Positions 1-64,000 are shown, counted from the stretch's first letter. The stretch: 64,000 nt of DNA from an uncultured Gemmatimonadales bacterium (GCA_963741945.1 CAVUKA010000008.1:1-64000); one strand, 5' to 3'. Notes: generated from the letters alone by a model not told the origin. Numbers and translations: made by a program.

Positions 1-39
1 ATAATCCAACGGTCGCAGGTTCGAGTCCTGCCGGGCCCA
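1..39 (+). tRNA. tRNA, 3' half only (probably tRNA-Ile, anticodon NAT cut by the window edge)
   Basis: Window opens in an anticodon loop (..ATAA), followed by T arm GCAGG-TTCGAGT-CCTGC and acceptor 3' strand CGGGCCC-A; CCA not encoded. Confidence 0.85.
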
Positions 40-63
40 CTCCCCTTCGAATCAGGAGGCTCC

Positions 64-1356
64 ATGAAGCGGACGCACCTGCTTGCCGCCGCCCTTGCCG
101 CCGGCACGCTGGTCACTTCTCTCGGGTGCATGGAAGCGGATGGCGTGGCGGCGTCGGATCCGGTGTGCGACGGCGACAACGGCGGACTCGTCCTCCCGGA
201 CGGGTTCTGCGCCGTCGTGGTGGCGGACGGGCTGCCCGCGCCCCGGCACATGGTGGTGGCCGCGAACGGTGATCTGTTCGTCGCCCTGGATGGTGCGGGC
301 GACGACGCGGGCGGCGTCATCGCGCTGAGGGATACCACCGGCGATGGTCGCGCGGACATCCGGGAGCGGTTCGACACCGAGGGTGGTACGGGAATCGGCC
401 TGTGGCGCGGTTGGCTCTATTTCGGACGGAATGGAGCGGTGGTGCGCTACCGTCTTCCCGAGGGCTCGCTCGAGCCGGCCGAAGGCCCCGAGGTCATCGT
501 GGGCGGGCTTCGGGCGCGTGGGAGTCACGTGGCGAAGTCGCTGGTGATCACTCCGGGCGGCGACCTTTTCGTGAACATGGGCTCACCCTCCAACTCGTGC
601 CAGGTGCGGGATCGGCAGCCCGGCTCGCCCGGGAAGGACCCGTGCCAGGAGCTGAACGACAATGCCGGGATCTGGCGCTTCGACGCGAGCACGCCCGGAC
701 AGACGCTCGACGACGGGGAGCGCTATGCCACCGGGATGCGGAACACGGTGGCGCTGGCCTTGAACCCGGCCGATGGGGACCTGTACGCCGCGATCCACGG
801 CCGCGACCAGCTGTACCAGAACTGGGGGCAGCATTACACGGCCGAGGAGGGTGCGGAGCTCCCCGCAGAGAAGTTCGTGCGCGTAACGCAGGGCGCCGAT
901 TTCGGGTGGCCGTACTGCTACTACGACCAGCGGCAGGGCGGCTACATCCTGGCCCCGGAATACGGCGGCCCGCAGGCCGGCGCGGACCGGTGCGCTGACC
1001 TGACGCAGCCGATCATCGGCTTCCCCGGCCACCTCGCGCCCGATGGCCTCACGTTCTACGAGCCGCCCGCGGGCGGCGAGTTCACTTTCCCGCAGCGGTA
1101 CCGTGGCGGTGCATTCATCGCATTCCACGGCTCCTGGAATCGCGCGCCGGAGCCGCAGGAGGGTGCGTACGTGGTTTTCGTGCCACGGAATGGGAATGAA
1201 TTCGGACCCGGCCATACCGTTTTCGCCCACGGGCAGCAGAACTGGGCGGAAACCCGGACGCACCGCCCGACAGGCGTGACCGTGGGCCCCGACGGCTCGC
1301 TGTACGTCTGCGATGACGCCGGTGGCAGGATTTGGCGGGTGATCTACCGCGGCTGA
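64..1356 (+). CDS. PQQ-dependent sugar / L-sorbosone dehydrogenase family beta-propeller lipoprotein
   Basis: SD AGGAGG; signal peptide with lipobox-like SLGC; motifs GMRNTV, DFGWPYCY, HLAPDGL, AFHGSWNR, RPTGVTVGPDGSLYVCDD. Confidence 0.85.
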   Translation: MKRTHLLAAALAAGTLVTSLGCMEADGVAASDPVCDGDNGGLVLPDGFCAVVVADGLPAPRHMVVAANGDLFVALDGAGDDAGGVIALRDTTGDGRADIRERFDTEGGTGIGLWRGWLYFGRNGAVVRYRLPEGSLEPAEGPEVIVGGLRARGSHVAKSLVITPGGDLFVNMGSPSNSCQVRDRQPGSPGKDPCQELNDNAGIWRFDASTPGQTLDDGERYATGMRNTVALALNPADGDLYAAIHGRDQLYQNWGQHYTAEEGAELPAEKFVRVTQGADFGWPYCYYDQRQGGYILAPEYGGPQAGADRCADLTQPIIGFPGHLAPDGLTFYEPPAGGEFTFPQRYRGGAFIAFHGSWNRAPEPQEGAYVVFVPRNGNEFGPGHTVFAHGQQNWAETRTHRPTGVTVGPDGSLYVCDDAGGRIWRVIYRG

Positions 1357-1380
1357 GGCGGGGGGCGGCGCCGGTCGACG

Positions 1381-1409
1381 TTGACAGGGACCGGCGGCGC
1401 CGTCACTTT
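1381..1409 (+). promoter_or_regulatory. Putative sigma70 promoter of secD operon
   Basis: TTGACA-17 bp-CACTTT; -10 match is weak. Confidence 0.45.
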
Positions 1410-1476
1410 TCGCCGTCTTTCGACGGGTTGCGGGCGCTCTGCCCACACGTCAGCAGAACGGGAGAAATCGGGAGCC

Positions 1477-3102
1477 ATGCTCGGCAGCTTGAAGGGTCGT
1501 GTCGCCCTGATCGTCCTGGTGGTCCTCGCCAGTGGCTGGTACATCTACCATAATGGGCTGAAGCGCGGCCTCGACCTCCAGGGCGGTATGCACCTGGTGC
1601 TCGAGGTTGAGGACCAGGCGGGAACCATGACGCCGCAGAGCCGGGCGGACGCCACGGACCGCGCGCTGAAGATCATCCGCACCCGGATCGACCAGTTCGG
1701 CGTCGAGGAACCGCTGATCCAGAAGGCGGGCGACGACCGGATCATTGTCGAGCTCGCGGGGATCCAGGATCAGGAGCGTGCCAAGTCCATCCTGAAGCAG
1801 ACCGCCTTCCTGGAGTTCTACCTCGTCGCATCCGAGCAGGAATTCCAGCAGTTCACCGCCTCGCTCCCGCGCATCGACCGCGCCGTGCTCGCTGCGTTCG
1901 GCGACAGTGCGGGCCTTGCGCCCGGGGGACCAGCGGAGGAAACGGGGCGGGAGACCGTCCAGAACCTCCTCTTCGGGGGCGACACGGCCCAGGCGGCCGC
2001 GGACAGCGCGGCCGGGAACGCCGCGTCGGATACCACGGCGCCGCCCACCCTGAACCGCCGCCCGTTCAGCGATCTGCTGATGCAGGGTGGTGGCGGGGAG
2101 ATGCTGGTGGCCGAGCGGGACTATGACACCGTGCAGCGCTGGCTTTCCAATCCTCAGGTGCAGCGGACCATCCCGCGGGGGATGATCCTGCGCTGGGGTG
2201 AACAGCCGACGGCGCAGGGAGCGGAGCTGTACCGTCCGCTTTACGTGCTGCAGGAGCGCCCGTTCCTGAAGGGCGAGGAGTTGCAGGATGCGCAGGCGGG
2301 CAAGGAGCAGCAGTACAACCAGACGATCGTCTCGTTCACCCTGACTCGCCGCGGCGGCCGTACGTTCGAGCGGGTCACGGGCCAGAACATTGGCGAGCGG
2401 ATCGCGATCGTCCTCGACAACGAGGTGGTGAGCGCGCCCGTGATCCGGAGCCAGATCGGCGCGCGCGGGCAGATCGAGATGGGGCAGGCGCCGCTCGAGG
2501 AGGCGCAGGACCTGGCGCTCGTGCTGCGTGCTGGCGCGCTCCCCGCGCCGCTCCGGGTGATCGAACAGCGGTCGGTCGGGCCATCGCTCGGCGCCGACTC
2601 CGTCGACAAGGGCGAGATCGCCGGCCTCGTGGGGCTGATCCTGGTGGTCGGGATCATGATCGCGTACTACCGCGTGTCCGGGCTTCTGGCCGTGAGCGCG
2701 CTGGCGGTCTACGTGATCCTGGTGATGGGCGGCCTGGCCGCGTTCAACGCCACTCTGACCTTGCCCGGCATTGCCGGCATGATCCTGTCCGTCGGCATGG
2801 CCGTGGACGCGAACGTGCTGATCTTCGAGCGAATACGGGAGGAGCTCGCTGCGGGGCGCGTCGCGCGCACCGCGGCCGACGAGGGGTTCAAGCACGCCAT
2901 GTCCGCCATCGTGGACTCGAACCTGACCACGCTGCTCACGGCGCTCATCCTGTTCCAGTTCGGTACCGGTCCCGTCCGCGGCTTCGCCGTGACGCTTTCC
3001 GTCGGGATCGTGGCATCGTTCTTCTCGGCGGTGTACGTCACGCGCACGTTCTTCCTGCTCTATCTCGCTCGCAAGCAGGCCACCGCCCCCATCAGCATCT
3101 GA
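1477..3102 (+). CDS. secD: Protein translocase subunit SecD
   Basis: GLDLQGGMHLVL, RIDQFGVEEP, LALVLRAGALPAPL, GMAVDANVLIFERIREE; start at ATG 1477 after GGGAG. Confidence 0.97.
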   Translation: MLGSLKGRVALIVLVVLASGWYIYHNGLKRGLDLQGGMHLVLEVEDQAGTMTPQSRADATDRALKIIRTRIDQFGVEEPLIQKAGDDRIIVELAGIQDQERAKSILKQTAFLEFYLVASEQEFQQFTASLPRIDRAVLAAFGDSAGLAPGGPAEETGRETVQNLLFGGDTAQAAADSAAGNAASDTTAPPTLNRRPFSDLLMQGGGGEMLVAERDYDTVQRWLSNPQVQRTIPRGMILRWGEQPTAQGAELYRPLYVLQERPFLKGEELQDAQAGKEQQYNQTIVSFTLTRRGGRTFERVTGQNIGERIAIVLDNEVVSAPVIRSQIGARGQIEMGQAPLEEAQDLALVLRAGALPAPLRVIEQRSVGPSLGADSVDKGEIAGLVGLILVVGIMIAYYRVSGLLAVSALAVYVILVMGGLAAFNATLTLPGIAGMILSVGMAVDANVLIFERIREELAAGRVARTAADEGFKHAMSAIVDSNLTTLLTALILFQFGTGPVRGFAVTLSVGIVASFFSAVYVTRTFFLLYLARKQATAPISI

Positions 3103-3121
3103 GGAAGGCACCGAGGCATAG

Positions 3122-4066
3122 ATGCGGTTATTCCAGAACGCGAACTACGAGTTCATCGAGCGGCGCCGGGGCGCCTACATGATCAGCGCCGCGGTGATCG
3201 CCGCCAGCATCGCGGCCATGCTGTTCTTCTCCGTGACGGGGCGTGGCTGGGTCAACTACGGCGTGGACTTCACCGGTGGCACGCTGGTCCAGATCGAGTT
3301 CTCCAAGCCGACCACGGTGGGCGAGCTGCGCAGTGTGGTGGGCCAGCTCCAGAAGCCCGAAGTGACGCGGTTCGGAGCGGAGAACGAGTTCCTGGTGCGC
3401 GTGCCTGAGTTCGCGGAAGAGGGCACCAACACCGCCGACCTGATCACGAACCTCCTGCGAACGCATTACGGCGAGGGCACGTTCAATGTGGTGCGCACGG
3501 AGGCGGTGGGCCCGAAGATCGGGAGCGAGCTCCAGGAGAAGGCGCTGATCGCCATCCTCCTCTCGTTCAGCCTGACCCTGATCTACCTGGCGTTCCGCTT
3601 CGAGTGGCGGTTCGGCGTGGCGGCGGTCATCGCCACGATCCACGACACGATCATCACGCTGGGGGTGATCTCGGGACTGCGCATCGAGGTCTCGCTCCCC
3701 ACAGTGGCAGCCGTGCTGACCATCATCGGCTACTCCCTCAACGACACGATCATCGTGTTCGACCGCGTCCGCGAGAATCTCAAGGGCTCCGGTCGCAGGG
3801 AGCCGTACCTCACCGTCCTGGACCGCTCGATCAATGAGACGCTGCCGCGCACCGTCCTGACGTCCGGGACGACGTTCGCCGTGCTGCTCGCCCTGTTCCT
3901 GCTCGGCGGAACCATCATTCGCAGCTTCGCCCTGATCCTCATCGTGGGCATCGTGGTGGGGACGTACTCGTCCATCTTCGTTGCGTCTCCCGCGCTGCTG
4001 GAGATCGAGGAACGCTCGGGAGAGAAGCACGCGAAGGCTGCTGGCGCTCGAAAGGCGCGCGCCTGA
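3122..4066 (+). CDS. secF: Protein translocase subunit SecF
   Basis: GVDFTGGT, VGPKIGSEL, IGYSLNDTIIVFDRVREN, GTYSSIFVASP; follows secD. Confidence 0.97.
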   Translation: MRLFQNANYEFIERRRGAYMISAAVIAASIAAMLFFSVTGRGWVNYGVDFTGGTLVQIEFSKPTTVGELRSVVGQLQKPEVTRFGAENEFLVRVPEFAEEGTNTADLITNLLRTHYGEGTFNVVRTEAVGPKIGSELQEKALIAILLSFSLTLIYLAFRFEWRFGVAAVIATIHDTIITLGVISGLRIEVSLPTVAAVLTIIGYSLNDTIIVFDRVRENLKGSGRREPYLTVLDRSINETLPRTVLTSGTTFAVLLALFLLGGTIIRSFALILIVGIVVGTYSSIFVASPALLEIEERSGEKHAKAAGARKARA

Positions 4067-4131
4067 ACCTCGGCGATCGGATGAAGGCCGCCGGCACTGA
4101 GCCGCGCGGCCTTCTTCGCATGCAGGAGACG

Positions 4132-4902
4132 ATGTACTTCGATTCGCACTGCCATCTGACCGACGAACGCTTCGAAGGGGAGGCGGCCGCGGCGGCGGAG
4201 CGTGCCCGGGCCGCCGGCGTACGGCGTTTCGTGCTCATCGGCTCGAACGACCAGGACGCAATGGCGGCCCTCGCGCTCGCGCGCTCGCTGGGCGTCTGGT
4301 CCACCGCGGGCATCCACCCGCACGAGGCGGCGGGCGAGCCCGGTCGGATCGAGCGAGTGCGCCAGCTCCTCGTGGAGGACCGGGTCGTGGCGATCGGCGA
4401 GACCGGCCTGGACTACCATTACGACAACTCACCACGCGCCGAGCAGCGCGCATCGTTCCAGCGGCACCTGGAGCTGGGCCAGGAGACGGGCAAGCCCCTG
4501 GTGGTACACGTCCGCGAAGCGGATGCCGACGCCATCGCCATGATCCGCGACGCCCCGGCCGGGGTCACCGGCGTGCTGCATTGCTTCGCGGGGACCCCCG
4601 CACTGTTCGAGGCCGGTGTCGAGGCCGGCTGGTACATCTCCTTTTCCGGTCTCGTCACGTTCGGCAGCTACGCGACGAAGGAGCTGGTTGCGGCCACGCC
4701 ACCGGATCGCCTGCTGATCGAGACGGATTCACCGTACCTCGCGCCGGTGCCGCACCGCGGCAAGCGCAACGAGCCCGCCCATGTGGTTGACGTGGCGCGG
4801 GCCGTGGCAGCGCTGAGGAACGAGTCGCTGGATGCGGTGGCCCGAGTGACCACCGCGAACGCCAATCGCTTCTACCGCCTGGATGACGAAGACCATGCGT
4901 AA
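4132..4902 (+). CDS. tatD: TatD family DNase
   Basis: DSHCHL, GIHPH, AIGETGLDYHY, HVREA, LHCF, ETDSPYLAP; ATG 4132 after AGGAG. Confidence 0.95.
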   Translation: MYFDSHCHLTDERFEGEAAAAAERARAAGVRRFVLIGSNDQDAMAALALARSLGVWSTAGIHPHEAAGEPGRIERVRQLLVEDRVVAIGETGLDYHYDNSPRAEQRASFQRHLELGQETGKPLVVHVREADADAIAMIRDAPAGVTGVLHCFAGTPALFEAGVEAGWYISFSGLVTFGSYATKELVAATPPDRLLIETDSPYLAPVPHRGKRNEPAHVVDVARAVAALRNESLDAVARVTTANANRFYRLDDEDHA

Positions 4903-5569
4903 CGTTCTTGGCCTGTTCGGCCGTTCTCCGTTCAAGCCGCTCGCGGAGCACGCGAAGCGGGTGCACGAGACCGTCCTCCTCATTCCGGACCTGGCCGACG
5001 CGTTCACGCGCGCGGACTGGGCGGCCACGCAGGAGACCTATGAGCAGATCTCCGAGCTGGAGCACAACGCGGACGAGTTGAAGAACGAGATCCGCGATCA
5101 CCTGCCCAAGTCCATGTTCATGCCGGTGGACCGTGGCGACATCCTGCTCTTCCTGAAGGAACAGGACGGCATTGCCGACGCGGCGGAGGACCTGGGCGTC
5201 CTCATGGCGATGCGCGAGACGCCCACGCCCCGGGCGATGATGCCGGAGTTCCGCCGCTTCGTCGAGCACGTAGTCACCACGAGCGAGCTCTGGTACCGGG
5301 TGGCGGAAGATCTGCCCCTGCTGCAGGAGGTGTCGTTCGCCGGCCCGGAAGTGGAGAAGACGCTCAGCCAGGTCAATCAGATCGCGGACATGGAGTGGCA
5401 GGCGGATCAGATGCAGTGGTCCAGCTCCCGTGCCCTGTTCGAGACGGAGACTGAGATCGGTGCGGTGTCCGTGGTGATCTGGATGCAGATCCTCCAGGCC
5501 CTCGGCCGCATCGCCAACCACGCGGAGAATACGGCGGACCTGCTTCGCCTCATGCTCGCCCGACGATGA
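4895..5569 (+). CDS. DUF47/TIGR00153 family phosphate transport regulator (PhoU-like)
   Basis: LFGRSPFKPL, LEHNADELK, MPVDRGDIL, QDGIADAAED; directly upstream of a PiT transporter; alternative start 4883. Confidence 0.9.
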   Translation: MRNVLGLFGRSPFKPLAEHAKRVHETVLLIPDLADAFTRADWAATQETYEQISELEHNADELKNEIRDHLPKSMFMPVDRGDILLFLKEQDGIADAAEDLGVLMAMRETPTPRAMMPEFRRFVEHVVTTSELWYRVAEDLPLLQEVSFAGPEVEKTLSQVNQIADMEWQADQMQWSSSRALFETETEIGAVSVVIWMQILQALGRIANHAENTADLLRLMLARR

Positions 5570-6834
5570 CCACGGCCACAGCGCTGCTCCTGGCCGCGAT
5601 CGTGGGAGGGGCGTACATGGCGTGGAACATCGGTGCCAACGATGTCGCCAACGCCATGGGGACGTCGGTCGGCTCGGGTGCGCTCACCCTCGCCCGCGCC
5701 GTAGTGCTGGCGGGCACGTTCGAGTTCCTCGGCGCCGTGCTGGTCGGCTCGCACGTCACCGCCACGATCCGGGGAAAGATCGTGGACGTGGCCGCGTTCG
5801 GCGCGGGCGGACCGCTGGGTGCGAACGGGCCGCTGATCCTGGCCCTCGGAATGCTGGCGGCGCTCATGGCCGCGGGGCTCTGGCTCCACCTCGCCACGTT
5901 CCTGTCCCTGCCCGTCTCCACCACCCACTCCATTGTCGGCGCGCTCATCGGCGTGGGGCTCGTGTCGTTCGGAATGGCGGGCGTGCACTGGGCCATGCTG
6001 GGCCGGATCGTGGCGAGCTGGATCGTGTCGCCGCTGCTGGGCGGGATTCTGGCCTATCTCACGTTCATGGTGGTCCGCCGTCGTGTGCTGCGCAGCGAGA
6101 CTCCGGTCCAGGCGACGCGCGAGGTCGCGCCCTACATGGTGGGCACCGTCATCACGCTCATCGTCCTGTCGTTCATCTTCAATGCACTCAAGAACGTCCT
6201 GTCGGAGCCGCCCTTCATCCTGGCCCTCGCCATTGCCCTGGCTTCCGGGCTCCTGGCCGGCGCGCTGACGCTCTTCGGCGTGCGACGGCGTCCGGCGCCC
6301 GTCGATGCGGACCCCTACGCCTATGTCGAGCGCACGTTCGCCAGCCTGCAGGTGATCACCGCTTGTTACGTGGCCTTCGCCCACGGAGCCAACGACGTCG
6401 CCAACGCCATCGGTCCGGTGGCCGCGGTCGTGAACCTGACCCAGAACGGCTTCACCGAGCTGGCGACGAGCGTTCCGGTGCCGCGCTGGATCCTCGTGGG
6501 CGGCGGCGCCGGAATCGTGCTCGGCCTCGGCACGTTCGGCTACCGCGTCATCGCCACCGTGGGGAAGGATATCACCGAGATCACACCCACCCGCGGCTTC
6601 AGTGCCGAGTTCGGGACCGCCACGACCGTCCTGGTGGCCAGCCGTCTCGGTCTGCCGATCTCGACCACGCACACGTTGGTGGGCGCCGTCATCGGGGTCG
6701 GCTTCGCCCAGGGAATGGCCGCCCTGAACATCCGCGTGATCCGCAACATCGTGAACTCGTGGCTGGCCACGGTGCCGGCGGCCGCGGTCGTGGGCGCCGC
6801 CCTCTTCATGGCGCTGAAGGCGATCGTGCTCTGA
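5566..6834 (+). CDS. pit: Inorganic phosphate transporter (PiT family)
   Basis: Two GANDVANA signatures, LPVSTTHSIVG, LPISTTHTLVG, many TM segments. Confidence 0.95.
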   Translation: MTTATALLLAAIVGGAYMAWNIGANDVANAMGTSVGSGALTLARAVVLAGTFEFLGAVLVGSHVTATIRGKIVDVAAFGAGGPLGANGPLILALGMLAALMAAGLWLHLATFLSLPVSTTHSIVGALIGVGLVSFGMAGVHWAMLGRIVASWIVSPLLGGILAYLTFMVVRRRVLRSETPVQATREVAPYMVGTVITLIVLSFIFNALKNVLSEPPFILALAIALASGLLAGALTLFGVRRRPAPVDADPYAYVERTFASLQVITACYVAFAHGANDVANAIGPVAAVVNLTQNGFTELATSVPVPRWILVGGGAGIVLGLGTFGYRVIATVGKDITEITPTRGFSAEFGTATTVLVASRLGLPISTTHTLVGAVIGVGFAQGMAALNIRVIRNIVNSWLATVPAAAVVGAALFMALKAIVL

Positions 6835-8636
6835 TGCCCCGGCGCATCCGCATCCTCCCCGACACGCTGGCCAACCAGATCGCCGCGGGCGAAGTGGTGG
6901 AGCGGCCGGCGTCCGTGCTGAAGGAACTCGTGGAGAACGCCCTCGACGCGGCGGCGACGCGCGTGGACGTGCTCGTCCGCAACGGCGGCAAGACGGAGAT
7001 CCGGGTTTCGGACGACGGGCACGGCATGAGCCGCGAGGACGCGCTTCTTTCGCTGGACCGCCACGCCACCAGCAAGATCGCGAGCGAGGACGACCTGCGC
7101 GCGGTGCGCACCTTCGGCTTCCGCGGCGAGGCGCTGCCGTCCATCGCTTCCGTTTCCCGCCTCACGCTCGAGACGGCCGAATCCCGCGGCGTGGGCACCC
7201 GCGTTCGCGTTTCGGCCGGGCGCGTGCTCGGTGCCGAGGAGTGCGCTCGGCAGCCGGGCACCACGGTCACGGTGCAGAACCTGTTCTTCAACGTTCCGGC
7301 GCGCGCGAAGTTCCTCAGGAGCGCCGCCGTGGAAACGCGCGCCATGGCGGATGTCCTGACCGCGCTCGCGCTGTCGAACCTGTCGGCCGGTTTCCGCCTG
7401 GAATCCAATGGTCGGGTGCTCATGGAGCTTCCGGGGGCACGGGACCTGGCCGGGAGGGCGGCAGCGCTCTGGGGCGACGACTTCGCAGGCGGGCTCGTGC
7501 CCGTGTCCGGCGGCGGGGGCGATGTCGCCGTGGCGGGCCTGGTCGAGCGCCCGGACGCGGCCGTGAGCGGTCCCCGGCGCGTCCACCTGTTCGTGGCCGG
7601 GCGCCCGTTCCGGGACCTGACGCTCGTGGCGGCCGCGGAGCGCGGCTATCGGACCACCGTCCCGCGGGGCGCCCGGCCTTCGCTCCTGCTCTACCTCGAC
7701 GTGCCGGGCGGCAGGGTGGATGTGAACGTCCACCCGGCCAAAGCCGAGGTCCGGTTCAACGCGCACGGCGAAGTGGAGGAAGCTGTCGAGGGCGCCGTGC
7801 GCGACGCTCTGGCGACGGTCGCCAGCGCCGCCACCCTGGATTCCCGACCGGCACCGCCGCAGATCCGCGTGCCGCGGACGGAGCCGCGTGGTGGCAATGA
7901 GAGTGCCACCCGGGGCGATGCCGTGGATCCGGGGCAACTGGCGTTCTTCGTCTCGGCTTCGCCGGACCGCGCGGCCGACCGCGCGGGGGGCGAGCGGGGA
8001 GGCGCGCCGGACGCCGAGCCCGTGGACGGGGCGGAGGCCGCAGGCGTGGATCCCGGGCGTCGCAGCGCGCTCTGGCAGATGCACGACAGCTATATCCTCG
8101 CGGAGACACGGAGCGGCCTGCTCATCATCGACCAGCACTCGGCGCACGAGCGGATCCTGTTCGAAGCGCTGATGCGCGATTTCGATGCGGGCGGCCGCCC
8201 CAGCCAGCGTCTGCTCTTCCCGATCACGCTCCGCCTCTCCCCCGCGGAGTATGCGGTGGTCGAGGACACGCAGGCTCTGCTGGCCCAGACGGGCTTCGAG
8301 GCGGAGCCGTTCGGCGGCCGCACGGTCATCATCCACGCCGCGCCGAATCCTCACCCCTGGTTCGATGCGGAGCGGTGCCTGCGCGACATGCTGGCGGAGC
8401 TGGCCGAAGGGAGCGAGCTGACCCGCTCGGCACGGACCCAGTACGAGCGGCTCGCCATGACGTTCGCGTGCAAGGGAGCGATCAAGGCGGGGCAGCGGCT
8501 GTCCGCCCGGGAGATGCAGCGCCTGTTCGATGAGCTCTTCTCGACACAGCTCCCGTATCACGACGTGCACGGGCGCCCCACCGTCATCCGCCTCTCCCTG
8601 AGCGAGCTGGAGCGCCGCTTCGGTCGGCATGGATAG
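6834..8636 (+). CDS. mutL: DNA mismatch repair endonuclease MutL
   Basis: NQIAAGEVVERPASVLKELVEN, HATSKI, GFRGEAL, VDVNVHPAKAEVRF, DQHSAHERILFE, ACK; ATG overlaps pit TGA. Confidence 0.97.
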   Translation: MPRRIRILPDTLANQIAAGEVVERPASVLKELVENALDAAATRVDVLVRNGGKTEIRVSDDGHGMSREDALLSLDRHATSKIASEDDLRAVRTFGFRGEALPSIASVSRLTLETAESRGVGTRVRVSAGRVLGAEECARQPGTTVTVQNLFFNVPARAKFLRSAAVETRAMADVLTALALSNLSAGFRLESNGRVLMELPGARDLAGRAAALWGDDFAGGLVPVSGGGGDVAVAGLVERPDAAVSGPRRVHLFVAGRPFRDLTLVAAAERGYRTTVPRGARPSLLLYLDVPGGRVDVNVHPAKAEVRFNAHGEVEEAVEGAVRDALATVASAATLDSRPAPPQIRVPRTEPRGGNESATRGDAVDPGQLAFFVSASPDRAADRAGGERGGAPDAEPVDGAEAAGVDPGRRSALWQMHDSYILAETRSGLLIIDQHSAHERILFEALMRDFDAGGRPSQRLLFPITLRLSPAEYAVVEDTQALLAQTGFEAEPFGGRTVIIHAAPNPHPWFDAERCLRDMLAELAEGSELTRSARTQYERLAMTFACKGAIKAGQRLSAREMQRLFDELFSTQLPYHDVHGRPTVIRLSLSELERRFGRHG

Positions 8637-9564
8637 GGACGTCATCGTCCTCACCGGTCCCACCGCTGTCGGCAAGAGTGCGCTGGCTCTCCCCCTCGCC
8701 GCCCGCCTCGGAGCCGAGATCATCTCCATGGACTCCCGCCAGGTCTACCGCGGGATGGACAGCGGCACCGCCAAGCCCAACGCGGCCGAGCGCGCGCGCA
8801 TCCCGCACCACGGCCTCGACCTGGTGGCGCCAGGCGAGCGATACAGTGCCGGCCGCTTTGCCCGGGACGCCCGGGGCTGGCTCGGCGGGATCCGCCAGCG
8901 GGGGCGGCGCGCTCTCCTGGTGGGTGGGACGGGCTTCTTCCTGCGCGCGCTCACGGACCCTCTCTTCGAGGAGCCCCCCATGGAGCCGCACCGGCGGCGC
9001 CGGCTCCGCGGATACCTGGCGGGTCTCCGAGACGACGAGCTCGCGCGCTGGCTGCGCGCGCTGGATCCGGTGAGTGCGCGCCGGCTGGAAGGTGGCGGGG
9101 GTGGCCGGCAGCGGCGGCTGCGCTCGCTGGAGCTGGCTCTGCTCACGGGCCGACCCCTGCCATGGTGGCACGCGAATCGCCCGGGTGCGGTCGAGCCGCT
9201 CCAGCCCATGATCTTCGTGATCGACCTGCCCCGCGAACGGCTCTACGACCGCATCAATCATCGGGTCGGGGCCATGATCGAGGCGGGACTGGTGGACGAA
9301 GCGCGCGGCTTGATCGCCGCGGGGCACCAGCCCGGGGAACCGGGACTCAGCGCTACGGGGTATCCAGAGGTCATGGCGCACCTGGCGGGAGAGCTGACGC
9401 TGGAGGAAGCGGCGGACCGGATCCGCCGCGCCACGCGCCGTTATGCCCGTCGGCAGCTGACATGGCTGCGCCATCAGCTGCCCGAGGGCGCAGTGTGGCT
9501 GGATGGCTCACGATCGGAACCGGAACTGGTGGAAGAGGTGTGGGGATGGGTGAGCGGAAGTTGA
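8629..9564 (+). CDS. miaA: tRNA dimethylallyltransferase
   Basis: GPTAVGKS, DSRQVYRGMDSGTAKP, VGGTGFF, TRRYARRQLTW; follows mutL. Confidence 0.97.
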   Translation: MDRDVIVLTGPTAVGKSALALPLAARLGAEIISMDSRQVYRGMDSGTAKPNAAERARIPHHGLDLVAPGERYSAGRFARDARGWLGGIRQRGRRALLVGGTGFFLRALTDPLFEEPPMEPHRRRRLRGYLAGLRDDELARWLRALDPVSARRLEGGGGGRQRRLRSLELALLTGRPLPWWHANRPGAVEPLQPMIFVIDLPRERLYDRINHRVGAMIEAGLVDEARGLIAAGHQPGEPGLSATGYPEVMAHLAGELTLEEAADRIRRATRRYARRQLTWLRHQLPEGAVWLDGSRSEPELVEEVWGWVSGS

Positions 9565-10676
9565 AGATCGGTATCACCGGCTACCCCGTGTACGGTGGGT
9601 CGGGCGTGGTGGCCACCGAGCTGGGCCTCGAGCTGGCGAAGCGCGGGCACGAAGTCCATTTCATCACGTACGCGCAGCCGTTCCGCCTTTCGCGCTTCGT
9701 GGAGAACGTCTACTACCACGAGGTGGAAGTCCCGATCTACCCCCTGTTCGAATACCCCCCCTACTCCCTGGCCCTGGCCGTGTCGATGCAGAACGCCGCG
9801 GAGCGGCACGGCCTGGACCTGCTCCACGTCCATTACGCGGTCCCCCACGCCACGTCCGCCTGGCTGGCCAAGGAGCTGCTCGGGGGACGTGCACCGCGGG
9901 TGGTCACCACCCTTCACGGCACGGACATCACGCTGGTCGGGCGCGATCCTTCCTTCCACGCCATCACCCGCTTCTCCATCGGGAAGTCGGATGGCCTCAC
10001 GGCTGTCTCCGAGTACCTGAAACGGGAGACGGTGGAGCGCTTCGATGTACCCGCGGAACGCGTGGAGGTGATCCCGAACTTCGTGGACCTTTCCGTCTAC
10101 CGACGCGACGTCGAGCCCTGTCACCGCAGCCAGTTCGCCAGCGACGACGAGAAGGTGATCGTCCATATCTCGAACTTCCGCTCCGTCAAGCGCGTCACCG
10201 ACGTGGTCCGCATTTTCGGACGGATCGCGCGGGCCATTCCGGCGAAGCTCCTGTTCGTGGGCGATGGCCCCGAACGCGGACACACCCAGCAGGTGGCCGC
10301 CGACGAGGGCGTGGCCGACCGCGTGATCTACCTGGGCAAGCAGGATTCGGTCACGGAGATCCTGGCGTGCTCGGACCTCTTCCTGCTCCCCAGCGAAAGC
10401 GAGGCGTTCGGGCTGGTCGCCCTCGAGGCCATGGCATGCGGCGTTCCCGTGGTGGGAAGCCGGGTCGGCGGCCTCCCGGAAGTGGTGACGCCGCCCGCGG
10501 GCGTCCTGGAGCCGGTGGGCGATGTGGATGCCATGGCCGCGGCGGCGCTTCGCATGCTCGAGCCGGAAACCTGGAAGCGGGCGAGCGAGGCCGCACGAGA
10601 GCGCGCCCACGCTTTTTCCGCCGACACCGTGGTGCCCCGCTACGAAGCCTATTACGAGAAAGTGCTGGGCGCGTGA
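9561..10676 (+). CDS. bshA: N-acetyl-alpha-D-glucosaminyl L-malate synthase (bacillithiol biosynthesis GT4)
   Basis: KIGITGYPVYGGSGVVATELG, LHVHYAVPHA, TTLHGTDITLVG, HISNFRSVKR, EAFGLVALEAMACG; TTG 9561 or ATG 9546 start. Confidence 0.92.
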   Translation: MKIGITGYPVYGGSGVVATELGLELAKRGHEVHFITYAQPFRLSRFVENVYYHEVEVPIYPLFEYPPYSLALAVSMQNAAERHGLDLLHVHYAVPHATSAWLAKELLGGRAPRVVTTLHGTDITLVGRDPSFHAITRFSIGKSDGLTAVSEYLKRETVERFDVPAERVEVIPNFVDLSVYRRDVEPCHRSQFASDDEKVIVHISNFRSVKRVTDVVRIFGRIARAIPAKLLFVGDGPERGHTQQVAADEGVADRVIYLGKQDSVTEILACSDLFLLPSESEAFGLVALEAMACGVPVVGSRVGGLPEVVTPPAGVLEPVGDVDAMAAAALRMLEPETWKRASEAARERAHAFSADTVVPRYEAYYEKVLGA

Positions 10677-10710
10677 GCGACGACGCCCGCGCGACCGGCC
10701 CCGGCCCGCG

Positions 10711-11523
10711 CTGACCGCCGTGGACCTCCCCCACGGCGTCACGGAGTGGCACGCACGCACCATCGACGAATGGCGTGCCAGCTGGCGACTGCCCGCACTC
10801 GAAATCCACCGGACCCTTCCATCCACCAACGATGCGCTGCGCCGCCGCGCGGATGACGGTGCCCCTGGCGGGACCACGATCATCGCCGACCATCAAACCG
10901 CCGGGCGAGGGCGGCGGGGTCGCGCGTGGGCCGACCTCCCCGGTTCCAGTCTTCTCCTGTCCATGCTGTTCCGGGGGGACCAGCCGACCGCGCCGGGCGT
11001 CCTGACCCTGCGCCTCGGCCTGGGCGCCGCTCACGCCGTCGAGCGCGTGGCGGGCGCGTCGGTGCTCCTGAAATGGCCCAACGACCTCTTCATCGGGGAG
11101 CGGAAGGTGGGAGGAATTCTCTGCGAGGGCGCCGTCGAGCCGGGCAAGCCGGGGTATGTCGTGGCCGGAATCGGCCTCAACCTCTCCCAGCCAGACGTCG
11201 CCTGGCCGCCCGACCTCCGCGGCACCGCCACGTCCCTCGCCGTAGCCGGCTACACCGTCGACCGTGCCGCCCTCGCCGGGGCCCTCGTCCAGGAATGGCT
11301 CAGGGCCGCGGCACGGGACCCGGCCGGCCTCTCCGATACCGAGATCGCGGAGTTCGACCGTCGCGATGCCCTCCTCGGCCGGCCCATCACCGTCGACAAT
11401 GCCCCCGCCGGCATCGCCGCCAGTATCGCTCGGGACGGTGCGCTCCTGGCCCGTGTCGGCGGAGGGATCCGGACCGTAGTTTCAGGAACCGTACGCACCT
11501 CAGCCGAAACGCCCGAGCCATGA
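10711..11523 (+). CDS. birA: Biotin--[acetyl-CoA-carboxylase] ligase (no obvious HTH); start uncertain
   Basis: STND, QTAGRGRRGRAW, LKWPNDL, KVGGILCE, GIGLN; start CTG 10711 or GTG 10720. Confidence 0.88.
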   Translation: MTAVDLPHGVTEWHARTIDEWRASWRLPALEIHRTLPSTNDALRRRADDGAPGGTTIIADHQTAGRGRRGRAWADLPGSSLLLSMLFRGDQPTAPGVLTLRLGLGAAHAVERVAGASVLLKWPNDLFIGERKVGGILCEGAVEPGKPGYVVAGIGLNLSQPDVAWPPDLRGTATSLAVAGYTVDRAALAGALVQEWLRAAARDPAGLSDTEIAEFDRRDALLGRPITVDNAPAGIAASIARDGALLARVGGGIRTVVSGTVRTSAETPEP

Positions 11524-12293
11524 TCCTGACCCTCGACATCGGCAACACCGAGACCGTGCTCGGCCTCTTCCGCGGTGACCAGCTCGTCAGTCACTGGCGA
11601 CTCTCCACCCACGCCGAGCGCACCGTGGACGAGTACGGCCTCATGCTGCGCTCTGTCCTGCGCGAGAGCGCGATCGAGCCCGGCGACGTGCGCGGAGCCA
11701 CCATCGCATCCGTCGTTCCTCCCATCACTCCCGCCGCGCTCGGCGCCTGCGAGCGCCACCTCGCCTGCGAAACCCTCGTCATCGACCCCGGTTCCGACCT
11801 CCCGATCCGCCTCGACGTGGACGAGCCCCTCAGTGTCGGCGCCGATCGCATCGCCAACACCCTGGCCGCCGCTCGCCTCTTCCACACCGACACCATCGTC
11901 GTCGACCTCGGCACCGCCACCACATTCGACTGCATTTCCGGCGACGGCGTGTTCATCGGCGGGATCATCGCCCCCGGGATCCAGACGGGTGCCGAGACGC
12001 TCACGCGCAGGACCGCTCGCCTGCCGCGCGTCGACCTGGAGCCGCCCTCCCGCGTCATCGGCCGCCGCACCGACACGGCCCTCCGGAGCGGCATCTTCTT
12101 CGGTGCCGTCGAGTCCATTGACGGAATCGTCCGCCGCATCCGCGAGGAATGGGGCAACGCCCCCCTCGTCGTCGCCACCGGCGGCCTCGCCACCCTCCTC
12201 GCCCCCCACTGCCGCACCATCGACCGCGTCGAGCCGTTCCTCACCCTGCACGGCCTGCGCATCGCCTGGGAAGAGATGCGCGGAGAAGCATAG
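11520..12293 (+). CDS. coaX: Type III pantothenate kinase
   Basis: LDIGNT, VGADRIAN, VDLGTATTFD, GGIIAPG, VATGGLA; ATGA overlap with birA. Confidence 0.96.
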   Translation: MILTLDIGNTETVLGLFRGDQLVSHWRLSTHAERTVDEYGLMLRSVLRESAIEPGDVRGATIASVVPPITPAALGACERHLACETLVIDPGSDLPIRLDVDEPLSVGADRIANTLAAARLFHTDTIVVDLGTATTFDCISGDGVFIGGIIAPGIQTGAETLTRRTARLPRVDLEPPSRVIGRRTDTALRSGIFFGAVESIDGIVRRIREEWGNAPLVVATGGLATLLAPHCRTIDRVEPFLTLHGLRIAWEEMRGEA

Positions 12294-12521
12294 GACGGGC
12301 CCCGGGGACACGGAGATTCCCGGGGTCCCCGTCGCACCCGACCCTCGGATCACACCCCGGGGGAGGCCACCATGCTCCCCGCGCCTGGCGGCTGCGCGCC
12401 CGACCTTCAATGTTCGCCGGCCCACGCCCCCCTTGCCTGTCAGAACGGCCGACCCCCTCGGCCACGCTGACAGGGAGCCGGGGCACGCCCTCTGCACGCG
12501 CCGTCCTTCCGTGAGCGGGCC

Positions 12522-12550
12522 TTGACTCTGGTCGAGCGCCCGCGTACTCT
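12522..12550 (+). promoter_or_regulatory. sigma70 promoter of groESL
   Basis: TTGACT-17 bp-TACTCT just upstream of CIRCE. Confidence 0.8.
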
Positions 12551-12561
12551 TGGCGAGTTCG

Positions 12562-12588
12562 TTAGCACTCATTACATGGGAGTGCTAA
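12562..12588 (+). promoter_or_regulatory. CIRCE element (HrcA operator)
   Basis: Perfect TTAGCACTC-N9-GAGTGCTAA upstream of groES. Confidence 0.98.
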
Positions 12589-12637
12589 CAGCCGGAGAAC
12601 CATCTGTGAATCATCAAACCAGGAACGGAGGAGATCC

Positions 12638-12943
12638 ATGGCCACTGCTTCCGCGGTGAACATCAAGCCGTTGGCAGACCGTGTGGTAGTGAAGCCGCTC
12701 GACGAGAGCGAGGAGATGCGGGGCGGGCTCTACATCCCGGACACTGCGAAGGAGAAGCCCCAGCAGGGGGAGATCATGGCAGTGGGGCCGGGTCGCGTGA
12801 GCGACGAGGGCAAGCAGATCAAGATGGAGCTCAGCAAGGGCGACAAGGTGCTGTACGGGAAGTACAGCGGCACGGAAGTGACCGTGGGCGGGGAGCAGTA
12901 CCTGATCCTGCGGGAATCGGACGTGTTGGCGGTGATCGGCTGA
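12638..12943 (+). CDS. groES: Co-chaperonin GroES
   Basis: [47 protein letters not shown]. Confidence 0.99.
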
Positions 12944-12974
12944 GCGGCCCAGGCATTCGGGAACAGAAGGCTAA

Positions 12975-14639
<1,665 letters not shown>

Positions 14640-14665
14640 TCGTCCGTCGCATGACGCGGTACGAG

Positions 14666-14706
14666 TCGGGCCCCCTCGCCATGTGGCGAGGGGGCCCGAT
14701 CTCTTT
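14666..14706 (+). terminator. Intrinsic terminator after groEL (probably bidirectional)
   Basis: TCGGGCCCCCTCGCC...GGCGAGGGGGCCCGA then TCTCTTT; lies between convergent genes. Confidence 0.8.
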
Positions 14707-14759
14707 GGGGGCAGGCCACCGCTCCCCCGCCGCATCCGCCGCCCGCGCCGACCGCCGAG

Positions 14760-16823
14760 CTACGGGGTCCGGCTCGCTCCTGCGGGCGAGGCGGCGCGTC
14801 GGTACCGCTCCACGTACTCGCGGACCATCCTGTGGGTGTTGAAGACGGGAGCGATCCGGGTGACGCTCTCGGCCATTCTGGCCGTCCAGCGCGTCGGGAT
14901 GCCATCGTAGCCGCGGTCGTAGAACTCGGGGACGACCTGCTCCTCCAGCACCTGGAAGAGCGCGTGATGGTCCAACGCGTCCATGGGCTCGGGCGAGCCC
15001 GCCACGACGCTGTCGCCGATGGCCCACCCCGGGCGAGTGGTGGCGTCGGCGCTGCCGGACCACGCCTCGTCCCACCAGCCGTCGAGGATGCTGACGTTGA
15101 GGACGCCATTGGCGCCAGCCTTCATTCCACTCGTCCCACTCGCCTCCAGCGGGCGGCGCGGGTTGTTGAGCCACACGTCGGCGCCCTGGGTCAGGATGCG
15201 GGCGAGATCGATCCCGTACGCGGGCACGAAGACGATGCGGTTCCGGAACCGGTCCTCCCCGGCGGCTTCCACGATCCGGCGGATCAGCGCCTTGCCTTCC
15301 TGGTCCTTGGGGTGAGCCTTGCCGGCGAAGATGATCTGAACGGGCCGCTCGGGATCGCCCAGGAGACGGGCCAGCCGCTCCGGGTCACGGAAGAGCAGCG
15401 TGGCCCGCTTGTACGTCGCGAAACGCCGGGCGAAGCCGATGGTGAGCGCTTCGGGGTTGAGCTCGACGCCCGTGCGCTCCCGCACCTGTTGGACCAGGCC
15501 GTGGCGCCGCTGCCGGTGGACGCGCCAGAGCGCCATCCTGTCCGGCTCGGGCGCCAGCCCGCGGATCCCCAGGTCTGCCGCAGAAGCGTTGCTCCAGGTT
15601 CCGGCCACGTCCGGATGGACCCAGCTCGGCAGGTGGACGCCGTTGGTGATGTGGCCGATCGGGACGTCGTCCGTCCGGCGCTCCGGCCACAGCGACTGCC
15701 ACATCTCCCGCGACACCTGGCCGTGCAGCTCGCTCACCCCGTTGGCTTGCGCGGCAAGGCGCAGCGCCAGGACCGTCATCGTGAACGGCTCGGCGTCATC
15801 GGCCGGGTCCACCCGACCGAGCGCCAGGAGGTCCTGCATGGAGAGACCCATGGCATCGGCGACGGGCGCGAAATGCGCCTCCATGAGGGCCGGCGCGAAG
15901 CGGTCGTGGCCTGCGGCCACCGGCGTGTGGGTGGTGAAGACCGTACGCTCACGGGCCGTGGCCACGGCTTCCTCGAACGACTGCCCTTCCTCGGTCATCA
16001 GCTCCCGCAGCAGCTCGAGTCCGAGGAAGGCGGAGTGCCCTTCATTCATGTGGAACGCGCGGGGCTTCACGCCCATGGCATCCAGCGCGCGGTAGCCGCC
16101 GATCCCCAGGAGTACTTCCTGCGCGATCCGCATGACCTGATCGCCGCCGTAGAGACGGGAAGTCAGGGCCCTGTCCGCCGGCGCGTTCTCCGAGAGGTCG
16201 GTGTCGAGGAGGTAGAGCGGAACACGTCCCACGTCCGCACGCCAGACGCCAGCGACGACCTGGCGGCCAGGGAACGGGATCGTGATCCGGACGTGGGAGC
16301 CATCGTCACTCCGCACCCGGTGCAGCGGGAGGTCGTCGAAGTCCGCTGCGGGGAAGGTCTCCTGCTGCAGTCCGCTCGCGTCGATGCTCTGCCTGAAGTA
16401 CCCCTCCCGATAGAGAATCCCGACGCCCACCAGCGGTACGCCCAGGTCGCTCGCCGACTTGAGGTGGTCTCCCGCCAGGATCCCGAGACCGCCCGAGTAG
16501 ATGCGGAGGCACTCGGTGAGGCCGTACTCCGCGGAGAAGTAGGCGACGAGCGGCCGGTCCAGCGGCTGGTCGGTCTCGCCGTACCACGTCGCCTCGTCGC
16601 CGAGGTAGTCGCGCAGGTCGTGCCAGAGGCGGTCCACCCGCTCGTCGAGTCCTTCCACCCTCGCCAGCGCCTCCCGATCGAGGCGCCGGAGGAGCGCCAC
16701 GGGGTTGTGGTCCAGGCGCCCCCACAACTCCGGGCTCAGATCATGGAAGAGCTGACGCGTGGGTGGGTGCCAGTCCCAGCGCAGGTTGTAGGCGAGGTCC
16801 TCCAGGCGTTCGAACAGCGTCAT
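14760..16823 (-). CDS. glgP: Alpha-glucan (glycogen/maltodextrin) phosphorylase
   Basis: LAYNLRWDW, AYFSAEYG, YSGGLGILAGDHLKSASDLG, GFARRFATYKRA, EASGTSGMK (PLP Lys), SILDGWW. Confidence 0.95.
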   Translation of the reverse strand: MTLFERLEDLAYNLRWDWHPPTRQLFHDLSPELWGRLDHNPVALLRRLDREALARVEGLDERVDRLWHDLRDYLGDEATWYGETDQPLDRPLVAYFSAEYGLTECLRIYSGGLGILAGDHLKSASDLGVPLVGVGILYREGYFRQSIDASGLQQETFPAADFDDLPLHRVRSDDGSHVRITIPFPGRQVVAGVWRADVGRVPLYLLDTDLSENAPADRALTSRLYGGDQVMRIAQEVLLGIGGYRALDAMGVKPRAFHMNEGHSAFLGLELLRELMTEEGQSFEEAVATARERTVFTTHTPVAAGHDRFAPALMEAHFAPVADAMGLSMQDLLALGRVDPADDAEPFTMTVLALRLAAQANGVSELHGQVSREMWQSLWPERRTDDVPIGHITNGVHLPSWVHPDVAGTWSNASAADLGIRGLAPEPDRMALWRVHRQRRHGLVQQVRERTGVELNPEALTIGFARRFATYKRATLLFRDPERLARLLGDPERPVQIIFAGKAHPKDQEGKALIRRIVEAAGEDRFRNRIVFVPAYGIDLARILTQGADVWLNNPRRPLEASGTSGMKAGANGVLNVSILDGWWDEAWSGSADATTRPGWAIGDSVVAGSPEPMDALDHHALFQVLEEQVVPEFYDRGYDGIPTRWTARMAESVTRIAPVFNTHRMVREYVERYRRAASPAGASRTP

Positions 16824-16969
16824 CGTCAACGGCGTCAGCCTCTCGTGTGGTTCACGCGAATATCCATGGCAACCCTGAAAGGTAGAGCCGCCCGGCAGTA
16901 GTGAAAAGCCATGGCGGCGGGGTATCCGTCCGAGCCTCCGGGCAAACGCCCTGCCGCCGCCACCGGACA

Positions 16970-16999
16970 TTGACTGTGGCGGCGGGGCGGGGCTATGGT
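16970..16999 (+). promoter_or_regulatory. Putative sigma70 promoter of thrS leader
   Basis: TTGACT-18 bp-TATGGT; ATG follows 6 nt after the -10. Confidence 0.7.
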
Positions 17000-17005
17000 A
17001 GGCGT

Positions 17006-17092
17006 ATGCGCGAACGAACGCCCACTCCAACCGAGGTCGAGACTCGATGCGCCCGCCAGGCGCGACGAGGGTCTACCCGGTTGCGGGCGTAG
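17006..17092 (+). CDS. Putative thrS leader peptide MRERTPTPTEVETRCARQARRGSTRLRA
   Basis: 28 codons, 5 Thr (ACG, ACT, ACC, ACT, ACC), starts at the predicted +1, followed by a terminator hairpin. Confidence 0.55.
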   Translation: MRERTPTPTEVETRCARQARRGSTRLRA

Positions 17093-17113
17093 GGCGCGCC
17101 CGCGTTCGACGGG

Positions 17114-17150
17114 ACGGCCTCTCCGGCGCGCGGAGAGGCCGTTTCCATTT
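17114..17150 (+). terminator. Attenuator-like terminator in thrS leader
   Basis: 12-bp stem ACGGCCTCTCCG/CGGAGAGGCCGT followed by TTCCATTT, 50 nt upstream of thrS. Confidence 0.65.
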
Positions 17151-17200
17151 GCGGTAGCGTTCGGGCGAGCAGTGCCACGAGACGAGAGCGGGAGCGATCG

Positions 17201-19138
17201 ATGACGGGAAGCGAAGAGGGTGCGATCCAGGTGCGGTTGCCGGACGGCAAGGTGCTCGAACTCCCCAGGGGGGCGACGCCGCGGGACGTGGCGGAGCGGA
17301 TCGGCCCCGGACTCGCGCGGGCGGCTCTGGCCGCGAAAGTGAACGGGGACGTGGTCGATCTCGGGCGGCCCCTGGAGCAGGATGTCGCCATCGAGATCAT
17401 CACCCGACGGAGCCCCGAAGCGCTGGAGGTGCTGCGTCATTCGGCGGCGCACGTGCTGGCCACGGCCGTTCGCCGGGTGCGTCCGGGGGCAGGGATCGGC
17501 TTCGGCCCCGCGATCGAGAACGGCTTCTATTACGACTTCGAAGTGGACGAGCCGTTCACTCCGGAGGAGCTGGAGCGGATCGAGTCGGCCATGCACGAAG
17601 TGGCCTCGGAAGACCACCCGTTCGAGCGGCGGATCGTGACCAAGGAAGAAGCCCGTGAGCTGTTCGCGGATGACCCTCTGAAGCTCGAGCGGCTGGAGGA
17701 GTTCGGGGCGGGGGACGTGATCACGATCTATCGCAACGGCCCGTTCCTGGATCTCTGCCGCGGCCCGCACGTCCCCGGAACGTCGGCCGTGCAGCATTTC
17801 AAGCTGCTGTCCACGGCGGGCGCGTACTGGCGCGGGGATGAGAAGCGGCAGATGCTGCAGCGCATCTACGGCACGGCGTGGTTCACGGAGGCGGACCTCC
17901 AGGAGTACCTGGTCCGGATTGAGGAAGCCCGGCGCCGGGACCACCGCAAGCTCGGCCGCGAGCTCGACCTGTTCACTTTTCACCCGTGGGCGCCGGGCGC
18001 TCCGTTCTGGACGGACCGCGGGACCACGATCTATCACGCGCTCGTGGAGTGGATGCGGGACGTCCTGGGCGAGAACGGCTATCAGCAGGTGAAGACCCCC
18101 CTGCTGTACAACAAGGCGCTCTGGGAGCTGTCGGGCCACTGGGGCAAGTACCAGGAGAACATGTTCCTGGTGCTCGACAAGGAGTCGGGTGAGCACGATT
18201 TCGGCATTAAGCCGATGAACTGCCCGTCGCACCACCTCCTGTTCGCGTCGAAGCACCGATCCTACCGCGAGCTGCCGCTCCGGTTCGCCACTCAGGACGT
18301 GCTTCACCGCAACGAGGTGTCGGGTGCCCTGAGCGGCCTGACGCGCGTGCGCCAGTTCCAGCAGGATGACGCCCACATCTACCTGGCCGAGGAGCAGATA
18401 CGGGATGAGGTGCGGCGGATGGTGGGCCTCATCGACTACTTCTACGGCACGCTCGGCCTGGAGTACACGGCCAAGTTCGCCACACGTCCACCGGAGCGGA
18501 TCGGGACCGACGAGATGTGGGACCAGGCCGAGAGCAACCTTCGCAGCGCGCTCGAGGCCATCGGGCTCGAATACGAGCTGAAGGAGGGGGACGGCGCGTT
18601 CTACGGCCCGAAGATCGACTTCGACGTGGTGGACGCCCTCGGGCGCGCGTGGCAGCTGGGCACGATCCAGCTGGACTACGCGGCGCCCGAGCGGTTCGAC
18701 CTGGCGTTCACCGGCGAGGACAACAGCGAGCACCGGCCGGTGGTGATCCATCGCGCCATATTCGGCTCGTTCGAGCGCTTCATCGCGATCCTGATCGAGC
18801 ACTTCGCCGGCGCGTTCCCGCTCTGGCTCGCGCCCGAGCAGGCGCGCGTCCTGCCCATCACCGATGACCAGGTCGACGACGCCCGCGCCTTCGCCGACCG
18901 CCTGGCCGACGCCGGCATCCGCGTGTTCCTCGACGATCGCTCCGAGACGCTGAGCTACAAGATCCGGGATGGGGAGACCCGGAAGGTCCCGTACCTGGCC
19001 GTGGTCGGGCAACGCGAAGTGGAGGGCGGCACCGTGGCGGTGCGCAGACACGGGGCTGGGAGGAAGCAGGACGTTCTGGCCAGAGACGAGTTCCTGGCCC
19101 GGCTCCGCGACGAAGTGGCGTCGAAGTCGCTGGGATGA
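17201..19138 (+). CDS. thrS: Threonine--tRNA ligase
   Basis: TGS domain, RHSAAHVLA, DLCRGPHV, RDHRKLGREL, KPMNCPSH, GAFYGPKID, HRAIFGSFERF. Confidence 0.99.
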   Translation: MTGSEEGAIQVRLPDGKVLELPRGATPRDVAERIGPGLARAALAAKVNGDVVDLGRPLEQDVAIEIITRRSPEALEVLRHSAAHVLATAVRRVRPGAGIGFGPAIENGFYYDFEVDEPFTPEELERIESAMHEVASEDHPFERRIVTKEEARELFADDPLKLERLEEFGAGDVITIYRNGPFLDLCRGPHVPGTSAVQHFKLLSTAGAYWRGDEKRQMLQRIYGTAWFTEADLQEYLVRIEEARRRDHRKLGRELDLFTFHPWAPGAPFWTDRGTTIYHALVEWMRDVLGENGYQQVKTPLLYNKALWELSGHWGKYQENMFLVLDKESGEHDFGIKPMNCPSHHLLFASKHRSYRELPLRFATQDVLHRNEVSGALSGLTRVRQFQQDDAHIYLAEEQIRDEVRRMVGLIDYFYGTLGLEYTAKFATRPPERIGTDEMWDQAESNLRSALEAIGLEYELKEGDGAFYGPKIDFDVVDALGRAWQLGTIQLDYAAPERFDLAFTGEDNSEHRPVVIHRAIFGSFERFIAILIEHFAGAFPLWLAPEQARVLPITDDQVDDARAFADRLADAGIRVFLDDRSETLSYKIRDGETRKVPYLAVVGQREVEGGTVAVRRHGAGRKQDVLARDEFLARLRDEVASKSLG

Positions 19139-19239
19139 GGAGGGCAGCGCTCGATGCGGCCTCCGCGCTCCGGTCTCGCCGAACGGTCGGCGTCGTCTGA
19201 CCGGGATCGGGGTGCGGGTGCGTCCCCCGGCGGCGGGCG

Positions 19240-19268
19240 TTGACCATTGCGGGTGCAGGCCCTATACT
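19240..19268 (+). promoter_or_regulatory. sigma70 promoter of infC-rpmI-rplT
   Basis: TTGACC-17 bp-TATACT. Confidence 0.85.
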
Positions 19269-19274
19269 ACGGCT

Positions 19275-19417
19275 TGGAAAACTGAGGAAGAGAGGGAGCA
19301 GCCAGGCCGCCCCTCCACCTTTCGGTCCGCTCCGCGGTACCGCCGGGTTCACAGGCCGCCTCGCCCGCAGGGGCGCGGTGTACCGTGGACCCGCCAGAGA
19401 GAGCGGGTCCTTTTTTT
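19275..19417 (+). ncRNA. Structured infC leader with terminator (L20-leader-like attenuator)
   Basis: GAGGGAGCAGCCAGGCCGCCCCTCCACCT motif; terminator GGACCCGC/GCGGGTCC + T7 (19387-19417); CGGGTTCAC (19344-19352) can pair with GTGGACCCG. Confidence 0.6.
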
Positions 19418-19441
19418 CGTCCGTCACAGGAGAGCGAAGCG

Positions 19442-19957
19442 ATAGCTACGGAAAAGAGGGTGCGCATCAACCGTCAGATCCGGATCAGTCCGGTCCGGGT
19501 GATCGGCGACGACGGTGAGCAGCTCGGGATCATGCCAGTGGACGAGGCGCTGACCACGGCCGAGGAGAAGGGTCTCGACCTGGTGGAAGTGGCGCCCGAC
19601 TCGCGGCCGCCGGTGGTCCGCATCATGGACTATGGCAAGTTCAAGTACGAGCAGGCGCGCAAAGCCAGGACGGCGAAGAAGAAGCAGCACAACGTCCATC
19701 TGAAGGAAGTGAAGTTCCGGCCGGGGATCGAGGAGCACGATATTGATTTCAAGCTTCGACACGCCCGGCGCTTCCTGGAGGAGGGCAACAAGGTGAAGGC
19801 CACCATGATGTTCCGCGGCCGCCAGATGGCGCATCCGGAGCTGGGCCGCGAGGTCCTGCTGCGGGTTGCGGGCGAACTGGACGACGTGGGGAAGATGGAG
19901 TCCCAGCCTGTGCTGGAAGGGCGGAACATGGTGATGGTTCTGGCGCCCCGCAGGTGA
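19442..19957 (+). CDS. infC: Translation initiation factor IF-3, non-canonical ATA start
   Basis: RINRQIRISPVRVIG, DLVEVAP, MDYGKFKYE, KEVKFRP, FRGRQMAH; SD AGGAG 19428-19432 then in-frame ATA. Confidence 0.95.
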   Translation: MATEKRVRINRQIRISPVRVIGDDGEQLGIMPVDEALTTAEEKGLDLVEVAPDSRPPVVRIMDYGKFKYEQARKARTAKKKQHNVHLKEVKFRPGIEEHDIDFKLRHARRFLEEGNKVKATMMFRGRQMAHPELGREVLLRVAGELDDVGKMESQPVLEGRNMVMVLAPRR

Positions 19958-19974
19958 ATCGAGGGAGGTAGGAA

Positions 19975-20169
19975 ATGCCGAAGATGAAGACCAACAAGGG
20001 CGCCGCGAAGCGTCTGAAGCGCACGGCGAGCGGCCGGCTCAAGCGCGGCAAGCAGGGCCGGCGGCACATCCTGACCAAGAAGGACAGGAAGCGGAAGCGG
20101 CATCTGCGTGCGCCGACGCTCGTGTCGAAGGCTGACGAGAAGCGCATGAAGCGCCTGCTTCAGGGGTAG
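19975..20169 (+). CDS. rpmI: 50S ribosomal protein L35
   Basis: [13 protein letters not shown]...RHILTKK. Confidence 0.98.
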
Positions 20170-20173
20170 TGGC

Positions 20174-20530
20174 ATGCCGAGATCAACGAACGCGGTGCCG
20201 AGACACCGCAAAAAGAAGAAGTACTTCCGCGCGGCCCGCGGCTATTTCGGCGGGCGATCGAAGCTCTGGCGCATCGCGAAGAACGCGGTCGAGCGCGGCT
20301 GGCAGTACTCGTATCGCGACCGGAAGAACAAGAAGCGGGAGTTCCGGCGGCTCTGGATCTCGCGCATCAATGCTGCGGCGCGGCAGCACGACCTGAGCTA
20401 CAGCCGGTTCATGAACGGGCTGAAGCGTGCGGGGATCGAAGTGAACCGAAAGGTCCTGGCGGACCTGGCCGTGCGGGAGCCGGAGGCGTTTGGTGAGCTG
20501 GTGACGCAGGCCAAGGCCCAGCTCGACTAG
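20174..20530 (+). CDS. rplT: 50S ribosomal protein L20
   Basis: ARGYFGGRSK, YRDRKNKKREFRRLWISRINAAAR, NRKVLADLAV. Confidence 0.98.
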   Translation: MPRSTNAVPRHRKKKKYFRAARGYFGGRSKLWRIAKNAVERGWQYSYRDRKNKKREFRRLWISRINAAARQHDLSYSRFMNGLKRAGIEVNRKVLADLAVREPEAFGELVTQAKAQLD

Positions 20531-20558
20531 TTGCGATTGCTGTCTGCGTACAGCACCT

Positions 20559-20601
20559 TCGCCCCTCGGCTCGAGCAACGGGCCGGGGGGCGATTCGATT
20601 T
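20559..20601 (+). terminator. Hairpin after rplT (possible terminator or processing site)
   Basis: TCGCCCCTCGGCTCG-AGCAA-CGGGCCGGGGGGCGA, weak U tail TTCGATTT. Confidence 0.45.
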
Positions 20602-20613
20602 CGGGAAAGTGGA

Positions 20614-21639
20614 ATGGCGACTGAGCTTGTCGGAGCGCTGGACGCGCTGGAGCGGGAGGCCCGGGACCGGGTTGCGGGAGCCGAGGATTCAGCGGCTCTG
20701 GAGGCACTGCGAGTGGAGCTGCTGGGCCGGAAGGAGGGGCGGCTCACGGGCGTGCTGCGGCGTCTGGGCGAGATGCCGCCGGAGGAACGCCCCGCCGTGG
20801 GGAAGCGCGCGAACGAGGTCAAGGAGGCCGTCGTCGCGCTGCTCGAGGCTCGCGAGTCCGAGCTGGCCAGCGGAGGCGGCGGCGCGCCGTCGCTGGACCT
20901 CACGCTGCCGGGCCGCCATCGCTGGCGCGGCGCGCGACACCCCGTGACCCAGGTGATGGACGAGATCTACGGGATCTTCCGGGACATGGGTTTCGTTCGC
21001 GCCACCGGCCCGGAAGCGGAGACGGACTGGCACAACTTCGAGGCCCTGAACACACCGCTCGACCATCCGGCCGCGGCGCCCGGCGACACGTTCTATCTGG
21101 GCGATGGCATCCTCCTGCGCAGCCACACGTCTCCGGTGCAGGTGCGTACAATGCTAGGCAGCGAGCCGCCGATCCGGATCCTCGCGCCCGGGCTGGTCTA
21201 CCGTCGCGACCCCTGGGACCCATCGCACGCGCCCGCGTTCGAGCAGATCGAGGGCCTCGTGGTGGATGAGGGCATCACGCTCGTGGATCTCAAGGCCACA
21301 CTCTCGGAGTTCGCCCGCAAGCTCTTCGGGAGCGCCACGCGGACGCGCTTCCGCCCCTCCTTCTTCCCGTTCACCGAGCCCAGCGCGGAAGTGGACGTGA
21401 CGTGCGCGATCTGTGGCGGGAAAGGCTGCAGCACGTGCAAGGGCACCGGCTGGCTCGAGATCATGGGAGCCGGGATGGTGGACCCGGCCGTGTTCGAGAA
21501 CGTGGGCTACGACCCGGAGCGGTACACCGGATTCGCGTTCGGCATGGGCCCCGGTCGGATCGCCATGCTGGTCTACGGCGTTCCCGACATCCGGATGTGG
21601 TACGAGGGCGACACGCGTTTCCTGGAGCAGTTCTCATGA
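20614..21639 (+). CDS. pheS: Phenylalanine--tRNA ligase alpha subunit
   Basis: NFEALN, LRSHTSPVQVR, FRPSFFPFTEPSAE, GFAFGMG. Confidence 0.98.
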   Translation: MATELVGALDALEREARDRVAGAEDSAALEALRVELLGRKEGRLTGVLRRLGEMPPEERPAVGKRANEVKEAVVALLEARESELASGGGGAPSLDLTLPGRHRWRGARHPVTQVMDEIYGIFRDMGFVRATGPEAETDWHNFEALNTPLDHPAAAPGDTFYLGDGILLRSHTSPVQVRTMLGSEPPIRILAPGLVYRRDPWDPSHAPAFEQIEGLVVDEGITLVDLKATLSEFARKLFGSATRTRFRPSFFPFTEPSAEVDVTCAICGGKGCSTCKGTGWLEIMGAGMVDPAVFENVGYDPERYTGFAFGMGPGRIAMLVYGVPDIRMWYEGDTRFLEQFS

Positions 21640-24077
21640 ACATCAGCTATCGCTGGCTGCGCGAGATCGCACCCGGGATTCAGGAGGGGCCGCAGGCCGT
21701 GGCCGACCGGCTCGGAATGCTCGGTGCGCCCGTGGAGGAGCTGATGCGCCCCGGTGCCGGGCTCGGCGACGTGGTGGTGGCCCGGGTGCTGCGCTCACGG
21801 CCTCACCCGAACGCGGACCGCCTCTCCCTCTGCGACGTGGACGCCGGGAGCGGCGAACCGCTCCAGGTGGTCTGTGGAGCGCCGAACGTGGAGGAGGGGG
21901 CGCTCTATCCGTTCGCCCCCGCGGGCTCGACGCTGCCCGGCGGGCTGGAGCTCCGGCGCGCGAAGATCCGGGGCGAATACAGCAACGGCATGCTCTGCAG
22001 CGAGCGCGAGCTCGGCCTGGGGCGTGACCAGTCGGGGATCATGCGGCTGGCCGATGGCCACCGCGTCGGCGCGCCGCTGGTGGAAGCGCTCGGGCTCGAT
22101 GACGCGCGCCTGACGCTGGAGATCACGCCGAACCGCCCCGATCTCCTGTCGCACGTGGGCGTGGCGCGCGAGCTGGCGCCGGAGGGGCAGCAGGGGGTGC
22201 ACCTCCCGCCGTTCCCGGGACGCGGGGACGGCGTGCGCGCGGGCCCTCCCGCCCCGGCGGTTCGGCGCGAGAGCAGGGAAGGGCATGTCGGAGGCGTGCG
22301 GATAACGATCGAGGATGCGGGCGGGTGTCCGCGTTACATGGCCGCCACCATCGCCGATGTGTCGGTGGCGCCGTCGCCGCCGTGGCTGGCCGCCCGATTG
22401 CGCTCGATCGGCCAGCGGCCGATCAACAACGTGGTCGATGCCACGAACTACATCCTCCACGAGCTGGGCCAGCCGCTGCACGCGTTCGATCTCGACCGGC
22501 TGGGCGGCCCCGCGATCGTCGTGCGGCGGGCGCGCCCCGGAGAGCGGATCACCACGCTCGACGACGCGGAGCGGAAGCTCACCGGGGACATGCTGGTCAT
22601 CGCCGATGCGGAAACCCCGGTGGCCGTGGCGGGCGTCATGGGCGGGGCGGAGAGCGAAGTCACGGCGTCGACGCGTCGTGTCCTGCTCGAATGCGCGTAT
22701 TTCGATCCGCGCTCGACGCGAGGAACGGCCCGGGCGCTGGGGCTTTCCACGGACGCCAGCTACCGCTTCGAGCGCGGCATCGACGTGGAAGGGATGGAGC
22801 GCGCCCTGCTTCGGGCCATCGACCTGATCGCAACGGCCGCGGGCGGCCGCGCGGAAGCGGCACTGGACGTCTATCCCGCGCCGCAGCAGGCGCCGGTGGT
22901 TCCGATCCGGCCGTCCCGCGTGGAGCGCGTGCTCGGTGAGCGCCTGAGCGCGGCTGAGATCGAGGACCTGCTTCAGGCGCTCGGCTTCGAGTTGCGCGGC
23001 CGCGACCACGACCTCCTCGAGTTCTCGATCCCCGGCTTCCGCCGGCACGACGTGACCCGTGAAGTGGATCTGATCGAGGAAGTAGCCCGACGCCACGGCT
23101 ACGACCGTCTGGATGCGGAGCCGCGCCCGTTTCGACCCACGGCCATCGCCGACTCGCCCCGCCTGCGGCTCGAGGATCGCGTGCGCTCGTTCATGGTGGG
23201 TGCCGGCCTGATGGAAGCGCGCAGCGTCCCCATGACGGTACAGGCCGCGGGTGAAGTGCCCCTGCTGCGCCCCCTCTCCAGTGAGGAGAGCGTCCTTCGC
23301 TCCACCCTGAGCCACGGATTGCTGCGGGCGACGGAGCTCAATCACGCCCGCGGCGTGCGCGACGTTCGTCTGTTCGAGATCGGCACGACGTTCCATTCCA
23401 ACGGCCCCGATGGCCGCCCCGCGGAGGAGCGACGGGTCGCCGCGGTCCTCACCGGCCTCCGCGAGCCGCCCCACTGGTCGGGCTCGGCAGAAGACCACGA
23501 CCTCTGGGACGTACGCGGGCTGCTCTCGGATCTGGGCGATCTGCTGGCACCCCGGCGCTCCGTGGTCGGCCCGCTGACCGAGGGCGACACCGGCGGCCTC
23601 ATGCTCCCGGGCGTTCTCCGGTCGGGGACCATCCTGGCCCTCCAGACCGATGAAGGCGTGGTCGGGGTGGCGGGGCAGGTGGCCGACGACGCGGTGGATT
23701 CCCCCGCGTGGGCCGCCCCCGCGTTCGCCCTGGAGATCCGGCTCACGGATGCCATGGCCGTCCCCCGCCGGCCCACGCTGACACCGGTGCCCACGCAGCC
23801 CGCGAGCGACCGCGATCTGGCGCTGCTGATGCCGGAGTCGCTGCCGGCGGCCCGGGTGGAGGCGACGCTCCGGGAAGCGGCCGGGCCGCTGCTGGAGGGG
23901 GTGGCCGTGTTCGACGTGTATCGGGGGCGGGGTGTTCCGCAGGGGATGCGGAGTATCGCGTATCGGCTGGTTTTCCGTCACGCGGAGCGTACCTTGAAGG
24001 ACGAAGAGGTCGATCAGGCGATCGACCGGGTGCTGGACCGCTTGAGGGAAGTCCACGGTGTCGAACGACGCGGTTGA
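21636..24077 (+). CDS. pheT: Phenylalanine--tRNA ligase beta subunit
   Basis: HPNADRL, VCGAPNV, SNGMLCSERELG, ITPNRPDLLS, SYRFERG, DLIEEVAR, FDVYRG; ATGA overlap with pheS. Confidence 0.98.
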   Translation: MNISYRWLREIAPGIQEGPQAVADRLGMLGAPVEELMRPGAGLGDVVVARVLRSRPHPNADRLSLCDVDAGSGEPLQVVCGAPNVEEGALYPFAPAGSTLPGGLELRRAKIRGEYSNGMLCSERELGLGRDQSGIMRLADGHRVGAPLVEALGLDDARLTLEITPNRPDLLSHVGVARELAPEGQQGVHLPPFPGRGDGVRAGPPAPAVRRESREGHVGGVRITIEDAGGCPRYMAATIADVSVAPSPPWLAARLRSIGQRPINNVVDATNYILHELGQPLHAFDLDRLGGPAIVVRRARPGERITTLDDAERKLTGDMLVIADAETPVAVAGVMGGAESEVTASTRRVLLECAYFDPRSTRGTARALGLSTDASYRFERGIDVEGMERALLRAIDLIATAAGGRAEAALDVYPAPQQAPVVPIRPSRVERVLGERLSAAEIEDLLQALGFELRGRDHDLLEFSIPGFRRHDVTREVDLIEEVARRHGYDRLDAEPRPFRPTAIADSPRLRLEDRVRSFMVGAGLMEARSVPMTVQAAGEVPLLRPLSSEESVLRSTLSHGLLRATELNHARGVRDVRLFEIGTTFHSNGPDGRPAEERRVAAVLTGLREPPHWSGSAEDHDLWDVRGLLSDLGDLLAPRRSVVGPLTEGDTGGLMLPGVLRSGTILALQTDEGVVGVAGQVADDAVDSPAWAAPAFALEIRLTDAMAVPRRPTLTPVPTQPASDRDLALLMPESLPAARVEATLREAAGPLLEGVAVFDVYRGRGVPQGMRSIAYRLVFRHAERTLKDEEVDQAIDRVLDRLREVHGVERRG

Positions 24078-24375
24078 CACGGAGAAGCGTGCTGCGCTGC
24101 CGGCCGAGTACGAGCGGCTCGAGCGCGCGGTGCGACAGCTGCTCGACGATGTGGCCGGCTACCGGGCACGCGCGCAGGTGGCGGAGACGCGCGCGTCGGA
24201 GCTGGAGCGCACGCTCCGGGACGTGCACGAAGGGGGGCTGGACCCTCTGAAGATGAAGGAGTCCCTGCGCAGCCTCGAGGTGGAGAACCGTACCCTGCGA
24301 GACCGGATGTCCAAAGCCCAGGACCGGCTTCGGCAGCTCATCGCCCGCTTCGACTTCCTGCGGGAGGAGCTGTGA
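24058..24375 (+). CDS. Coiled-coil protein, ZapB-like by position
   Basis: Heptad-rich 105 aa protein between pheT and zapA. Confidence 0.7.
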   Translation: MSNDAVDTEKRAALPAEYERLERAVRQLLDDVAGYRARAQVAETRASELERTLRDVHEGGLDPLKMKESLRSLEVENRTLRDRMSKAQDRLRQLIARFDFLREEL

Positions 24376-24686
24376 CGGAGGAGCGGACGGTCACCACGGT
24401 CGAAATCGCGGGCGAGGAGTACACGATCCGATCCCACGCGAGCCAGGAGTACACGCGCGAGTGCGCGCGCTACGTCAACGAGGCTTTGTCGGAGATCATG
24501 TCGCGCGGCAACCTGGTGGAAGTCCACAAGGCGGCGATCCTTGCCGCCCTCGCGCTGGCGGACGAGCTGTTCCAGGCGAGGCGGGGCGTGGAAGCCATGG
24601 AAGAGGAGCTGCGGCGGAAATCGACGCGGCTCCTGGACGAGATCGAACGGCGGGCTCCCGCTTCCGGGCTTGCATCGGGCGATTGA
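24372..24686 (+). CDS. zapA: Cell division protein ZapA
   Basis: VEIAGEEYTIRS, ARYVN, KAAILAALALADELFQ. Confidence 0.9.
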   Translation: MTEERTVTTVEIAGEEYTIRSHASQEYTRECARYVNEALSEIMSRGNLVEVHKAAILAALALADELFQARRGVEAMEEELRRKSTRLLDEIERRAPASGLASGD

Positions 24687-24699
24687 CACGCCCTAACTT
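24670..24699 (+). promoter_or_regulatory. Putative sigma70 promoter for rny leader
   Basis: TTGCAT-18 bp-TAACTT overlapping the zapA end. Confidence 0.55.
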
Positions 24700-24768
24700 T
24701 TCCTGTTTCGGCAGTGGGTCCATCGGAGTCCCGGCCGCCGGGCCGGCGGCACCGAGTTATTGCCTTCC

Positions 24769-24793
24769 GAGGCGCCCCGTCGCGCCTTTTTTT
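24769..24793 (+). terminator. Terminator-like hairpin immediately before the rny SD
   Basis: GAGGCG-N8-CGCC followed by T7, then GGAG and ATG 24805. Confidence 0.55.
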
Positions 24794-24804
24794 GGAGTGC
24801 CCAT

Positions 24805-26361
24805 ATGAACAACCTGTTCCTGGTGGCGGTCGCGGCCGCCGCTGTCGGCCTGCTGATCGGCTGGCTCGGGGAGCGCATGCGCTTGCGGAGCGCCCGGGCG
24901 GGAGCCGAGGAGGAAGCAGAGCGGATCCGCCGAACGGCCGCCGAAGACGCGGAGCGCATCCGGAAGGCAGCGGACCTCGAAGGTCGGGAGGCGGCGGTAC
25001 GGACCCGTGAGGAATGGGAGCGCGAAGAAGGGCGTCGCCGCGAGGAGTTGGAGCGGGCCGAGAGCCGGGTCGACGACAGGCGGACCAATCTCGACCGGAA
25101 GTTCGACGCGCTGGAGGCGAAGGAGAAGGCGCTGGAAGAGCGGGAGCGGGGTCTCGAAGGGCGGGCGGGTGCGTTGGAGGAGGCGGAGGAGGCGATCCGG
25201 CAGCGTGAGGGCGAAGCCCGTGCGCGCCTGGAGTCTCTGGCCGGGCTGTCGGCCGGGGAAGCGAAGAAGCAGCTGATCGCGACGCTGGAGGATGAGGCGA
25301 AGGCGGAAGCCGCGAACACGCTGCGGGAGATCCGGGAGGCGGCGAAACGGGATGCGGAGCGCGAGGCCAGGAACATCATCAGCCTGGCGATCCAGCGCAT
25401 CGCCGCGGACCACACCGCGGAGAGCGTCGTGAGCGTGGTGAGCCTCCCGTCCGACGAGATGAAGGGTCGGATCATCGGCCGGGAAGGGCGCAACATCCGG
25501 GCATTCGAGCAGGCGACGGGGATCGATGTGATCATCGATGACACGCCGGAAGCCGTGATCCTGTCCGGTTTCGATCCCGTTCGCCGCGAGACGGCCAGGA
25601 TCGCGCTGGAGAAGCTGGTAGCGGATGGCCGCATCCACCCCGGCCGGATCGAGGAAGTGGTGGAGAAGAGCCAGAAGGAAGTGGAGGCGGAGATGATCCG
25701 GGCCGCGGAGGAGACCCTCTACGACCTGGGGGTCCACGGGGTGGCGCCGGAGATCGTCAAGGTGCTGGGCCGTCTGAAGTTCCGTACGTCGTACGGCCAG
25801 AACCAGCTGCTGCACTCGAAGGAGGTGGCCATTCTGGCCGGGAACATGGCGCTGGAGATGGGGTTGGACGCCACCATGGCGAAGCGTATGGGCCTGCTCC
25901 ACGATGTGGGCAAGGGCATGACGCACGAGCACGAGGGGACCCACGTCGAGCTGGGCTGGGAGCTGTGCCGTCGCTACGGTGAGCCGGACCCGGTGCTGAA
26001 CGCCATCAGGGCGCACCACGACGAGGAGCCCCATCGGTATCCGGAGACCTTCCTGGTGACGGCGGGCGACGCCATCAGCGGAGCTCGCCCTGGCGCCCGT
26101 CGCGAGATGTTCGAGACGTACGTGAAGCGGCTGGAGAAGCTGGAGGAGATCGCGCAGGGCTTCGATGGCGTGGAGCGCTGCTTCGCCATCCAGGCGGGCC
26201 GCGAGATCCGGGTCATGGTCGACCCGGAGCAGGCCCGGGACGAGGAGATGGCGCAGTTGAGCGAGAAGATCGCCCGTAAGCTGGAGGAGGAGCTGCAGTA
26301 TCCGGGTCAGATCAAGGTGGTGGTGATCCGGGAAACCCGCGCGGTGGATTTCGCGCGCTGA
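24805..26361 (+). CDS. rny: Ribonuclease Y
   Basis: N-terminal TM + coiled coil, KH (MKGRIIGREGRNIR), HD domain (GLLHDVGK), ARPGARRE. Confidence 0.98.
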   Translation: MNNLFLVAVAAAAVGLLIGWLGERMRLRSARAGAEEEAERIRRTAAEDAERIRKAADLEGREAAVRTREEWEREEGRRREELERAESRVDDRRTNLDRKFDALEAKEKALEERERGLEGRAGALEEAEEAIRQREGEARARLESLAGLSAGEAKKQLIATLEDEAKAEAANTLREIREAAKRDAEREARNIISLAIQRIAADHTAESVVSVVSLPSDEMKGRIIGREGRNIRAFEQATGIDVIIDDTPEAVILSGFDPVRRETARIALEKLVADGRIHPGRIEEVVEKSQKEVEAEMIRAAEETLYDLGVHGVAPEIVKVLGRLKFRTSYGQNQLLHSKEVAILAGNMALEMGLDATMAKRMGLLHDVGKGMTHEHEGTHVELGWELCRRYGEPDPVLNAIRAHHDEEPHRYPETFLVTAGDAISGARPGARREMFETYVKRLEKLEEIAQGFDGVERCFAIQAGREIRVMVDPEQARDEEMAQLSEKIARKLEEELQYPGQIKVVVIRETRAVDFAR

Positions 26362-26384
26362 CGAACCTGATAACCGACGGATCC

Positions 26385-27302
26385 ATGGTGAAGATCATAG
26401 ATGGCAGGGCGCTGGCGAAGGAGATGCGGGAGGAGATCCGGCAGGAAGCCGAGGCGTTCACGGCCGAGACCGGCGTGAAGCCGGGGCTGGCCACGGTTCT
26501 GGTTGGGGATGATCCGGCCAGTCACCAGTACGTGCGCATGAAGGGGAAGGCCGCCGACACGGCAAGCTTCCATTCCCGCCAGATCACGCTCGCGGGTGAT
26601 ACGCCGCACGATGAGCTGCTCGGCCTCGTCCAGGGGCTGAACGCCGATCCGGAGATCCACGGGATCCTGGTGCAGCTCCCGCTTCCCTCCCAGATCGACG
26701 AGGACGCCATCATCGAGGCGATCGAGCCCGCCAAGGACGTCGACGGCTTTCACCCGGTGAATGTCGGCCGGCTCGCCATCGGCGACCCGGATGTCCTGGC
26801 TCCGTGCACCCCGGCGGGGATCGTCGAGATGCTGGTGCGAAACGGCTACGACCCGAAGGGGAAGAACGTGGTGGTGGTCGGCCGCTCGAACATCGTGGGC
26901 AAGCCGCTGGCTCTGCTCCTGCTCCGCAAGGGACGCGGCGGTGACGCCACCGTGACGGTGGCGCACAGCCGCACGGCCGACCTCGCCGCCATGACGCGCC
27001 AGGCCGACATCGTCGTGGCCGCGGTCGGCCGCCCGAACACGGTCACGCGCGACATGGTCAAGCCCGGTGTGGTGGTGATCGACGTCGGCTCGAACCGGAT
27101 CGACGACCCGAGCGACGAGCGTGGCTACCGCTGGGTCGGCGACGTCGACTTCGATGGTGTGTCCGAAGTGGCGGAGGCCATCACTCCGGTTCCCGGCGGC
27201 GTCGGCCCCATGACGATCACGATGCTGCTCAAGAACACCCTCGAAGCCGCGAAGCGCAGCGTGGCATCGGGCAACGTGCCGGAGCGCGCGGAGTCGAGGT
27301 GA
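26385..27302 (+). CDS. folD: Bifunctional methylene-THF dehydrogenase/cyclohydrolase
   Basis: HGILVQLPLP, KDVDGFHP, PCTPAG, GRSNIVGKP, ITPVPGGVGPMT. Confidence 0.98.
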   Translation: MVKIIDGRALAKEMREEIRQEAEAFTAETGVKPGLATVLVGDDPASHQYVRMKGKAADTASFHSRQITLAGDTPHDELLGLVQGLNADPEIHGILVQLPLPSQIDEDAIIEAIEPAKDVDGFHPVNVGRLAIGDPDVLAPCTPAGIVEMLVRNGYDPKGKNVVVVGRSNIVGKPLALLLLRKGRGGDATVTVAHSRTADLAAMTRQADIVVAAVGRPNTVTRDMVKPGVVVIDVGSNRIDDPSDERGYRWVGDVDFDGVSEVAEAITPVPGGVGPMTITMLLKNTLEAAKRSVASGNVPERAESR

Positions 27303-28522
27303 GCGGGTCGCTGGACCTCTTCGCCGCCGCGGAAGCCGAGCGCCAGACGCGGCCGGGCGGCGCAGGCCGGGGTGGTGCGGGCGAGGGCGAGACCCGCGTC
27401 GCCTACGGCGTGAGCAGCTTGAACCGGCTGGTGCGGGAAGTGCTGGATGCCTCCCTCCCGCCGCTCTGGGTGAGCGGTGAGATGGCGAACTGGAAGCGCT
27501 CTCCGCGCGGCCACTGCTATTTCTCCCTCCGGGACGCGGACGCTCAGGTGCGCTGCGTGCTGTTTGCCGGCGACGCCCGTCGCCTCCCCACCGAGCCGGA
27601 AGAGGGAATGCGCGTGCGGGTCTTCGGGACGGTCACGCTGTACGAGGCCCGGGGCGACTACCAGCTGGTGGTCCGGGAGGTGGAAGCCAGCGACGCGGGG
27701 GGTCTGTGGCGCCTGGCGTTCGAGCGGCTGCGGGAGAAGCTGGACGGGGAGGGGCTGCTTGCGCCCGGGCGGAAGCGGCCACTGCCGCGCAGCCCGATGC
27801 GGGTGGGTGTGGTCACGTCGCCCGTGGGCGCGGCGATCCACGATGTCATCCGGGTCATCGAGCAACGGGCGCCGTGGACCACGGTGGTTCTCAGCCCGGC
27901 GCGCGTGCAGGGATATGGGGCGGAATCGGAAATCGCGGCCGCACTGGACCGTCTCGTGGAGCACGGTCGCGTGGACGTGGTCATCGTGGGCCGGGGCGGT
28001 GGCTCGGTCGAAGATCTCTGGGCCTTCAATCGCGAGGAAGTGGCGCGTGCGATCGCCCGCTGCCCGGTTCCCGTCGTGAGCGCCGTGGGCCACGAAGTGG
28101 ATGTCACCATCGCGGATCTGGTGGCCGATGCCCGAGCCGCCACGCCTTCCGCGGCCGCTGAGCGGGTGGTGCTGGACGGTGCCGACCTGCGGCGGCAGCT
28201 GGTGGCGGCGCGCGTTCGCCTGCGGGGCGCGCTCGGGCGCCTGGCGGATGGCCGCCGTCGCGAAGTGGACGAGCTCGGGGCGTCGCTGCGTGGCTGGATG
28301 GAGACACTCCTGGAGCGACGCGCCGCCGCACTCGGCCGGAGCACCGACAAGCTGCAGGCGCTGTCCCCGCTGTCGGCGTTGAGCCGCGGCTATGCGGTGG
28401 CGCAGGGCGAGGACGGACGGGTGCTGCGGCGCGTGGCGGACTTCCGGCCGGGGAGCCGGTTCCGCTTGCGAGTGGCGGACGGACGCGTGGACTGCGTGGT
28501 GGAGGAGGCGACGGATGGATGA
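27299..28522 (+). CDS. xseA: Exodeoxyribonuclease VII large subunit
   Basis: GHCYFSLRD, GVVTSPVGAAIHD, GRGGGSVEDLWAFN, SAVGHEVD, ATPSAAAE, LSRGYAV. Confidence 0.97.
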   Translation: MSGSLDLFAAAEAERQTRPGGAGRGGAGEGETRVAYGVSSLNRLVREVLDASLPPLWVSGEMANWKRSPRGHCYFSLRDADAQVRCVLFAGDARRLPTEPEEGMRVRVFGTVTLYEARGDYQLVVREVEASDAGGLWRLAFERLREKLDGEGLLAPGRKRPLPRSPMRVGVVTSPVGAAIHDVIRVIEQRAPWTTVVLSPARVQGYGAESEIAAALDRLVEHGRVDVVIVGRGGGSVEDLWAFNREEVARAIARCPVPVVSAVGHEVDVTIADLVADARAATPSAAAERVVLDGADLRRQLVAARVRLRGALGRLADGRRREVDELGASLRGWMETLLERRAAALGRSTDKLQALSPLSALSRGYAVAQGEDGRVLRRVADFRPGSRFRLRVADGRVDCVVEEATDG

Positions 28523-28754
28523 GTCACAGGCGGCGGAAGGCGTCGAGGCGCGGATCCGGAGGCTGGAAGCGATCGTGGATCGCCTGGAGCAGGACGACCT
28601 GGAGCTCCAGGAGGCGCTGGACCTGTTCGAGGAGGGCGTGACGCACGTGCGCGAGGCCTACACCGTAATGGAGCACACCCGCATCCGGGTCGAGAAGCTC
28701 GTGGTCGACATGGACGGTGCGGTGTCGGTGGAGGCGGAGGCGGACGCCGAGTGA
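28515..28754 (+). CDS. xseB: Exodeoxyribonuclease VII small subunit
   Basis: LEAIVDRLEQDDLELQEALDLFEEGV; SD GGAGG. Confidence 0.93.
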   Translation: MDESQAAEGVEARIRRLEAIVDRLEQDDLELQEALDLFEEGVTHVREAYTVMEHTRIRVEKLVVDMDGAVSVEAEADAE

Positions 28755-29647
28755 GCTTCGAGCTGGGGTCGTTCCTGGCGATGGAGCGGCAGCGGGTCGA
28801 CACCGCGCTCGCCGGTGTCGCGGCCGTCGCGAACGCTTCCGGGCCCGTGGGTGACGCCGTCCGCTACGCGGTGGCCTCGGAAGGGAAACGGCTGCGGCCG
28901 ATCCTCTGCATAGCCGCATACCGGGCCGTGCGCGGCGATGTGCCCGAGAGCGCCTACACCCTGGCGGCCAGCCTGGAGCTGATCCACGCCTATTCACTCG
29001 TCCATGACGATCTCCCATCCATGGATGACGACCCGATCCGACGGGGACGGGCGTCGACGCACGTGGCCCACGGCGTTGCGCCCGCCACGCTCGCCGGAGC
29101 CGCGCTCATCCCCATTGCCGTGGGCGTCCTGTCCCGGGGTGCCGTGGAGCTGGGAGTGGACGCCGCCGAGCGCGCGGAGCTGGTCCGGCTCCTGTGCGCG
29201 GCCGCGGGCGGGGGCGGCATGATCGGCGGGCAGCTCCTGGACCTGGAAGCGGAGGGCAGGCCCATGGACCTGGACGCCCTGACACGGATTCACCGGCTGA
29301 AGACCGGCGCGCTCCTTGCCGCCGCGCCCGTTCTCGGAGGCCGGGCTGCCGGAGGCGCCAGTCTGATCCTGGACGCGCTGACAGCCTACGGCCACGCTGT
29401 CGGGCTGGCTTTCCAGATCGCGGATGATATTCTGGACGTGACCGGGAGCACCGAGGTGCTGGGGAAGACGGCGGGCCGGGATTCGGTGCTGGACAAGGCG
29501 ACGTTTCCGGGCCTGCTGGGAGTGGAGCGCGCGCGATCCCTGGCCGCTGAGCAGTCCGCCGCCGCCGTGGCGGCGCTCGCGGCGGTCGGGATTCGGTCCG
29601 AAGAGCTGGATGCGCTGGCGCGCTATGCCGTGGAGCGCGACCGGTGA
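28751..29647 (+). CDS. ispA: Farnesyl/geranylgeranyl diphosphate synthase
   Basis: GKRLRP, SLVHDDLPSMDDD, GGQLLDL, KTGALL, AFQIADDILD. Confidence 0.95.
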   Translation: MSFELGSFLAMERQRVDTALAGVAAVANASGPVGDAVRYAVASEGKRLRPILCIAAYRAVRGDVPESAYTLAASLELIHAYSLVHDDLPSMDDDPIRRGRASTHVAHGVAPATLAGAALIPIAVGVLSRGAVELGVDAAERAELVRLLCAAAGGGGMIGGQLLDLEAEGRPMDLDALTRIHRLKTGALLAAAPVLGGRAAGGASLILDALTAYGHAVGLAFQIADDILDVTGSTEVLGKTAGRDSVLDKATFPGLLGVERARSLAAEQSAAAVAALAAVGIRSEELDALARYAVERDR

Positions 29648-29658
29648 GGGAGGTGCCT

Positions 29659-31554
29659 TTGTCGTTGCTGGAGCAGATCAGGACGCCGGAAGACATCCGT
29701 CGCCTCAACGCGTCCGACCTCGAGCCGCTGGCCGCGGAAGTGCGGCAGCGGCTCGTGGATGTCATCAGCCGCCTCGGTGGCCATTTCGCCCCCGGTCTGG
29801 GCGTCGTGGAGCTCACGATCGCGCTGCATTACGCCTTCGATACACCCGCGGATCGGCTGGTCTGGGATGTGGGCCATCAGGGCTACCCGCACAAGATCCT
29901 GACCGGACGCAACGGCGCGTTCCCAACCATCCGGCAGAAGGACGGGATCTCGGGCTTTCTCAAGCGCGGCGAATCCCCGTACGACACGTTCGGCGCCGGC
30001 CACGCGGCCACCTCCATCTCGGCGGCGTTCGGCATGGCCACGGCCCGGGACCTTCGCGGCGAGAAGCACAAGGTGGTGGCGGTGATCGGCGACGGGTCGC
30101 TGACCAGCGGGATGGCGTACGAAGCGTTGAACAACGCGGGCCACACCGATCGCGACCTGGTGGTGGTGTTGAACGACAACGCCATGTCCATCGCGCCCAA
30201 CGTCGGTGCCATGAACCGGTACCTGACCCGGATCCGGAGCAACCCGCTGTACAACCGGATGCGCGAGGACGTGAAAACGCTGCTGCACCTCCTGCCGGAG
30301 CGTATGGAGCAGGCCGCCGTGCGCCTGGACGACAGCGTCAAGAACATGTTCGTGGCGGGCATGTTGTTCGAGGAAATGGGGTTCCGCTACGTGGGCCCGG
30401 TGGACGGCCACGACGTGCAGGGGCTCGTGGAAACGTTCCGCAACGTGCGGGACATGCGTGGTCCGCGGGTGGTCCATGTGCTGACGCAGAAGGGGAAGGG
30501 GTTCGAGAAGGCGGAAAAGGACCCCGTCGTCTGGCACGGGGCGAAGCCGTTCGACAAGATCAGCGGCGTGATGACGCGCAAGGACGGGCTGCCGGCGTAC
30601 ACGAAGGTGTTCGGCCGGGGTCTGGTCGAGCTCGGGGCCCGGGTCCCCGAGCTGGTGGTGATCACCGCAGCCATGCCCGACGGAACGGGCACGTCCGCCT
30701 TCAGCCAGGCGTATCCGGACCGCTTCTTCGACGTCGGGATCGCAGAGGAGCACGGCGTCACGTTCGCCGCCGGGCTGGCGGCCGAAGGGATGAAGCCCGT
30801 CGCCGCGATCTATTCCACGTTCCTGCAGCGCGCCTACGATTCCATCATCCACGATGCCGCGATCCAGAAGCTGCCGGTGGTACTGGCCATGGATCGCGCC
30901 GGACTGGTGGGGAATGATGGTCCCACGCACATGGGGCTGTACGACATCGCTTACCTCCTCACGATCCCCAACACCGTGGTCACGGCGCCGAAGGACGGCG
31001 CCGAGATGCTGGCGCTGCTCAGGCTCGCCGTTTCCTGGACGGAAGGCCCATTCTCACTCCGCTATCCGCGCGATTCCGTTCCCGCGGACGTTCCGCCACT
31101 GGACCAGATCCCCGAGGTACCGTTCGGGACGTGGGAGGTGCTGCGCCGTGGTCGCGACGTGGCGCTGCTCGCCACCGGCACCATGGTGCTCCCCGCCGTC
31201 GCGGCTGCGGAGATGCTCGAGGCGCACGGCATCTCGGCGTCCGTGGTGAACTGCCGCTTCCTCAAGCCGCTGGACGAGGAGACGCTGGAGTGGGCGCTCC
31301 GATCGCACAGGGCGATCCTCACAGTGGAAGAGGGGGCGGTGGTCAACGGCTTCGGGGCGACCGTTGGCACGCGCGTCGCCGCTCTCGACCGGCCCCGGCC
31401 GCGACTTCGGGTCCTCGGCGTCCCGGACCGCCTCATCGAGCATGCGACGCGGGCCCAGCAGCTGGAGGAAGTCGGGCTCACGTCGGCTGGCATTGCGGCA
31501 GCGGCCACGGAGCTGACCGGGCTGGGCGTGGCGGGCGCCCGTGAGTCGGCGTGA
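29659..31554 (+). CDS. dxs: 1-deoxy-D-xylulose-5-phosphate synthase
   Basis: WDVGHQGYPHKILTGR, GDGSLTSG, LNDN, DVGIAEEH, YSTFLQRAYD; TTG 29659 after GGAGG (GTG 29644 alternative). Confidence 0.98.
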   Translation: MSLLEQIRTPEDIRRLNASDLEPLAAEVRQRLVDVISRLGGHFAPGLGVVELTIALHYAFDTPADRLVWDVGHQGYPHKILTGRNGAFPTIRQKDGISGFLKRGESPYDTFGAGHAATSISAAFGMATARDLRGEKHKVVAVIGDGSLTSGMAYEALNNAGHTDRDLVVVLNDNAMSIAPNVGAMNRYLTRIRSNPLYNRMREDVKTLLHLLPERMEQAAVRLDDSVKNMFVAGMLFEEMGFRYVGPVDGHDVQGLVETFRNVRDMRGPRVVHVLTQKGKGFEKAEKDPVVWHGAKPFDKISGVMTRKDGLPAYTKVFGRGLVELGARVPELVVITAAMPDGTGTSAFSQAYPDRFFDVGIAEEHGVTFAAGLAAEGMKPVAAIYSTFLQRAYDSIIHDAAIQKLPVVLAMDRAGLVGNDGPTHMGLYDIAYLLTIPNTVVTAPKDGAEMLALLRLAVSWTEGPFSLRYPRDSVPADVPPLDQIPEVPFGTWEVLRRGRDVALLATGTMVLPAVAAAEMLEAHGISASVVNCRFLKPLDEETLEWALRSHRAILTVEEGAVVNGFGATVGTRVAALDRPRPRLRVLGVPDRLIEHATRAQQLEEVGLTSAGIAAAATELTGLGVAGARESA

Positions 31555-32477
31555 TGGCGGAGCCGCGGCCGTTCCGCCGGATCGGGATCGTGGGCCAGAC
31601 CCGGGATCCCGGTCTCGAGGAGGTGGCCCGCACTCTCGACGAGCATGGCTCCGCGCTGGGGCTGGAGCTCTGTCCCGAGCCGGAGCTCCGGGACCTGTTC
31701 AGCGCGGCGGGCGATTTCGTCCCGGGGCGCATGGACCTGCTCGTGAGCCTGGGCGGGGATGGGACCCTCCTGCGCGGCGCCCGTCTCGTGGCCGTCCACC
31801 ACACGCCTGTGCTCGGCATCAACATGGGGCACCTGGGATTCCTCACTTCGATCCGGGCCGAGGAAGCGGAGCGGGCGCTCCATGACCTGGTCCGGGGCGA
31901 CTACTGGCTGGATGTCCGCTTCACGCTCCAGGCCCGCGTCATCGGCCGGAACGGAAGTGCGGGCACCGAGTACATGGCGCTCAACGACGCCGTGTTGCAC
32001 AAGGGTGGGTTCGCCCGCGTCATCCAGCTGGGCGTCTACGTGGGAGAGGAGCGGGAGGAAGTGGCCGCGTACGCGGCCGACGGAATCATCGTGGCCACCC
32101 CCACCGGCTCCACGGCATACTCGTTGTCGGCGGGGGGCGCTATCGTCGCCCCGTCCATGGAGTGCCTGCTGGCCACACCGATCTCGCCGCACACCCTGGC
32201 CGTCCGGCCCCTGGTCCTTCCCGCGGACACGCGTGTGGAAGTCGAGATACGGGACCCGAACGCCGAAGTCGTGCTCACCATCGATGGCCAGGCGGGCGAG
32301 GCGCTCGTGAACGGCGATCGACTGGTGGTCCAGCGCGGCCGCGCCACGGTACCCCTGGTCCGCTTCTCGGGCCAGAGCTTCTTCTCGACGCTGCGGCGCA
32401 AGCTCCACTGGGGCGCCGGCGCCACCAACCGGGATGGCGGACGGGAGGGGTACTGGGACGGCGGCGCCGACGCGTGA
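31554..32477 (+). CDS. nadK: NAD(+) kinase
   Basis: GGDGTLL, GINMGHLGFL, ALNDAV, DGIIVATPTGSTAYSLSAGG. Confidence 0.96.
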   Translation: MAEPRPFRRIGIVGQTRDPGLEEVARTLDEHGSALGLELCPEPELRDLFSAAGDFVPGRMDLLVSLGGDGTLLRGARLVAVHHTPVLGINMGHLGFLTSIRAEEAERALHDLVRGDYWLDVRFTLQARVIGRNGSAGTEYMALNDAVLHKGGFARVIQLGVYVGEEREEVAAYAADGIIVATPTGSTAYSLSAGGAIVAPSMECLLATPISPHTLAVRPLVLPADTRVEVEIRDPNAEVVLTIDGQAGEALVNGDRLVVQRGRATVPLVRFSGQSFFSTLRRKLHWGAGATNRDGGREGYWDGGADA

Positions 32478-32493
32478 GCGGCCGGCGCAGCTA

Positions 32494-32523
32494 TTGATCG
32501 GCCCCGCCGCGCCGGCCTATCAT
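32494..32523 (+). promoter_or_regulatory. Putative promoter giving a leaderless recN mRNA
   Basis: TTGATC-18 bp-TATCAT, ATG 5 nt later, no SD. Confidence 0.6.
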
Positions 32524-32528
32524 CGCAC

Positions 32529-34190
32529 ATGCTGATAGAGCTCAGGATAGAGAACTTCGCCGTCATCGAGCACCTCTCGACCCGCCTCCAGCCGGGACTC
32601 ACCGTCCTCACGGGTGAGACCGGGGCAGGAAAGTCCATCATCGTGGGCGCGCTGTCTCTGCTCCTGGGTGAGCGCGCCTCCTCCGAAACCGTCCGTGCGG
32701 GCGCCGAGCGCGCCGTCGTGGAAGGTGTCTTCGACGTGGCCGGCCGGGCGGACATCGACGCGCTGCTGCGGGAACAGGGACTGGAAACCGAGGCCGGTCT
32801 CCTCATCCTTCGCCGCGAAGTGGCGGCGGAGGGGCGGAACCGGGCATGGGTCAACGGCGCGGCCAGCACCGCGTCCCTGGTGGGGGCGCTGGGCGGACGG
32901 CTCGTGGACCTCCACGGGCAACACGAACACCAGGCACTGCTCGGAGCCGAGGCCCAGCGAGACATCCTGGATGCCTTCGCGGGGCAGCTCGATGCGACGG
33001 AGCGGCTGCGCGCGGCATATGGCGAGCTGCGGCAGGCGCGCGAAGCCCTGGATTCGCTGGAGTCTCGCCGCCGCGAGGTGGAGCAGCGTGCCGACTTCCT
33101 CCGATTCCAGGCAGAGGAGATCGAGGCCGCGCAGGTGGATGCGGGCGAGGAGGCGCGACTCGAGGAGGAGAGTCGCCGGCTCGAGCACGCAGAGGATCTG
33201 GCCAGGCTCTCGGAGACGCTCCACCAGGCGCTCTATGAGGGCGAGACCTCGGTGGCCGAGGTGCTGGGAGGATTGCGCCGCTCGCTGGACCAGCTGGTCG
33301 AGATCGATGCCGGGCAGGCTGGGGCCAGGGACCTGCTGGAAACCGCGTACTACAACGTGGATGAGCTCGGCCGGCGCATGGGCGACTACGCCAGCGGCGT
33401 GGAACATGATCCCGGACGGCTCGACGCGATCCAGCGGCGGCAGGACCTCCTGTACCGCCTGAAGAACAAGTACGGCCCGACTCTCGCCGACGTGGTGGAG
33501 ACGGGGCGCGCCGCCCGCCGTGAGCTGGAGCTGCTCGAGCGCGGGACTTTCGAGCGGAAGACACTGGAGAAGCGTGTGGCTGAAGCCCGCGCGACCTTCG
33601 ACGCCCTTGCCGCAGAGCTGACCGCTGCCCGTCGGGCTGCGGGCGATCGCCTCGCCCTGGAAGTGCAGGAGGTCCTCCCGGCGCTCGGGCTGGAAGGGGC
33701 CCGCTTCGATGTGGCGCTGCGCACGCTCCCCGAGCCGGGGCCGGGCGGGGCGGAGCGCGTGGAGTTCCTGGTGACCGTGAATGTCGGGTTCGAGCCGCGA
33801 TCGCTCGCCCGGGTGGCCTCGGGTGGCGAGCTGTCCCGGATCATGCTCGCGCTGAAGACGATCCTCGCCCGTGTCGACGCCGTCCCTACGCTGGTCTTCG
33901 ACGAGATCGACGTGGGGATCGGAGGGCGCGTGGGCGCGCAGATCGGTGTGCGGCTCGCGGAAGTGGGACGGCGCCACCAGGTGTTCGCCATCACGCACCT
34001 GCCCCAGATCGCCTCCAGGGCGGACCATCACCTCCTCGTCCGCAAGGAGGAGTCGGGCGGGATGACCCGAACCATGCTCGAGGAGCTGAATGGGGAGCGG
34101 CGGGTGCAGGAGCTCGCCCGGATGCTCGGCGGGGACCCCGAGAGCGACACCAGCCTCGACCACGCCCGGGAGCTGCTCGCAGCGACGTAG
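32529..34190 (+). CDS. recN: DNA repair protein RecN
   Basis: LTGETGAGKSI, LHGQHEH, VASGGELSRIMLALK, FDEIDVGIGG, ITHLPQIA. Confidence 0.98.
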   Translation: MLIELRIENFAVIEHLSTRLQPGLTVLTGETGAGKSIIVGALSLLLGERASSETVRAGAERAVVEGVFDVAGRADIDALLREQGLETEAGLLILRREVAAEGRNRAWVNGAASTASLVGALGGRLVDLHGQHEHQALLGAEAQRDILDAFAGQLDATERLRAAYGELRQAREALDSLESRRREVEQRADFLRFQAEEIEAAQVDAGEEARLEEESRRLEHAEDLARLSETLHQALYEGETSVAEVLGGLRRSLDQLVEIDAGQAGARDLLETAYYNVDELGRRMGDYASGVEHDPGRLDAIQRRQDLLYRLKNKYGPTLADVVETGRAARRELELLERGTFERKTLEKRVAEARATFDALAAELTAARRAAGDRLALEVQEVLPALGLEGARFDVALRTLPEPGPGGAERVEFLVTVNVGFEPRSLARVASGGELSRIMLALKTILARVDAVPTLVFDEIDVGIGGRVGAQIGVRLAEVGRRHQVFAITHLPQIASRADHHLLVRKEESGGMTRTMLEELNGERRVQELARMLGGDPESDTSLDHARELLAAT

Positions 34191-34207
34191 CGCGGCCGCT
34201 CGGTCGG

Positions 34208-34236
34208 TTGACGCGCGGCACCGCATCGGGTAGACT
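34208..34236 (+). promoter_or_regulatory. sigma70 promoter of tRNA-Gly/Cys
   Basis: TTGACG-17 bp-TAGACT. Confidence 0.75.
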
Positions 34237-34333
34237 CTTGCTCGCATCAAGGCAGGATCGGAGAGCGACGCGGCCGCCCCGCTGCCCGGGGGCGCGAGAC
34301 GTTCTGCGGGATCCTCGATCATCGCCGAGTTGC

Positions 34334-34406
34334 GCGGGACTAGCTCAGTTGGTAGAGCGTCTGCTTGCCATGCAGAAGGTCGCCGGTTCGAGTCCGGTGT
34401 CCCGCT
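34334..34406 (+). tRNA. tRNA-Gly(GCC)
   Basis: Cloverleaf GCGGGAC...GTCCCGC-T, anticodon arm TCTGC-TTGCCAT-GCAGA, TTCGAGT T loop; no CCA. Confidence 0.97.
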
Positions 34407-34442
34407 CTGGACGGCCCCGGTCTGCGCCGGGGCCGTTTGATC

Positions 34443-34513
34443 GGGCCCGTAGCCAAGTGGTCAGGCAGAGGACTGCAAATCCTTGAACGCCGGTTCGAAT
34501 CCGGCCGGGCCCT
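34443..34513 (+). tRNA. tRNA-Cys(GCA)
   Basis: GGGCCCG...CGGGCCC-T, anticodon loop CTGCAAA, TTCGAAT; no CCA. Confidence 0.97.
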
Positions 34514-34691
34514 CTTCGACGGAGGCCGGGAACGCCGCACGGGGCGCCCGGCCTTCGTCGTTTCCGCGGTGCATGTGTCAGGTCGCGCGAAACCGCGGGT
34601 GGGGCCCCTCGCGCCCCCGCCACCGATCGGCCATCTTCCGGGAGGAGCCCGAACGGGGGGAACGCTGACGCCGGTGGCGAGGGAGGCCGTG

Positions 34692-34928
34692 GTGAGAGAA
34701 TCGGGACGAGCAGTGCGCGTGGTGGTGCTCGAGGCGGAGCAGGACGACTATCAGGACGTTTTCGTCCGCCTGCACGCGGAAGTCGGGGTGGTGGAGATCT
34801 ACACCACCGACGAGAACGGCGAGGAGGGGGAGCTCGTGGCCACGGCGCCGCTGGGCCACACACTCATCAAATGGGGCGACGACAGCGCCGCCAAGTACCC
34901 GGCGAGCGACCGCGAGATGGTCGGCTAA
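34692..34928 (+). CDS. Small acidic hypothetical protein (about 78 aa)
   Basis: SD GGAGG + GTG, coding-like codon usage, beta-rich pattern; stop overlaps greA stop. Confidence 0.65.
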   Translation: MRESGRAVRVVVLEAEQDDYQDVFVRLHAEVGVVEIYTTDENGEEGELVATAPLGHTLIKWGDDSAAKYPASDREMVG

Positions 34929-35395
34929 TCGAGCGTCTCGGGAAGCGTCCGCAGCTCCACGATCTCGAACGTCCGCTCGCCGGCCGGTAGCTGCACCGCC
35001 ACTGTCTCGCCCTCCCGGGCACCCATGAGTCCGCGGGCGAGCGGAGAAGCCATGCTGATGTGCCCGGCATCGAGGTCCATGAAGTCGCCGGCCACGATCG
35101 TGTATTCGTACTCGTCGCCGGACCCGTCGCGCACCTTCAGCCAGCTCCCGAAGCCCACGCGATCGCGCGGGATGCCCTTCACATCGATGTTCGAGAGCTC
35201 TCGCAGCCGGTTCGTAAGATGGCCGAGGCGCGCCTGTACGAACTGCTGCCGTTCGAGCGCGGACTTGTAGTCCGCGTTCTCCCGCAGGTCGCCGTGCTCC
35301 ACGGCCGTCTTGATCCGCTGCGGCAGCTCCACCTGCAGCTCGTGCTGCAGGTGCGCGACTTCTGCTTCCAGTTTGGCGATGATCTCGTCGAGCAT
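34925..35395 (-). CDS. greA: Transcription elongation factor GreA
   Basis: AVEHGDLRENADYKSA, VGFGS, ISMASPLARGLMG. Confidence 0.93.
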   Translation of the reverse strand: MLDEIIAKLEAEVAHLQHELQVELPQRIKTAVEHGDLRENADYKSALERQQFVQARLGHLTNRLRELSNIDVKGIPRDRVGFGSWLKVRDGSGDEYEYTIVAGDFMDLDAGHISMASPLARGLMGAREGETVAVQLPAGERTFEIVELRTLPETLD

Positions 35396-35556
35396 GGCGG
35401 CAAAGATAGCTCGGCCGAAGGGCCAGCGGAACCCGCGTCCGGGCGGCCCCCCGGCTCCGCGGGCACTCTGCGGCGGGAATGGAACTTGCGCCCCCGTCCC
35501 GGCCGTTCCCGGGCGTGCTCGCGCCCCAGCCAGTCCCGGCAGATGGGAGTGACGCC

Positions 35557-36225
35557 GTGTTTTCCAAGGGCCTGTCGGAAGCAGCGCAGAAACGCGTCGA
35601 GCTCGCCGTGGCGGTGGCCCAGGAAAAGCTGCTCTCTACACATGTGGATCACGCGCTGGATCTGATCGCGCTGGTCAATGACGAAGTCAGCTTCATCGAC
35701 GCCCTGGAAATCTATGCCCGGCTTCTCCGTCTCGACGACGACGAGGCGCAGAATCTGAGCTCCCGGGCGTTGGCCATTCTCGGCGAACGCGCGGAATCCG
35801 GGCAGGACTGGGAGACCCTTGCAGAGGGCGAGACCGAGGCGCCGGACGAAATCGGCCGTGGGGACGGGCACTCCCTGTTCGGACTGCTCCGAGACCGCCT
35901 GCGCGGGCGAGTCAATGAGGACTTGCGCTGGCGCGTCGAGCTCGTCGCGGCCCGCGCCGAGGTGGCATTGATCGAGACTCACATGAAGAACGCGCTGCAC
36001 TTCGCCGACTTCCTGGGCGAGGAACTGGAAGATCGCAAGGCAGTGGAGCTATATTTGGACGCTCTGGATGTACGGGAATCCGTGGCAGAGGTAACCTACT
36101 ATCTCGCTCTCTCGCGCATCGCTGATACCGTGCTGCCCGAACACGGCTCTGGCCTCGCCGCTGCGCGCGAGGCCGAGGCACGGCGCTCGCGCCAGGAGGC
36201 TGCGGGGCCGCCGGCCCAGGAATGA
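35557..36225 (+). CDS. Hypothetical helical protein with internal two-fold repeat
   Basis: GGGAG + GTG 35557 (ATG 35479 alternative); repeated RVELxxAxAxxxLxxTHxxxAL segments. Confidence 0.75.
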   Translation: MFSKGLSEAAQKRVELAVAVAQEKLLSTHVDHALDLIALVNDEVSFIDALEIYARLLRLDDDEAQNLSSRALAILGERAESGQDWETLAEGETEAPDEIGRGDGHSLFGLLRDRLRGRVNEDLRWRVELVAARAEVALIETHMKNALHFADFLGEELEDRKAVELYLDALDVRESVAEVTYYLALSRIADTVLPEHGSGLAAAREAEARRSRQEAAGPPAQE

Positions 36226-36329
36226 AGCCGAACGCGTCGGTGCTGGCTGCCTCACGTTCGCATGTCGCGACTTCGCCCGTCCGCCCGGAGGGACGAAATT
36301 TCTTGTTGTCCCGGGTCACACTCAGAGGT

Positions 36330-36346
36330 TTGGCATTGGGATTGCG
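36330..36346 (+). promoter_or_regulatory. Putative sigma54 (-24/-12) promoter
   Basis: TTGGCATTGGGATTGCG = TGGCA-N6-TTGC with exact GG-N10-GC spacing. Confidence 0.55.
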
Positions 36347-36489
36347 AACCCCTTGGCCCGGACGCGGGACCAGCACCGCCGCCGGGGTGGTGGTGCAGCC
36401 TGCAGGAGTCCAGCGCCGGATGCCGCCGACGGCATCCGTGCGTGAGTAGAAACGATTGTTATGGAATCCTTCTATCGGGGAGACCTCAG

Positions 36490-37827
36490 ATGATGAAAAA
36501 GACACTGTTGGCTGCCAGCGCAGTGGCGCTGGCGGGCGCTTTCGCGGCGACGCCCGCGAACGCCCAGGAGTTCCCGGGCTACCGGTTGGACTTCGGCATC
36601 AACGGCGGGTATGCCTGGTACAGCAACGCGCTGGACGCGAGCGCGGCCGGTACCGACGATGTGAAAGTGACCTATGATCCGGGGTGGCTGGTGGGCTCCC
36701 AGCTCACGTGGTGGGCCACTGACCGCGTAGGGATCCGGGCCAACGGCACGTACACGGACCGGCCGCTCACCGGCGACTGGACGGCATCGGACATCAACCT
36801 GGTCGACGACGTGAACCTGTGGACGGGGTCGGGCGACCTGCTCTTCCGGCTGACCGGGAACACCGGCGCCATGTGGCGCCCGTACCTGGCGCTCGGCGCC
36901 GGTGCCATGTGGACGAACCCGGCCGGCAACGTCGTCGCGAACCCGACGTCGGCGGAGCCCGAAACGGGCGCGACGTTCCAGGTTCCCGCAGCAGGCGGCA
37001 CGAAGTCGGTGGCGCTGATCGAGAAGCCCCGGTTCATGGGGCTGGCGGCGCTCGGCACGGACGTTCGCCTCGCCGACCACTTCGGGCTTCGGTTCGAAGT
37101 CGGTGATCGGATCTCGAAGTTCCCGCTCAAGGGTGGGACCGCGGACCTCGAGGACAACGTGTCGAAGGTCGCGCATATGATCTACGGACAGGCGGGGCTG
37201 CAGTTCATAATGGGCCTGAAGGAGCCCGAGGTGGTGGCCGTTGCGCCGGCACCGCCGCCGCCAGCGCCGAAGCCTGCGCCCGCTCCCGCCCCGGCACCGA
37301 AGCCGGTGGAGGAGAACGTGAGCGTGTGCGTGGTGAACCCGAGCGCGCCCGGTGGCCTGCAGACGGTGAACGCCATCTACCTGCCGGAAACGCGGGACAC
37401 GGTGGTGATGGTGGCCGGTCAGCGTCAGCCGCTGGCGAGCACGCTGCCCACGGTGACCATGGCGAACGAGGCCGACTGGTTCGTGCAGGGTGAGCCGCTG
37501 ACACTGAAGATGGCGCCGAACGTGAACCTGGAATACACCACGTGGCAGTCCGCACGAGTCATCAACGCGAACGACCTCACGTATCTGGGGAACGTGCGCG
37601 GTGTCCCGGTCTACGCCTCGACGGGGGACGTGTCCGGTGTGGCGAGCAGCCTGTCCGACCTTCGCGCGCAGCAGACGGACAACGACCTGAGCGGCATGCT
37701 CATGAAGTCGTCGGATCTGCGCGATGCGCTCGAGGATGCCCAGTACCTGTACGTGCCGCTGCGCCCGACGGGGTGCGTCTTCCAGACGGTCCGACAGGTC
37801 GAGCAGGTGAGGAAGAAGGATAGCTGA
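36490..37827 (+). CDS. Outer-membrane beta-barrel protein with Pro/Ala linker and unassigned C-terminal domain
   Basis: Signal peptide (ANA-Q), alternating beta strands incl. RPYLALGAG and GLRFEVGD, linker APAPPPPAPKPAPAPAPAPKP. Confidence 0.8.
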   Translation: MMKKTLLAASAVALAGAFAATPANAQEFPGYRLDFGINGGYAWYSNALDASAAGTDDVKVTYDPGWLVGSQLTWWATDRVGIRANGTYTDRPLTGDWTASDINLVDDVNLWTGSGDLLFRLTGNTGAMWRPYLALGAGAMWTNPAGNVVANPTSAEPETGATFQVPAAGGTKSVALIEKPRFMGLAALGTDVRLADHFGLRFEVGDRISKFPLKGGTADLEDNVSKVAHMIYGQAGLQFIMGLKEPEVVAVAPAPPPPAPKPAPAPAPAPKPVEENVSVCVVNPSAPGGLQTVNAIYLPETRDTVVMVAGQRQPLASTLPTVTMANEADWFVQGEPLTLKMAPNVNLEYTTWQSARVINANDLTYLGNVRGVPVYASTGDVSGVASSLSDLRAQQTDNDLSGMLMKSSDLRDALEDAQYLYVPLRPTGCVFQTVRQVEQVRKKDS

Positions 37828-37849
37828 CGCCTCGCCCGGGAGGCAGCAG

Positions 37850-37892
37850 AGAGCGCCCGATCGGCCCGGCCGGTCGGGCGCTCTTCCTTTTT
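37850..37892 (+). terminator. Intrinsic terminator
   Basis: AGAGCGCCCGATCGGC/GCCGGTCGGGCGCTCT + TCCTTTTT. Confidence 0.85.
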
Positions 37893-37919
37893 GCACGGCT
37901 CTGGCCGCGACAGTAGATT
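37891..37919 (+). promoter_or_regulatory. Putative sigma70 promoter of fbaB-rpiA-rpe
   Basis: TTGCAC-17 bp-TAGATT. Confidence 0.6.
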
Positions 37920-38048
37920 GGACCCCCTCCACAGGGCGCACGAACCCGGCCCTGAAGCGGACACCCATTCAGGACGCACACACCGGCTCCGGCGGACCAC
38001 CGCCGCCGCAAGCGGGCAATCGGCAAGCAAGGAACACGGAGGAGAGAC

Positions 38049-38978
38049 ATGAGCCCGAATGGTACGGCGGTCACCGCCGAAGTGACGACGCGGCCCACGC
38101 TCGACCAGCTCGACCTGCCGGTGGGCAAGCGCGTTCGTCTGCACCGACTGCTCTACGAGGGCGGGGTGGGCAACGGAACGCTGCTGATCCTCCCCATCGA
38201 TCAGGGGATCGAGCACGGCCCCGTGGACTTCCTGCCGAATCCCCCGTCGGCCGACCCCAACTACCAATGGCGCCTGGCGGTGGAGGGCGGCTACAACGCC
38301 ATCGCCTGCCACTGGGGCATGGCGCGGCGCTACATGAAGGCGTACGCGGGCAAGGTGCCGCTGGTGTTGAAGATCAACGGCAAGACCACCATCCCGAATG
38401 ACGACGAAGCGCTCTCATCGCCGACGGCCACGGTGGAGGACGCCGTCAGCCTCGGGGCCGACGCCGTCGGATACACCCTGTATGTGGGGTCTCCGCGCCA
38501 GGACGACGACTTCGCGCGCCTGATGGGCGTGCGCGACGCCTGCGAGAAGTGGGGCATGCCGCTGATCGTGTGGGCGTACCCGCGGGGCGCGGCGATCGAG
38601 GCGAAGGGGGGGCGCGACAGCCTCTACGCCGTGGACTATGCGGCGCGCCTGGCCCACGAGTTCGGCGCGGACATCATCAAGCTGAACGTGCCGAAGAAGG
38701 GCGAGAAGGACGGCCAGATGCCGCAGAAGTACCAGCAGATCGAGTGGGACTACGACAGCGGCATACGGCGGGTGGTCCAGAGTGCGGGCAACTCCATGGT
38801 CCTGTTCAGCGGGGGGAGCAAGCTGAGCGACGAGGACCTCATGAGCAAGGCGCGCTCGGTCATGGAGCAAGGGGCCACCGGCCTCATATTCGGGCGCAAC
38901 ATGTGGCAGCGGCCGTACGACGAGGCGCTGGCCACCACCCGGCGGGTGAAGGAGATGCTCGTGGACTTCCCGGCCTGA
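38049..38978 (+). CDS. fbaB: Class I fructose-bisphosphate aldolase (DhnA/FbaB type)
   Basis: ILPIDQGIEHGP, LGADAVGYTLYVGS, WAYPRG, GADIIK, SGG, GLIFGRNMWQR. Confidence 0.92.
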   Translation: MSPNGTAVTAEVTTRPTLDQLDLPVGKRVRLHRLLYEGGVGNGTLLILPIDQGIEHGPVDFLPNPPSADPNYQWRLAVEGGYNAIACHWGMARRYMKAYAGKVPLVLKINGKTTIPNDDEALSSPTATVEDAVSLGADAVGYTLYVGSPRQDDDFARLMGVRDACEKWGMPLIVWAYPRGAAIEAKGGRDSLYAVDYAARLAHEFGADIIKLNVPKKGEKDGQMPQKYQQIEWDYDSGIRRVVQSAGNSMVLFSGGSKLSDEDLMSKARSVMEQGATGLIFGRNMWQRPYDEALATTRRVKEMLVDFPA

Positions 38979-38982
38979 GCCG

Positions 38983-39693
38983 GTGGAGCCCGCGTTGACT
39001 CAGGACGAGCTGAAGCGGCGCGCAGCGCAACGGGCGGTGGAGCTGGTCGAAGACGGGATGAAGCTCGGCCTCGGCACCGGGTCCACCGCCCGGCACGTGC
39101 TCGAAGCGATCGCGGTCCGGAGGAGCGCCGGCGAGCTCGAGCACGTGGTGGGAGTACCCACGTCCCGCGACACTCGCGGTCGTGCCGGGGAGCTGGGGAT
39201 CCCGTTGAGCACGCTGGACGACCTCCCGCGCCTGGATCTCACCCTGGATGGCGCCGACGAGGTCGATCCGGCCCTGAATCTGATCAAGGGCCTGGGGGGT
39301 GCGCTGCTCTGGGAGAAGATCGTGGCCGCCGCCAGCGACCGGGTCGTGATCGTCGTGGACGAGACCAAGCTCGTGGACCGCCTTGGTGCCCGCTCGCCCG
39401 TACCCGTGGAAGTGGTCCCCTTCGGCTGGCGCACGCTCCTGGCGCCGCTTTCGCGGCTTGGCGCCCGGCCTGCGCTCCGCAACGACCGCAATGGCGACCC
39501 GTTCCGGACCGATGGCGGCCATTTCATCCTCGACTGCGCCTTCGATCACCGCCTGGACGCGCCCGCTCTGGAGCGGGAGCTTCAGCGCCTGCCGGCCGTG
39601 GTCGAGACCGGCCTGTTCATCGGCATGGCGGATACCATCGTGGTCGGCGGTGAACGGGAAATCCGACTGATCCACAGGGAAGGCACGCGATGA
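38983..39693 (+). CDS. rpiA: Ribose-5-phosphate isomerase A
   Basis: GLGTGST, DGADEVD, IKGLGGALLWEKIV, VVETGLF. Confidence 0.97.
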   Translation: MEPALTQDELKRRAAQRAVELVEDGMKLGLGTGSTARHVLEAIAVRRSAGELEHVVGVPTSRDTRGRAGELGIPLSTLDDLPRLDLTLDGADEVDPALNLIKGLGGALLWEKIVAAASDRVVIVVDETKLVDRLGARSPVPVEVVPFGWRTLLAPLSRLGARPALRNDRNGDPFRTDGGHFILDCAFDHRLDAPALERELQRLPAVVETGLFIGMADTIVVGGEREIRLIHREGTR

Positions 39694-40355
39694 CCGTGAA
39701 GATCGCACCGTCCATCCTCTCCGCCGACTTCGCCCGGCTCGCCGACGGCATCACGGCCGCGGAAGACGCCGGCGCAGACTGGATCCACGTCGACGTGATG
39801 GACGGGCACTTCGTCCCCAACATCACCATCGGGCCACCCGTCGTGGCGGCCATTCGCAAGACCACGGACCTGCCGCTCGACGTTCACCTCATGATCGAGG
39901 CTCCCGAGCGCTACATCGATGCCTTCGCGGACGCCGGCGCCGACATGCTCACCGTGCATCAGGAAGCCGTCATCCACCTCCACCGCACCGTGGAGGCCAT
40001 ACACCACCGCGGGATGCGCGCGGGCGTTTCTCTCAACCCGAGCACTCCCGCCATCCTCCTGCAGGACATCGCACCCTACCTGGACATGGTCCTCGTCATG
40101 AGCGTCAACCCCGGCTTCGGCGGGCAGCGCTTCATTCCCGGCACCCCCGCCAAGATCCGCCGGGTGGCGGAAATCCTCCGGGAAGCCGGCCGCGATGACG
40201 CGGAGATCGAGGTGGATGGTGGCATCGCCCCGGACACTGCGGGCGACGTCGTCGCCGCCGGGGCCACCGTCCTCGTCGCCGGCGCCGCCATCTTCCGGGG
40301 CACCGGCTCCGTCGCCGAGAACATCCAGGCCATTCGCGACGCGGCCGGGGAGTAG
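39690..40355 (+). CDS. rpe: Ribulose-phosphate 3-epimerase
   Basis: IAPSILSADF, HVDVMDGHFVPN, MSVNPGFGGQ, EVDGGI. Confidence 0.98.
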   Translation: MTVKIAPSILSADFARLADGITAAEDAGADWIHVDVMDGHFVPNITIGPPVVAAIRKTTDLPLDVHLMIEAPERYIDAFADAGADMLTVHQEAVIHLHRTVEAIHHRGMRAGVSLNPSTPAILLQDIAPYLDMVLVMSVNPGFGGQRFIPGTPAKIRRVAEILREAGRDDAEIEVDGGIAPDTAGDVVAAGATVLVAGAAIFRGTGSVAENIQAIRDAAGE

Positions 40356-40650
40356 CCCCGGCCCGCTGGGGGGGGAAACCCCGGACAGCATCGCGCCGGG
40401 TTGTCCCCCGCCGTCCCGCGGACGTACGCGTAAGGGAAGCTCCCACACGATGCTCCCGGTCCGTCCCGACGTCACAATGGTGCAACTCCGGGTGGTAAGC
40501 GGTCGTGGAGTGAGCGAAATTGCGCGCGAGCAGGGAGGTCGAGGGGCGCGGAAGGGTGCGGTGCCGTGCCTTGTTGCACTCCAGGGCTTGTGCGAGGTTT
40601 CGGCCATCGGGGGCCGTGTGGCCGGAACCGCAGACAGGGGCGAGATGGGG

Positions 40651-41757
40651 ATGAGCGGCGGCGGGAAGTCAGGAGGAACGGGGATCGTGATGCTGAACCT
40701 CGGGGGGCCGGAGACCCTGGAGGACGTGAGGCCGTTCCTGCTGGAGCTGTTCGCCGACCGTGAGATCATCCAGCTGCCGGTCCAGGACTGGCTGGGCCCG
40801 TTCATCGCGAAGCGGCGGACGAAGGGAGTGCAGGAGCTGTATCGGGGAATCGGTGGGGGCTCACCGATTCTGAAATGGACACGGGAGCAGGGCGCGGGGA
40901 TGGTGGAGCGCCTGGACCGTCTGTCTCCGGCGACGGCGCCGCACCGGTTCTATGTGGCGTTCCGCTACATCCATCCGCGCAGCGAGGATGCGTTGCGGCA
41001 GATGAAGGCGGACGGTGTGGAGCGGGCGGTGGCGTTCACGCAGTACCAGCAGTTCTCGTGCGCGACGACGGGCTCGAGCCTGAACGAGCTGTGGCGGGCG
41101 GCGGGCCGGCTCGGGATGGACCAGGACTTCCGGTGGAGCGTGATCGATCGCTGGCCGACGCACCCCGGCTTCGTCGAGGCGATGGCGAAGAAGGTGCGCG
41201 AGGGGCTGGAGACATGGCCGGCCGCAGAGCGAGACGACGTGCTGCTTCTGTTCAGCGCGCACTCGCTACCGCTGTCCATCATCGACCGGGGTGATCCGTA
41301 CCCGCAGGAAGTCGGGGCGAGTGTGCACGAGGTGATGAAGGCGGGCGGCTTCGCGAACCGGTACATGTTGTCGTACCAGTCGGAAGTGGGGCCGGTGCGG
41401 TGGCAGGGTCCGAGCACGGAGCAGGTGATCCGGGACCTGGGCGCGAAGGGGCGGAAGAACGTGCTGGTGGTGGGGATCGCGTTCACGAGCGACCACATCG
41501 AGACGTTGTCGGAGATCGACATCGAATACGGCGAGCTGGCGCACGAGGTCGGGATCACGGAATTCCGGCGCGCGCCGTCGCTGAACGGGGACCCCGCGTT
41601 CCAGGACGCCCTCGCGGACATCGTTCTCGAGCACCTCCGGAGCGGTGAGGCGTGCTCGCGGCAGTACGGTCTGCGCTGCCCCGGGTGTGAGAACCCGCAG
41701 TGTCGGAACATCCTGAATCCGGTGGCGCCGTTCGATCGGACGCCCCTGAAGGTGTGA
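40651..41757 (+). CDS. hemH: Protoporphyrin ferrochelatase with C-terminal Cys cluster
   Basis: MLNLGGPE, IGGGSPI, FRYIHP, FSAHSLP, AFTSDHIETL, C-terminal CPGCENPQC; ATG 40645 alternative. Confidence 0.96.
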   Translation: MSGGGKSGGTGIVMLNLGGPETLEDVRPFLLELFADREIIQLPVQDWLGPFIAKRRTKGVQELYRGIGGGSPILKWTREQGAGMVERLDRLSPATAPHRFYVAFRYIHPRSEDALRQMKADGVERAVAFTQYQQFSCATTGSSLNELWRAAGRLGMDQDFRWSVIDRWPTHPGFVEAMAKKVREGLETWPAAERDDVLLLFSAHSLPLSIIDRGDPYPQEVGASVHEVMKAGGFANRYMLSYQSEVGPVRWQGPSTEQVIRDLGAKGRKNVLVVGIAFTSDHIETLSEIDIEYGELAHEVGITEFRRAPSLNGDPAFQDALADIVLEHLRSGEACSRQYGLRCPGCENPQCRNILNPVAPFDRTPLKV

Positions 41758-41761
41758 CGCC

Positions 41762-42601
41762 ATGTTGAACACGCTTGCGGTCCTGAACGGCTTGCTGCCG
41801 GTGGGATACCTGCTGGCGTTGCTCGCGTACATCGTGGTGTTCGCGCAGCCGGAGGCCCGGGCGGCGTGGGTGGCGCCGCTGATCACGTGGGTGGTGGTGG
41901 GGGTGCACGTCGTCTACCTCGCGCTGAGCGGCGTCTCGTATCGCCACATCCCGCTGGCGAACACCTGGGAGAGCCTGACGTTCATCGCGTGGGCGGTGGC
42001 GCTGGTCTACCTCGTTCTGGAGTGGCAGATGCGGGATCGGGCGACAGGGGTCTTCCTCCTGGCGGGCGTCCTCTTCCTGCAGATGCTGTCGACGGCGTTC
42101 ATCACGCACAGCCGTGAGGTCCCGGCCATCCTGCGCTCGCCCATGTTCGGAATCCACGTGACCACGGCGATGATCGGGTACGTGGCACTGGCGGTGTCGG
42201 CCGTGTACGGGGTCATGTACCTGTTGCAGTACCGCCAGCTGAAGCGGAAGCACGTGGGGCTGCTCTTCCAGCGCCTGCCCAACCTCGAGACGCTGTCCCG
42301 GCTGAACGTCCGGGCGCTGGCGCTCGGGTGGACGGCGCTCACCGTGGCGATCCTCGCCGGGACAGTGTGGGCGCTGACGCTCGAACACACGGGCCAGCTC
42401 CACGTGAACCTGCTGGTCGACCCGAAGTTCCTGCTCACCGTGGCGGTCTGGGTCGTGTATGGCGCTTGCCTGGTCGGGCTCTGGCTGTTCCGGTGGCCCA
42501 AGAGCACGCTGGCGTCGATCACGGTGATGGCGTTCGCGTTCATGGTGGCGTCTTCGCTCACCGTGACGCTCCTGATTCCGTCGTTCCACGATTTCACGTA
42601 A
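41762..42601 (+). CDS. CcsA/HemX-like cytochrome c assembly family membrane protein
   Basis: About 8 TM segments, GIHV, QYRQLKRK, LPNLETL, DPK; directly upstream of hemA. Confidence 0.85.
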   Translation: MLNTLAVLNGLLPVGYLLALLAYIVVFAQPEARAAWVAPLITWVVVGVHVVYLALSGVSYRHIPLANTWESLTFIAWAVALVYLVLEWQMRDRATGVFLLAGVLFLQMLSTAFITHSREVPAILRSPMFGIHVTTAMIGYVALAVSAVYGVMYLLQYRQLKRKHVGLLFQRLPNLETLSRLNVRALALGWTALTVAILAGTVWALTLEHTGQLHVNLLVDPKFLLTVAVWVVYGACLVGLWLFRWPKSTLASITVMAFAFMVASSLTVTLLIPSFHDFT

Positions 42602-42605
42602 GGCC

Positions 42606-43916
42606 ATGGAGCTGATCGTCCTCGGCACCAGCCACGACACCGCCCCGGCGGAGATCCGGGACCAGGTGCAGTTCAGCCCCACGGATGTGGAGCAGTTCTG
42701 CGGCCGGCTGCGTGGGCGGCGCGAAGACGTGCTCGAGGTGTCGGTCCTGTCCACGTGTAACCGGACGGAGATCTACTCGCTGGTCCGTGAGCCCCCGATC
42801 GGGGAAGGACTGATCCGGGAAGCGGTGGCGCTGCAGAAGGGCGTGCCGCACATGGGCAACGGGCGCTACACCTACGTTCTGAAGGGGCGGTCGGGCGTAC
42901 AGCACCTCTTCCGGGTGGCCGCGGGGATCGAGTCGCTCATGGTAGGCGAGCCGCAGATCCTGGGGCAGGTGCGGCATGCCCACAAGATGGCCGACCAGAG
43001 CCGGGGCGCTGGGGCGGTTTTGACGCGCCTGTTCAACTCGGCGGTGCACGTGGGGAAGCGGGCGCGCACGGAGACGGAGATCGGGAGGGGCACCGTCTCG
43101 GTGGCGTATGCGGCCGTGGAGATGGCGCTCAAGGTGTTCGACGGGCTGGAGAAGCATACGGTGGCAGTGGTCGGGGCCGGGGAGACCGGCACGCTCGCCG
43201 CCAAGCACCTGGCGGAGCAGAAGCCGGGTCGGCTCATCGTGCTGAACCGAACGCTCGAGCGGGCGCAGCGGCTGGCCGCGGAGCTGGGTGGCGAGGCGAG
43301 GCCGTTCGGCGACCTTGAGGATGTTCTCCGCGAGGCGAGTGTGGTGGTCACGGCCACGTCATCGCCGGAGCCCGTGCTGCAGAGCGATCACCTGAACGCG
43401 GTGGTGAAGAAGCGGGGTCGTTCACCGCTGGTGCTGATCGACATTTCGAACCCGCGGAACATCGATCCGGCCGTGGGCAAGATCGACAGCATCTTCCTTT
43501 ACGACCTGGACGCGCTGGAGAGCATCGCGGACCAGAACCGGTCGCGCCGGGCGAAGGAGATCCCGCGCGTGGAGCGGATCGTTGACGAGGAGGTGGATGC
43601 GTTCTTCTCCTGGTACGACTCGCTCCAGGTGGTGCCGGTGCTGCGTGCGCTGCGAGACCGCTTCCACGAGATCGGTCGGGACGAGGTGGCGCGGCAGGGG
43701 CGGCGGTTCAGCCGCACGGATGACGACGTGCTGGAGGCGTTCACACGGTCGCTGATCAACAAGCTCCTGCATCAGCCTACCACGCGGATCCGGAACATGG
43801 ACGCGGACACGTACCACGGGCTGACGAAGCTGGTGGCCGTGCAGGAGCTGTTCGAGCTGGAACCCGAGCGGTACCAGAACGGGAGCGTCGACGATCACGA
43901 GGGGGACGACGAGTGA
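42606..43916 (+). CDS. hemA: Glutamyl-tRNA reductase
   Basis: LSTCNRTEIY, HLFRVAAGIESLMVGEPQILGQV, GAGETG, DISNPRNID, KLLHQPT. Confidence 0.98.
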   Translation: MELIVLGTSHDTAPAEIRDQVQFSPTDVEQFCGRLRGRREDVLEVSVLSTCNRTEIYSLVREPPIGEGLIREAVALQKGVPHMGNGRYTYVLKGRSGVQHLFRVAAGIESLMVGEPQILGQVRHAHKMADQSRGAGAVLTRLFNSAVHVGKRARTETEIGRGTVSVAYAAVEMALKVFDGLEKHTVAVVGAGETGTLAAKHLAEQKPGRLIVLNRTLERAQRLAAELGGEARPFGDLEDVLREASVVVTATSSPEPVLQSDHLNAVVKKRGRSPLVLIDISNPRNIDPAVGKIDSIFLYDLDALESIADQNRSRRAKEIPRVERIVDEEVDAFFSWYDSLQVVPVLRALRDRFHEIGRDEVARQGRRFSRTDDDVLEAFTRSLINKLLHQPTTRIRNMDADTYHGLTKLVAVQELFELEPERYQNGSVDDHEGDDE

Positions 43917-44866
43917 CCGAGGGGATGCTGCGGATCGGGACGCGGGGATCGGCGCTGGCACTCTGGCAGGCCGAGCACGTGGCGGCACGGATCCGGGCAA
44001 TGCCCGGCGCGCCCGGCGTCGAGCTGGTTCACATCCAGACGGAAGGGGACCGGGTCCAGGACGTGGCGCTTTCGGCGCTCCCGGGCAAGGCCTTTTTCAC
44101 GAAAGAGCTGGAACAAGCGATCCTGGACGGCCGGGTAGACCTGGCGGTCCACTCGCTGAAGGATCTGGCGACCTCGATGCCCGAGAGGCTAGCGCTGACG
44201 GCAGTGCTGGAGCGGGAGGACCCGCGGGACGTCCTCATCGCCCGCGATGGCCTCGGGCTCGCCGATCTGCCGGCAGGCGCGCGCGTGGGCACGAGCAGCC
44301 TGCGACGGCGCGCCTTCCTGCGCACCTGGCGCGACGACCTTGCGCTGATGGACCTGCGCGGCAATGTGCCGACCCGTATCCGCCGACTCGACGAGGGCGA
44401 CTACGATGCGATCGTCCTTGCCGCCGCGGGCGTGAAGCGGCTGGGGCTGGGCGCCCGCATCACTGACTATTTCACCGCCGGGATCCTGCTGCCCGCGGTT
44501 TCGCAGGGCGCCATCGGGATCCAGGCGAGGCGGGACGACCGGCGTGTGACCCGTTGGATCGAGCCGCTGAACCACGGGGCGACGCGTCGGTGTACGCTGG
44601 CCGAGCGGGCGCTCCTTCACGAGGTGGAAGGCGGCTGCCAGGTCCCGCTGGGCGCCCACGCGGAGCTGGACGATGCCGGGCTCACGCTTCGCGCCGCCAT
44701 TGCCGCGCTGGACGGAAGCCGGGCGGTATCCGGCTCCATTTCCGGCGACCCCGGGGACGGCGAGGCTCTGGGTCGGCGGCTTGCCCGCACGCTCCTGGAG
44801 CGCGGAGGCGGCGAGATCATGGATGGGATCCGCTCCGCCATGGGGACCGGTGTCGGAGAGGGCTGA
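43913..44866 (+). CDS. hemC: Hydroxymethylbilane synthase
   Basis: GTRGSALALWQ, AVHSLKD, GTSSLRR, LRGNVPTR, EGGCQVP. Confidence 0.98.
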   Translation: MTEGMLRIGTRGSALALWQAEHVAARIRAMPGAPGVELVHIQTEGDRVQDVALSALPGKAFFTKELEQAILDGRVDLAVHSLKDLATSMPERLALTAVLEREDPRDVLIARDGLGLADLPAGARVGTSSLRRRAFLRTWRDDLALMDLRGNVPTRIRRLDEGDYDAIVLAAAGVKRLGLGARITDYFTAGILLPAVSQGAIGIQARRDDRRVTRWIEPLNHGATRRCTLAERALLHEVEGGCQVPLGAHAELDDAGLTLRAAIAALDGSRAVSGSISGDPGDGEALGRRLARTLLERGGGEIMDGIRSAMGTGVGEG

Positions 44867-45647
44867 CCGGCCGCTGCACGGGGTCGGCGTGGTCGTGACC
44901 CGGGACGAGAGCGGCGATGGGCCGCTGACGGCCGCGCTGCGAGAGCGCGGCGCCGACGTGATCCACTGGCCGGTCATCGCCGTGGCTCCACCCGAAGATC
45001 CGCGACCGCTCGATTCCGCGGCATCGCAGCTGGCCAGCTACGACTGGGTAGCGTTGACCAGCCGACGGGCGGTGGCCGCGCTGGCAGAGCGGGTACGGGA
45101 GATCCCGTCCGGGGTCCGGCTGGCAGCGGTAGGGGAGGGAACGGGCGAGGCCGCGGAGGCGCGCGGGTGGCGCGTGGACCTGGTGGCGGGCGAGCAGACC
45201 GGCGAGGCGCTGGTCGCCGCCTTCCAGTGCGAGGGCCTCGCCCGGGGGGCGCGCGTTCTCTTCCCGGCCAGCGATCTCGCGCGCGACACGGTTCCCGCGG
45301 GGCTCGAGCGGGCGGGGGCGGCGGTGGAGCGGGTGACCGCGTACCGTATCGTGCCGGCCGCGCTGGACGCGGACGCATGCAGGCGAATGGTGGAGGAGGA
45401 GAAGGTGGACGTGGTGAGCGTGACCAGCCCGTCGTCCGGCGAGAACCTCATCGCGGCAGTGGGTGAAGCGCTGTTCCGGCACCTGGCGGAGACGGTGCCG
45501 TTCGCTGCCATCGGGCCGACCACGGCCACGGCGCTCCGGAGTTTCGGTGTGAAGGATGTGGTGGAGGCAGAAGAGCATTCGTTCGATGGACTGGCGGAGG
45601 CCGTTGCGCGGCACTTCGCCGCGGGACGGGGAAGAGGAGCGACATGA
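44850..45647 (+). CDS. hemD: Uroporphyrinogen-III synthase
   Basis: [34 protein letters not shown]; between hemC and hemB. Confidence 0.92.
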
Positions 45648-46639
45648 GCTATCCGATAAACAGGCCGCGGCGGCTGCGCCGGGGCGAGACGTGGCGGAGG
45701 GCGGTGCGGGAGACCGTGCTGACCGTGAACGACCTGATCTACCCGATGTTCGTGGTGGACGGGGAGGGCGTGCGGATCCCGGTGAAGAGCATGCCGGGGA
45801 TCGAGAACCTGTCGGTCGACGAGCTGGTGAAGGAGTGCCGCGAGGTGGCGGAGCTCGGGATCCCGGGTGTGATTCTGTTCGGCGTGCCGCCGGACGAGGA
45901 GAAAGATCCTGAAGGGACGGGCGCCTACGATCCGGAAGGACTCGTGCCGCGGGCGATCCGGGCGCTCAAGAAGGAAGTGCCGGATCTCCTGGTCTGGGCG
46001 GACGTGTGCATGTGCGAGTACACGTCGCACGGGCATTGCGGCCTGCTCACCGATGAGGGCGAAGTGGACAACGACCCCACGCTCATGCTGCTGGCTCGCG
46101 CGGCCCGCGTGTACGCGGAAGCGGGTGCGGACGCCGTGGCACCCAGCGACATGATGGATGGCCGCGTGGCTGCCATCCGGGAAGAGCTGGACGACGCCGG
46201 CCTGTCGCACGTCCCGATCGTCGCCTACGCGGCCAAGTACGCTTCGGCCTACTACGGCCCGTTCCGCGATGCGGCCCACTCGGCGCCCTCGTTCGGTGAC
46301 CGCAAGGGCTACCAGATGGACCCGGCGAACGCCGAGGAAGCGCTGCGGGAAGTGGAGCTGGACATCATGGAGGGCGCCGACATGGTCATGGTGAAGCCCG
46401 CGGGCCCGTACATGGACATCCTCCAGCGCGTGAAGGAGACGTTCCGTATGCCCACGGCCGCCTACCAGGTATCTGGCGAGTACGCGCTGATCAAGGCAGC
46501 GGCGGAGAAGGGGTGGGTGGACGAGCCGCGCATCGCCATGGAGAGCCTGCTGGGACTGAAGCGAGCCGGCGCGGACCTGATCCTCACCTATTTCGCGAAG
46601 GACGTGGCGCGGGCACTCCGGCAGGGCCCGGGTGAATGA
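45644..46639 (+). CDS. hemB: Porphobilinogen synthase (Zn-type Cys motif)
   Basis: [42 protein letters not shown]. Confidence 0.98.
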
Positions 46640-47972
46640 GCGGCGGGGGACGCCAGTGGGGACCGATGCGGGGGCGGTGATGCGGACGACCGAGAGCGAG
46701 CGGCTGTTCAGTGCTGCGAAGCGGGTCATTCCCGGCGGCGTGAACAGCCCGGTCCGCGCGTTCGGCGCCGTGGGCGGCACGCCCCGCTTCATCGCGGGCG
46801 CGTCGGGTGCCCGCATGGTCGACGTGGACGACAACACCTACATCGACTACGTCGGCTCCTGGGGCCCGATGATCCTCGGGCACGACCACCCGGCGGTGCG
46901 GGCCGCGCTCGCCGGGGCGCTGGAACACGGAACATCGTTCGGCGCCCCGTCGCCTGGCGAGGTCGAGCTGGCCGAGCTGGTGGTGGAGATGGTGCCGTCG
47001 GTCGAGGTGGTCCGGTTCGTCAACAGCGGGACGGAGGCGACAATGAGCGCCCTCCGGCTGGCCCGGGCCGCCACGGGTCGGGCCGGCGTCATCAAGTTCC
47101 GGGGCGGCTATCACGGCCATGCCGACGCATTCCTCGTGGAGGCGGGCTCCGGCGCGGCGACGCTGGGCGTGCCGTCGAGTCCGGGCGTCACCGAGGGTGC
47201 GGCCCGCGACACGCTCGTGGCCGAGTACAACGATCTGGATTCGGTGCGCGCGTCGATTGAGGATCGGCCGGGCGACGTCGCCGCGGTCATCGTGGAGCCG
47301 GTGGCCGGCAACATGGGGTGCGTCCCGCCGCAGCCCGGCTTCCTGGAAGGGCTGCGATCGCTGTGTGACGAGCACGGGATGCTGCTGATCTTCGACGAGG
47401 TGATGACCGGCTTCCGGGTGGCCGAGGGCGGAGCCCAGGCGCGCTTTGGTGTCCGGCCGGACCTGACGACCCTGGGCAAGGTCATCGGGGGCGGGCTCCC
47501 CGTGGGCGCGTTCGGCGGCCGCGACGACCTCATGCGGCGAATCGCGCCGGACGGTCCCGTCTACCAGGCCGGCACGCTGTCAGGGAACCCGCTGGCCGTG
47601 GCGGGCGGGCTTGCGACATTGAGGCACCTGCGGGCGCACCCGGAAATCTATGACCGTCTGGAGGCGCTCGGTTCGAGGCTGGAGGACGGCTTCCGCGCCG
47701 TCATCGCCGCCCATGCCGATCGCCTGTCCTGGAACCGGGTCGGCACCATGGCCACGCTCTTCTTCACGGCGGGCCCGGTCACGGGGTGGGCGAGCGCGAA
47801 GGACCAGGATCGAAGCGCGTTCGCGGACTACTTCCATCGCATGCTGGACCGGGGCTTCTATCTCCCTCCCAGCCCGTTCGAAGCGCTGTTCCTGTCCGCG
47901 GCACATACGGAGGCAGATGTGGACGCCACGGTGGACGCCGCGGCCGACGCACTGGCAGAGGTGCTGGCGTGA
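46632..47972 (+). CDS. hemL: Glutamate-1-semialdehyde 2,1-aminomutase
   Basis: [48 protein letters not shown]; true start may be ATG 46680. Confidence 0.98.
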
Positions 47973-49057
47973 GCGGTGGGGCGGGGCAGAACGCTGCGGC
48001 CGCGTCGGCCACGGGCTCACGGCCGGTGTCCGGGGCGGAGCCCGTGTTCCTGCGTGCGTGCCGACGCCTGCCGGTGGAGCACACGCCCGTGTGGATCATG
48101 CGCCAGGCGGGGCGGTACCTCCCGGAGTACCGGGCCATCCGGGACAAGGTCGATTTCCTCACGTTGACGAAGACACCCGATCTCGCCGCAGAGGTGACGA
48201 TCCAGCCGATCCGGCGGTTCGGTATGGATGCGGCCATCCTGTTCAGCGACATCATGACCCCCATCGAGGGGATGGGGATCGATCTGGAGTTCGATCCCGG
48301 CCCGGTGATCCGCGCCCCGATCCGGTCGGCGGCGGATGTGGACAGGCTGCGCGTGGCCGACCCGGAGGAGACCACGCCGTTCGTACTGGAGACGATCCGG
48401 ATCCTGCGGCGCGAGCTGCCGGCGAGCGCACCACTCATTGGCTTCGGCGGGGCGCCGTTCACGACGTACTGCTATGCAGTGCAGGGCAAGGGCTCGAAGA
48501 CGTTCCACGAGGCGAAGGCGTTCCTGTTCAGCGAGCCGGCCGCGGCCAAGCGGCTGCTCGAAAAGCTGGCGGACACGACCGCGCGCTACCTGGGCGCGCA
48601 GGCCGAGGCCGGGGCGCAGGCCCTGATGATCTTCGATTCCTGGGCCGGCATCCTCGCGCCTCACGAATACCGCGCGTTCGCGCTCCCGGCCGTGCAGCGG
48701 GTCACGGCGGCGTTGAAGGAGCACGGCGTGCCGCTACTCTATTTCCCGCATCAGGGCGCGACGCTGCTGCCGGCGGCCGCCGAGTCGGGCGCCGACGTCC
48801 TCGGCATCGACTGGCGGCTCCCCCTGGCCGATGCGCGGGCGCTGCTGGGACCGGATCTGGCCGTGCAGGGTAACCTGGACCCGGCGGCGCTGTTCGCGCC
48901 GCGGGCGGAGCTGGCGCGCCAGATCGACCGCGTGCTGGAGTCCGCGGGCCCCGAGCCGGGGCACGTGTTCAACCTGGGCCACGGAATCGAGCGGACCACC
49001 GATCCGGATGCGGTGGCGTTCCTCGTCGACCGTGTACACGAGCAGACGTTGCGATAG
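47969..49057 (+). CDS. hemE: Uroporphyrinogen decarboxylase
   Basis: [44 protein letters not shown]. Confidence 0.98.
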
Positions 49058-49065
49058 AGGCAGTC

Positions 49066-50460
49066 ATGGAGCATTCCGTCCACGTGGACTTCGACACGGT
49101 CAAGCGCTTCGACAGGCCGGGGCCGCGCTATACATCGTATCCCACGGCGGTGGAGTTCACGGAAGCGGTGGGCGTGGACGCCTACCATGCGAAGCTGGCG
49201 GAGGCCAACGCGAAGGCCGACGCGCCGCTCAGCCTGTACGCGCACCTTCCGTTCTGCGAGCACCGCTGCCTCTTCTGCGGCTGCCACGTGGTGATCACGC
49301 CGCACATGCCCGTGGCCGAGAAGTACATGGCGTACATGAAGCGGGAGATCGACCTTCTGGCCGAGCACCTCCCGGACCGGCGCGGCGTGGTCCAGATGCA
49401 CTGGGGCGGCGGGACCCCGACGTACTACTCGCCGGCGCAGCTCGAGGAGCTGTTCGCGCATTTCCAGAAGTACTTCACGTTCGTGGACGGGGCCGAGCGG
49501 GCGCTGGAAGTCGATCCGCGTGTGACCAGCCGCGATCATCTGGCGACGCTGGCGGAGCTCGGCTTCAACCGACTCAGCCTGGGCGTGCAGGACCTCACGC
49601 CCGAGGTGCAGGTGGCCATCGACCGCAACCAGACGTACGAGCAGACTGCGCGACTGGTGGAGACCGCCCGCGAGCTCGGCTTCAACGACGGCATCAACAT
49701 CGACCTGATCTACGGCCTGCCGAAGCAGGAGCCCGAAACGTTCGGCAGGAACCTGGACCAGGTGATCGCGATGCGGCCCGACCGGGTAGCCGTCTACTCC
49801 TTCGCCTATGTCCCCTGGATCCGCGGGCACCAGAAGAAGCTCGACCGGGACCAGCTGCCGAGCCCTGAAGTGAAGCTGGAGCTGTACATCATGGCCATGG
49901 AGCGCTTCCTGGCCGCGGGCTATCAGCCCATCGGGATGGACCACTTCGCGCTGCCCGAGGATGAGCTGAGCGTGGCAGCGCACGAGGGGCGGCTCCACCG
50001 CAACTTCATGGGCTACACGGTCATGCCGGCGTCGGACATGATCGGGGTCGGGATCAGCGGGATCGGTGAGGTGCAGCACGGCTTCTTCCAGAACGAGAAG
50101 AAGCTGAGCACCTATTACGAAGCGCTGGATGCCGGCCGCCTCCCCGTAGCGCGGGGCTACCTGCTGGACGAGGATGACCGCATCCGGCAGCACGTGATCC
50201 AGCAGATCATGTGCAACTTCCGGGTGCGGAAAGCGGACGTGGAGGCCCGCTTCGGCGTCGATTTCGACGATTACCTGGCCGACTCTCTCGCCCGACTCGG
50301 CGACGTGCAGGAAGCCGGGTTCGTGGAGCTCGGCCCCGACGAGCTGCGGGTCACGCCCGAGGGTCGGCTGTTCGTCCGAAACGTGTGCATGGCCTTCGAC
50401 CGCTACCAGCTCGCGAAGGAGAAGGCCGCGGAAAAGCCGGTGTTCTCCCGAACGGTTTGA
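49066..50460 (+). CDS. hemN: Oxygen-independent coproporphyrinogen III oxidase (radical SAM)
   Basis: GPRYTSYPTA, HLPFCEHRCLFCGC, HWGGGTPT, RNFMGY. Confidence 0.97.
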   Translation: MEHSVHVDFDTVKRFDRPGPRYTSYPTAVEFTEAVGVDAYHAKLAEANAKADAPLSLYAHLPFCEHRCLFCGCHVVITPHMPVAEKYMAYMKREIDLLAEHLPDRRGVVQMHWGGGTPTYYSPAQLEELFAHFQKYFTFVDGAERALEVDPRVTSRDHLATLAELGFNRLSLGVQDLTPEVQVAIDRNQTYEQTARLVETARELGFNDGINIDLIYGLPKQEPETFGRNLDQVIAMRPDRVAVYSFAYVPWIRGHQKKLDRDQLPSPEVKLELYIMAMERFLAAGYQPIGMDHFALPEDELSVAAHEGRLHRNFMGYTVMPASDMIGVGISGIGEVQHGFFQNEKKLSTYYEALDAGRLPVARGYLLDEDDRIRQHVIQQIMCNFRVRKADVEARFGVDFDDYLADSLARLGDVQEAGFVELGPDELRVTPEGRLFVRNVCMAFDRYQLAKEKAAEKPVFSRTV

Positions 50461-50470
50461 GGCGGGTCCC

Positions 50471-51925
50471 ATGAAGCGCGTCGTCCTGATCGGCGGCGGG
50501 ATCACCGGACTGTCCACGGCCGTGCACCTGAACGACGGGGCGGACGCCATCCCGGGCGGTCTGGACGTCGTCGTCCTGGAAGCCCGGGAGCGGCCGGGCG
50601 GCAACATACAGACGGACCGGCCGGACGGGTTCCGGGTGGAGATGGGCCCCAACGGGTTCCTCGACAACGCGCCGGCCACGCTCGCACTGGTGGACCGCAT
50701 AGGTCTCACCGATCGGCTGCAGCGCGCCAACGACAACGCCGCGCGACGGTTCATCTACCGCAACGGCCGACTGCACGAGGTCCCCACGGGGCCCGCGGGC
50801 TTTCTGAAGAGCCAGGTGCTGAGCCTGCCGGGTCGCCTGCGGGTGTTCGGTGAGCCGTTCGCTCGATCGCGACCGGACGATATGGACGAAACGGTGTTCG
50901 ACTTCGCCGCCCGCCGCATCGGGCCGGAAGCGGCCGGCGTTCTCGTGGATGCCATGGTCTCCGGCGTCTTCGCCGGCAACGTCCATGAGCTCAGTCTCCA
51001 GAGCAGCTTCCCGAAGATGGCCCGCATGGAGGCCGAGCACGGCGGACTGGTCAAGGCCATGATCGCCGGGATGAAGAAGCGGCGGTCCGCCAGGAAGGAA
51101 GCGGCCGAGCGACGCGCCCGCGGTGAGGATGTGGCCGAGCTCACCGCCCCCGGCGGTCCCGCCGGGCCGGGCGGCACCCTGACTTCGTTCCGCGATGGGC
51201 TGGACACGCTGGTCCAGGGTCTCGCCGACGCAGTCGGTGACCGCCTCCGCACCGACAGTCCCGTCCGCACTGTCCAGCGCGCGGACCAGGGCCACTGGGA
51301 TGTCGTGCTCGAGAACGGCGAAACACTCCGCGCCGATGCCGTGGTCGTGACCACGCCGGCTCCCATCGCCGCGCCGCTGCTCCAGCAGGTCGACCCCACG
51401 CTCGCCGCGACAGTGGACGAGATCCGGACCGCCGGCCTGGCCGTGGTGGCCCTCGGATTTCGCCGGCGCGCGCTCCCCGATATCGATCTGGACGGCTTCG
51501 GATTCCTCGTTCCCCGCGACACGGGGCCGGACATCCTGGGCTGCCTGTGGGATTCGAGCGTCTTCCCCGGACGCGCGCCGGAAGGGAAGGTCCTCCTCCG
51601 CTGCATGATCGGGGGAGCGCACGACCCCGAAGCCGTCCGCACTCCCGAGCCGGCGCTCCTCGAGCGCGTGCGCCACGACCTCCAGACCACCATGGGGATC
51701 CCGGCCCGCGTCGAGCCCGCCCTCACCCGCGTCTACCGCTGGCCGCTGGGTATCGGGCAGTACACCACCGGGCACCAGGATCGGCTGGACCGCATCCACG
51801 GCCGACTCCGTGAGAACCCGGGGATCTGGGTGGCAGGCAGCTCCTTCTACGGCATCAGCATGAATGCCTGCTTCGAGAAAGCGCCCCAGCAGGCGAAGGA
51901 GATCCTGGCCTACCTCGCGGGCTGA
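50471..51925 (+). CDS. hemY: FAD-dependent protoporphyrinogen oxidase (HemY/HemG type)
   Basis: IGGGITGL, EMGPNGF, SGVFAG, GFGFLVP, WDSSVFPGRAP, QYTTGH. Confidence 0.95.
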   Translation: MKRVVLIGGGITGLSTAVHLNDGADAIPGGLDVVVLEARERPGGNIQTDRPDGFRVEMGPNGFLDNAPATLALVDRIGLTDRLQRANDNAARRFIYRNGRLHEVPTGPAGFLKSQVLSLPGRLRVFGEPFARSRPDDMDETVFDFAARRIGPEAAGVLVDAMVSGVFAGNVHELSLQSSFPKMARMEAEHGGLVKAMIAGMKKRRSARKEAAERRARGEDVAELTAPGGPAGPGGTLTSFRDGLDTLVQGLADAVGDRLRTDSPVRTVQRADQGHWDVVLENGETLRADAVVVTTPAPIAAPLLQQVDPTLAATVDEIRTAGLAVVALGFRRRALPDIDLDGFGFLVPRDTGPDILGCLWDSSVFPGRAPEGKVLLRCMIGGAHDPEAVRTPEPALLERVRHDLQTTMGIPARVEPALTRVYRWPLGIGQYTTGHQDRLDRIHGRLRENPGIWVAGSSFYGISMNACFEKAPQQAKEILAYLAG

Positions 51926-51935
51926 ACCGATCCGA

Positions 51936-52448
51936 TTAGGTCGTCGACTCCCGTTCGGTCACGGCGCCGGGCGCCGGTCGGTTCCGGCTCCAGATCCAGA
52001 ACTCCACGCTGCTGGTGAGGAGCGCGAGCGAGATCATCAGCTCCAGCGACCCGACCGCTGTTTCAGCCCAGAAACCACCGGTATCGGCCAGGGTCCGTAG
52101 GAGGATCCCCGCGACCACCATCGGGATCAGGGCCAGGAAGAAGCCCGGACGGAAGAACTGCCAGACGCGGGGGTCGTCGAGAGTGTGAATGCGGGCGAGA
52201 TTCTTCCGGCACCCCCGCGCAAACGCCGCGCGTCCGCGCAGGCTGCCCACGACGAGGCCGACCCCGGCCACGAGCCAGGGCACCACCTCGTGGACGTGCA
52301 GGTCGGCGGCGGCAAGGACGTAGCTGCTCCCCTTGAGCAGGAGCGCGATCCCGCCTCCGTACCAGACCGTGGCGGCGAGCACGGTGAGCGTGCGCCTCGA
52401 AGCCCTCAATCCCCCCCCCGGTGGTGTGCGGCCAGCGGTCGGCCGCAC
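51936..52448 (-). CDS. Hypothetical membrane protein (about 4 TM)
   Basis: Hydrophobic segments with basic loop RKNLARIHTL; just downstream of the Cyc2-like gene; start uncertain. Confidence 0.7.
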   Translation of the reverse strand: MRPTAGRTPPGGGLRASRRTLTVLAATVWYGGGIALLLKGSSYVLAAADLHVHEVVPWLVAGVGLVVGSLRGRAAFARGCRKNLARIHTLDDPRVWQFFRPGFFLALIPMVVAGILLRTLADTGGFWAETAVGSLELMISLALLTSSVEFWIWSRNRPAPGAVTERESTT

Positions 52449-52484
52449 GGAAAGTAACCGGACCGGGAGGGGCGAGAAAGGCGT

Positions 52485-53903
52485 TTAGAACAGGATCCAG
52501 GCCACCAGGTAGAACGTGTTGTTGTCGGACGCGTTCCGGCCCTGGCCGTCATAGTCGGTGGACGCCCCGTTGAAGCGGGAGTACGCCGTGTACTGGACGG
52601 TGAACTTCGTGTTCAGCCACGGCGTGAAGCTCGCCTGGCCGATCAGCCCGCTGCTGTCGGGCGATCCCGTCCGGCTGCCGTCGACGGCTCCGGCCGCGTA
52701 CACCGATGGCGCAGTGGTTCCCGTGGTCCTGAACGGGGCCAGTGTCAGGCCCAGCCAGCTCTCGCGGAAGAACGTGGCATCCAGGCGGAACGTGTCCAGC
52801 TTTCGCTCGTTGACGCTGCCGCCGGCCAGAACCCAGCCGGGGTGGACGTTCTCGTGGATCCAGGTCGCATGGGTCGAGAGGGCGTCGGCGCTGCCGACGT
52901 GGTGGAGCCAGGAGGCGTCCAGCGCGATGTCGTCGACCTGGTCGGTGGTCCCGGCCGGGGCCGGGTCCTCGGCCATGCGGTCCGCGACCATGCCATACGC
53001 CCCGACGTGGGCGTAGTCGCGGCTCCAGTTGTGCTGCAGGGCGATGCGCCAGTAGGGGGCGACGCCGCTGATGTCGCCACTCGCGTTGTCCGGCAGCGGC
53101 CTGCCCACGCCGGTGGGAGCGGAGCGATAGGCCCCGGCTTCGAGATAGACCTTCTGCGCCCACAGGCCGTAGACGGTGAGTCCGGCCACTTCCTGGGCCA
53201 GGTTCCCGGCGAGCAGCGGCGATGCGGCCGGTGCCGGCGCCGCGGGTGAGCTCGCGTAGGGGAATCCCCAGACGGGGGTGCTGTTCCAGAGATCCTGCAC
53301 CGTGGGCGCGTTGTTCAGCGACAAGCCCCAGTGCAGCGGCTGACCGAACGCTTTCGTCTGGTCAGCGAAGCGCAGGTCGGCGTTGTCCAGGCCGAAGTCG
53401 CCCTCGACCCCGTCGTAGGTGACCTGCGCGAAGCCACCGAGGCGCGGTGTGATCTCGCCACCGAGGAACAGGCTGAGCTGGTCCGGGAGCAGGACGTCGC
53501 CGTTGCGGCTGTCCGGCTGCGAGGCGGCGGTGACCGTGTACGATGTCTGTACCATGAAGGAGAGCGCCGGGATGGCGCCGATGAGGAGCAGGGTCCGATC
53601 TCCCGACTTCGCCTCCACGGTCTCACCCTGGCGCAGGGTGTACCCGTCCAGCTTGAACGCGCGGCCGAACGCCGTCAGTTCGGGGAACTGGGTGTGGCAC
53701 ATGTTGCACGCCATCCCCGTCTGGCGGGCGAACGTTGGCGTGGGCGTGGCGGCCTCCAGCAGGCGAGAGAATGCCGCCGTACCGGCGGCGACGGACCGCG
53801 GCGGCCGCTCGGCCGCTGCCGGGGTGGCGGCGACCACAAGGGCCACCGCCATGGACAGGAACCGGGACAGCGCGCTCCGCACAGCGCTCGTTCCGCGCAT
53901 CAT
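52485..53903 (-). CDS. Cyc2-like fused monoheme cytochrome c / outer-membrane porin
   Basis: SD GGAGG; signal peptide; PTFARQTGMACNMCHTQFPELTAFGRAFKLDGY; beta-strand C-terminal region ending WILF. Confidence 0.85.
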   Translation of the reverse strand: MMRGTSAVRSALSRFLSMAVALVVAATPAAAERPPRSVAAGTAAFSRLLEAATPTPTFARQTGMACNMCHTQFPELTAFGRAFKLDGYTLRQGETVEAKSGDRTLLLIGAIPALSFMVQTSYTVTAASQPDSRNGDVLLPDQLSLFLGGEITPRLGGFAQVTYDGVEGDFGLDNADLRFADQTKAFGQPLHWGLSLNNAPTVQDLWNSTPVWGFPYASSPAAPAPAASPLLAGNLAQEVAGLTVYGLWAQKVYLEAGAYRSAPTGVGRPLPDNASGDISGVAPYWRIALQHNWSRDYAHVGAYGMVADRMAEDPAPAGTTDQVDDIALDASWLHHVGSADALSTHATWIHENVHPGWVLAGGSVNERKLDTFRLDATFFRESWLGLTLAPFRTTGTTAPSVYAAGAVDGSRTGSPDSSGLIGQASFTPWLNTKFTVQYTAYSRFNGASTDYDGQGRNASDNNTFYLVAWILF

Positions 53904-54146
53904 CTCCTCCAGGATGTCCGGGGAAGGACGGGAGGGTGACTCCGGAGACGTGCCGGCGAACGCGGCGGTACCGAAGCTCCCGCGCCGTCGCGTTCATTAC
54001 GTTCCGCGCTCCGCGGAACTCCTGACCAAGCTAAGGGGCAAGGCCCGGGGACGCACGAGGCCCGCGGACGCACGTCACGCCGCGCGCCGTCGCGGAAGGG
54101 AGAAGGGGCTGGCGGCAGGGGAAGGCGCGTGCCATCCTATGACCCC

Positions 54147-54229
54147 GCCGGGGTGGCGAAACGGCAGACGCGGGGGACTTAAAATCCCCTGGGCTTCGGC
54201 CCGTGTGGGTTCGACCCCCACCCCCGGCA
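54147..54229 (+). tRNA. tRNA-Leu(TAA)
   Basis: GCCGGGG...CCCCGGC-A, anticodon arm GGGGA-CTTAAAA-TCCCC, long variable arm GGGC-TTCG-GCCC; no CCA. Confidence 0.97.
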
Positions 54230-54231
54230 CT

Positions 54232-54269
54232 ACAAGGGCCGCAACGGTTTACGCCGCTGCGGCCCTTGT
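54232..54269. terminator. Hairpin between convergent tRNA-Leu and PDZ gene
   Basis: ACAAGGGCCGCA...TGCGGCCCTTGT 12-bp inverted repeat. Confidence 0.7.
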
Positions 54270-54299
54270 CCGTCGAGGCCCGGGTGCGGACCGGCGGTC

Positions 54300-55205
54300 T
54301 CACTCCCCCGGTGCCCCCCGGTGGCCACTTACGGTGGTCCGCTTCTTCTGGCGCATGATCTGGAAGCGGATGGTCTCGTCCGGTCGGTAGGACGCCATGA
54401 TCTCCCGGGCGTGTTCTGCGTCCATCACGTCGCGGCCGTCGATGGAGAGGATCACATCGCCCGCCCGAAGTCCGAGGCTGTCGGCGCGCACCGCGGTCAC
54501 GAGCACGCCATTGCTGGTGCCGAAGTAGGCGCCGAGCTCCGGATTCATGTCCACCAGCTCCAGCCCTCCGGCGCGCCCGCCGAAGAACAAGCGCATGCCG
54601 GGCGCGTCGTGGCCCGAGCGCAGCTCCCAGACGCCGCCCGGCTGTCCCGGTCGTCCCGGCGCGCCGGGCGCCACGCGGATCCGGTCGAGGTCCGGCCGGG
54701 CGCGCACCATCAGCTCGCCGGGTGGGGTGCGTGCGGCCACCACGCTGGCTTCGAGGGTGCGGCCGTCACGGCGGTAGGAGATGGCGACGGTGTCGCCGGG
54801 CTCCACGTCGCCCATCCGATCCACGATGGCGTCCGCGGGCTCGTCGCCCAGCGCTTTCCCGTTCATGCCGGTGATGACATCGCCTCCGCGCAGCCCGGCA
54901 CGTTCGGCGGGTCCACCCGTCACGACCTCATCCACCCGCACGCCGCTGCGCCCGTCGACCTGGACGTCATCGCCCAGCACCAGCCCCAGCCGGGCCCGGT
55001 TCCCCGTGACAGGGAAGGGCAGCGCCCCCGGCGAGACCAGGGCGGGCATGCCGCGGGCCGGTGGGGCGCCGGGCGTGCAGATGCAGGTCTGGCTCTCCCG
55101 CACCGTGTCCGCTTCCTGAGCGCGGGCCTGGACGGTGGTGATCGCAGTCATGACGGCGATTGCGGGCAGGGCGCGCGCAATCGCTCGCAGAGAGGCGGCG
55201 GACAT
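54300..55205 (-). CDS. Secreted tandem-PDZ protein without protease domain
   Basis: SD AAGGAG; signal peptide; GPAERAGLRGGDVI and GLRAGDVILSIDG. Confidence 0.85.
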   Translation of the reverse strand: MSAASLRAIARALPAIAVMTAITTVQARAQEADTVRESQTCICTPGAPPARGMPALVSPGALPFPVTGNRARLGLVLGDDVQVDGRSGVRVDEVVTGGPAERAGLRGGDVITGMNGKALGDEPADAIVDRMGDVEPGDTVAISYRRDGRTLEASVVAARTPPGELMVRARPDLDRIRVAPGAPGRPGQPGGVWELRSGHDAPGMRLFFGGRAGGLELVDMNPELGAYFGTSNGVLVTAVRADSLGLRAGDVILSIDGRDVMDAEHAREIMASYRPDETIRFQIMRQKKRTTVSGHRGAPGE

Positions 55206-55332
55206 GTTCGTGCTCCTTTTCGGATCGCTGGTGCGGCGGCCGTTGTGACCGCTCGACTCTTGGATGCGCGCGCCCGCCAGCACCGTTGCCCGCGCTTGCC
55301 GGGGTCCGGCGCCCGCGGGTAGGTTGCCCTCC

Positions 55333-55722
55333 GTGGACACGACTCTGGACATCCTCGCGGTCGCGGGGATCGCGGCCGCCGCCTGGGGTTTCCTGCGGGC
55401 GGCGTTCCGATTCCTGCGTCACGGCGCGACCGGCATCTGGACGGACGAGATGGCTCGAATGCAGGCCCGACGGGGCGACCTGACAGCGCTCCGGGAGACG
55501 GAGCGGGAGCGCCGCGCGGCACGGCGGGGGAGTGCGAGCGCGGCCGCGGCCTCCGTTGCGTGGGCCGCCCTCGTCGTCGTGCCTTCGTTCACGGCGTGGG
55601 CCAGACCGGTGTACGCAGCCTGCGCAGTGCTCTGGCTGGTGCCGCTGATGCACCGGCGGCGTGGCGATGGGGACGGTCCGTCGCGGGGACGCGCCGGATC
55701 CTCGGATGGGGGCCGCCAGTGA
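55333..55722 (+). CDS. Small hypothetical membrane protein
   Basis: Three hydrophobic segments; stop overlaps rnz start (GTGA); TTGCCG-18-TAGGTT 7 nt upstream of GTG. Confidence 0.65.
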   Translation: MDTTLDILAVAGIAAAAWGFLRAAFRFLRHGATGIWTDEMARMQARRGDLTALRETERERRAARRGSASAAAASVAWAALVVVPSFTAWARPVYAACAVLWLVPLMHRRRGDGDGPSRGRAGSSDGGRQ

Positions 55723-56645
55723 TCCGGGTGGTGTTCCTGGGCACGGCGGCGAGCCGTCCCACCGTGTCGCGCAACGTGAGTGCGGTGCTGGTGCACCGTC
55801 TGGGCGAGGCGCTGCTGTTCGATTGCGGCGAGGGTACGCAGAGACAGATGATGCGCTACGGCACCGGCTTCGCCGTGAACGACATCTTCTTCACGCACAT
55901 GCACGCGGACCACCTCCTGGGGCTGCCCGGGCTGCTGCGCACCATGGGGCTCCAGGGGCGCGAAGCGCCCATGCGGCTCTATTGCAGCCGTGGCGAAGGG
56001 AAGACGGTGAACGAAGCGGTCCACCTGGGGGTGGAGCGGGTCCCGTTCGAGGTCAGCATACGGGAGCTGGAGCCCGACGAGGCGGTGGAGCGGGACGGCT
56101 ACGACATCGTCGCCTACCGCACGCGCCACGGACGGTCTTCCCTCGGCTATGCGCTGGTGGAGCACCTGCGTCTCGGCCGCTTCGACCCGGAACGGGCCCG
56201 GGAGCTGGGCGTCCCCGAGGGTCCGCTTTTCGGGCGTCTCCATCACGGGAATCCGGTGGAGGTGGAGGGTCGCGTGATCACACCCGATGCGGTGGTTGGC
56301 CCGCCGCGGCCCGGGCGCCGGCTGGTGTACACCGGCGACACCCGTCCAACACGCAGCACGGTGAAGAACGCCAACGACGCCGACCTGCTCATCCACGAGG
56401 CGACGTTCGCGCAGGAGGAGGCGGCTCGCGCGAGGGAAACGGAGCATTCGACCGCGCGGGAGGCGGCACGCACCGCCCGTGATGCCGGCGTGCGGCGGCT
56501 CGTCCTGACGCACCTTTCGCCGCGCTACGGGCTGGATCCGACCGTCCTGGAGCAGGAGGCCCGCGCCGTTTTCCCCGACACGCAGATCGCGCGCGACGGG
56601 ATGGAGATCGAAGTCCCGTTCCGCGATGCCGCGAGCGAGGATTGA
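55719..56645 (+). CDS. rnz: Ribonuclease Z
   Basis: FLGTAAS, FDCGEGTQRQ, THMHADHLLG, exosite LGVPEGP, YTGDTRP, HEATF, LTHLSPRY. Confidence 0.96.
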   Translation: MIRVVFLGTAASRPTVSRNVSAVLVHRLGEALLFDCGEGTQRQMMRYGTGFAVNDIFFTHMHADHLLGLPGLLRTMGLQGREAPMRLYCSRGEGKTVNEAVHLGVERVPFEVSIRELEPDEAVERDGYDIVAYRTRHGRSSLGYALVEHLRLGRFDPERARELGVPEGPLFGRLHHGNPVEVEGRVITPDAVVGPPRPGRRLVYTGDTRPTRSTVKNANDADLLIHEATFAQEEAARARETEHSTAREAARTARDAGVRRLVLTHLSPRYGLDPTVLEQEARAVFPDTQIARDGMEIEVPFRDAASED

Positions 56646-57960
56646 CGTGACCGCTCGTGCAGGACCGGTGGAGATAACGGTGCCGGGCGACAAGTCCATC
56701 AGCCATCGCGCCCTCCTGCTGGCCGCGCTGGCCACGGGCGAAAGCCGCATCCGGGGCCTGCTCGACGCCGGCGACACCCGCGCCACGGCCAGTGCGCTCC
56801 GGACGCTCGGGTTCGCCCTCCCGGAACGGCTCGACGGGGAGATCCGGCTCCAGGGTCGCGGTCTGGACGGCGTGTGCGGGCGCGACCTGGCCGTGGACTG
56901 CGCCAACAGCGGAACCACGGCCAGGCTCCTGCTGGGGCTCCTGGCCGGCAGTGACGTGGAGGCGGTCCTGACCGGCGACGCTTCGCTCCGGCGCAGGCCG
57001 ATGCACCGCGTCATCGGACCGCTGGGCGTGGCGGGCGCGCACTTCGATGAGCTGGGCGACGAGGGGCGGCTCCCGATCCGCGTTCGAGGGCGTTCCCCGC
57101 TGGATCCGATCCGCACCGGGAACCCCCGCTCCAGCGCGCAGGTCAAGTCGTCGCTGCTGCTGGCCGGCCTCACGGGGCATGCCCCCGTGGAGGTCATCTC
57201 GCCGCTGCCATCGCGGGATCACACGGAGCGGATGCTGCAGGCCATGGGTGCGCCCGTTCGGGTTCAGCGGGCGACCACCGGCGGTGACGCGGGGGAGCGG
57301 GTGGTCAGCGGCGTGGCCGATTTTCTGCGGCCGCTCGAGCTCGAGGTGCCCGGCGACCTTTCCGCGGCGGCCTTCTTCGTGGGCTTCGGTGTGCTGATCG
57401 GTGCCGTCCGGATCCGTGGGGTGGGATTGAACCCGGGGCGGACGGGCGCGCTCGACGTGCTGCGGCGGATGGGGGGCACGGTGGAGACGCGCGAGACCGA
57501 GGAGCGAGCGGGTGAGCCTGTGGGCGTCGTGGAGGCGGCGCCCGGAGAGGGTCTGCGGGGCGTGCGAATCGGTCCGGAATCCATCCCGTCGCTCATTGAC
57601 GAGGTGCCCGTCCTCGCCGTTGTCGCCGCACTGGCGGAAGGGGAGACGCGCTTCGAGGGCGTGGCCGAGCTGCGCGTGAAGGAGAGCGACCGCGTGGCGG
57701 CGCTGTGCCAGAATCTGCGCGCGCTTGGCGTTGAAGCGGTGGAAGAGCAGGACGCGTTCACGGTGGTGGGTTTGCCCGGGCGGCGGCTTCGTGGTGAGGT
57801 GGATGCCCATGGCGATCACCGGATCGCCATGGCGTTCGGCGTCGTCGGCGCCCTCGATGGGAACGACATCGCCGTGCGCGGCATGGAGGCCTCGGCCATC
57901 AGCTATCCAGGTTTCTGGCGCGCGCTGGACGGCGCCGCACGCAAAATGGAGGAGTGTTGA
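56626..57960 (+). CDS. aroA: 3-phosphoshikimate 1-carboxyvinyltransferase
   Basis: PGDKSISHRA, NSGTTARL, SAQVKS, RDHTERML, ELRVKESDR, DHRIAMAF. Confidence 0.97.
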   Translation: MPRARIDVTARAGPVEITVPGDKSISHRALLLAALATGESRIRGLLDAGDTRATASALRTLGFALPERLDGEIRLQGRGLDGVCGRDLAVDCANSGTTARLLLGLLAGSDVEAVLTGDASLRRRPMHRVIGPLGVAGAHFDELGDEGRLPIRVRGRSPLDPIRTGNPRSSAQVKSSLLLAGLTGHAPVEVISPLPSRDHTERMLQAMGAPVRVQRATTGGDAGERVVSGVADFLRPLELEVPGDLSAAAFFVGFGVLIGAVRIRGVGLNPGRTGALDVLRRMGGTVETRETEERAGEPVGVVEAAPGEGLRGVRIGPESIPSLIDEVPVLAVVAALAEGETRFEGVAELRVKESDRVAALCQNLRALGVEAVEEQDAFTVVGLPGRRLRGEVDAHGDHRIAMAFGVVGALDGNDIAVRGMEASAISYPGFWRALDGAARKMEEC

Positions 57961-58646
57961 TCGTTGCCATCGATGGCCCGGCCGGATCCGGGAAGACTTC
58001 GACGGCCCGGGAAGTGGCCAGGCGTCTGGGAATGCTGCACGTGGATTCCGGCGCGTTCTACCGCGCCCTCACCTACGCGCTCCTGGCCGGGGGCATACCG
58101 GAGGAGGCGTGGGATGGCATCTCCGGCGGACAACTGGACGCGCTCGCCGTGGACGCGGTCCGGGAGGGCGGCCGGCTCCGGTTGCGCGCCGGTGGGCGCT
58201 TGCTCGACCCGGAGCTGCGCACGCCGGAGATCAACGCCCGCGTCTCGCACGCGGCCCGCATCCCGACCGTCCGGGACTGGTTGCTGGAGCGCTTCCGCGA
58301 GCTGGCTCGCGCCGAGGACGTGGTGGCGGACGGCCGCGACATCGGTACTGTCGTATTTCCGGATGCCGAGCTGAAGGTGTTCCTCCTCGCGTCCCCGGAA
58401 ATCCGGGCACGACGCCGTCTGCGGGAGCAGGGGGAGGACGAGCCTGACCGCGATTCGCTGCTGGCGGAGATCGAGCGGCTGCGGGAGCGCGACCGACAGG
58501 ACACCGAGCGGGCCGTCGCCCCTCTGCGGGTGGCGGACGACGCGGTGCGCGTGGACACGACCGCACTCACGTTCGACGAGCAGGTGGGTGCCATCCTGGA
58601 GCTGGCCCGGGGCCGGGGCGCCGACCTCCCCCCGACCACCGGGTGA
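57954..58646 (+). CDS. cmk: Cytidylate kinase
   Basis: AIDGPAGSGKT, DSGAFYRA, DGRDIGTVVFPDA. Confidence 0.97.
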   Translation: MLIVAIDGPAGSGKTSTAREVARRLGMLHVDSGAFYRALTYALLAGGIPEEAWDGISGGQLDALAVDAVREGGRLRLRAGGRLLDPELRTPEINARVSHAARIPTVRDWLLERFRELARAEDVVADGRDIGTVVFPDAELKVFLLASPEIRARRRLREQGEDEPDRDSLLAEIERLRERDRQDTERAVAPLRVADDAVRVDTTALTFDEQVGAILELARGRGADLPPTTG

Positions 58647-58738
58647 ACCGTTCCACCGCCCCATGCGGAACGGCCGGAGCCACGGGAGCGCCCGGCGGCC
58701 GACATGTCCGGTGCCCCACTCGCCGGTGTCGCGCGCGC

Positions 58739-58767
58739 TTGACCGGCTACGGGCGGGCGGATAGATT
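58739..58767 (+). promoter_or_regulatory. sigma70 promoter of rpsA
   Basis: TTGACC-17 bp-TAGATT. Confidence 0.75.
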
Positions 58768-58878
58768 TATGGGCTACCATTCTACGGAATGGGGCGGGGC
58801 GCGGGAAGCGCGCCCCTTTTTTACACGTGAACCGTCGGGGGTCTTCTCGGCCCAGCGACGAATGAGGGCATCCAGGAC

Positions 58879-61020
58879 ATGGCAGACAACACCACCGAAC
58901 AGCAGGCCCCCACCGCCACGGAAGAGGCGTCGAGCGCGGAGATGACCGCGGCCGAAGACGCGACGGTGCAGGCTGGCAATCCGCAGACGGCACTGGCCGA
59001 GCGCGAATTCACGCAGGACCAGATCGACCGTCGGGCGCGGGAAGTAGGCATCAAGCCCGAGCTCTTCGACGAGAACGAGTACAGCCTCGACGAGTACGAG
59101 GAAATGCTCGCGATGTACGAGGACACCCTCAAGGAGATCGAGGAGGGTGAGATCGTGCGGGCGCGGGTGCTCCGGGTGACGGAAAACGCCGTGATCCTGG
59201 ACGTCGGGTTCAAGAGCGAAGGCTCCGTCCCGAAGGATGAGTTCAGCGATCCCGACCAGCTGCAGCCGGACCAGGAGGTGGAGGTCTTCCTGGAGCGACT
59301 GGAGGATGATGAGGGGCGTGTGGTCCTGTCCAAGAAGAAGGCGGACTTCCTCCGCGTCTGGGACAAGATCAAGCAGGCGCACGAGGAGGATGAGGAGGTC
59401 CCGGGCATCCTGAAGCGGAAGATCAAGGGTGGGGTGACCGTGGACCTGATGGGCGTGGAGGCGTTCCTCCCCGGCTCGCAGATCGCGCTCCGCCGGGTCC
59501 CGAATGTCGAGGACCTGATCGGGAACAAGTACAGCTTCAAGATCATCAAGCTGAACAAGCGGCGTCGCAACATCGTGGTGAGCCGTCGGGTGATCCTGGA
59601 GGAGGAGCGGGAGAACAAGAAGAAGTACCTGGTGAAGGAGCTGATGGTCGGCCAGGTGCGCGAGGGCGTTGTGAAGAACGTGACGGACTTCGGCGCCTTC
59701 ATCGACCTGGGCGGGCTGGACGGGCTGCTGCACATCACGGATATGAGCTGGGGCCGTGTGGGCCACCCGTCGGAGATCGTCAACATCGGCGACTCCATCG
59801 ACGTCAAGGTCCTGGACATCGACTGGGATCGCGAGCGGATCTCGCTGGGCTTGAAGCAGCTCCTGCCGTATCCGTGGAAGGACGTGGTCGACAAGTACCC
59901 GGTGGGATCGCGCGTCATCGGGCGGGTGGTCTCCATCACGAACTACGGCGCCTTCGTGGAGCTGGAGAAGGGCGTCGAGGGGCTGGTCCACGTCAGCGAG
60001 ATGAGCTGGACGCGGAACATCAAGCACCCGTCCCAGATCGTCTCCATCGGCGACGAGATCGAGGCCGTGGTCCTGAAGGTGGACCGCGACGAGGAGAAGA
60101 TCTCGCTCGGCATGAAGCAGATCGAGGAGGACCCCTGGCTGGCGCTGCCGGTGAAGTATCCCACGGGCACGAAGGTGAAGGGCATCGTCCGGAACCTGAC
60201 CTCCTTCGGCGCGTTCGTGGAGATCGAGCCCGGCATCGACGGCCTGATCCACATCTCGGACATGAGCTGGACCAAGCGGATCCAGCACCCGTCCGAGGTG
60301 CTGCGCAAGGGCGAAGAGGTGGAGGTGATGGTGCTTGGCGTGGATGCGGAGAACAAACGTATCTCGCTGGGCTTGAAGCAGATGCAGGACGACCCCTGGT
60401 ACCGCCTGGTGGACCAGTACTCGCCTGGCGTGGAGACCTCGGGCACGGTGGCCCGCATTCTCGAGGATGGCGCGGTGGTGGACCTCGGGGGTGACGTGGA
60501 AGGGTTCGTCCCGGTGAGCCAGCTCCCCGGCAACGTCCGCGAGGCCGGGGATGCCGTCCAGGAAGGCCAGAGCGTGGATCTGCGCGTGCTGGAGTCGGAC
60601 GCCGTGAACCGCCGGATCGTCCTGGCGGTGACGGAGATCCACCCGGTCGAGGGTGGCGCCGAAGCTGAAGCCGAGGGTGGCGCAGAAGCCGAGGGTGGCG
60701 CAGAAGCCGAGGGTGGCGCAGAAGCCGAGGGTGGCGCTGAAGCCGAAGCCGAGAGTGGCGCTGAAGCCGAAGCCGAATCCGAGGTCGAGGCGGAAGCTGC
60801 CACCGAGGTCGAGGCCGAAGCCAGCACGGAGGTCGAGGCGGAGGGTGAGACCGAAGCCGAAGCCGAGGGTGGTGCGGACGTGGAGGCGGAGGCGGAAGCC
60901 GAAGAGCCGGCGGACGCGGCCGCTCCGGAGCCGACCGGCACGGAGGCGCCGTCCGAAGCGACCGCGGAAGCGGAGGCGCCGGAGCCGGAGCCGGTGGAGG
61001 AGTCCGAAGAGGAGAAGTAG
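58879..61020 (+). CDS. rpsA: 30S ribosomal protein S1 with acidic C-terminal tail
   Basis: Repeated S1 domains (DFGAFIDLGGLDGLLHITDMSW, NYGAFVELEKGVEGLVHVSEMSW, FGAFVEIEPGIDGLIHISDMSW); follows cmk. Confidence 0.98.
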   Translation: MADNTTEQQAPTATEEASSAEMTAAEDATVQAGNPQTALAEREFTQDQIDRRAREVGIKPELFDENEYSLDEYEEMLAMYEDTLKEIEEGEIVRARVLRVTENAVILDVGFKSEGSVPKDEFSDPDQLQPDQEVEVFLERLEDDEGRVVLSKKKADFLRVWDKIKQAHEEDEEVPGILKRKIKGGVTVDLMGVEAFLPGSQIALRRVPNVEDLIGNKYSFKIIKLNKRRRNIVVSRRVILEEERENKKKYLVKELMVGQVREGVVKNVTDFGAFIDLGGLDGLLHITDMSWGRVGHPSEIVNIGDSIDVKVLDIDWDRERISLGLKQLLPYPWKDVVDKYPVGSRVIGRVVSITNYGAFVELEKGVEGLVHVSEMSWTRNIKHPSQIVSIGDEIEAVVLKVDRDEEKISLGMKQIEEDPWLALPVKYPTGTKVKGIVRNLTSFGAFVEIEPGIDGLIHISDMSWTKRIQHPSEVLRKGEEVEVMVLGVDAENKRISLGLKQMQDDPWYRLVDQYSPGVETSGTVARILEDGAVVDLGGDVEGFVPVSQLPGNVREAGDAVQEGQSVDLRVLESDAVNRRIVLAVTEIHPVEGGAEAEAEGGAEAEGGAEAEGGAEAEGGAEAEAESGAEAEAESEVEAEAATEVEAEASTEVEAEGETEAEAEGGADVEAEAEAEEPADAAAPEPTGTEAPSEATAEAEAPEPEPVEESEEEK
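60649..60774 (+). repeat. 18-bp in-frame tandem repeat (EGGAEA)n in rpsA tail
   Basis: GAGGGTGGCGCAGAAGCC x3 perfect (60673-60726) plus degenerate flanking copies. Confidence 0.92.
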
Positions 61021-61043
61021 CTCTCTTCGTTGCTCTGGAGAGT

Positions 61044-61080
61044 GGGGGAGGCGGGTCCGTGTGGCCCGCCTCCCTTTTTT
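61044..61080 (+). terminator. Intrinsic terminator after rpsA
   Basis: GGGAGGCGGGTC...GGCCCGCCTCCC + T6. Confidence 0.88.
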
Positions 61081-61113
61081 CGTCGGCGTTACGCGGGTAG
61101 TTTCCCGCGACCG

Positions 61114-62712
61114 ATGGAGCGCGAACGCAGCAGATCGAGGAGAGGCTTGAGCCGAATGATGATGCTGGCCGCCGCGACCCTGGTGGTGGCGCTAGCCTGC
61201 TCTGTGGGCGAGCCTGCCGCGGGTGGACGGCCGGAGCCGGACACCCGCAGCGCCGGTGCCGTGGACACGGCGGCGGCCGAGAGGGTGGCCACGCCGAACG
61301 ATGTCCGGGCGGCAGCGTCGCTGCTGGAACGGGCCGGGGCCGCGTACGAGCACGCCGCCCTGGACTCGGCGCTGGAGTTCGCCAGCCGGGTGATGGTGAC
61401 GTACGGCGGCACGCCCGCGGCGGCCGAAGCTCGCTGGGTCGCGGCCCGGGCCGCGTTCTCCCTCGGCCGGTACGCGGAAGCGCGCACGCTCGCGGAACGC
61501 TACGCCGATGATCGGGGCGTGCGGGAAGGAGCCGCGGATACGGCCAGAACGCTGGCCACGCTCGCCGGTGACGCCATGCAGCCGCCGACGGGCCCCGCCG
61601 TTGTGGGCGCCGTGCTTCCCCGGACCGGATCCCGGATCCTGGTTCGCTACGCCGACTGGGTTCTGGACGGCATTCGGCTGGCCGTACAGGAAGCCGAGCG
61701 GAGGCAGGGCCGCAGAATCGAGCTCGTGGTGGCGGACGACGCGGGCGGCGCCCGCACCCGGGAGGCGATGGCGGAAGTGGAGGGCCGCGGCGCGGTTGCG
61801 GTGGTCGGTCCCCTGATGCCGCAGCAGCTATCGGTGGCGGCGGGGGCCCGCCGGGATGACCGCATGGTGCTGGTGAGTCCGACCATTCCCGTCCTGGCGG
61901 TTCGGCCGCCGAGGACGTACACGATCAGCGGCAGCGACGTACGCGGAGCCGAGGACCTGGGGCAGTACGCCGCGCAGCTCTCGCTCGGTCGCGCGGCGGT
62001 GCTCTACCTGAACACACCGGAGTTCCAGGCCCAGGCCCGCGCGTTCGCGCTGGGGTTCGGGGAGGGCGGCGGGCGGGTGGTTGCGTCGGTCCCCTACGAT
62101 TCGGGGACGACCACGTTCGGCGAGCATTTCGACCGTGTCCTGAATGCCGTGGGCGCCCAGGCCGGGTCTCGTCCCTTCGCGCTCTTCGTGGCCTCGCCGG
62201 CGCGCGACGTCCCGCAGATCGCGCCACAGGTCTCCTTCTACGGGCTCGACTCGCTCGGCGTCCAGGTGCTCGGCGGCGACAGCTGGACGGGGGCGGCCGT
62301 CCGGCGCATCGTGCCGGCCCGCGACCTGGAAGGCGTGCTCGCCGTCTCGCACTTTCCGCCCGGCCAGGCGGACGGATTGGCCAGCCCGTCGTTCGTTCGC
62401 CTCTACGAGGACACGTATCGCCACTCGCTCAACAACCAGCTTCCCGCCCTCGGCTACGACGCGGCGAATCTCGTGCTGCAGGCGCTGCCGGGCCGCGATC
62501 TCACGCCTGAGATGACGGCAAGGCGATTCGACTTCCTGGCGGGCGTCGCGGGCGCCACGGGGGTTCTGTCCGTCCGCGATGGTCAGGTGATCCACACTCC
62601 GTACCTGGTGGCGATCCACGACGGCGAGCTGGTGACAGCGCCGGCGCCGTGGGAGTACGGGGCGCCCGGGTCAGGGAGGCCGCCGGACACCATGGGGGGA
62701 TCGGCGCCATGA
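61114..62712 (+). CDS. LpoA-like lipoprotein (TPR-like N-terminus + type I periplasmic-binding fold)
   Basis: Lipobox ALAC; helical TPR-like region; [23 protein letters not shown]; start uncertain (61114/61147/61156). Confidence 0.7.
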
Positions 62713-64000
62713 GCATGCGAGAGAAAGTCAAGGCACTCGAGGAGCTGCGGCGGAAATCGAAGCTCGGGGGTGGCGAGGGTCGCCTGCGGGCCCAGCACGA
62801 CCGCGGGAAGCTCTCCGCGCGGGAACGACTCGAGCTCCTGCTGGACGAGGACAGCTTTGTGGAGCTCGATCGCTTCGTCACGCACCGGACCACGGGCTTC
62901 GGCCTGGAAGACCAGAAGTATCTCGGGGACGGGGTGGTGACCGGCTACGGGTCCATCCACGGCCGCCTGGTTTACGTCTTCAGCCAGGACTTCACCGTCT
63001 TCGGCGGGTCGCTGTCGGAAGCCCACGCCGAGAAGATCGTGAAAGTCCAGGAGCTGGCGCTGAAGAACGGCGCGCCGTTGGTCGGGCTGAACGACAGCGG
63101 TGGCGCCCGGATCCAGGAGGGCGTGGTCAGCCTGGGCGGCTATGCCGACATCTTCCTGCGCAACACCCTGGCATCGGGCGTGGTGCCGCAGATCAGCGCG
63201 ATCCTGGGGCCGTGCGCGGGCGGCGCGGTGTACTCGCCGGCCATCACCGACTTCGTCTACATGGTGCGGGGAACGAGCTACATGTTCGTGACCGGGCCGA
63301 ACGTGGTGAAGACGGTCACGCACGAGGACATCGACATGGAGGGTCTCGGCGGCGCCGACGTGCACGCGGGGACCTCCGGCGTGGCGCACTTCGTTCACGA
63401 CTCCGAGATGGAGGCGCTGGAAGCGGTGCGGCGACTTTTCGACTACATCCCGCAGAACAATCGGGAGGACCCGCCCCTCGGGCCGGCGGACGACCCGTTC
63501 GATCGCCAGGATGAAGAGCTGCTGGACGTGGTTCCGGACGAGCCCACGAAACCGTACGACATCCACGACGTGATCCGGCGCGTGGTGGACGACGGCGACT
63601 TCTACGCGGTGCATGCCGAGTACGCCCAGAACATCGTGGTGGGATTCGCGCACCTGGGCGGCCGGAGCGTGGGGATCGTCGCGAACCAGCCGGCCGTGCT
63701 GGCGGGCGTGCTGGACATCAACAGCTCGGACAAGGGCGCCCGGTTCGTCCGCTTCTGCGACGCGTTCAACATCCCGCTGGTGGTCTTCGAAGACGTCCCG
63801 GGCTTCCTCCCCGGCGTGACGCAGGAGCACGGCGGGATCATCCGCCATGGCGCGAAGCTGCTGTTCGCGTTCTCGGAAGCCACGGTGCCGAAGATCACCG
63901 TGATCACCCGCAAGGCGTATGGCGGGGCGTACGACGTCATGAACTCGAAGCACGTCCGCGGCGACATCAACCTGGCGTGGCCCACGGCCGAGATCGCGGT
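62709..64000 (+). CDS. Acyl-CoA carboxylase beta (carboxyltransferase) subunit, 3' end outside the window
   Basis: [63 protein letters not shown]. Confidence 0.95.

What the first reader, a model, noticed from the sequence alone, without database searches (positions are those of the whole stretch)
52485..53903. Cyc2-type cytochrome-porin (candidate Fe(II) oxidase / extracellular electron transfer) abutting a full heme cluster
Seen: signal peptide, single CxxCH within PTFARQTGMACNMCHTQFPELTAFGRAFKLDGY, then about 380 aa of beta-strand-like sequence ending in Phe. Established: the PxFAR[Q/K]xxxxCxxCH..P.L..FGR.F...GY N-terminus fused to a porin is the Cyc2 family signature from iron oxidisers such as Acidithiobacillus and Mariprofundus; many homologues have no proven substrate. 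Inference: this organism may oxidise iron or exchange electrons at the outer membrane. The gene converges on a 10-gene heme cluster, and no periplasmic partner cytochrome is in the window.
Basis: partly seen in the sequence, partly recalled or inferred. Interest (0 to 1): 0.72.

Follow-up and report, generated by a model that had tools for sequence, protein, structure and literature searches.

The report
Accessory Cyc2 haem-porin beside haem operon
This gene is an ordinary member of the known Cyc2 family (one haem-binding motif fused to a predicted outer-membrane pore) that likely lets a versatile bacterium, probably of the Gemmatimonadota, take electrons from dissolved iron as a side income, and its place next to the haem-synthesis genes is likely incidental because the one same-genus genome compared has the same haem genes without it.

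Summary
The ORF is real: 472 aa, one CxxCH in the Cyc2 motif, and a predicted 16-strand barrel (pLDDT 95.6; best fold match OprP, Z 21.9). It is Cluster 2 (Acidithiobacillus type), not Mariprofundus type: 475 versus 68 bits, tree support 99/97. The haem-cluster link does not hold. A small membrane-protein gene lies between them. The same-genus genome has the same neighbourhood without this 1.6-kb gene. 0 of 8 family orthologues have haem genes nearby. The host is probably Gemmatimonadota. It has no RuBisCO or acetyl-CoA synthase hit but encodes two cytochrome c oxidases, dsrAB/aprBA/sat, 19 multihaem genes and a second, Cluster 3-type Cyc2. Best reading: accessory Fe(II) electron uptake feeding O2 or NO respiration (0.45); a general redox port is close behind (0.35). 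Three of five proposed Acidithiobacillus iron ligands appear kept, but they are family-wide. Minor twists, untested: a ~23-aa N-terminal extension and a conserved Met117 (candidate sixth haem ligand). Cyc2 in Gemmatimonadota is already in print, and this scan found such genes before on other DNA. New member of a known kind.

The parts
52485..53903 (-). cyc2 Cluster 2-type fused monohaem cytochrome-porin, 472 aa (471 aa from the second ATG at 53900)
53811..53903 (-). Predicted Sec signal peptide, residues 1-31 (basic n-region, hydrophobic core, Ala-Ala-Ala before E32)
   Evidence: read from the sequence; no predictor run
53742..53810 (-). About 23-aa N-terminal extension (residues 32-54) between the predicted cleavage site and the PxFAR motif; it replaces the canonical AxP junction; low-confidence helix at 39-50
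53640..53738 (-). Mini cytochrome domain P56-Y88: PTFARQT, CxxCH (53694-53708), PEL, FGRxFKxxGY
52488..53564 (-). Predicted 16-strand outer-membrane beta-barrel, residues 114-472, C-terminal Phe. It carries Met117 and the lumen-site candidates Q160, D173, N174, Y284, D329
52480..54105 (.). Approximate segment present here and absent from the otherwise syntenic same-genus genome G001 (edges uncertain by a few tens of bases)
51936..52448 (-). Neighbour: small predicted membrane protein with no Pfam or NCBIfam family (real start probably TTG near 52410). It is kept in G001 (83% identity) without cyc2, so it is backbone
54147..54230 (+). Neighbour: intact tRNA-Leu(taa), divergent from cyc2, also present in G001
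40645..51925 (+). Neighbour: haem cluster hemH, ccsA-like, hemA, hemC, hemD, hemB, hemL, hemE, hemN, hemY/G; not linked to cyc2 in relatives

Best explanation
This is a Cluster 2 Cyc2-family protein, a one-haem cytochrome fused to a predicted 16-strand outer-membrane barrel, that likely oxidises dissolved Fe(II) entering the pore and would pass the electrons to the host's O2- or NO-reducing chain as an accessory energy source for a probable heterotroph. Shown: the gene, motif, cluster placement, patchy presence, and lack of a conserved link to haem genes. Predicted: the barrel. Inferred, step by step: (1) Sec export and haem attachment by the genome's Ccm-like system; (2) barrel insertion with the cytochrome domain at the periplasmic mouth; (3) Fe2+ binding at conserved lumen acids and tyrosine (D173, Y284, D329); (4) electron transfer to the haem, possibly His70/Met117-ligated; (5) hand-off to a soluble monohaem cytochrome encoded elsewhere, or to the cytochrome c domains of the oxidases; (6) no carbon fixation, so the gain would be ATP for a mixotroph or heterotroph.
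For: Motif and length match the published Cyc2 definition. The mature model has pLDDT 95.6 and 16 long strands. Its best fold match is OprP 2o4v (Z 21.9, rmsd 3.6, 320 aligned), one of the two templates Keffer 2021 names. It groups with an Acidithiobacillus cyc2 that precedes a dihaem cytochrome (99/97; 33% identity over 467 columns). Profiles built without the query or Gemmatimonadota-labelled rows give 475 bits for Cluster 2 (51 rows), 68 for Cluster 1 (15 rows) and 44 for Cluster 3 (8 rows). Biochemically tested Cyc2s in Clusters 1 and 2 oxidise Fe(II). Mapped through the Acidithiobacillus sp. sequence, D137, Y262 and D308 appear kept as D173, Y284 and D329. Acceptors exist: two CoxB/CtaD oxidases whose subunit II has a CxxCH, a NorB-like gene, a second COX1-family gene beside a cytochrome c, and two ACIII-like operons.
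Against: No activity, expression or haem data. The only verified Cluster 2 enzyme is an acidophile's, 33% identical through a congener. H119 and D138 of its proposed main site are Q160 and N174 here, and H and D occur in only 1 of 75 Cluster 2 rows each. The kept residues are near-invariant across the cluster (73-75 of 75), including genera not known to me as iron oxidisers, so they do not mark iron oxidation. No rus-like operon and no adjacent partner. No RuBisCO or CdhC hit in a 96.7% complete genome. The host carries a dsr/apr/sat island and many multihaem cytochromes, which fit an anaerobic electron-exporting lifestyle equally well. The same-genus genome lacks both cyc2 types, so the gene is dispensable for the lineage.
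Confidence: 0.45

Rival explanations
1. A general or bidirectional outer-membrane redox port. The same haem-in-barrel exchanges electrons with small soluble redox compounds other than Fe(II), or reduces them (Fe(III) chelates, humic quinones, Mn, sulfur species), serving anaerobic respiration rather than iron oxidation.
For: The host has aprBA, sat, dsrAB and dsrMKJ over curated cut-offs, 19 called genes with two or more CxxCH, and an 8-haem / 498-aa / 16-haem trio resembling a porin-cytochrome conduit. Cluster 2 is spread through Ralstonia, Massilia, Bradyrhizobium, Syntrophobacteraceae and Sulfurospirillum genomes. Measured Cyc2 potentials span -130 to +560 mV. A Gemmatimonadota survey says oxidation and reduction cannot be told apart from such annotations (PMC11316326).
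Against: No Cyc2 has been shown to work this way in the passages read. A His/Met-ligated haem, if Met117 is the ligand, would favour a high potential and electron uptake (established cytochrome chemistry, recalled). Cluster 2 cyc2 and dsrA do not track each other: dsrA is in 1 of 4 cyc2-bearing relatives tested and also in cyc2-less G001.
Confidence: 0.35
2. A non-energetic role: redox or iron sensing, protection from Fenton chemistry when the cell meets O2 in iron-rich sediment, or conditioning iron for uptake.
For: A solitary, probably monocistronic or two-gene unit with no dedicated carrier; 7 of 8 family orthologues also lack an adjacent downstream cytochrome. Patchy: 10 of 73 family genomes. 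Codon-adaptation score is middling (35th percentile) against the 94th for the Cluster 3 paralogue.
Against: No sensor, TonB-type receptor or regulator gene lies between hemY and the PDZ gene. No convincing FNR, CRP or Fur box upstream (best 6 of 10, 6 of 10, 8 of 19; consensus boxes recalled). In the wider cluster, 26 of 80 loci have a cytochrome gene directly downstream, which points to electron transfer.
Confidence: 0.15
3. The gene is functionally tied to the haem cluster, for example co-regulated, or a haem sink or exporter.
For: It lies 560 bp from hemY, and the cluster includes a cytochrome c assembly (CcsA-like) gene.
Against: It is on the opposite strand with another gene between. G001 keeps the cluster and both flanks without cyc2. 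0 of 8 family orthologues have a haem gene in the DNA held. In 125 loci, one hemN-like hit (38% identity, at a locus edge) was the only haem-gene match. The genome's many cytochromes explain the cluster.
Confidence: 0.03

Closest known systems
Cyc2 of Acidithiobacillus ferrooxidans (Cluster 2; first gene of the rus operon)
   Same: Same motif, single CxxCH, predicted 16-strand barrel and tree cluster. 33% identity over 467 columns to an Acidithiobacillus sp. cyc2 used as stand-in. D137, Y262 and D308 equivalents appear kept.
   Different: No cyc1/rus/cox operon. H119 is Q160 and D138 is N174. Met117 where Acidithiobacillus sp. has Phe. About 23-aa N-terminal extension. Host is not an acidophilic autotroph by gene content. 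The type-strain sequence itself was not compared.
Cyc2 Cluster 1 (Mariprofundus PV-1, Ghiorsea TAG1_1, Gallionellaceae)
   Same: PxFARQT-CxxCH-PxL cytochrome domain and barrel architecture.
   Different: Sequence similarity only at the N-terminus (E 1e-15 or weaker). Separate clade (100/99). 68 versus 475 bits. No Met at the 117 column in 15 of 15 rows (cross-cluster alignment is weak).
Cluster 3 Cyc2 / Cyt572-type (FARKY motif), including this genome's paralogue at C1:221318-222535
   Same: Fused monohaem-porin plan.
   Different: 27% identity over 142 aa only; 44 bits. The paralogue has its own monohaem cytochrome c gene directly downstream. The Cluster 3 label rests on the motif (recalled) and on separation from the other two clades; no Cyt572 sequence was compared.
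OprP/OprO phosphate porins (PDB 2o4v, 4rjw)
   Same: Closest solved fold: Z 21.9, rmsd 3.6, 320 residues aligned, tied within 1 Z unit with other general porins.
   Different: 10% identity; no haem domain; a shared fold shows no function.

Membership tests
Cyc2 fused cytochrome-porin family | Single CXXCH near the N-terminus | tested here: met
   C66, C69, H70; the only CxxCH; 104 of 104 aligned close homologues have exactly one
Cyc2 fused cytochrome-porin family | PXFAR[Q/K][T/Y] upstream of CXXCH (the screen used by Keffer 2021) and PXL 4 aa downstream | tested here: met
   PTFARQT at 56-62, PEL at 74-76
Cyc2 fused cytochrome-porin family | Leading Ala of the full consensus AXPXFAR (in my reading the signal-peptidase site) | tested here: not met
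   Residue 54 is Pro. Ala is there in 98 of 105 distant representatives with the motif, but in only 3 of 81 close homologues that carry the N-terminal extension. The Ala is part of the consensus, not of the paper's inclusion screen, so this marks a subclade and does not exclude membership.
Cyc2 fused cytochrome-porin family | Length of at least 365 aa with a C-terminal 16-strand beta-barrel porin | tested here: met
   472 aa; AlphaFold2 mature model pLDDT 95.6, pTM 0.92, 16 long strands from residue 114; best fold matches are porins
Cyc2 fused cytochrome-porin family | N-terminal signal peptide | tested here: inconclusive
   Typical pattern by eye, residues 1-31; no predictor available
Cyc2 fused cytochrome-porin family | Hit to the FeGenie Cyc2 HMMs | not testable with these tools
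   The HMMs are not held; Pfam and NCBIfam gave no family. Replaced by home-built profiles.
Cyc2 fused cytochrome-porin family | Cytochrome domain placed as a plug at the periplasmic mouth, haem attached | not testable with these tools
Cyc2 Cluster 2 (A. ferrooxidans cluster) | Groups with Acidithiobacillus Cyc2, apart from Zetaproteobacteria/Gallionellaceae | tested here: met
   FastTree, 100 rows, support 99; IQ-TREE, 40 of those rows, 99/97; midpoint root only; profile scores 475 / 68 / 44 bits
Cyc2 Cluster 1 (neutrophilic iron-oxidiser cluster) | Falls inside the Zetaproteobacteria + Gallionellaceae clade | tested here: not met
   That clade is 100/99 without the query; N-terminal similarity only
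Verified Cyc2 Fe(II) oxidases | Proposed Fe-binding residues H119, D137, D138, Y262, D308 of A. ferrooxidans | tested here: inconclusive
   Mapped through Acidithiobacillus sp. L033 (H119 exact; the others offset by 5-6 residues, inferred): Q160, D173, N174, Y284, D329. Three of five identical, two amide substitutions.
Verified Cyc2 Fe(II) oxidases | Haem reduced by Fe(II); suitable midpoint potential | not testable with these tools
   Needs purified protein
rus-type iron-oxidation operon | cyc2 co-transcribed with a periplasmic cytochrome, rusticyanin and an oxidase | tested here: not met
   Neighbours are a small membrane-protein gene and tRNA-Leu; no other CxxCH gene in the window

The most novel reading that the evidence does not exclude
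A Gemmatimonadota-enriched Cyc2 subclade with an extended mature N-terminus and a His/Met117 haem works as a true neutral-pH Fe(II) oxidase. It would let a dsr-bearing, oxygen-respiring heterotroph flip between sulfate reduction and Fe(II)-fuelled respiration at redox boundaries, using two different Cyc2 types. That would name the unidentified sixth ligand for most of Cluster 2 and join iron oxidation and sulfate reduction in one cell.
Probability: 0.15. Interest if true: 0.6.

Novelty: new member of a known kind. Interest (0 to 1): 0.25.

Why it matters
cyc2 is widely used as a marker for iron oxidation, yet most of Cluster 2 is untested. This copy is a clean case: a solitary accessory gene, present in one genome and absent from its syntenic same-genus relative, in a host with no carbon-fixation hit. 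If it oxidises Fe(II), abundant sediment and soil heterotrophs add to iron cycling. If it does not, Cluster 2 hits should stop being read as iron oxidation. The conserved Met117 gives a single-residue test of haem ligation, which recent papers leave open.

Tried and rejected
Pfam, NCBIfam and PDB sequence searches of the protein: no hit. A profile search of the PDB gave one weak match (6qvm, E 0.019) covering only signal peptide plus CxxCH; rejected as chance. No Cyc2 structure among the Foldseek or VIA rows shown.

Mobile-element reading at tRNA-Leu: the variable segment lies on the 5' side of an intact tRNA, with no integrase gene and no flanking direct repeat of note. GC3 is typical (59th percentile). 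Gain here versus loss in G001 is unresolved. The query groups with P0003-P0005 and Gemmatimonadales rows (100/99), not with same-family orthologues. That fits transfer or hidden paralogy; no clade test was run.

Promoter and terminator scan: nothing above chance. FNR, CRP and Fur boxes: no good match.

ATP-citrate-lyase search: no hit, but no control genome rang, so it is uninformative. MtrB/PioB family: no hit. The 82-aa gene after dsrB had no NCBIfam or Pfam hit at the cut-offs used; 'DsrD-like' is from position and recall only.

Sequencing runs: no RNA holder listed. Contigs of one DNA run match pieces on both sides, and one spans the cyc2 start to the tRNA (53879-54568), but none listed spans the whole region, and that run may be the source sample.

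No protein-atlas answer was obtained for the small neighbouring gene, so it stays unassigned. Contexts of the closest homologues P0003-P0005 were not seen. The first tree run timed out. My hemD query was mis-framed (28-aa hit in G001), so hemD was not properly tested there; the other nine genes were. Rows dropped before the tree: loci with truncated or short ORFs (86 kept) and one near-duplicate (L013). The genome scan returned 80 loci with flanks out of more than 120 matches. No complex prediction was run, since no specific binding claim is made.

Literature: search for Gemmatimonadota + cyc2 + Cluster 2 gave one unrelated paper. Search for Cyc2 + N-terminal extension + methionine + haem ligand gave no listing on this point (listings only).

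Full report
Observation. The ORF at 52485-53903 (-) translates without a break to 472 aa. It has the quoted motif, one CxxCH (C66, C69, H70) and a terminal Phe. The start is probably the second ATG (471 aa), given the ribosome-binding site and the database's own call. The signal peptide (1-31) is read by eye. The haem cluster is real: nine biosynthetic genes plus a CcsA-like gene. It does not abut cyc2: a small membrane-protein gene (51936-52448, -) lies between, and a divergent tRNA-Leu lies upstream. No other CxxCH ORF of 70 aa or more is in the window. GC content is unremarkable.

Family. Pfam, NCBIfam and PDB sequence searches are blank, but homologues are abundant: 2329 among 7992 scored candidates and 2702 cluster representatives. 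Keffer et al. (PMC8406198; passages read) define Cyc2 by PXFAR[Q/K][T/Y], CXXCH, PXL, at least 365 aa and a 16-strand porin like OprO/OprP. All are met. The full-length model had pLDDT 83.9 with a poor N-terminus. The model from residue 53 on reached 95.6, pTM 0.92, with 16 long strands from residue 114. Fold searches return porins; the best wide match is OprP (Z 21.9, rmsd 3.6, 320 aligned), tied with other general porins. The haem was not modelled, so the plug geometry is inferred from the paper.

Cluster. A motif scan of named genomes gave 80 loci with flanks, including Zetaproteobacteria, Gallionellaceae and an Acidithiobacillus cyc2 followed by a dihaem cytochrome. The query aligns end to end with the Acidithiobacillus protein (33% over 467 columns). 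It aligns only at the N-terminus with the Zetaproteobacteria and Gallionellaceae proteins. Trees place it with Acidithiobacillus (99 on 100 rows; 99/97 on 40 rows; midpoint root). Profiles made without the query score it 475, 68 and 44 bits for Clusters 2, 1 and 3. McAllister et al. (PMC7029218; passages) define Cluster 2 by A. ferrooxidans. Keffer et al. warn that much of Clusters 2 and 3 is distant from tested enzymes. Here the cluster also holds Ralstonia, Massilia, Bradyrhizobium, Sulfurospirillum, Syntrophobacteraceae and Acidobacteriota genes.

Catalytic features. Jiang et al. (bioRxiv 10.1101/2021.03.22.436458; passages) proposed H119/D137/D138 and Y262/D308, in mature numbering (haem His is H16). 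A 2026 review (PMC13741234; section on Cyc2 read whole; other passages) reports mutagenesis support for D137/D138 and Y262/D308. Through the Acidithiobacillus sp. stand-in, H119 maps exactly and the others with a 5-6 residue offset, so the mapping is inferred: Q160, D173, N174, Y284, D329. Three of five are kept. They are kept in 73-75 of 75 Cluster 2 rows, while H119 and D138 occur in 1 of 75 each. So a conserved acidic lumen site is likely, but it does not single out iron oxidisers.

Two extras. Met117, on the first barrel strand, is Met in 103 of 104 close homologues and 67 of 75 Cluster 2 rows, and in 0 of 15 Cluster 1 rows. Its alternating position suggests it faces the lumen (inferred). 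EPR of a Cluster 1 Cyc2 shows two axial ligands, His or Met, not identified in the passages read (PMC13692758), and the review's models predict only one ligand. Met117 is therefore a testable candidate. Second, 81 of 119 close homologues have 16 or more residues between the hydrophobic core and the motif, against 7 of 105 distant representatives with the motif (of 150 listed). These mostly lack the consensus Ala. The eight family orthologues show a similar extension. Neither point turned up in two searches (listings only). Supplements and the figshare alignment were not seen and may bear on both.

Context. The same-genus genome G001 has hemH through hemY, the small membrane gene, tRNA-Leu, the PDZ gene, rnz, aroA and cmk in the same order, at 75-83% DNA identity. 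About 1.6 kb holding cyc2 is missing between the membrane gene and the tRNA, and G001 has no cyc2 of either type. In the family, 10 of 73 genomes (own included) have a Cluster 2 orthologue. For 8 of the 9 relatives I read about 8 kb each side (one had 0.5 kb and one 4.9 kb upstream). None has a haem gene, the membrane gene or a tRNA nearby. Across 125 loci, 90 with a long alignment and mostly short flanks, one hemN-like hit appeared. 26 of 80 loci with enough downstream DNA have an adjacent cytochrome gene, but only 1 of the 8 family loci does. The adjacency is therefore incidental, and solitary copies are normal in this lineage. Gain versus loss is open.

Host. RpsA is 71-72% identical to two Gemmatimonadota genomes and 43-47% to an Acidithiobacillus and an Acidobacteriota genome, so the phylum is inferred. 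The 96.7% complete genome has a second Cyc2-like gene with the FARKY motif (C1:221318-222535) followed by a monohaem cytochrome c. My own gene caller found 19 genes with two or more CxxCH. There are four COX1-family genes over cut-off: two cytochrome c oxidases and two NO-reductase-like. There are also two ACIII-like operons, NiFe hydrogenase and a Ccm-like cluster. aprBA, sat, dsrAB, dsrC and dsrM/K/J pass curated cut-offs. RuBisCO and CdhC were not found. This looks like a heterotroph that switches between aerobic and anaerobic respiration.

Mechanism and rivals. Best reading (0.45): accessory Fe(II) oxidation feeding O2 or NO reduction through a periplasmic cytochrome encoded elsewhere. It rests on family biochemistry, the kept lumen residues and available acceptors; every step past the sequence and fold is inferred. 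A general or outward redox port (0.35) fits the anaerobic gene set and the wide range of measured Cyc2 potentials (-130 to +560 mV). Sensing or protection (0.15) fits the solitary gene. A link to haem synthesis (0.03) is contradicted by the comparison above.

Novelty. Cyc2 homologues in Gemmatimonadota are in print (PMC11316326; passage). Horizontal spread of such genes is also reported (PMC10654088; passages). A dsr review (PMC10591310; passages) has no mention of the word Gemmatimonadota. Earlier notes of this scan report similar genes in other Gemmatimonadota genomes; they are unchecked and are not used as support. Verdict: a new member of a known kind, with two small untested twists. Interest 0.25.

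Noticed in passing
G000:C1:220905-222535 (L149): Second Cyc2-like gene (FARKY motif, Cluster 3-type, 405 aa, ends in Phe) directly followed by a monohaem cytochrome c. High codon-adaptation score (94th percentile). Related genes gave weak N-terminal hits in many family genomes, but none in G001.
   Followed up: partly
G000:C6:146800-167700 (L193, L194): Dissimilatory sulfur island: aprBA, two HdrA-like (qmo-like) genes, sat, dsrC, dsrM/K/J, dsrAB, an 82-aa gene in the dsrD position without a family hit, and a dsrL-like flavoprotein. dsrA is also in G001 and G010, not found in G015, G032 or G033.
   Followed up: partly
G000:C4:9919-14422 (L151): 8-haem cytochrome, 498-aa unannotated protein and 16-haem cytochrome in a row: looks like a porin-cytochrome conduit without an MtrB/PioB hit.
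   Followed up: partly
G000:C3:114526-129413 and C4:125978-133544: Two alternative complex III-like operons; the first runs into a cytochrome c oxidase and is followed by NorCB-like genes.
   Followed up: partly
G000: C1:220905, C3:561977, C3:572380, C5:197758, C6:197079: Five related small monohaem cytochromes sharing a CxxCH...KGTxLAPDLTD pattern; candidate periplasmic partners for either Cyc2.
   Followed up: no
window 51936-52448 (-): Small predicted membrane protein with no family hit, conserved tail-to-tail with hemY in G001 (83% identity) but not found beside hemY in three more distant family genomes. Function unknown.
   Followed up: partly
window 41762-42601 (+): A lone CcsA-like cytochrome c assembly gene inside the haem operon, while a separate Ccm-like cluster lies at C8:141300-146900.
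   Followed up: no
window 54041-54074: Two tandem 17-nt near-identical repeats in the cyc2/tRNA-Leu divergent promoter region; possibly chance in 70% GC DNA.
   Followed up: no
window 60640-61020: RpsA carries a long Glu/Ala-rich repetitive C-terminal tail.
   Followed up: no
L159, L162-L168, L171, L173, L177, L178: A group of metagenome Cluster 2 cyc2 genes each have a small monohaem cytochrome gene immediately upstream rather than downstream.
   Followed up: no
G077:C42 and C48; L061: Genomes with two Cluster 2 cyc2 copies (tandem in the Terriglobales locus L061).
   Followed up: no
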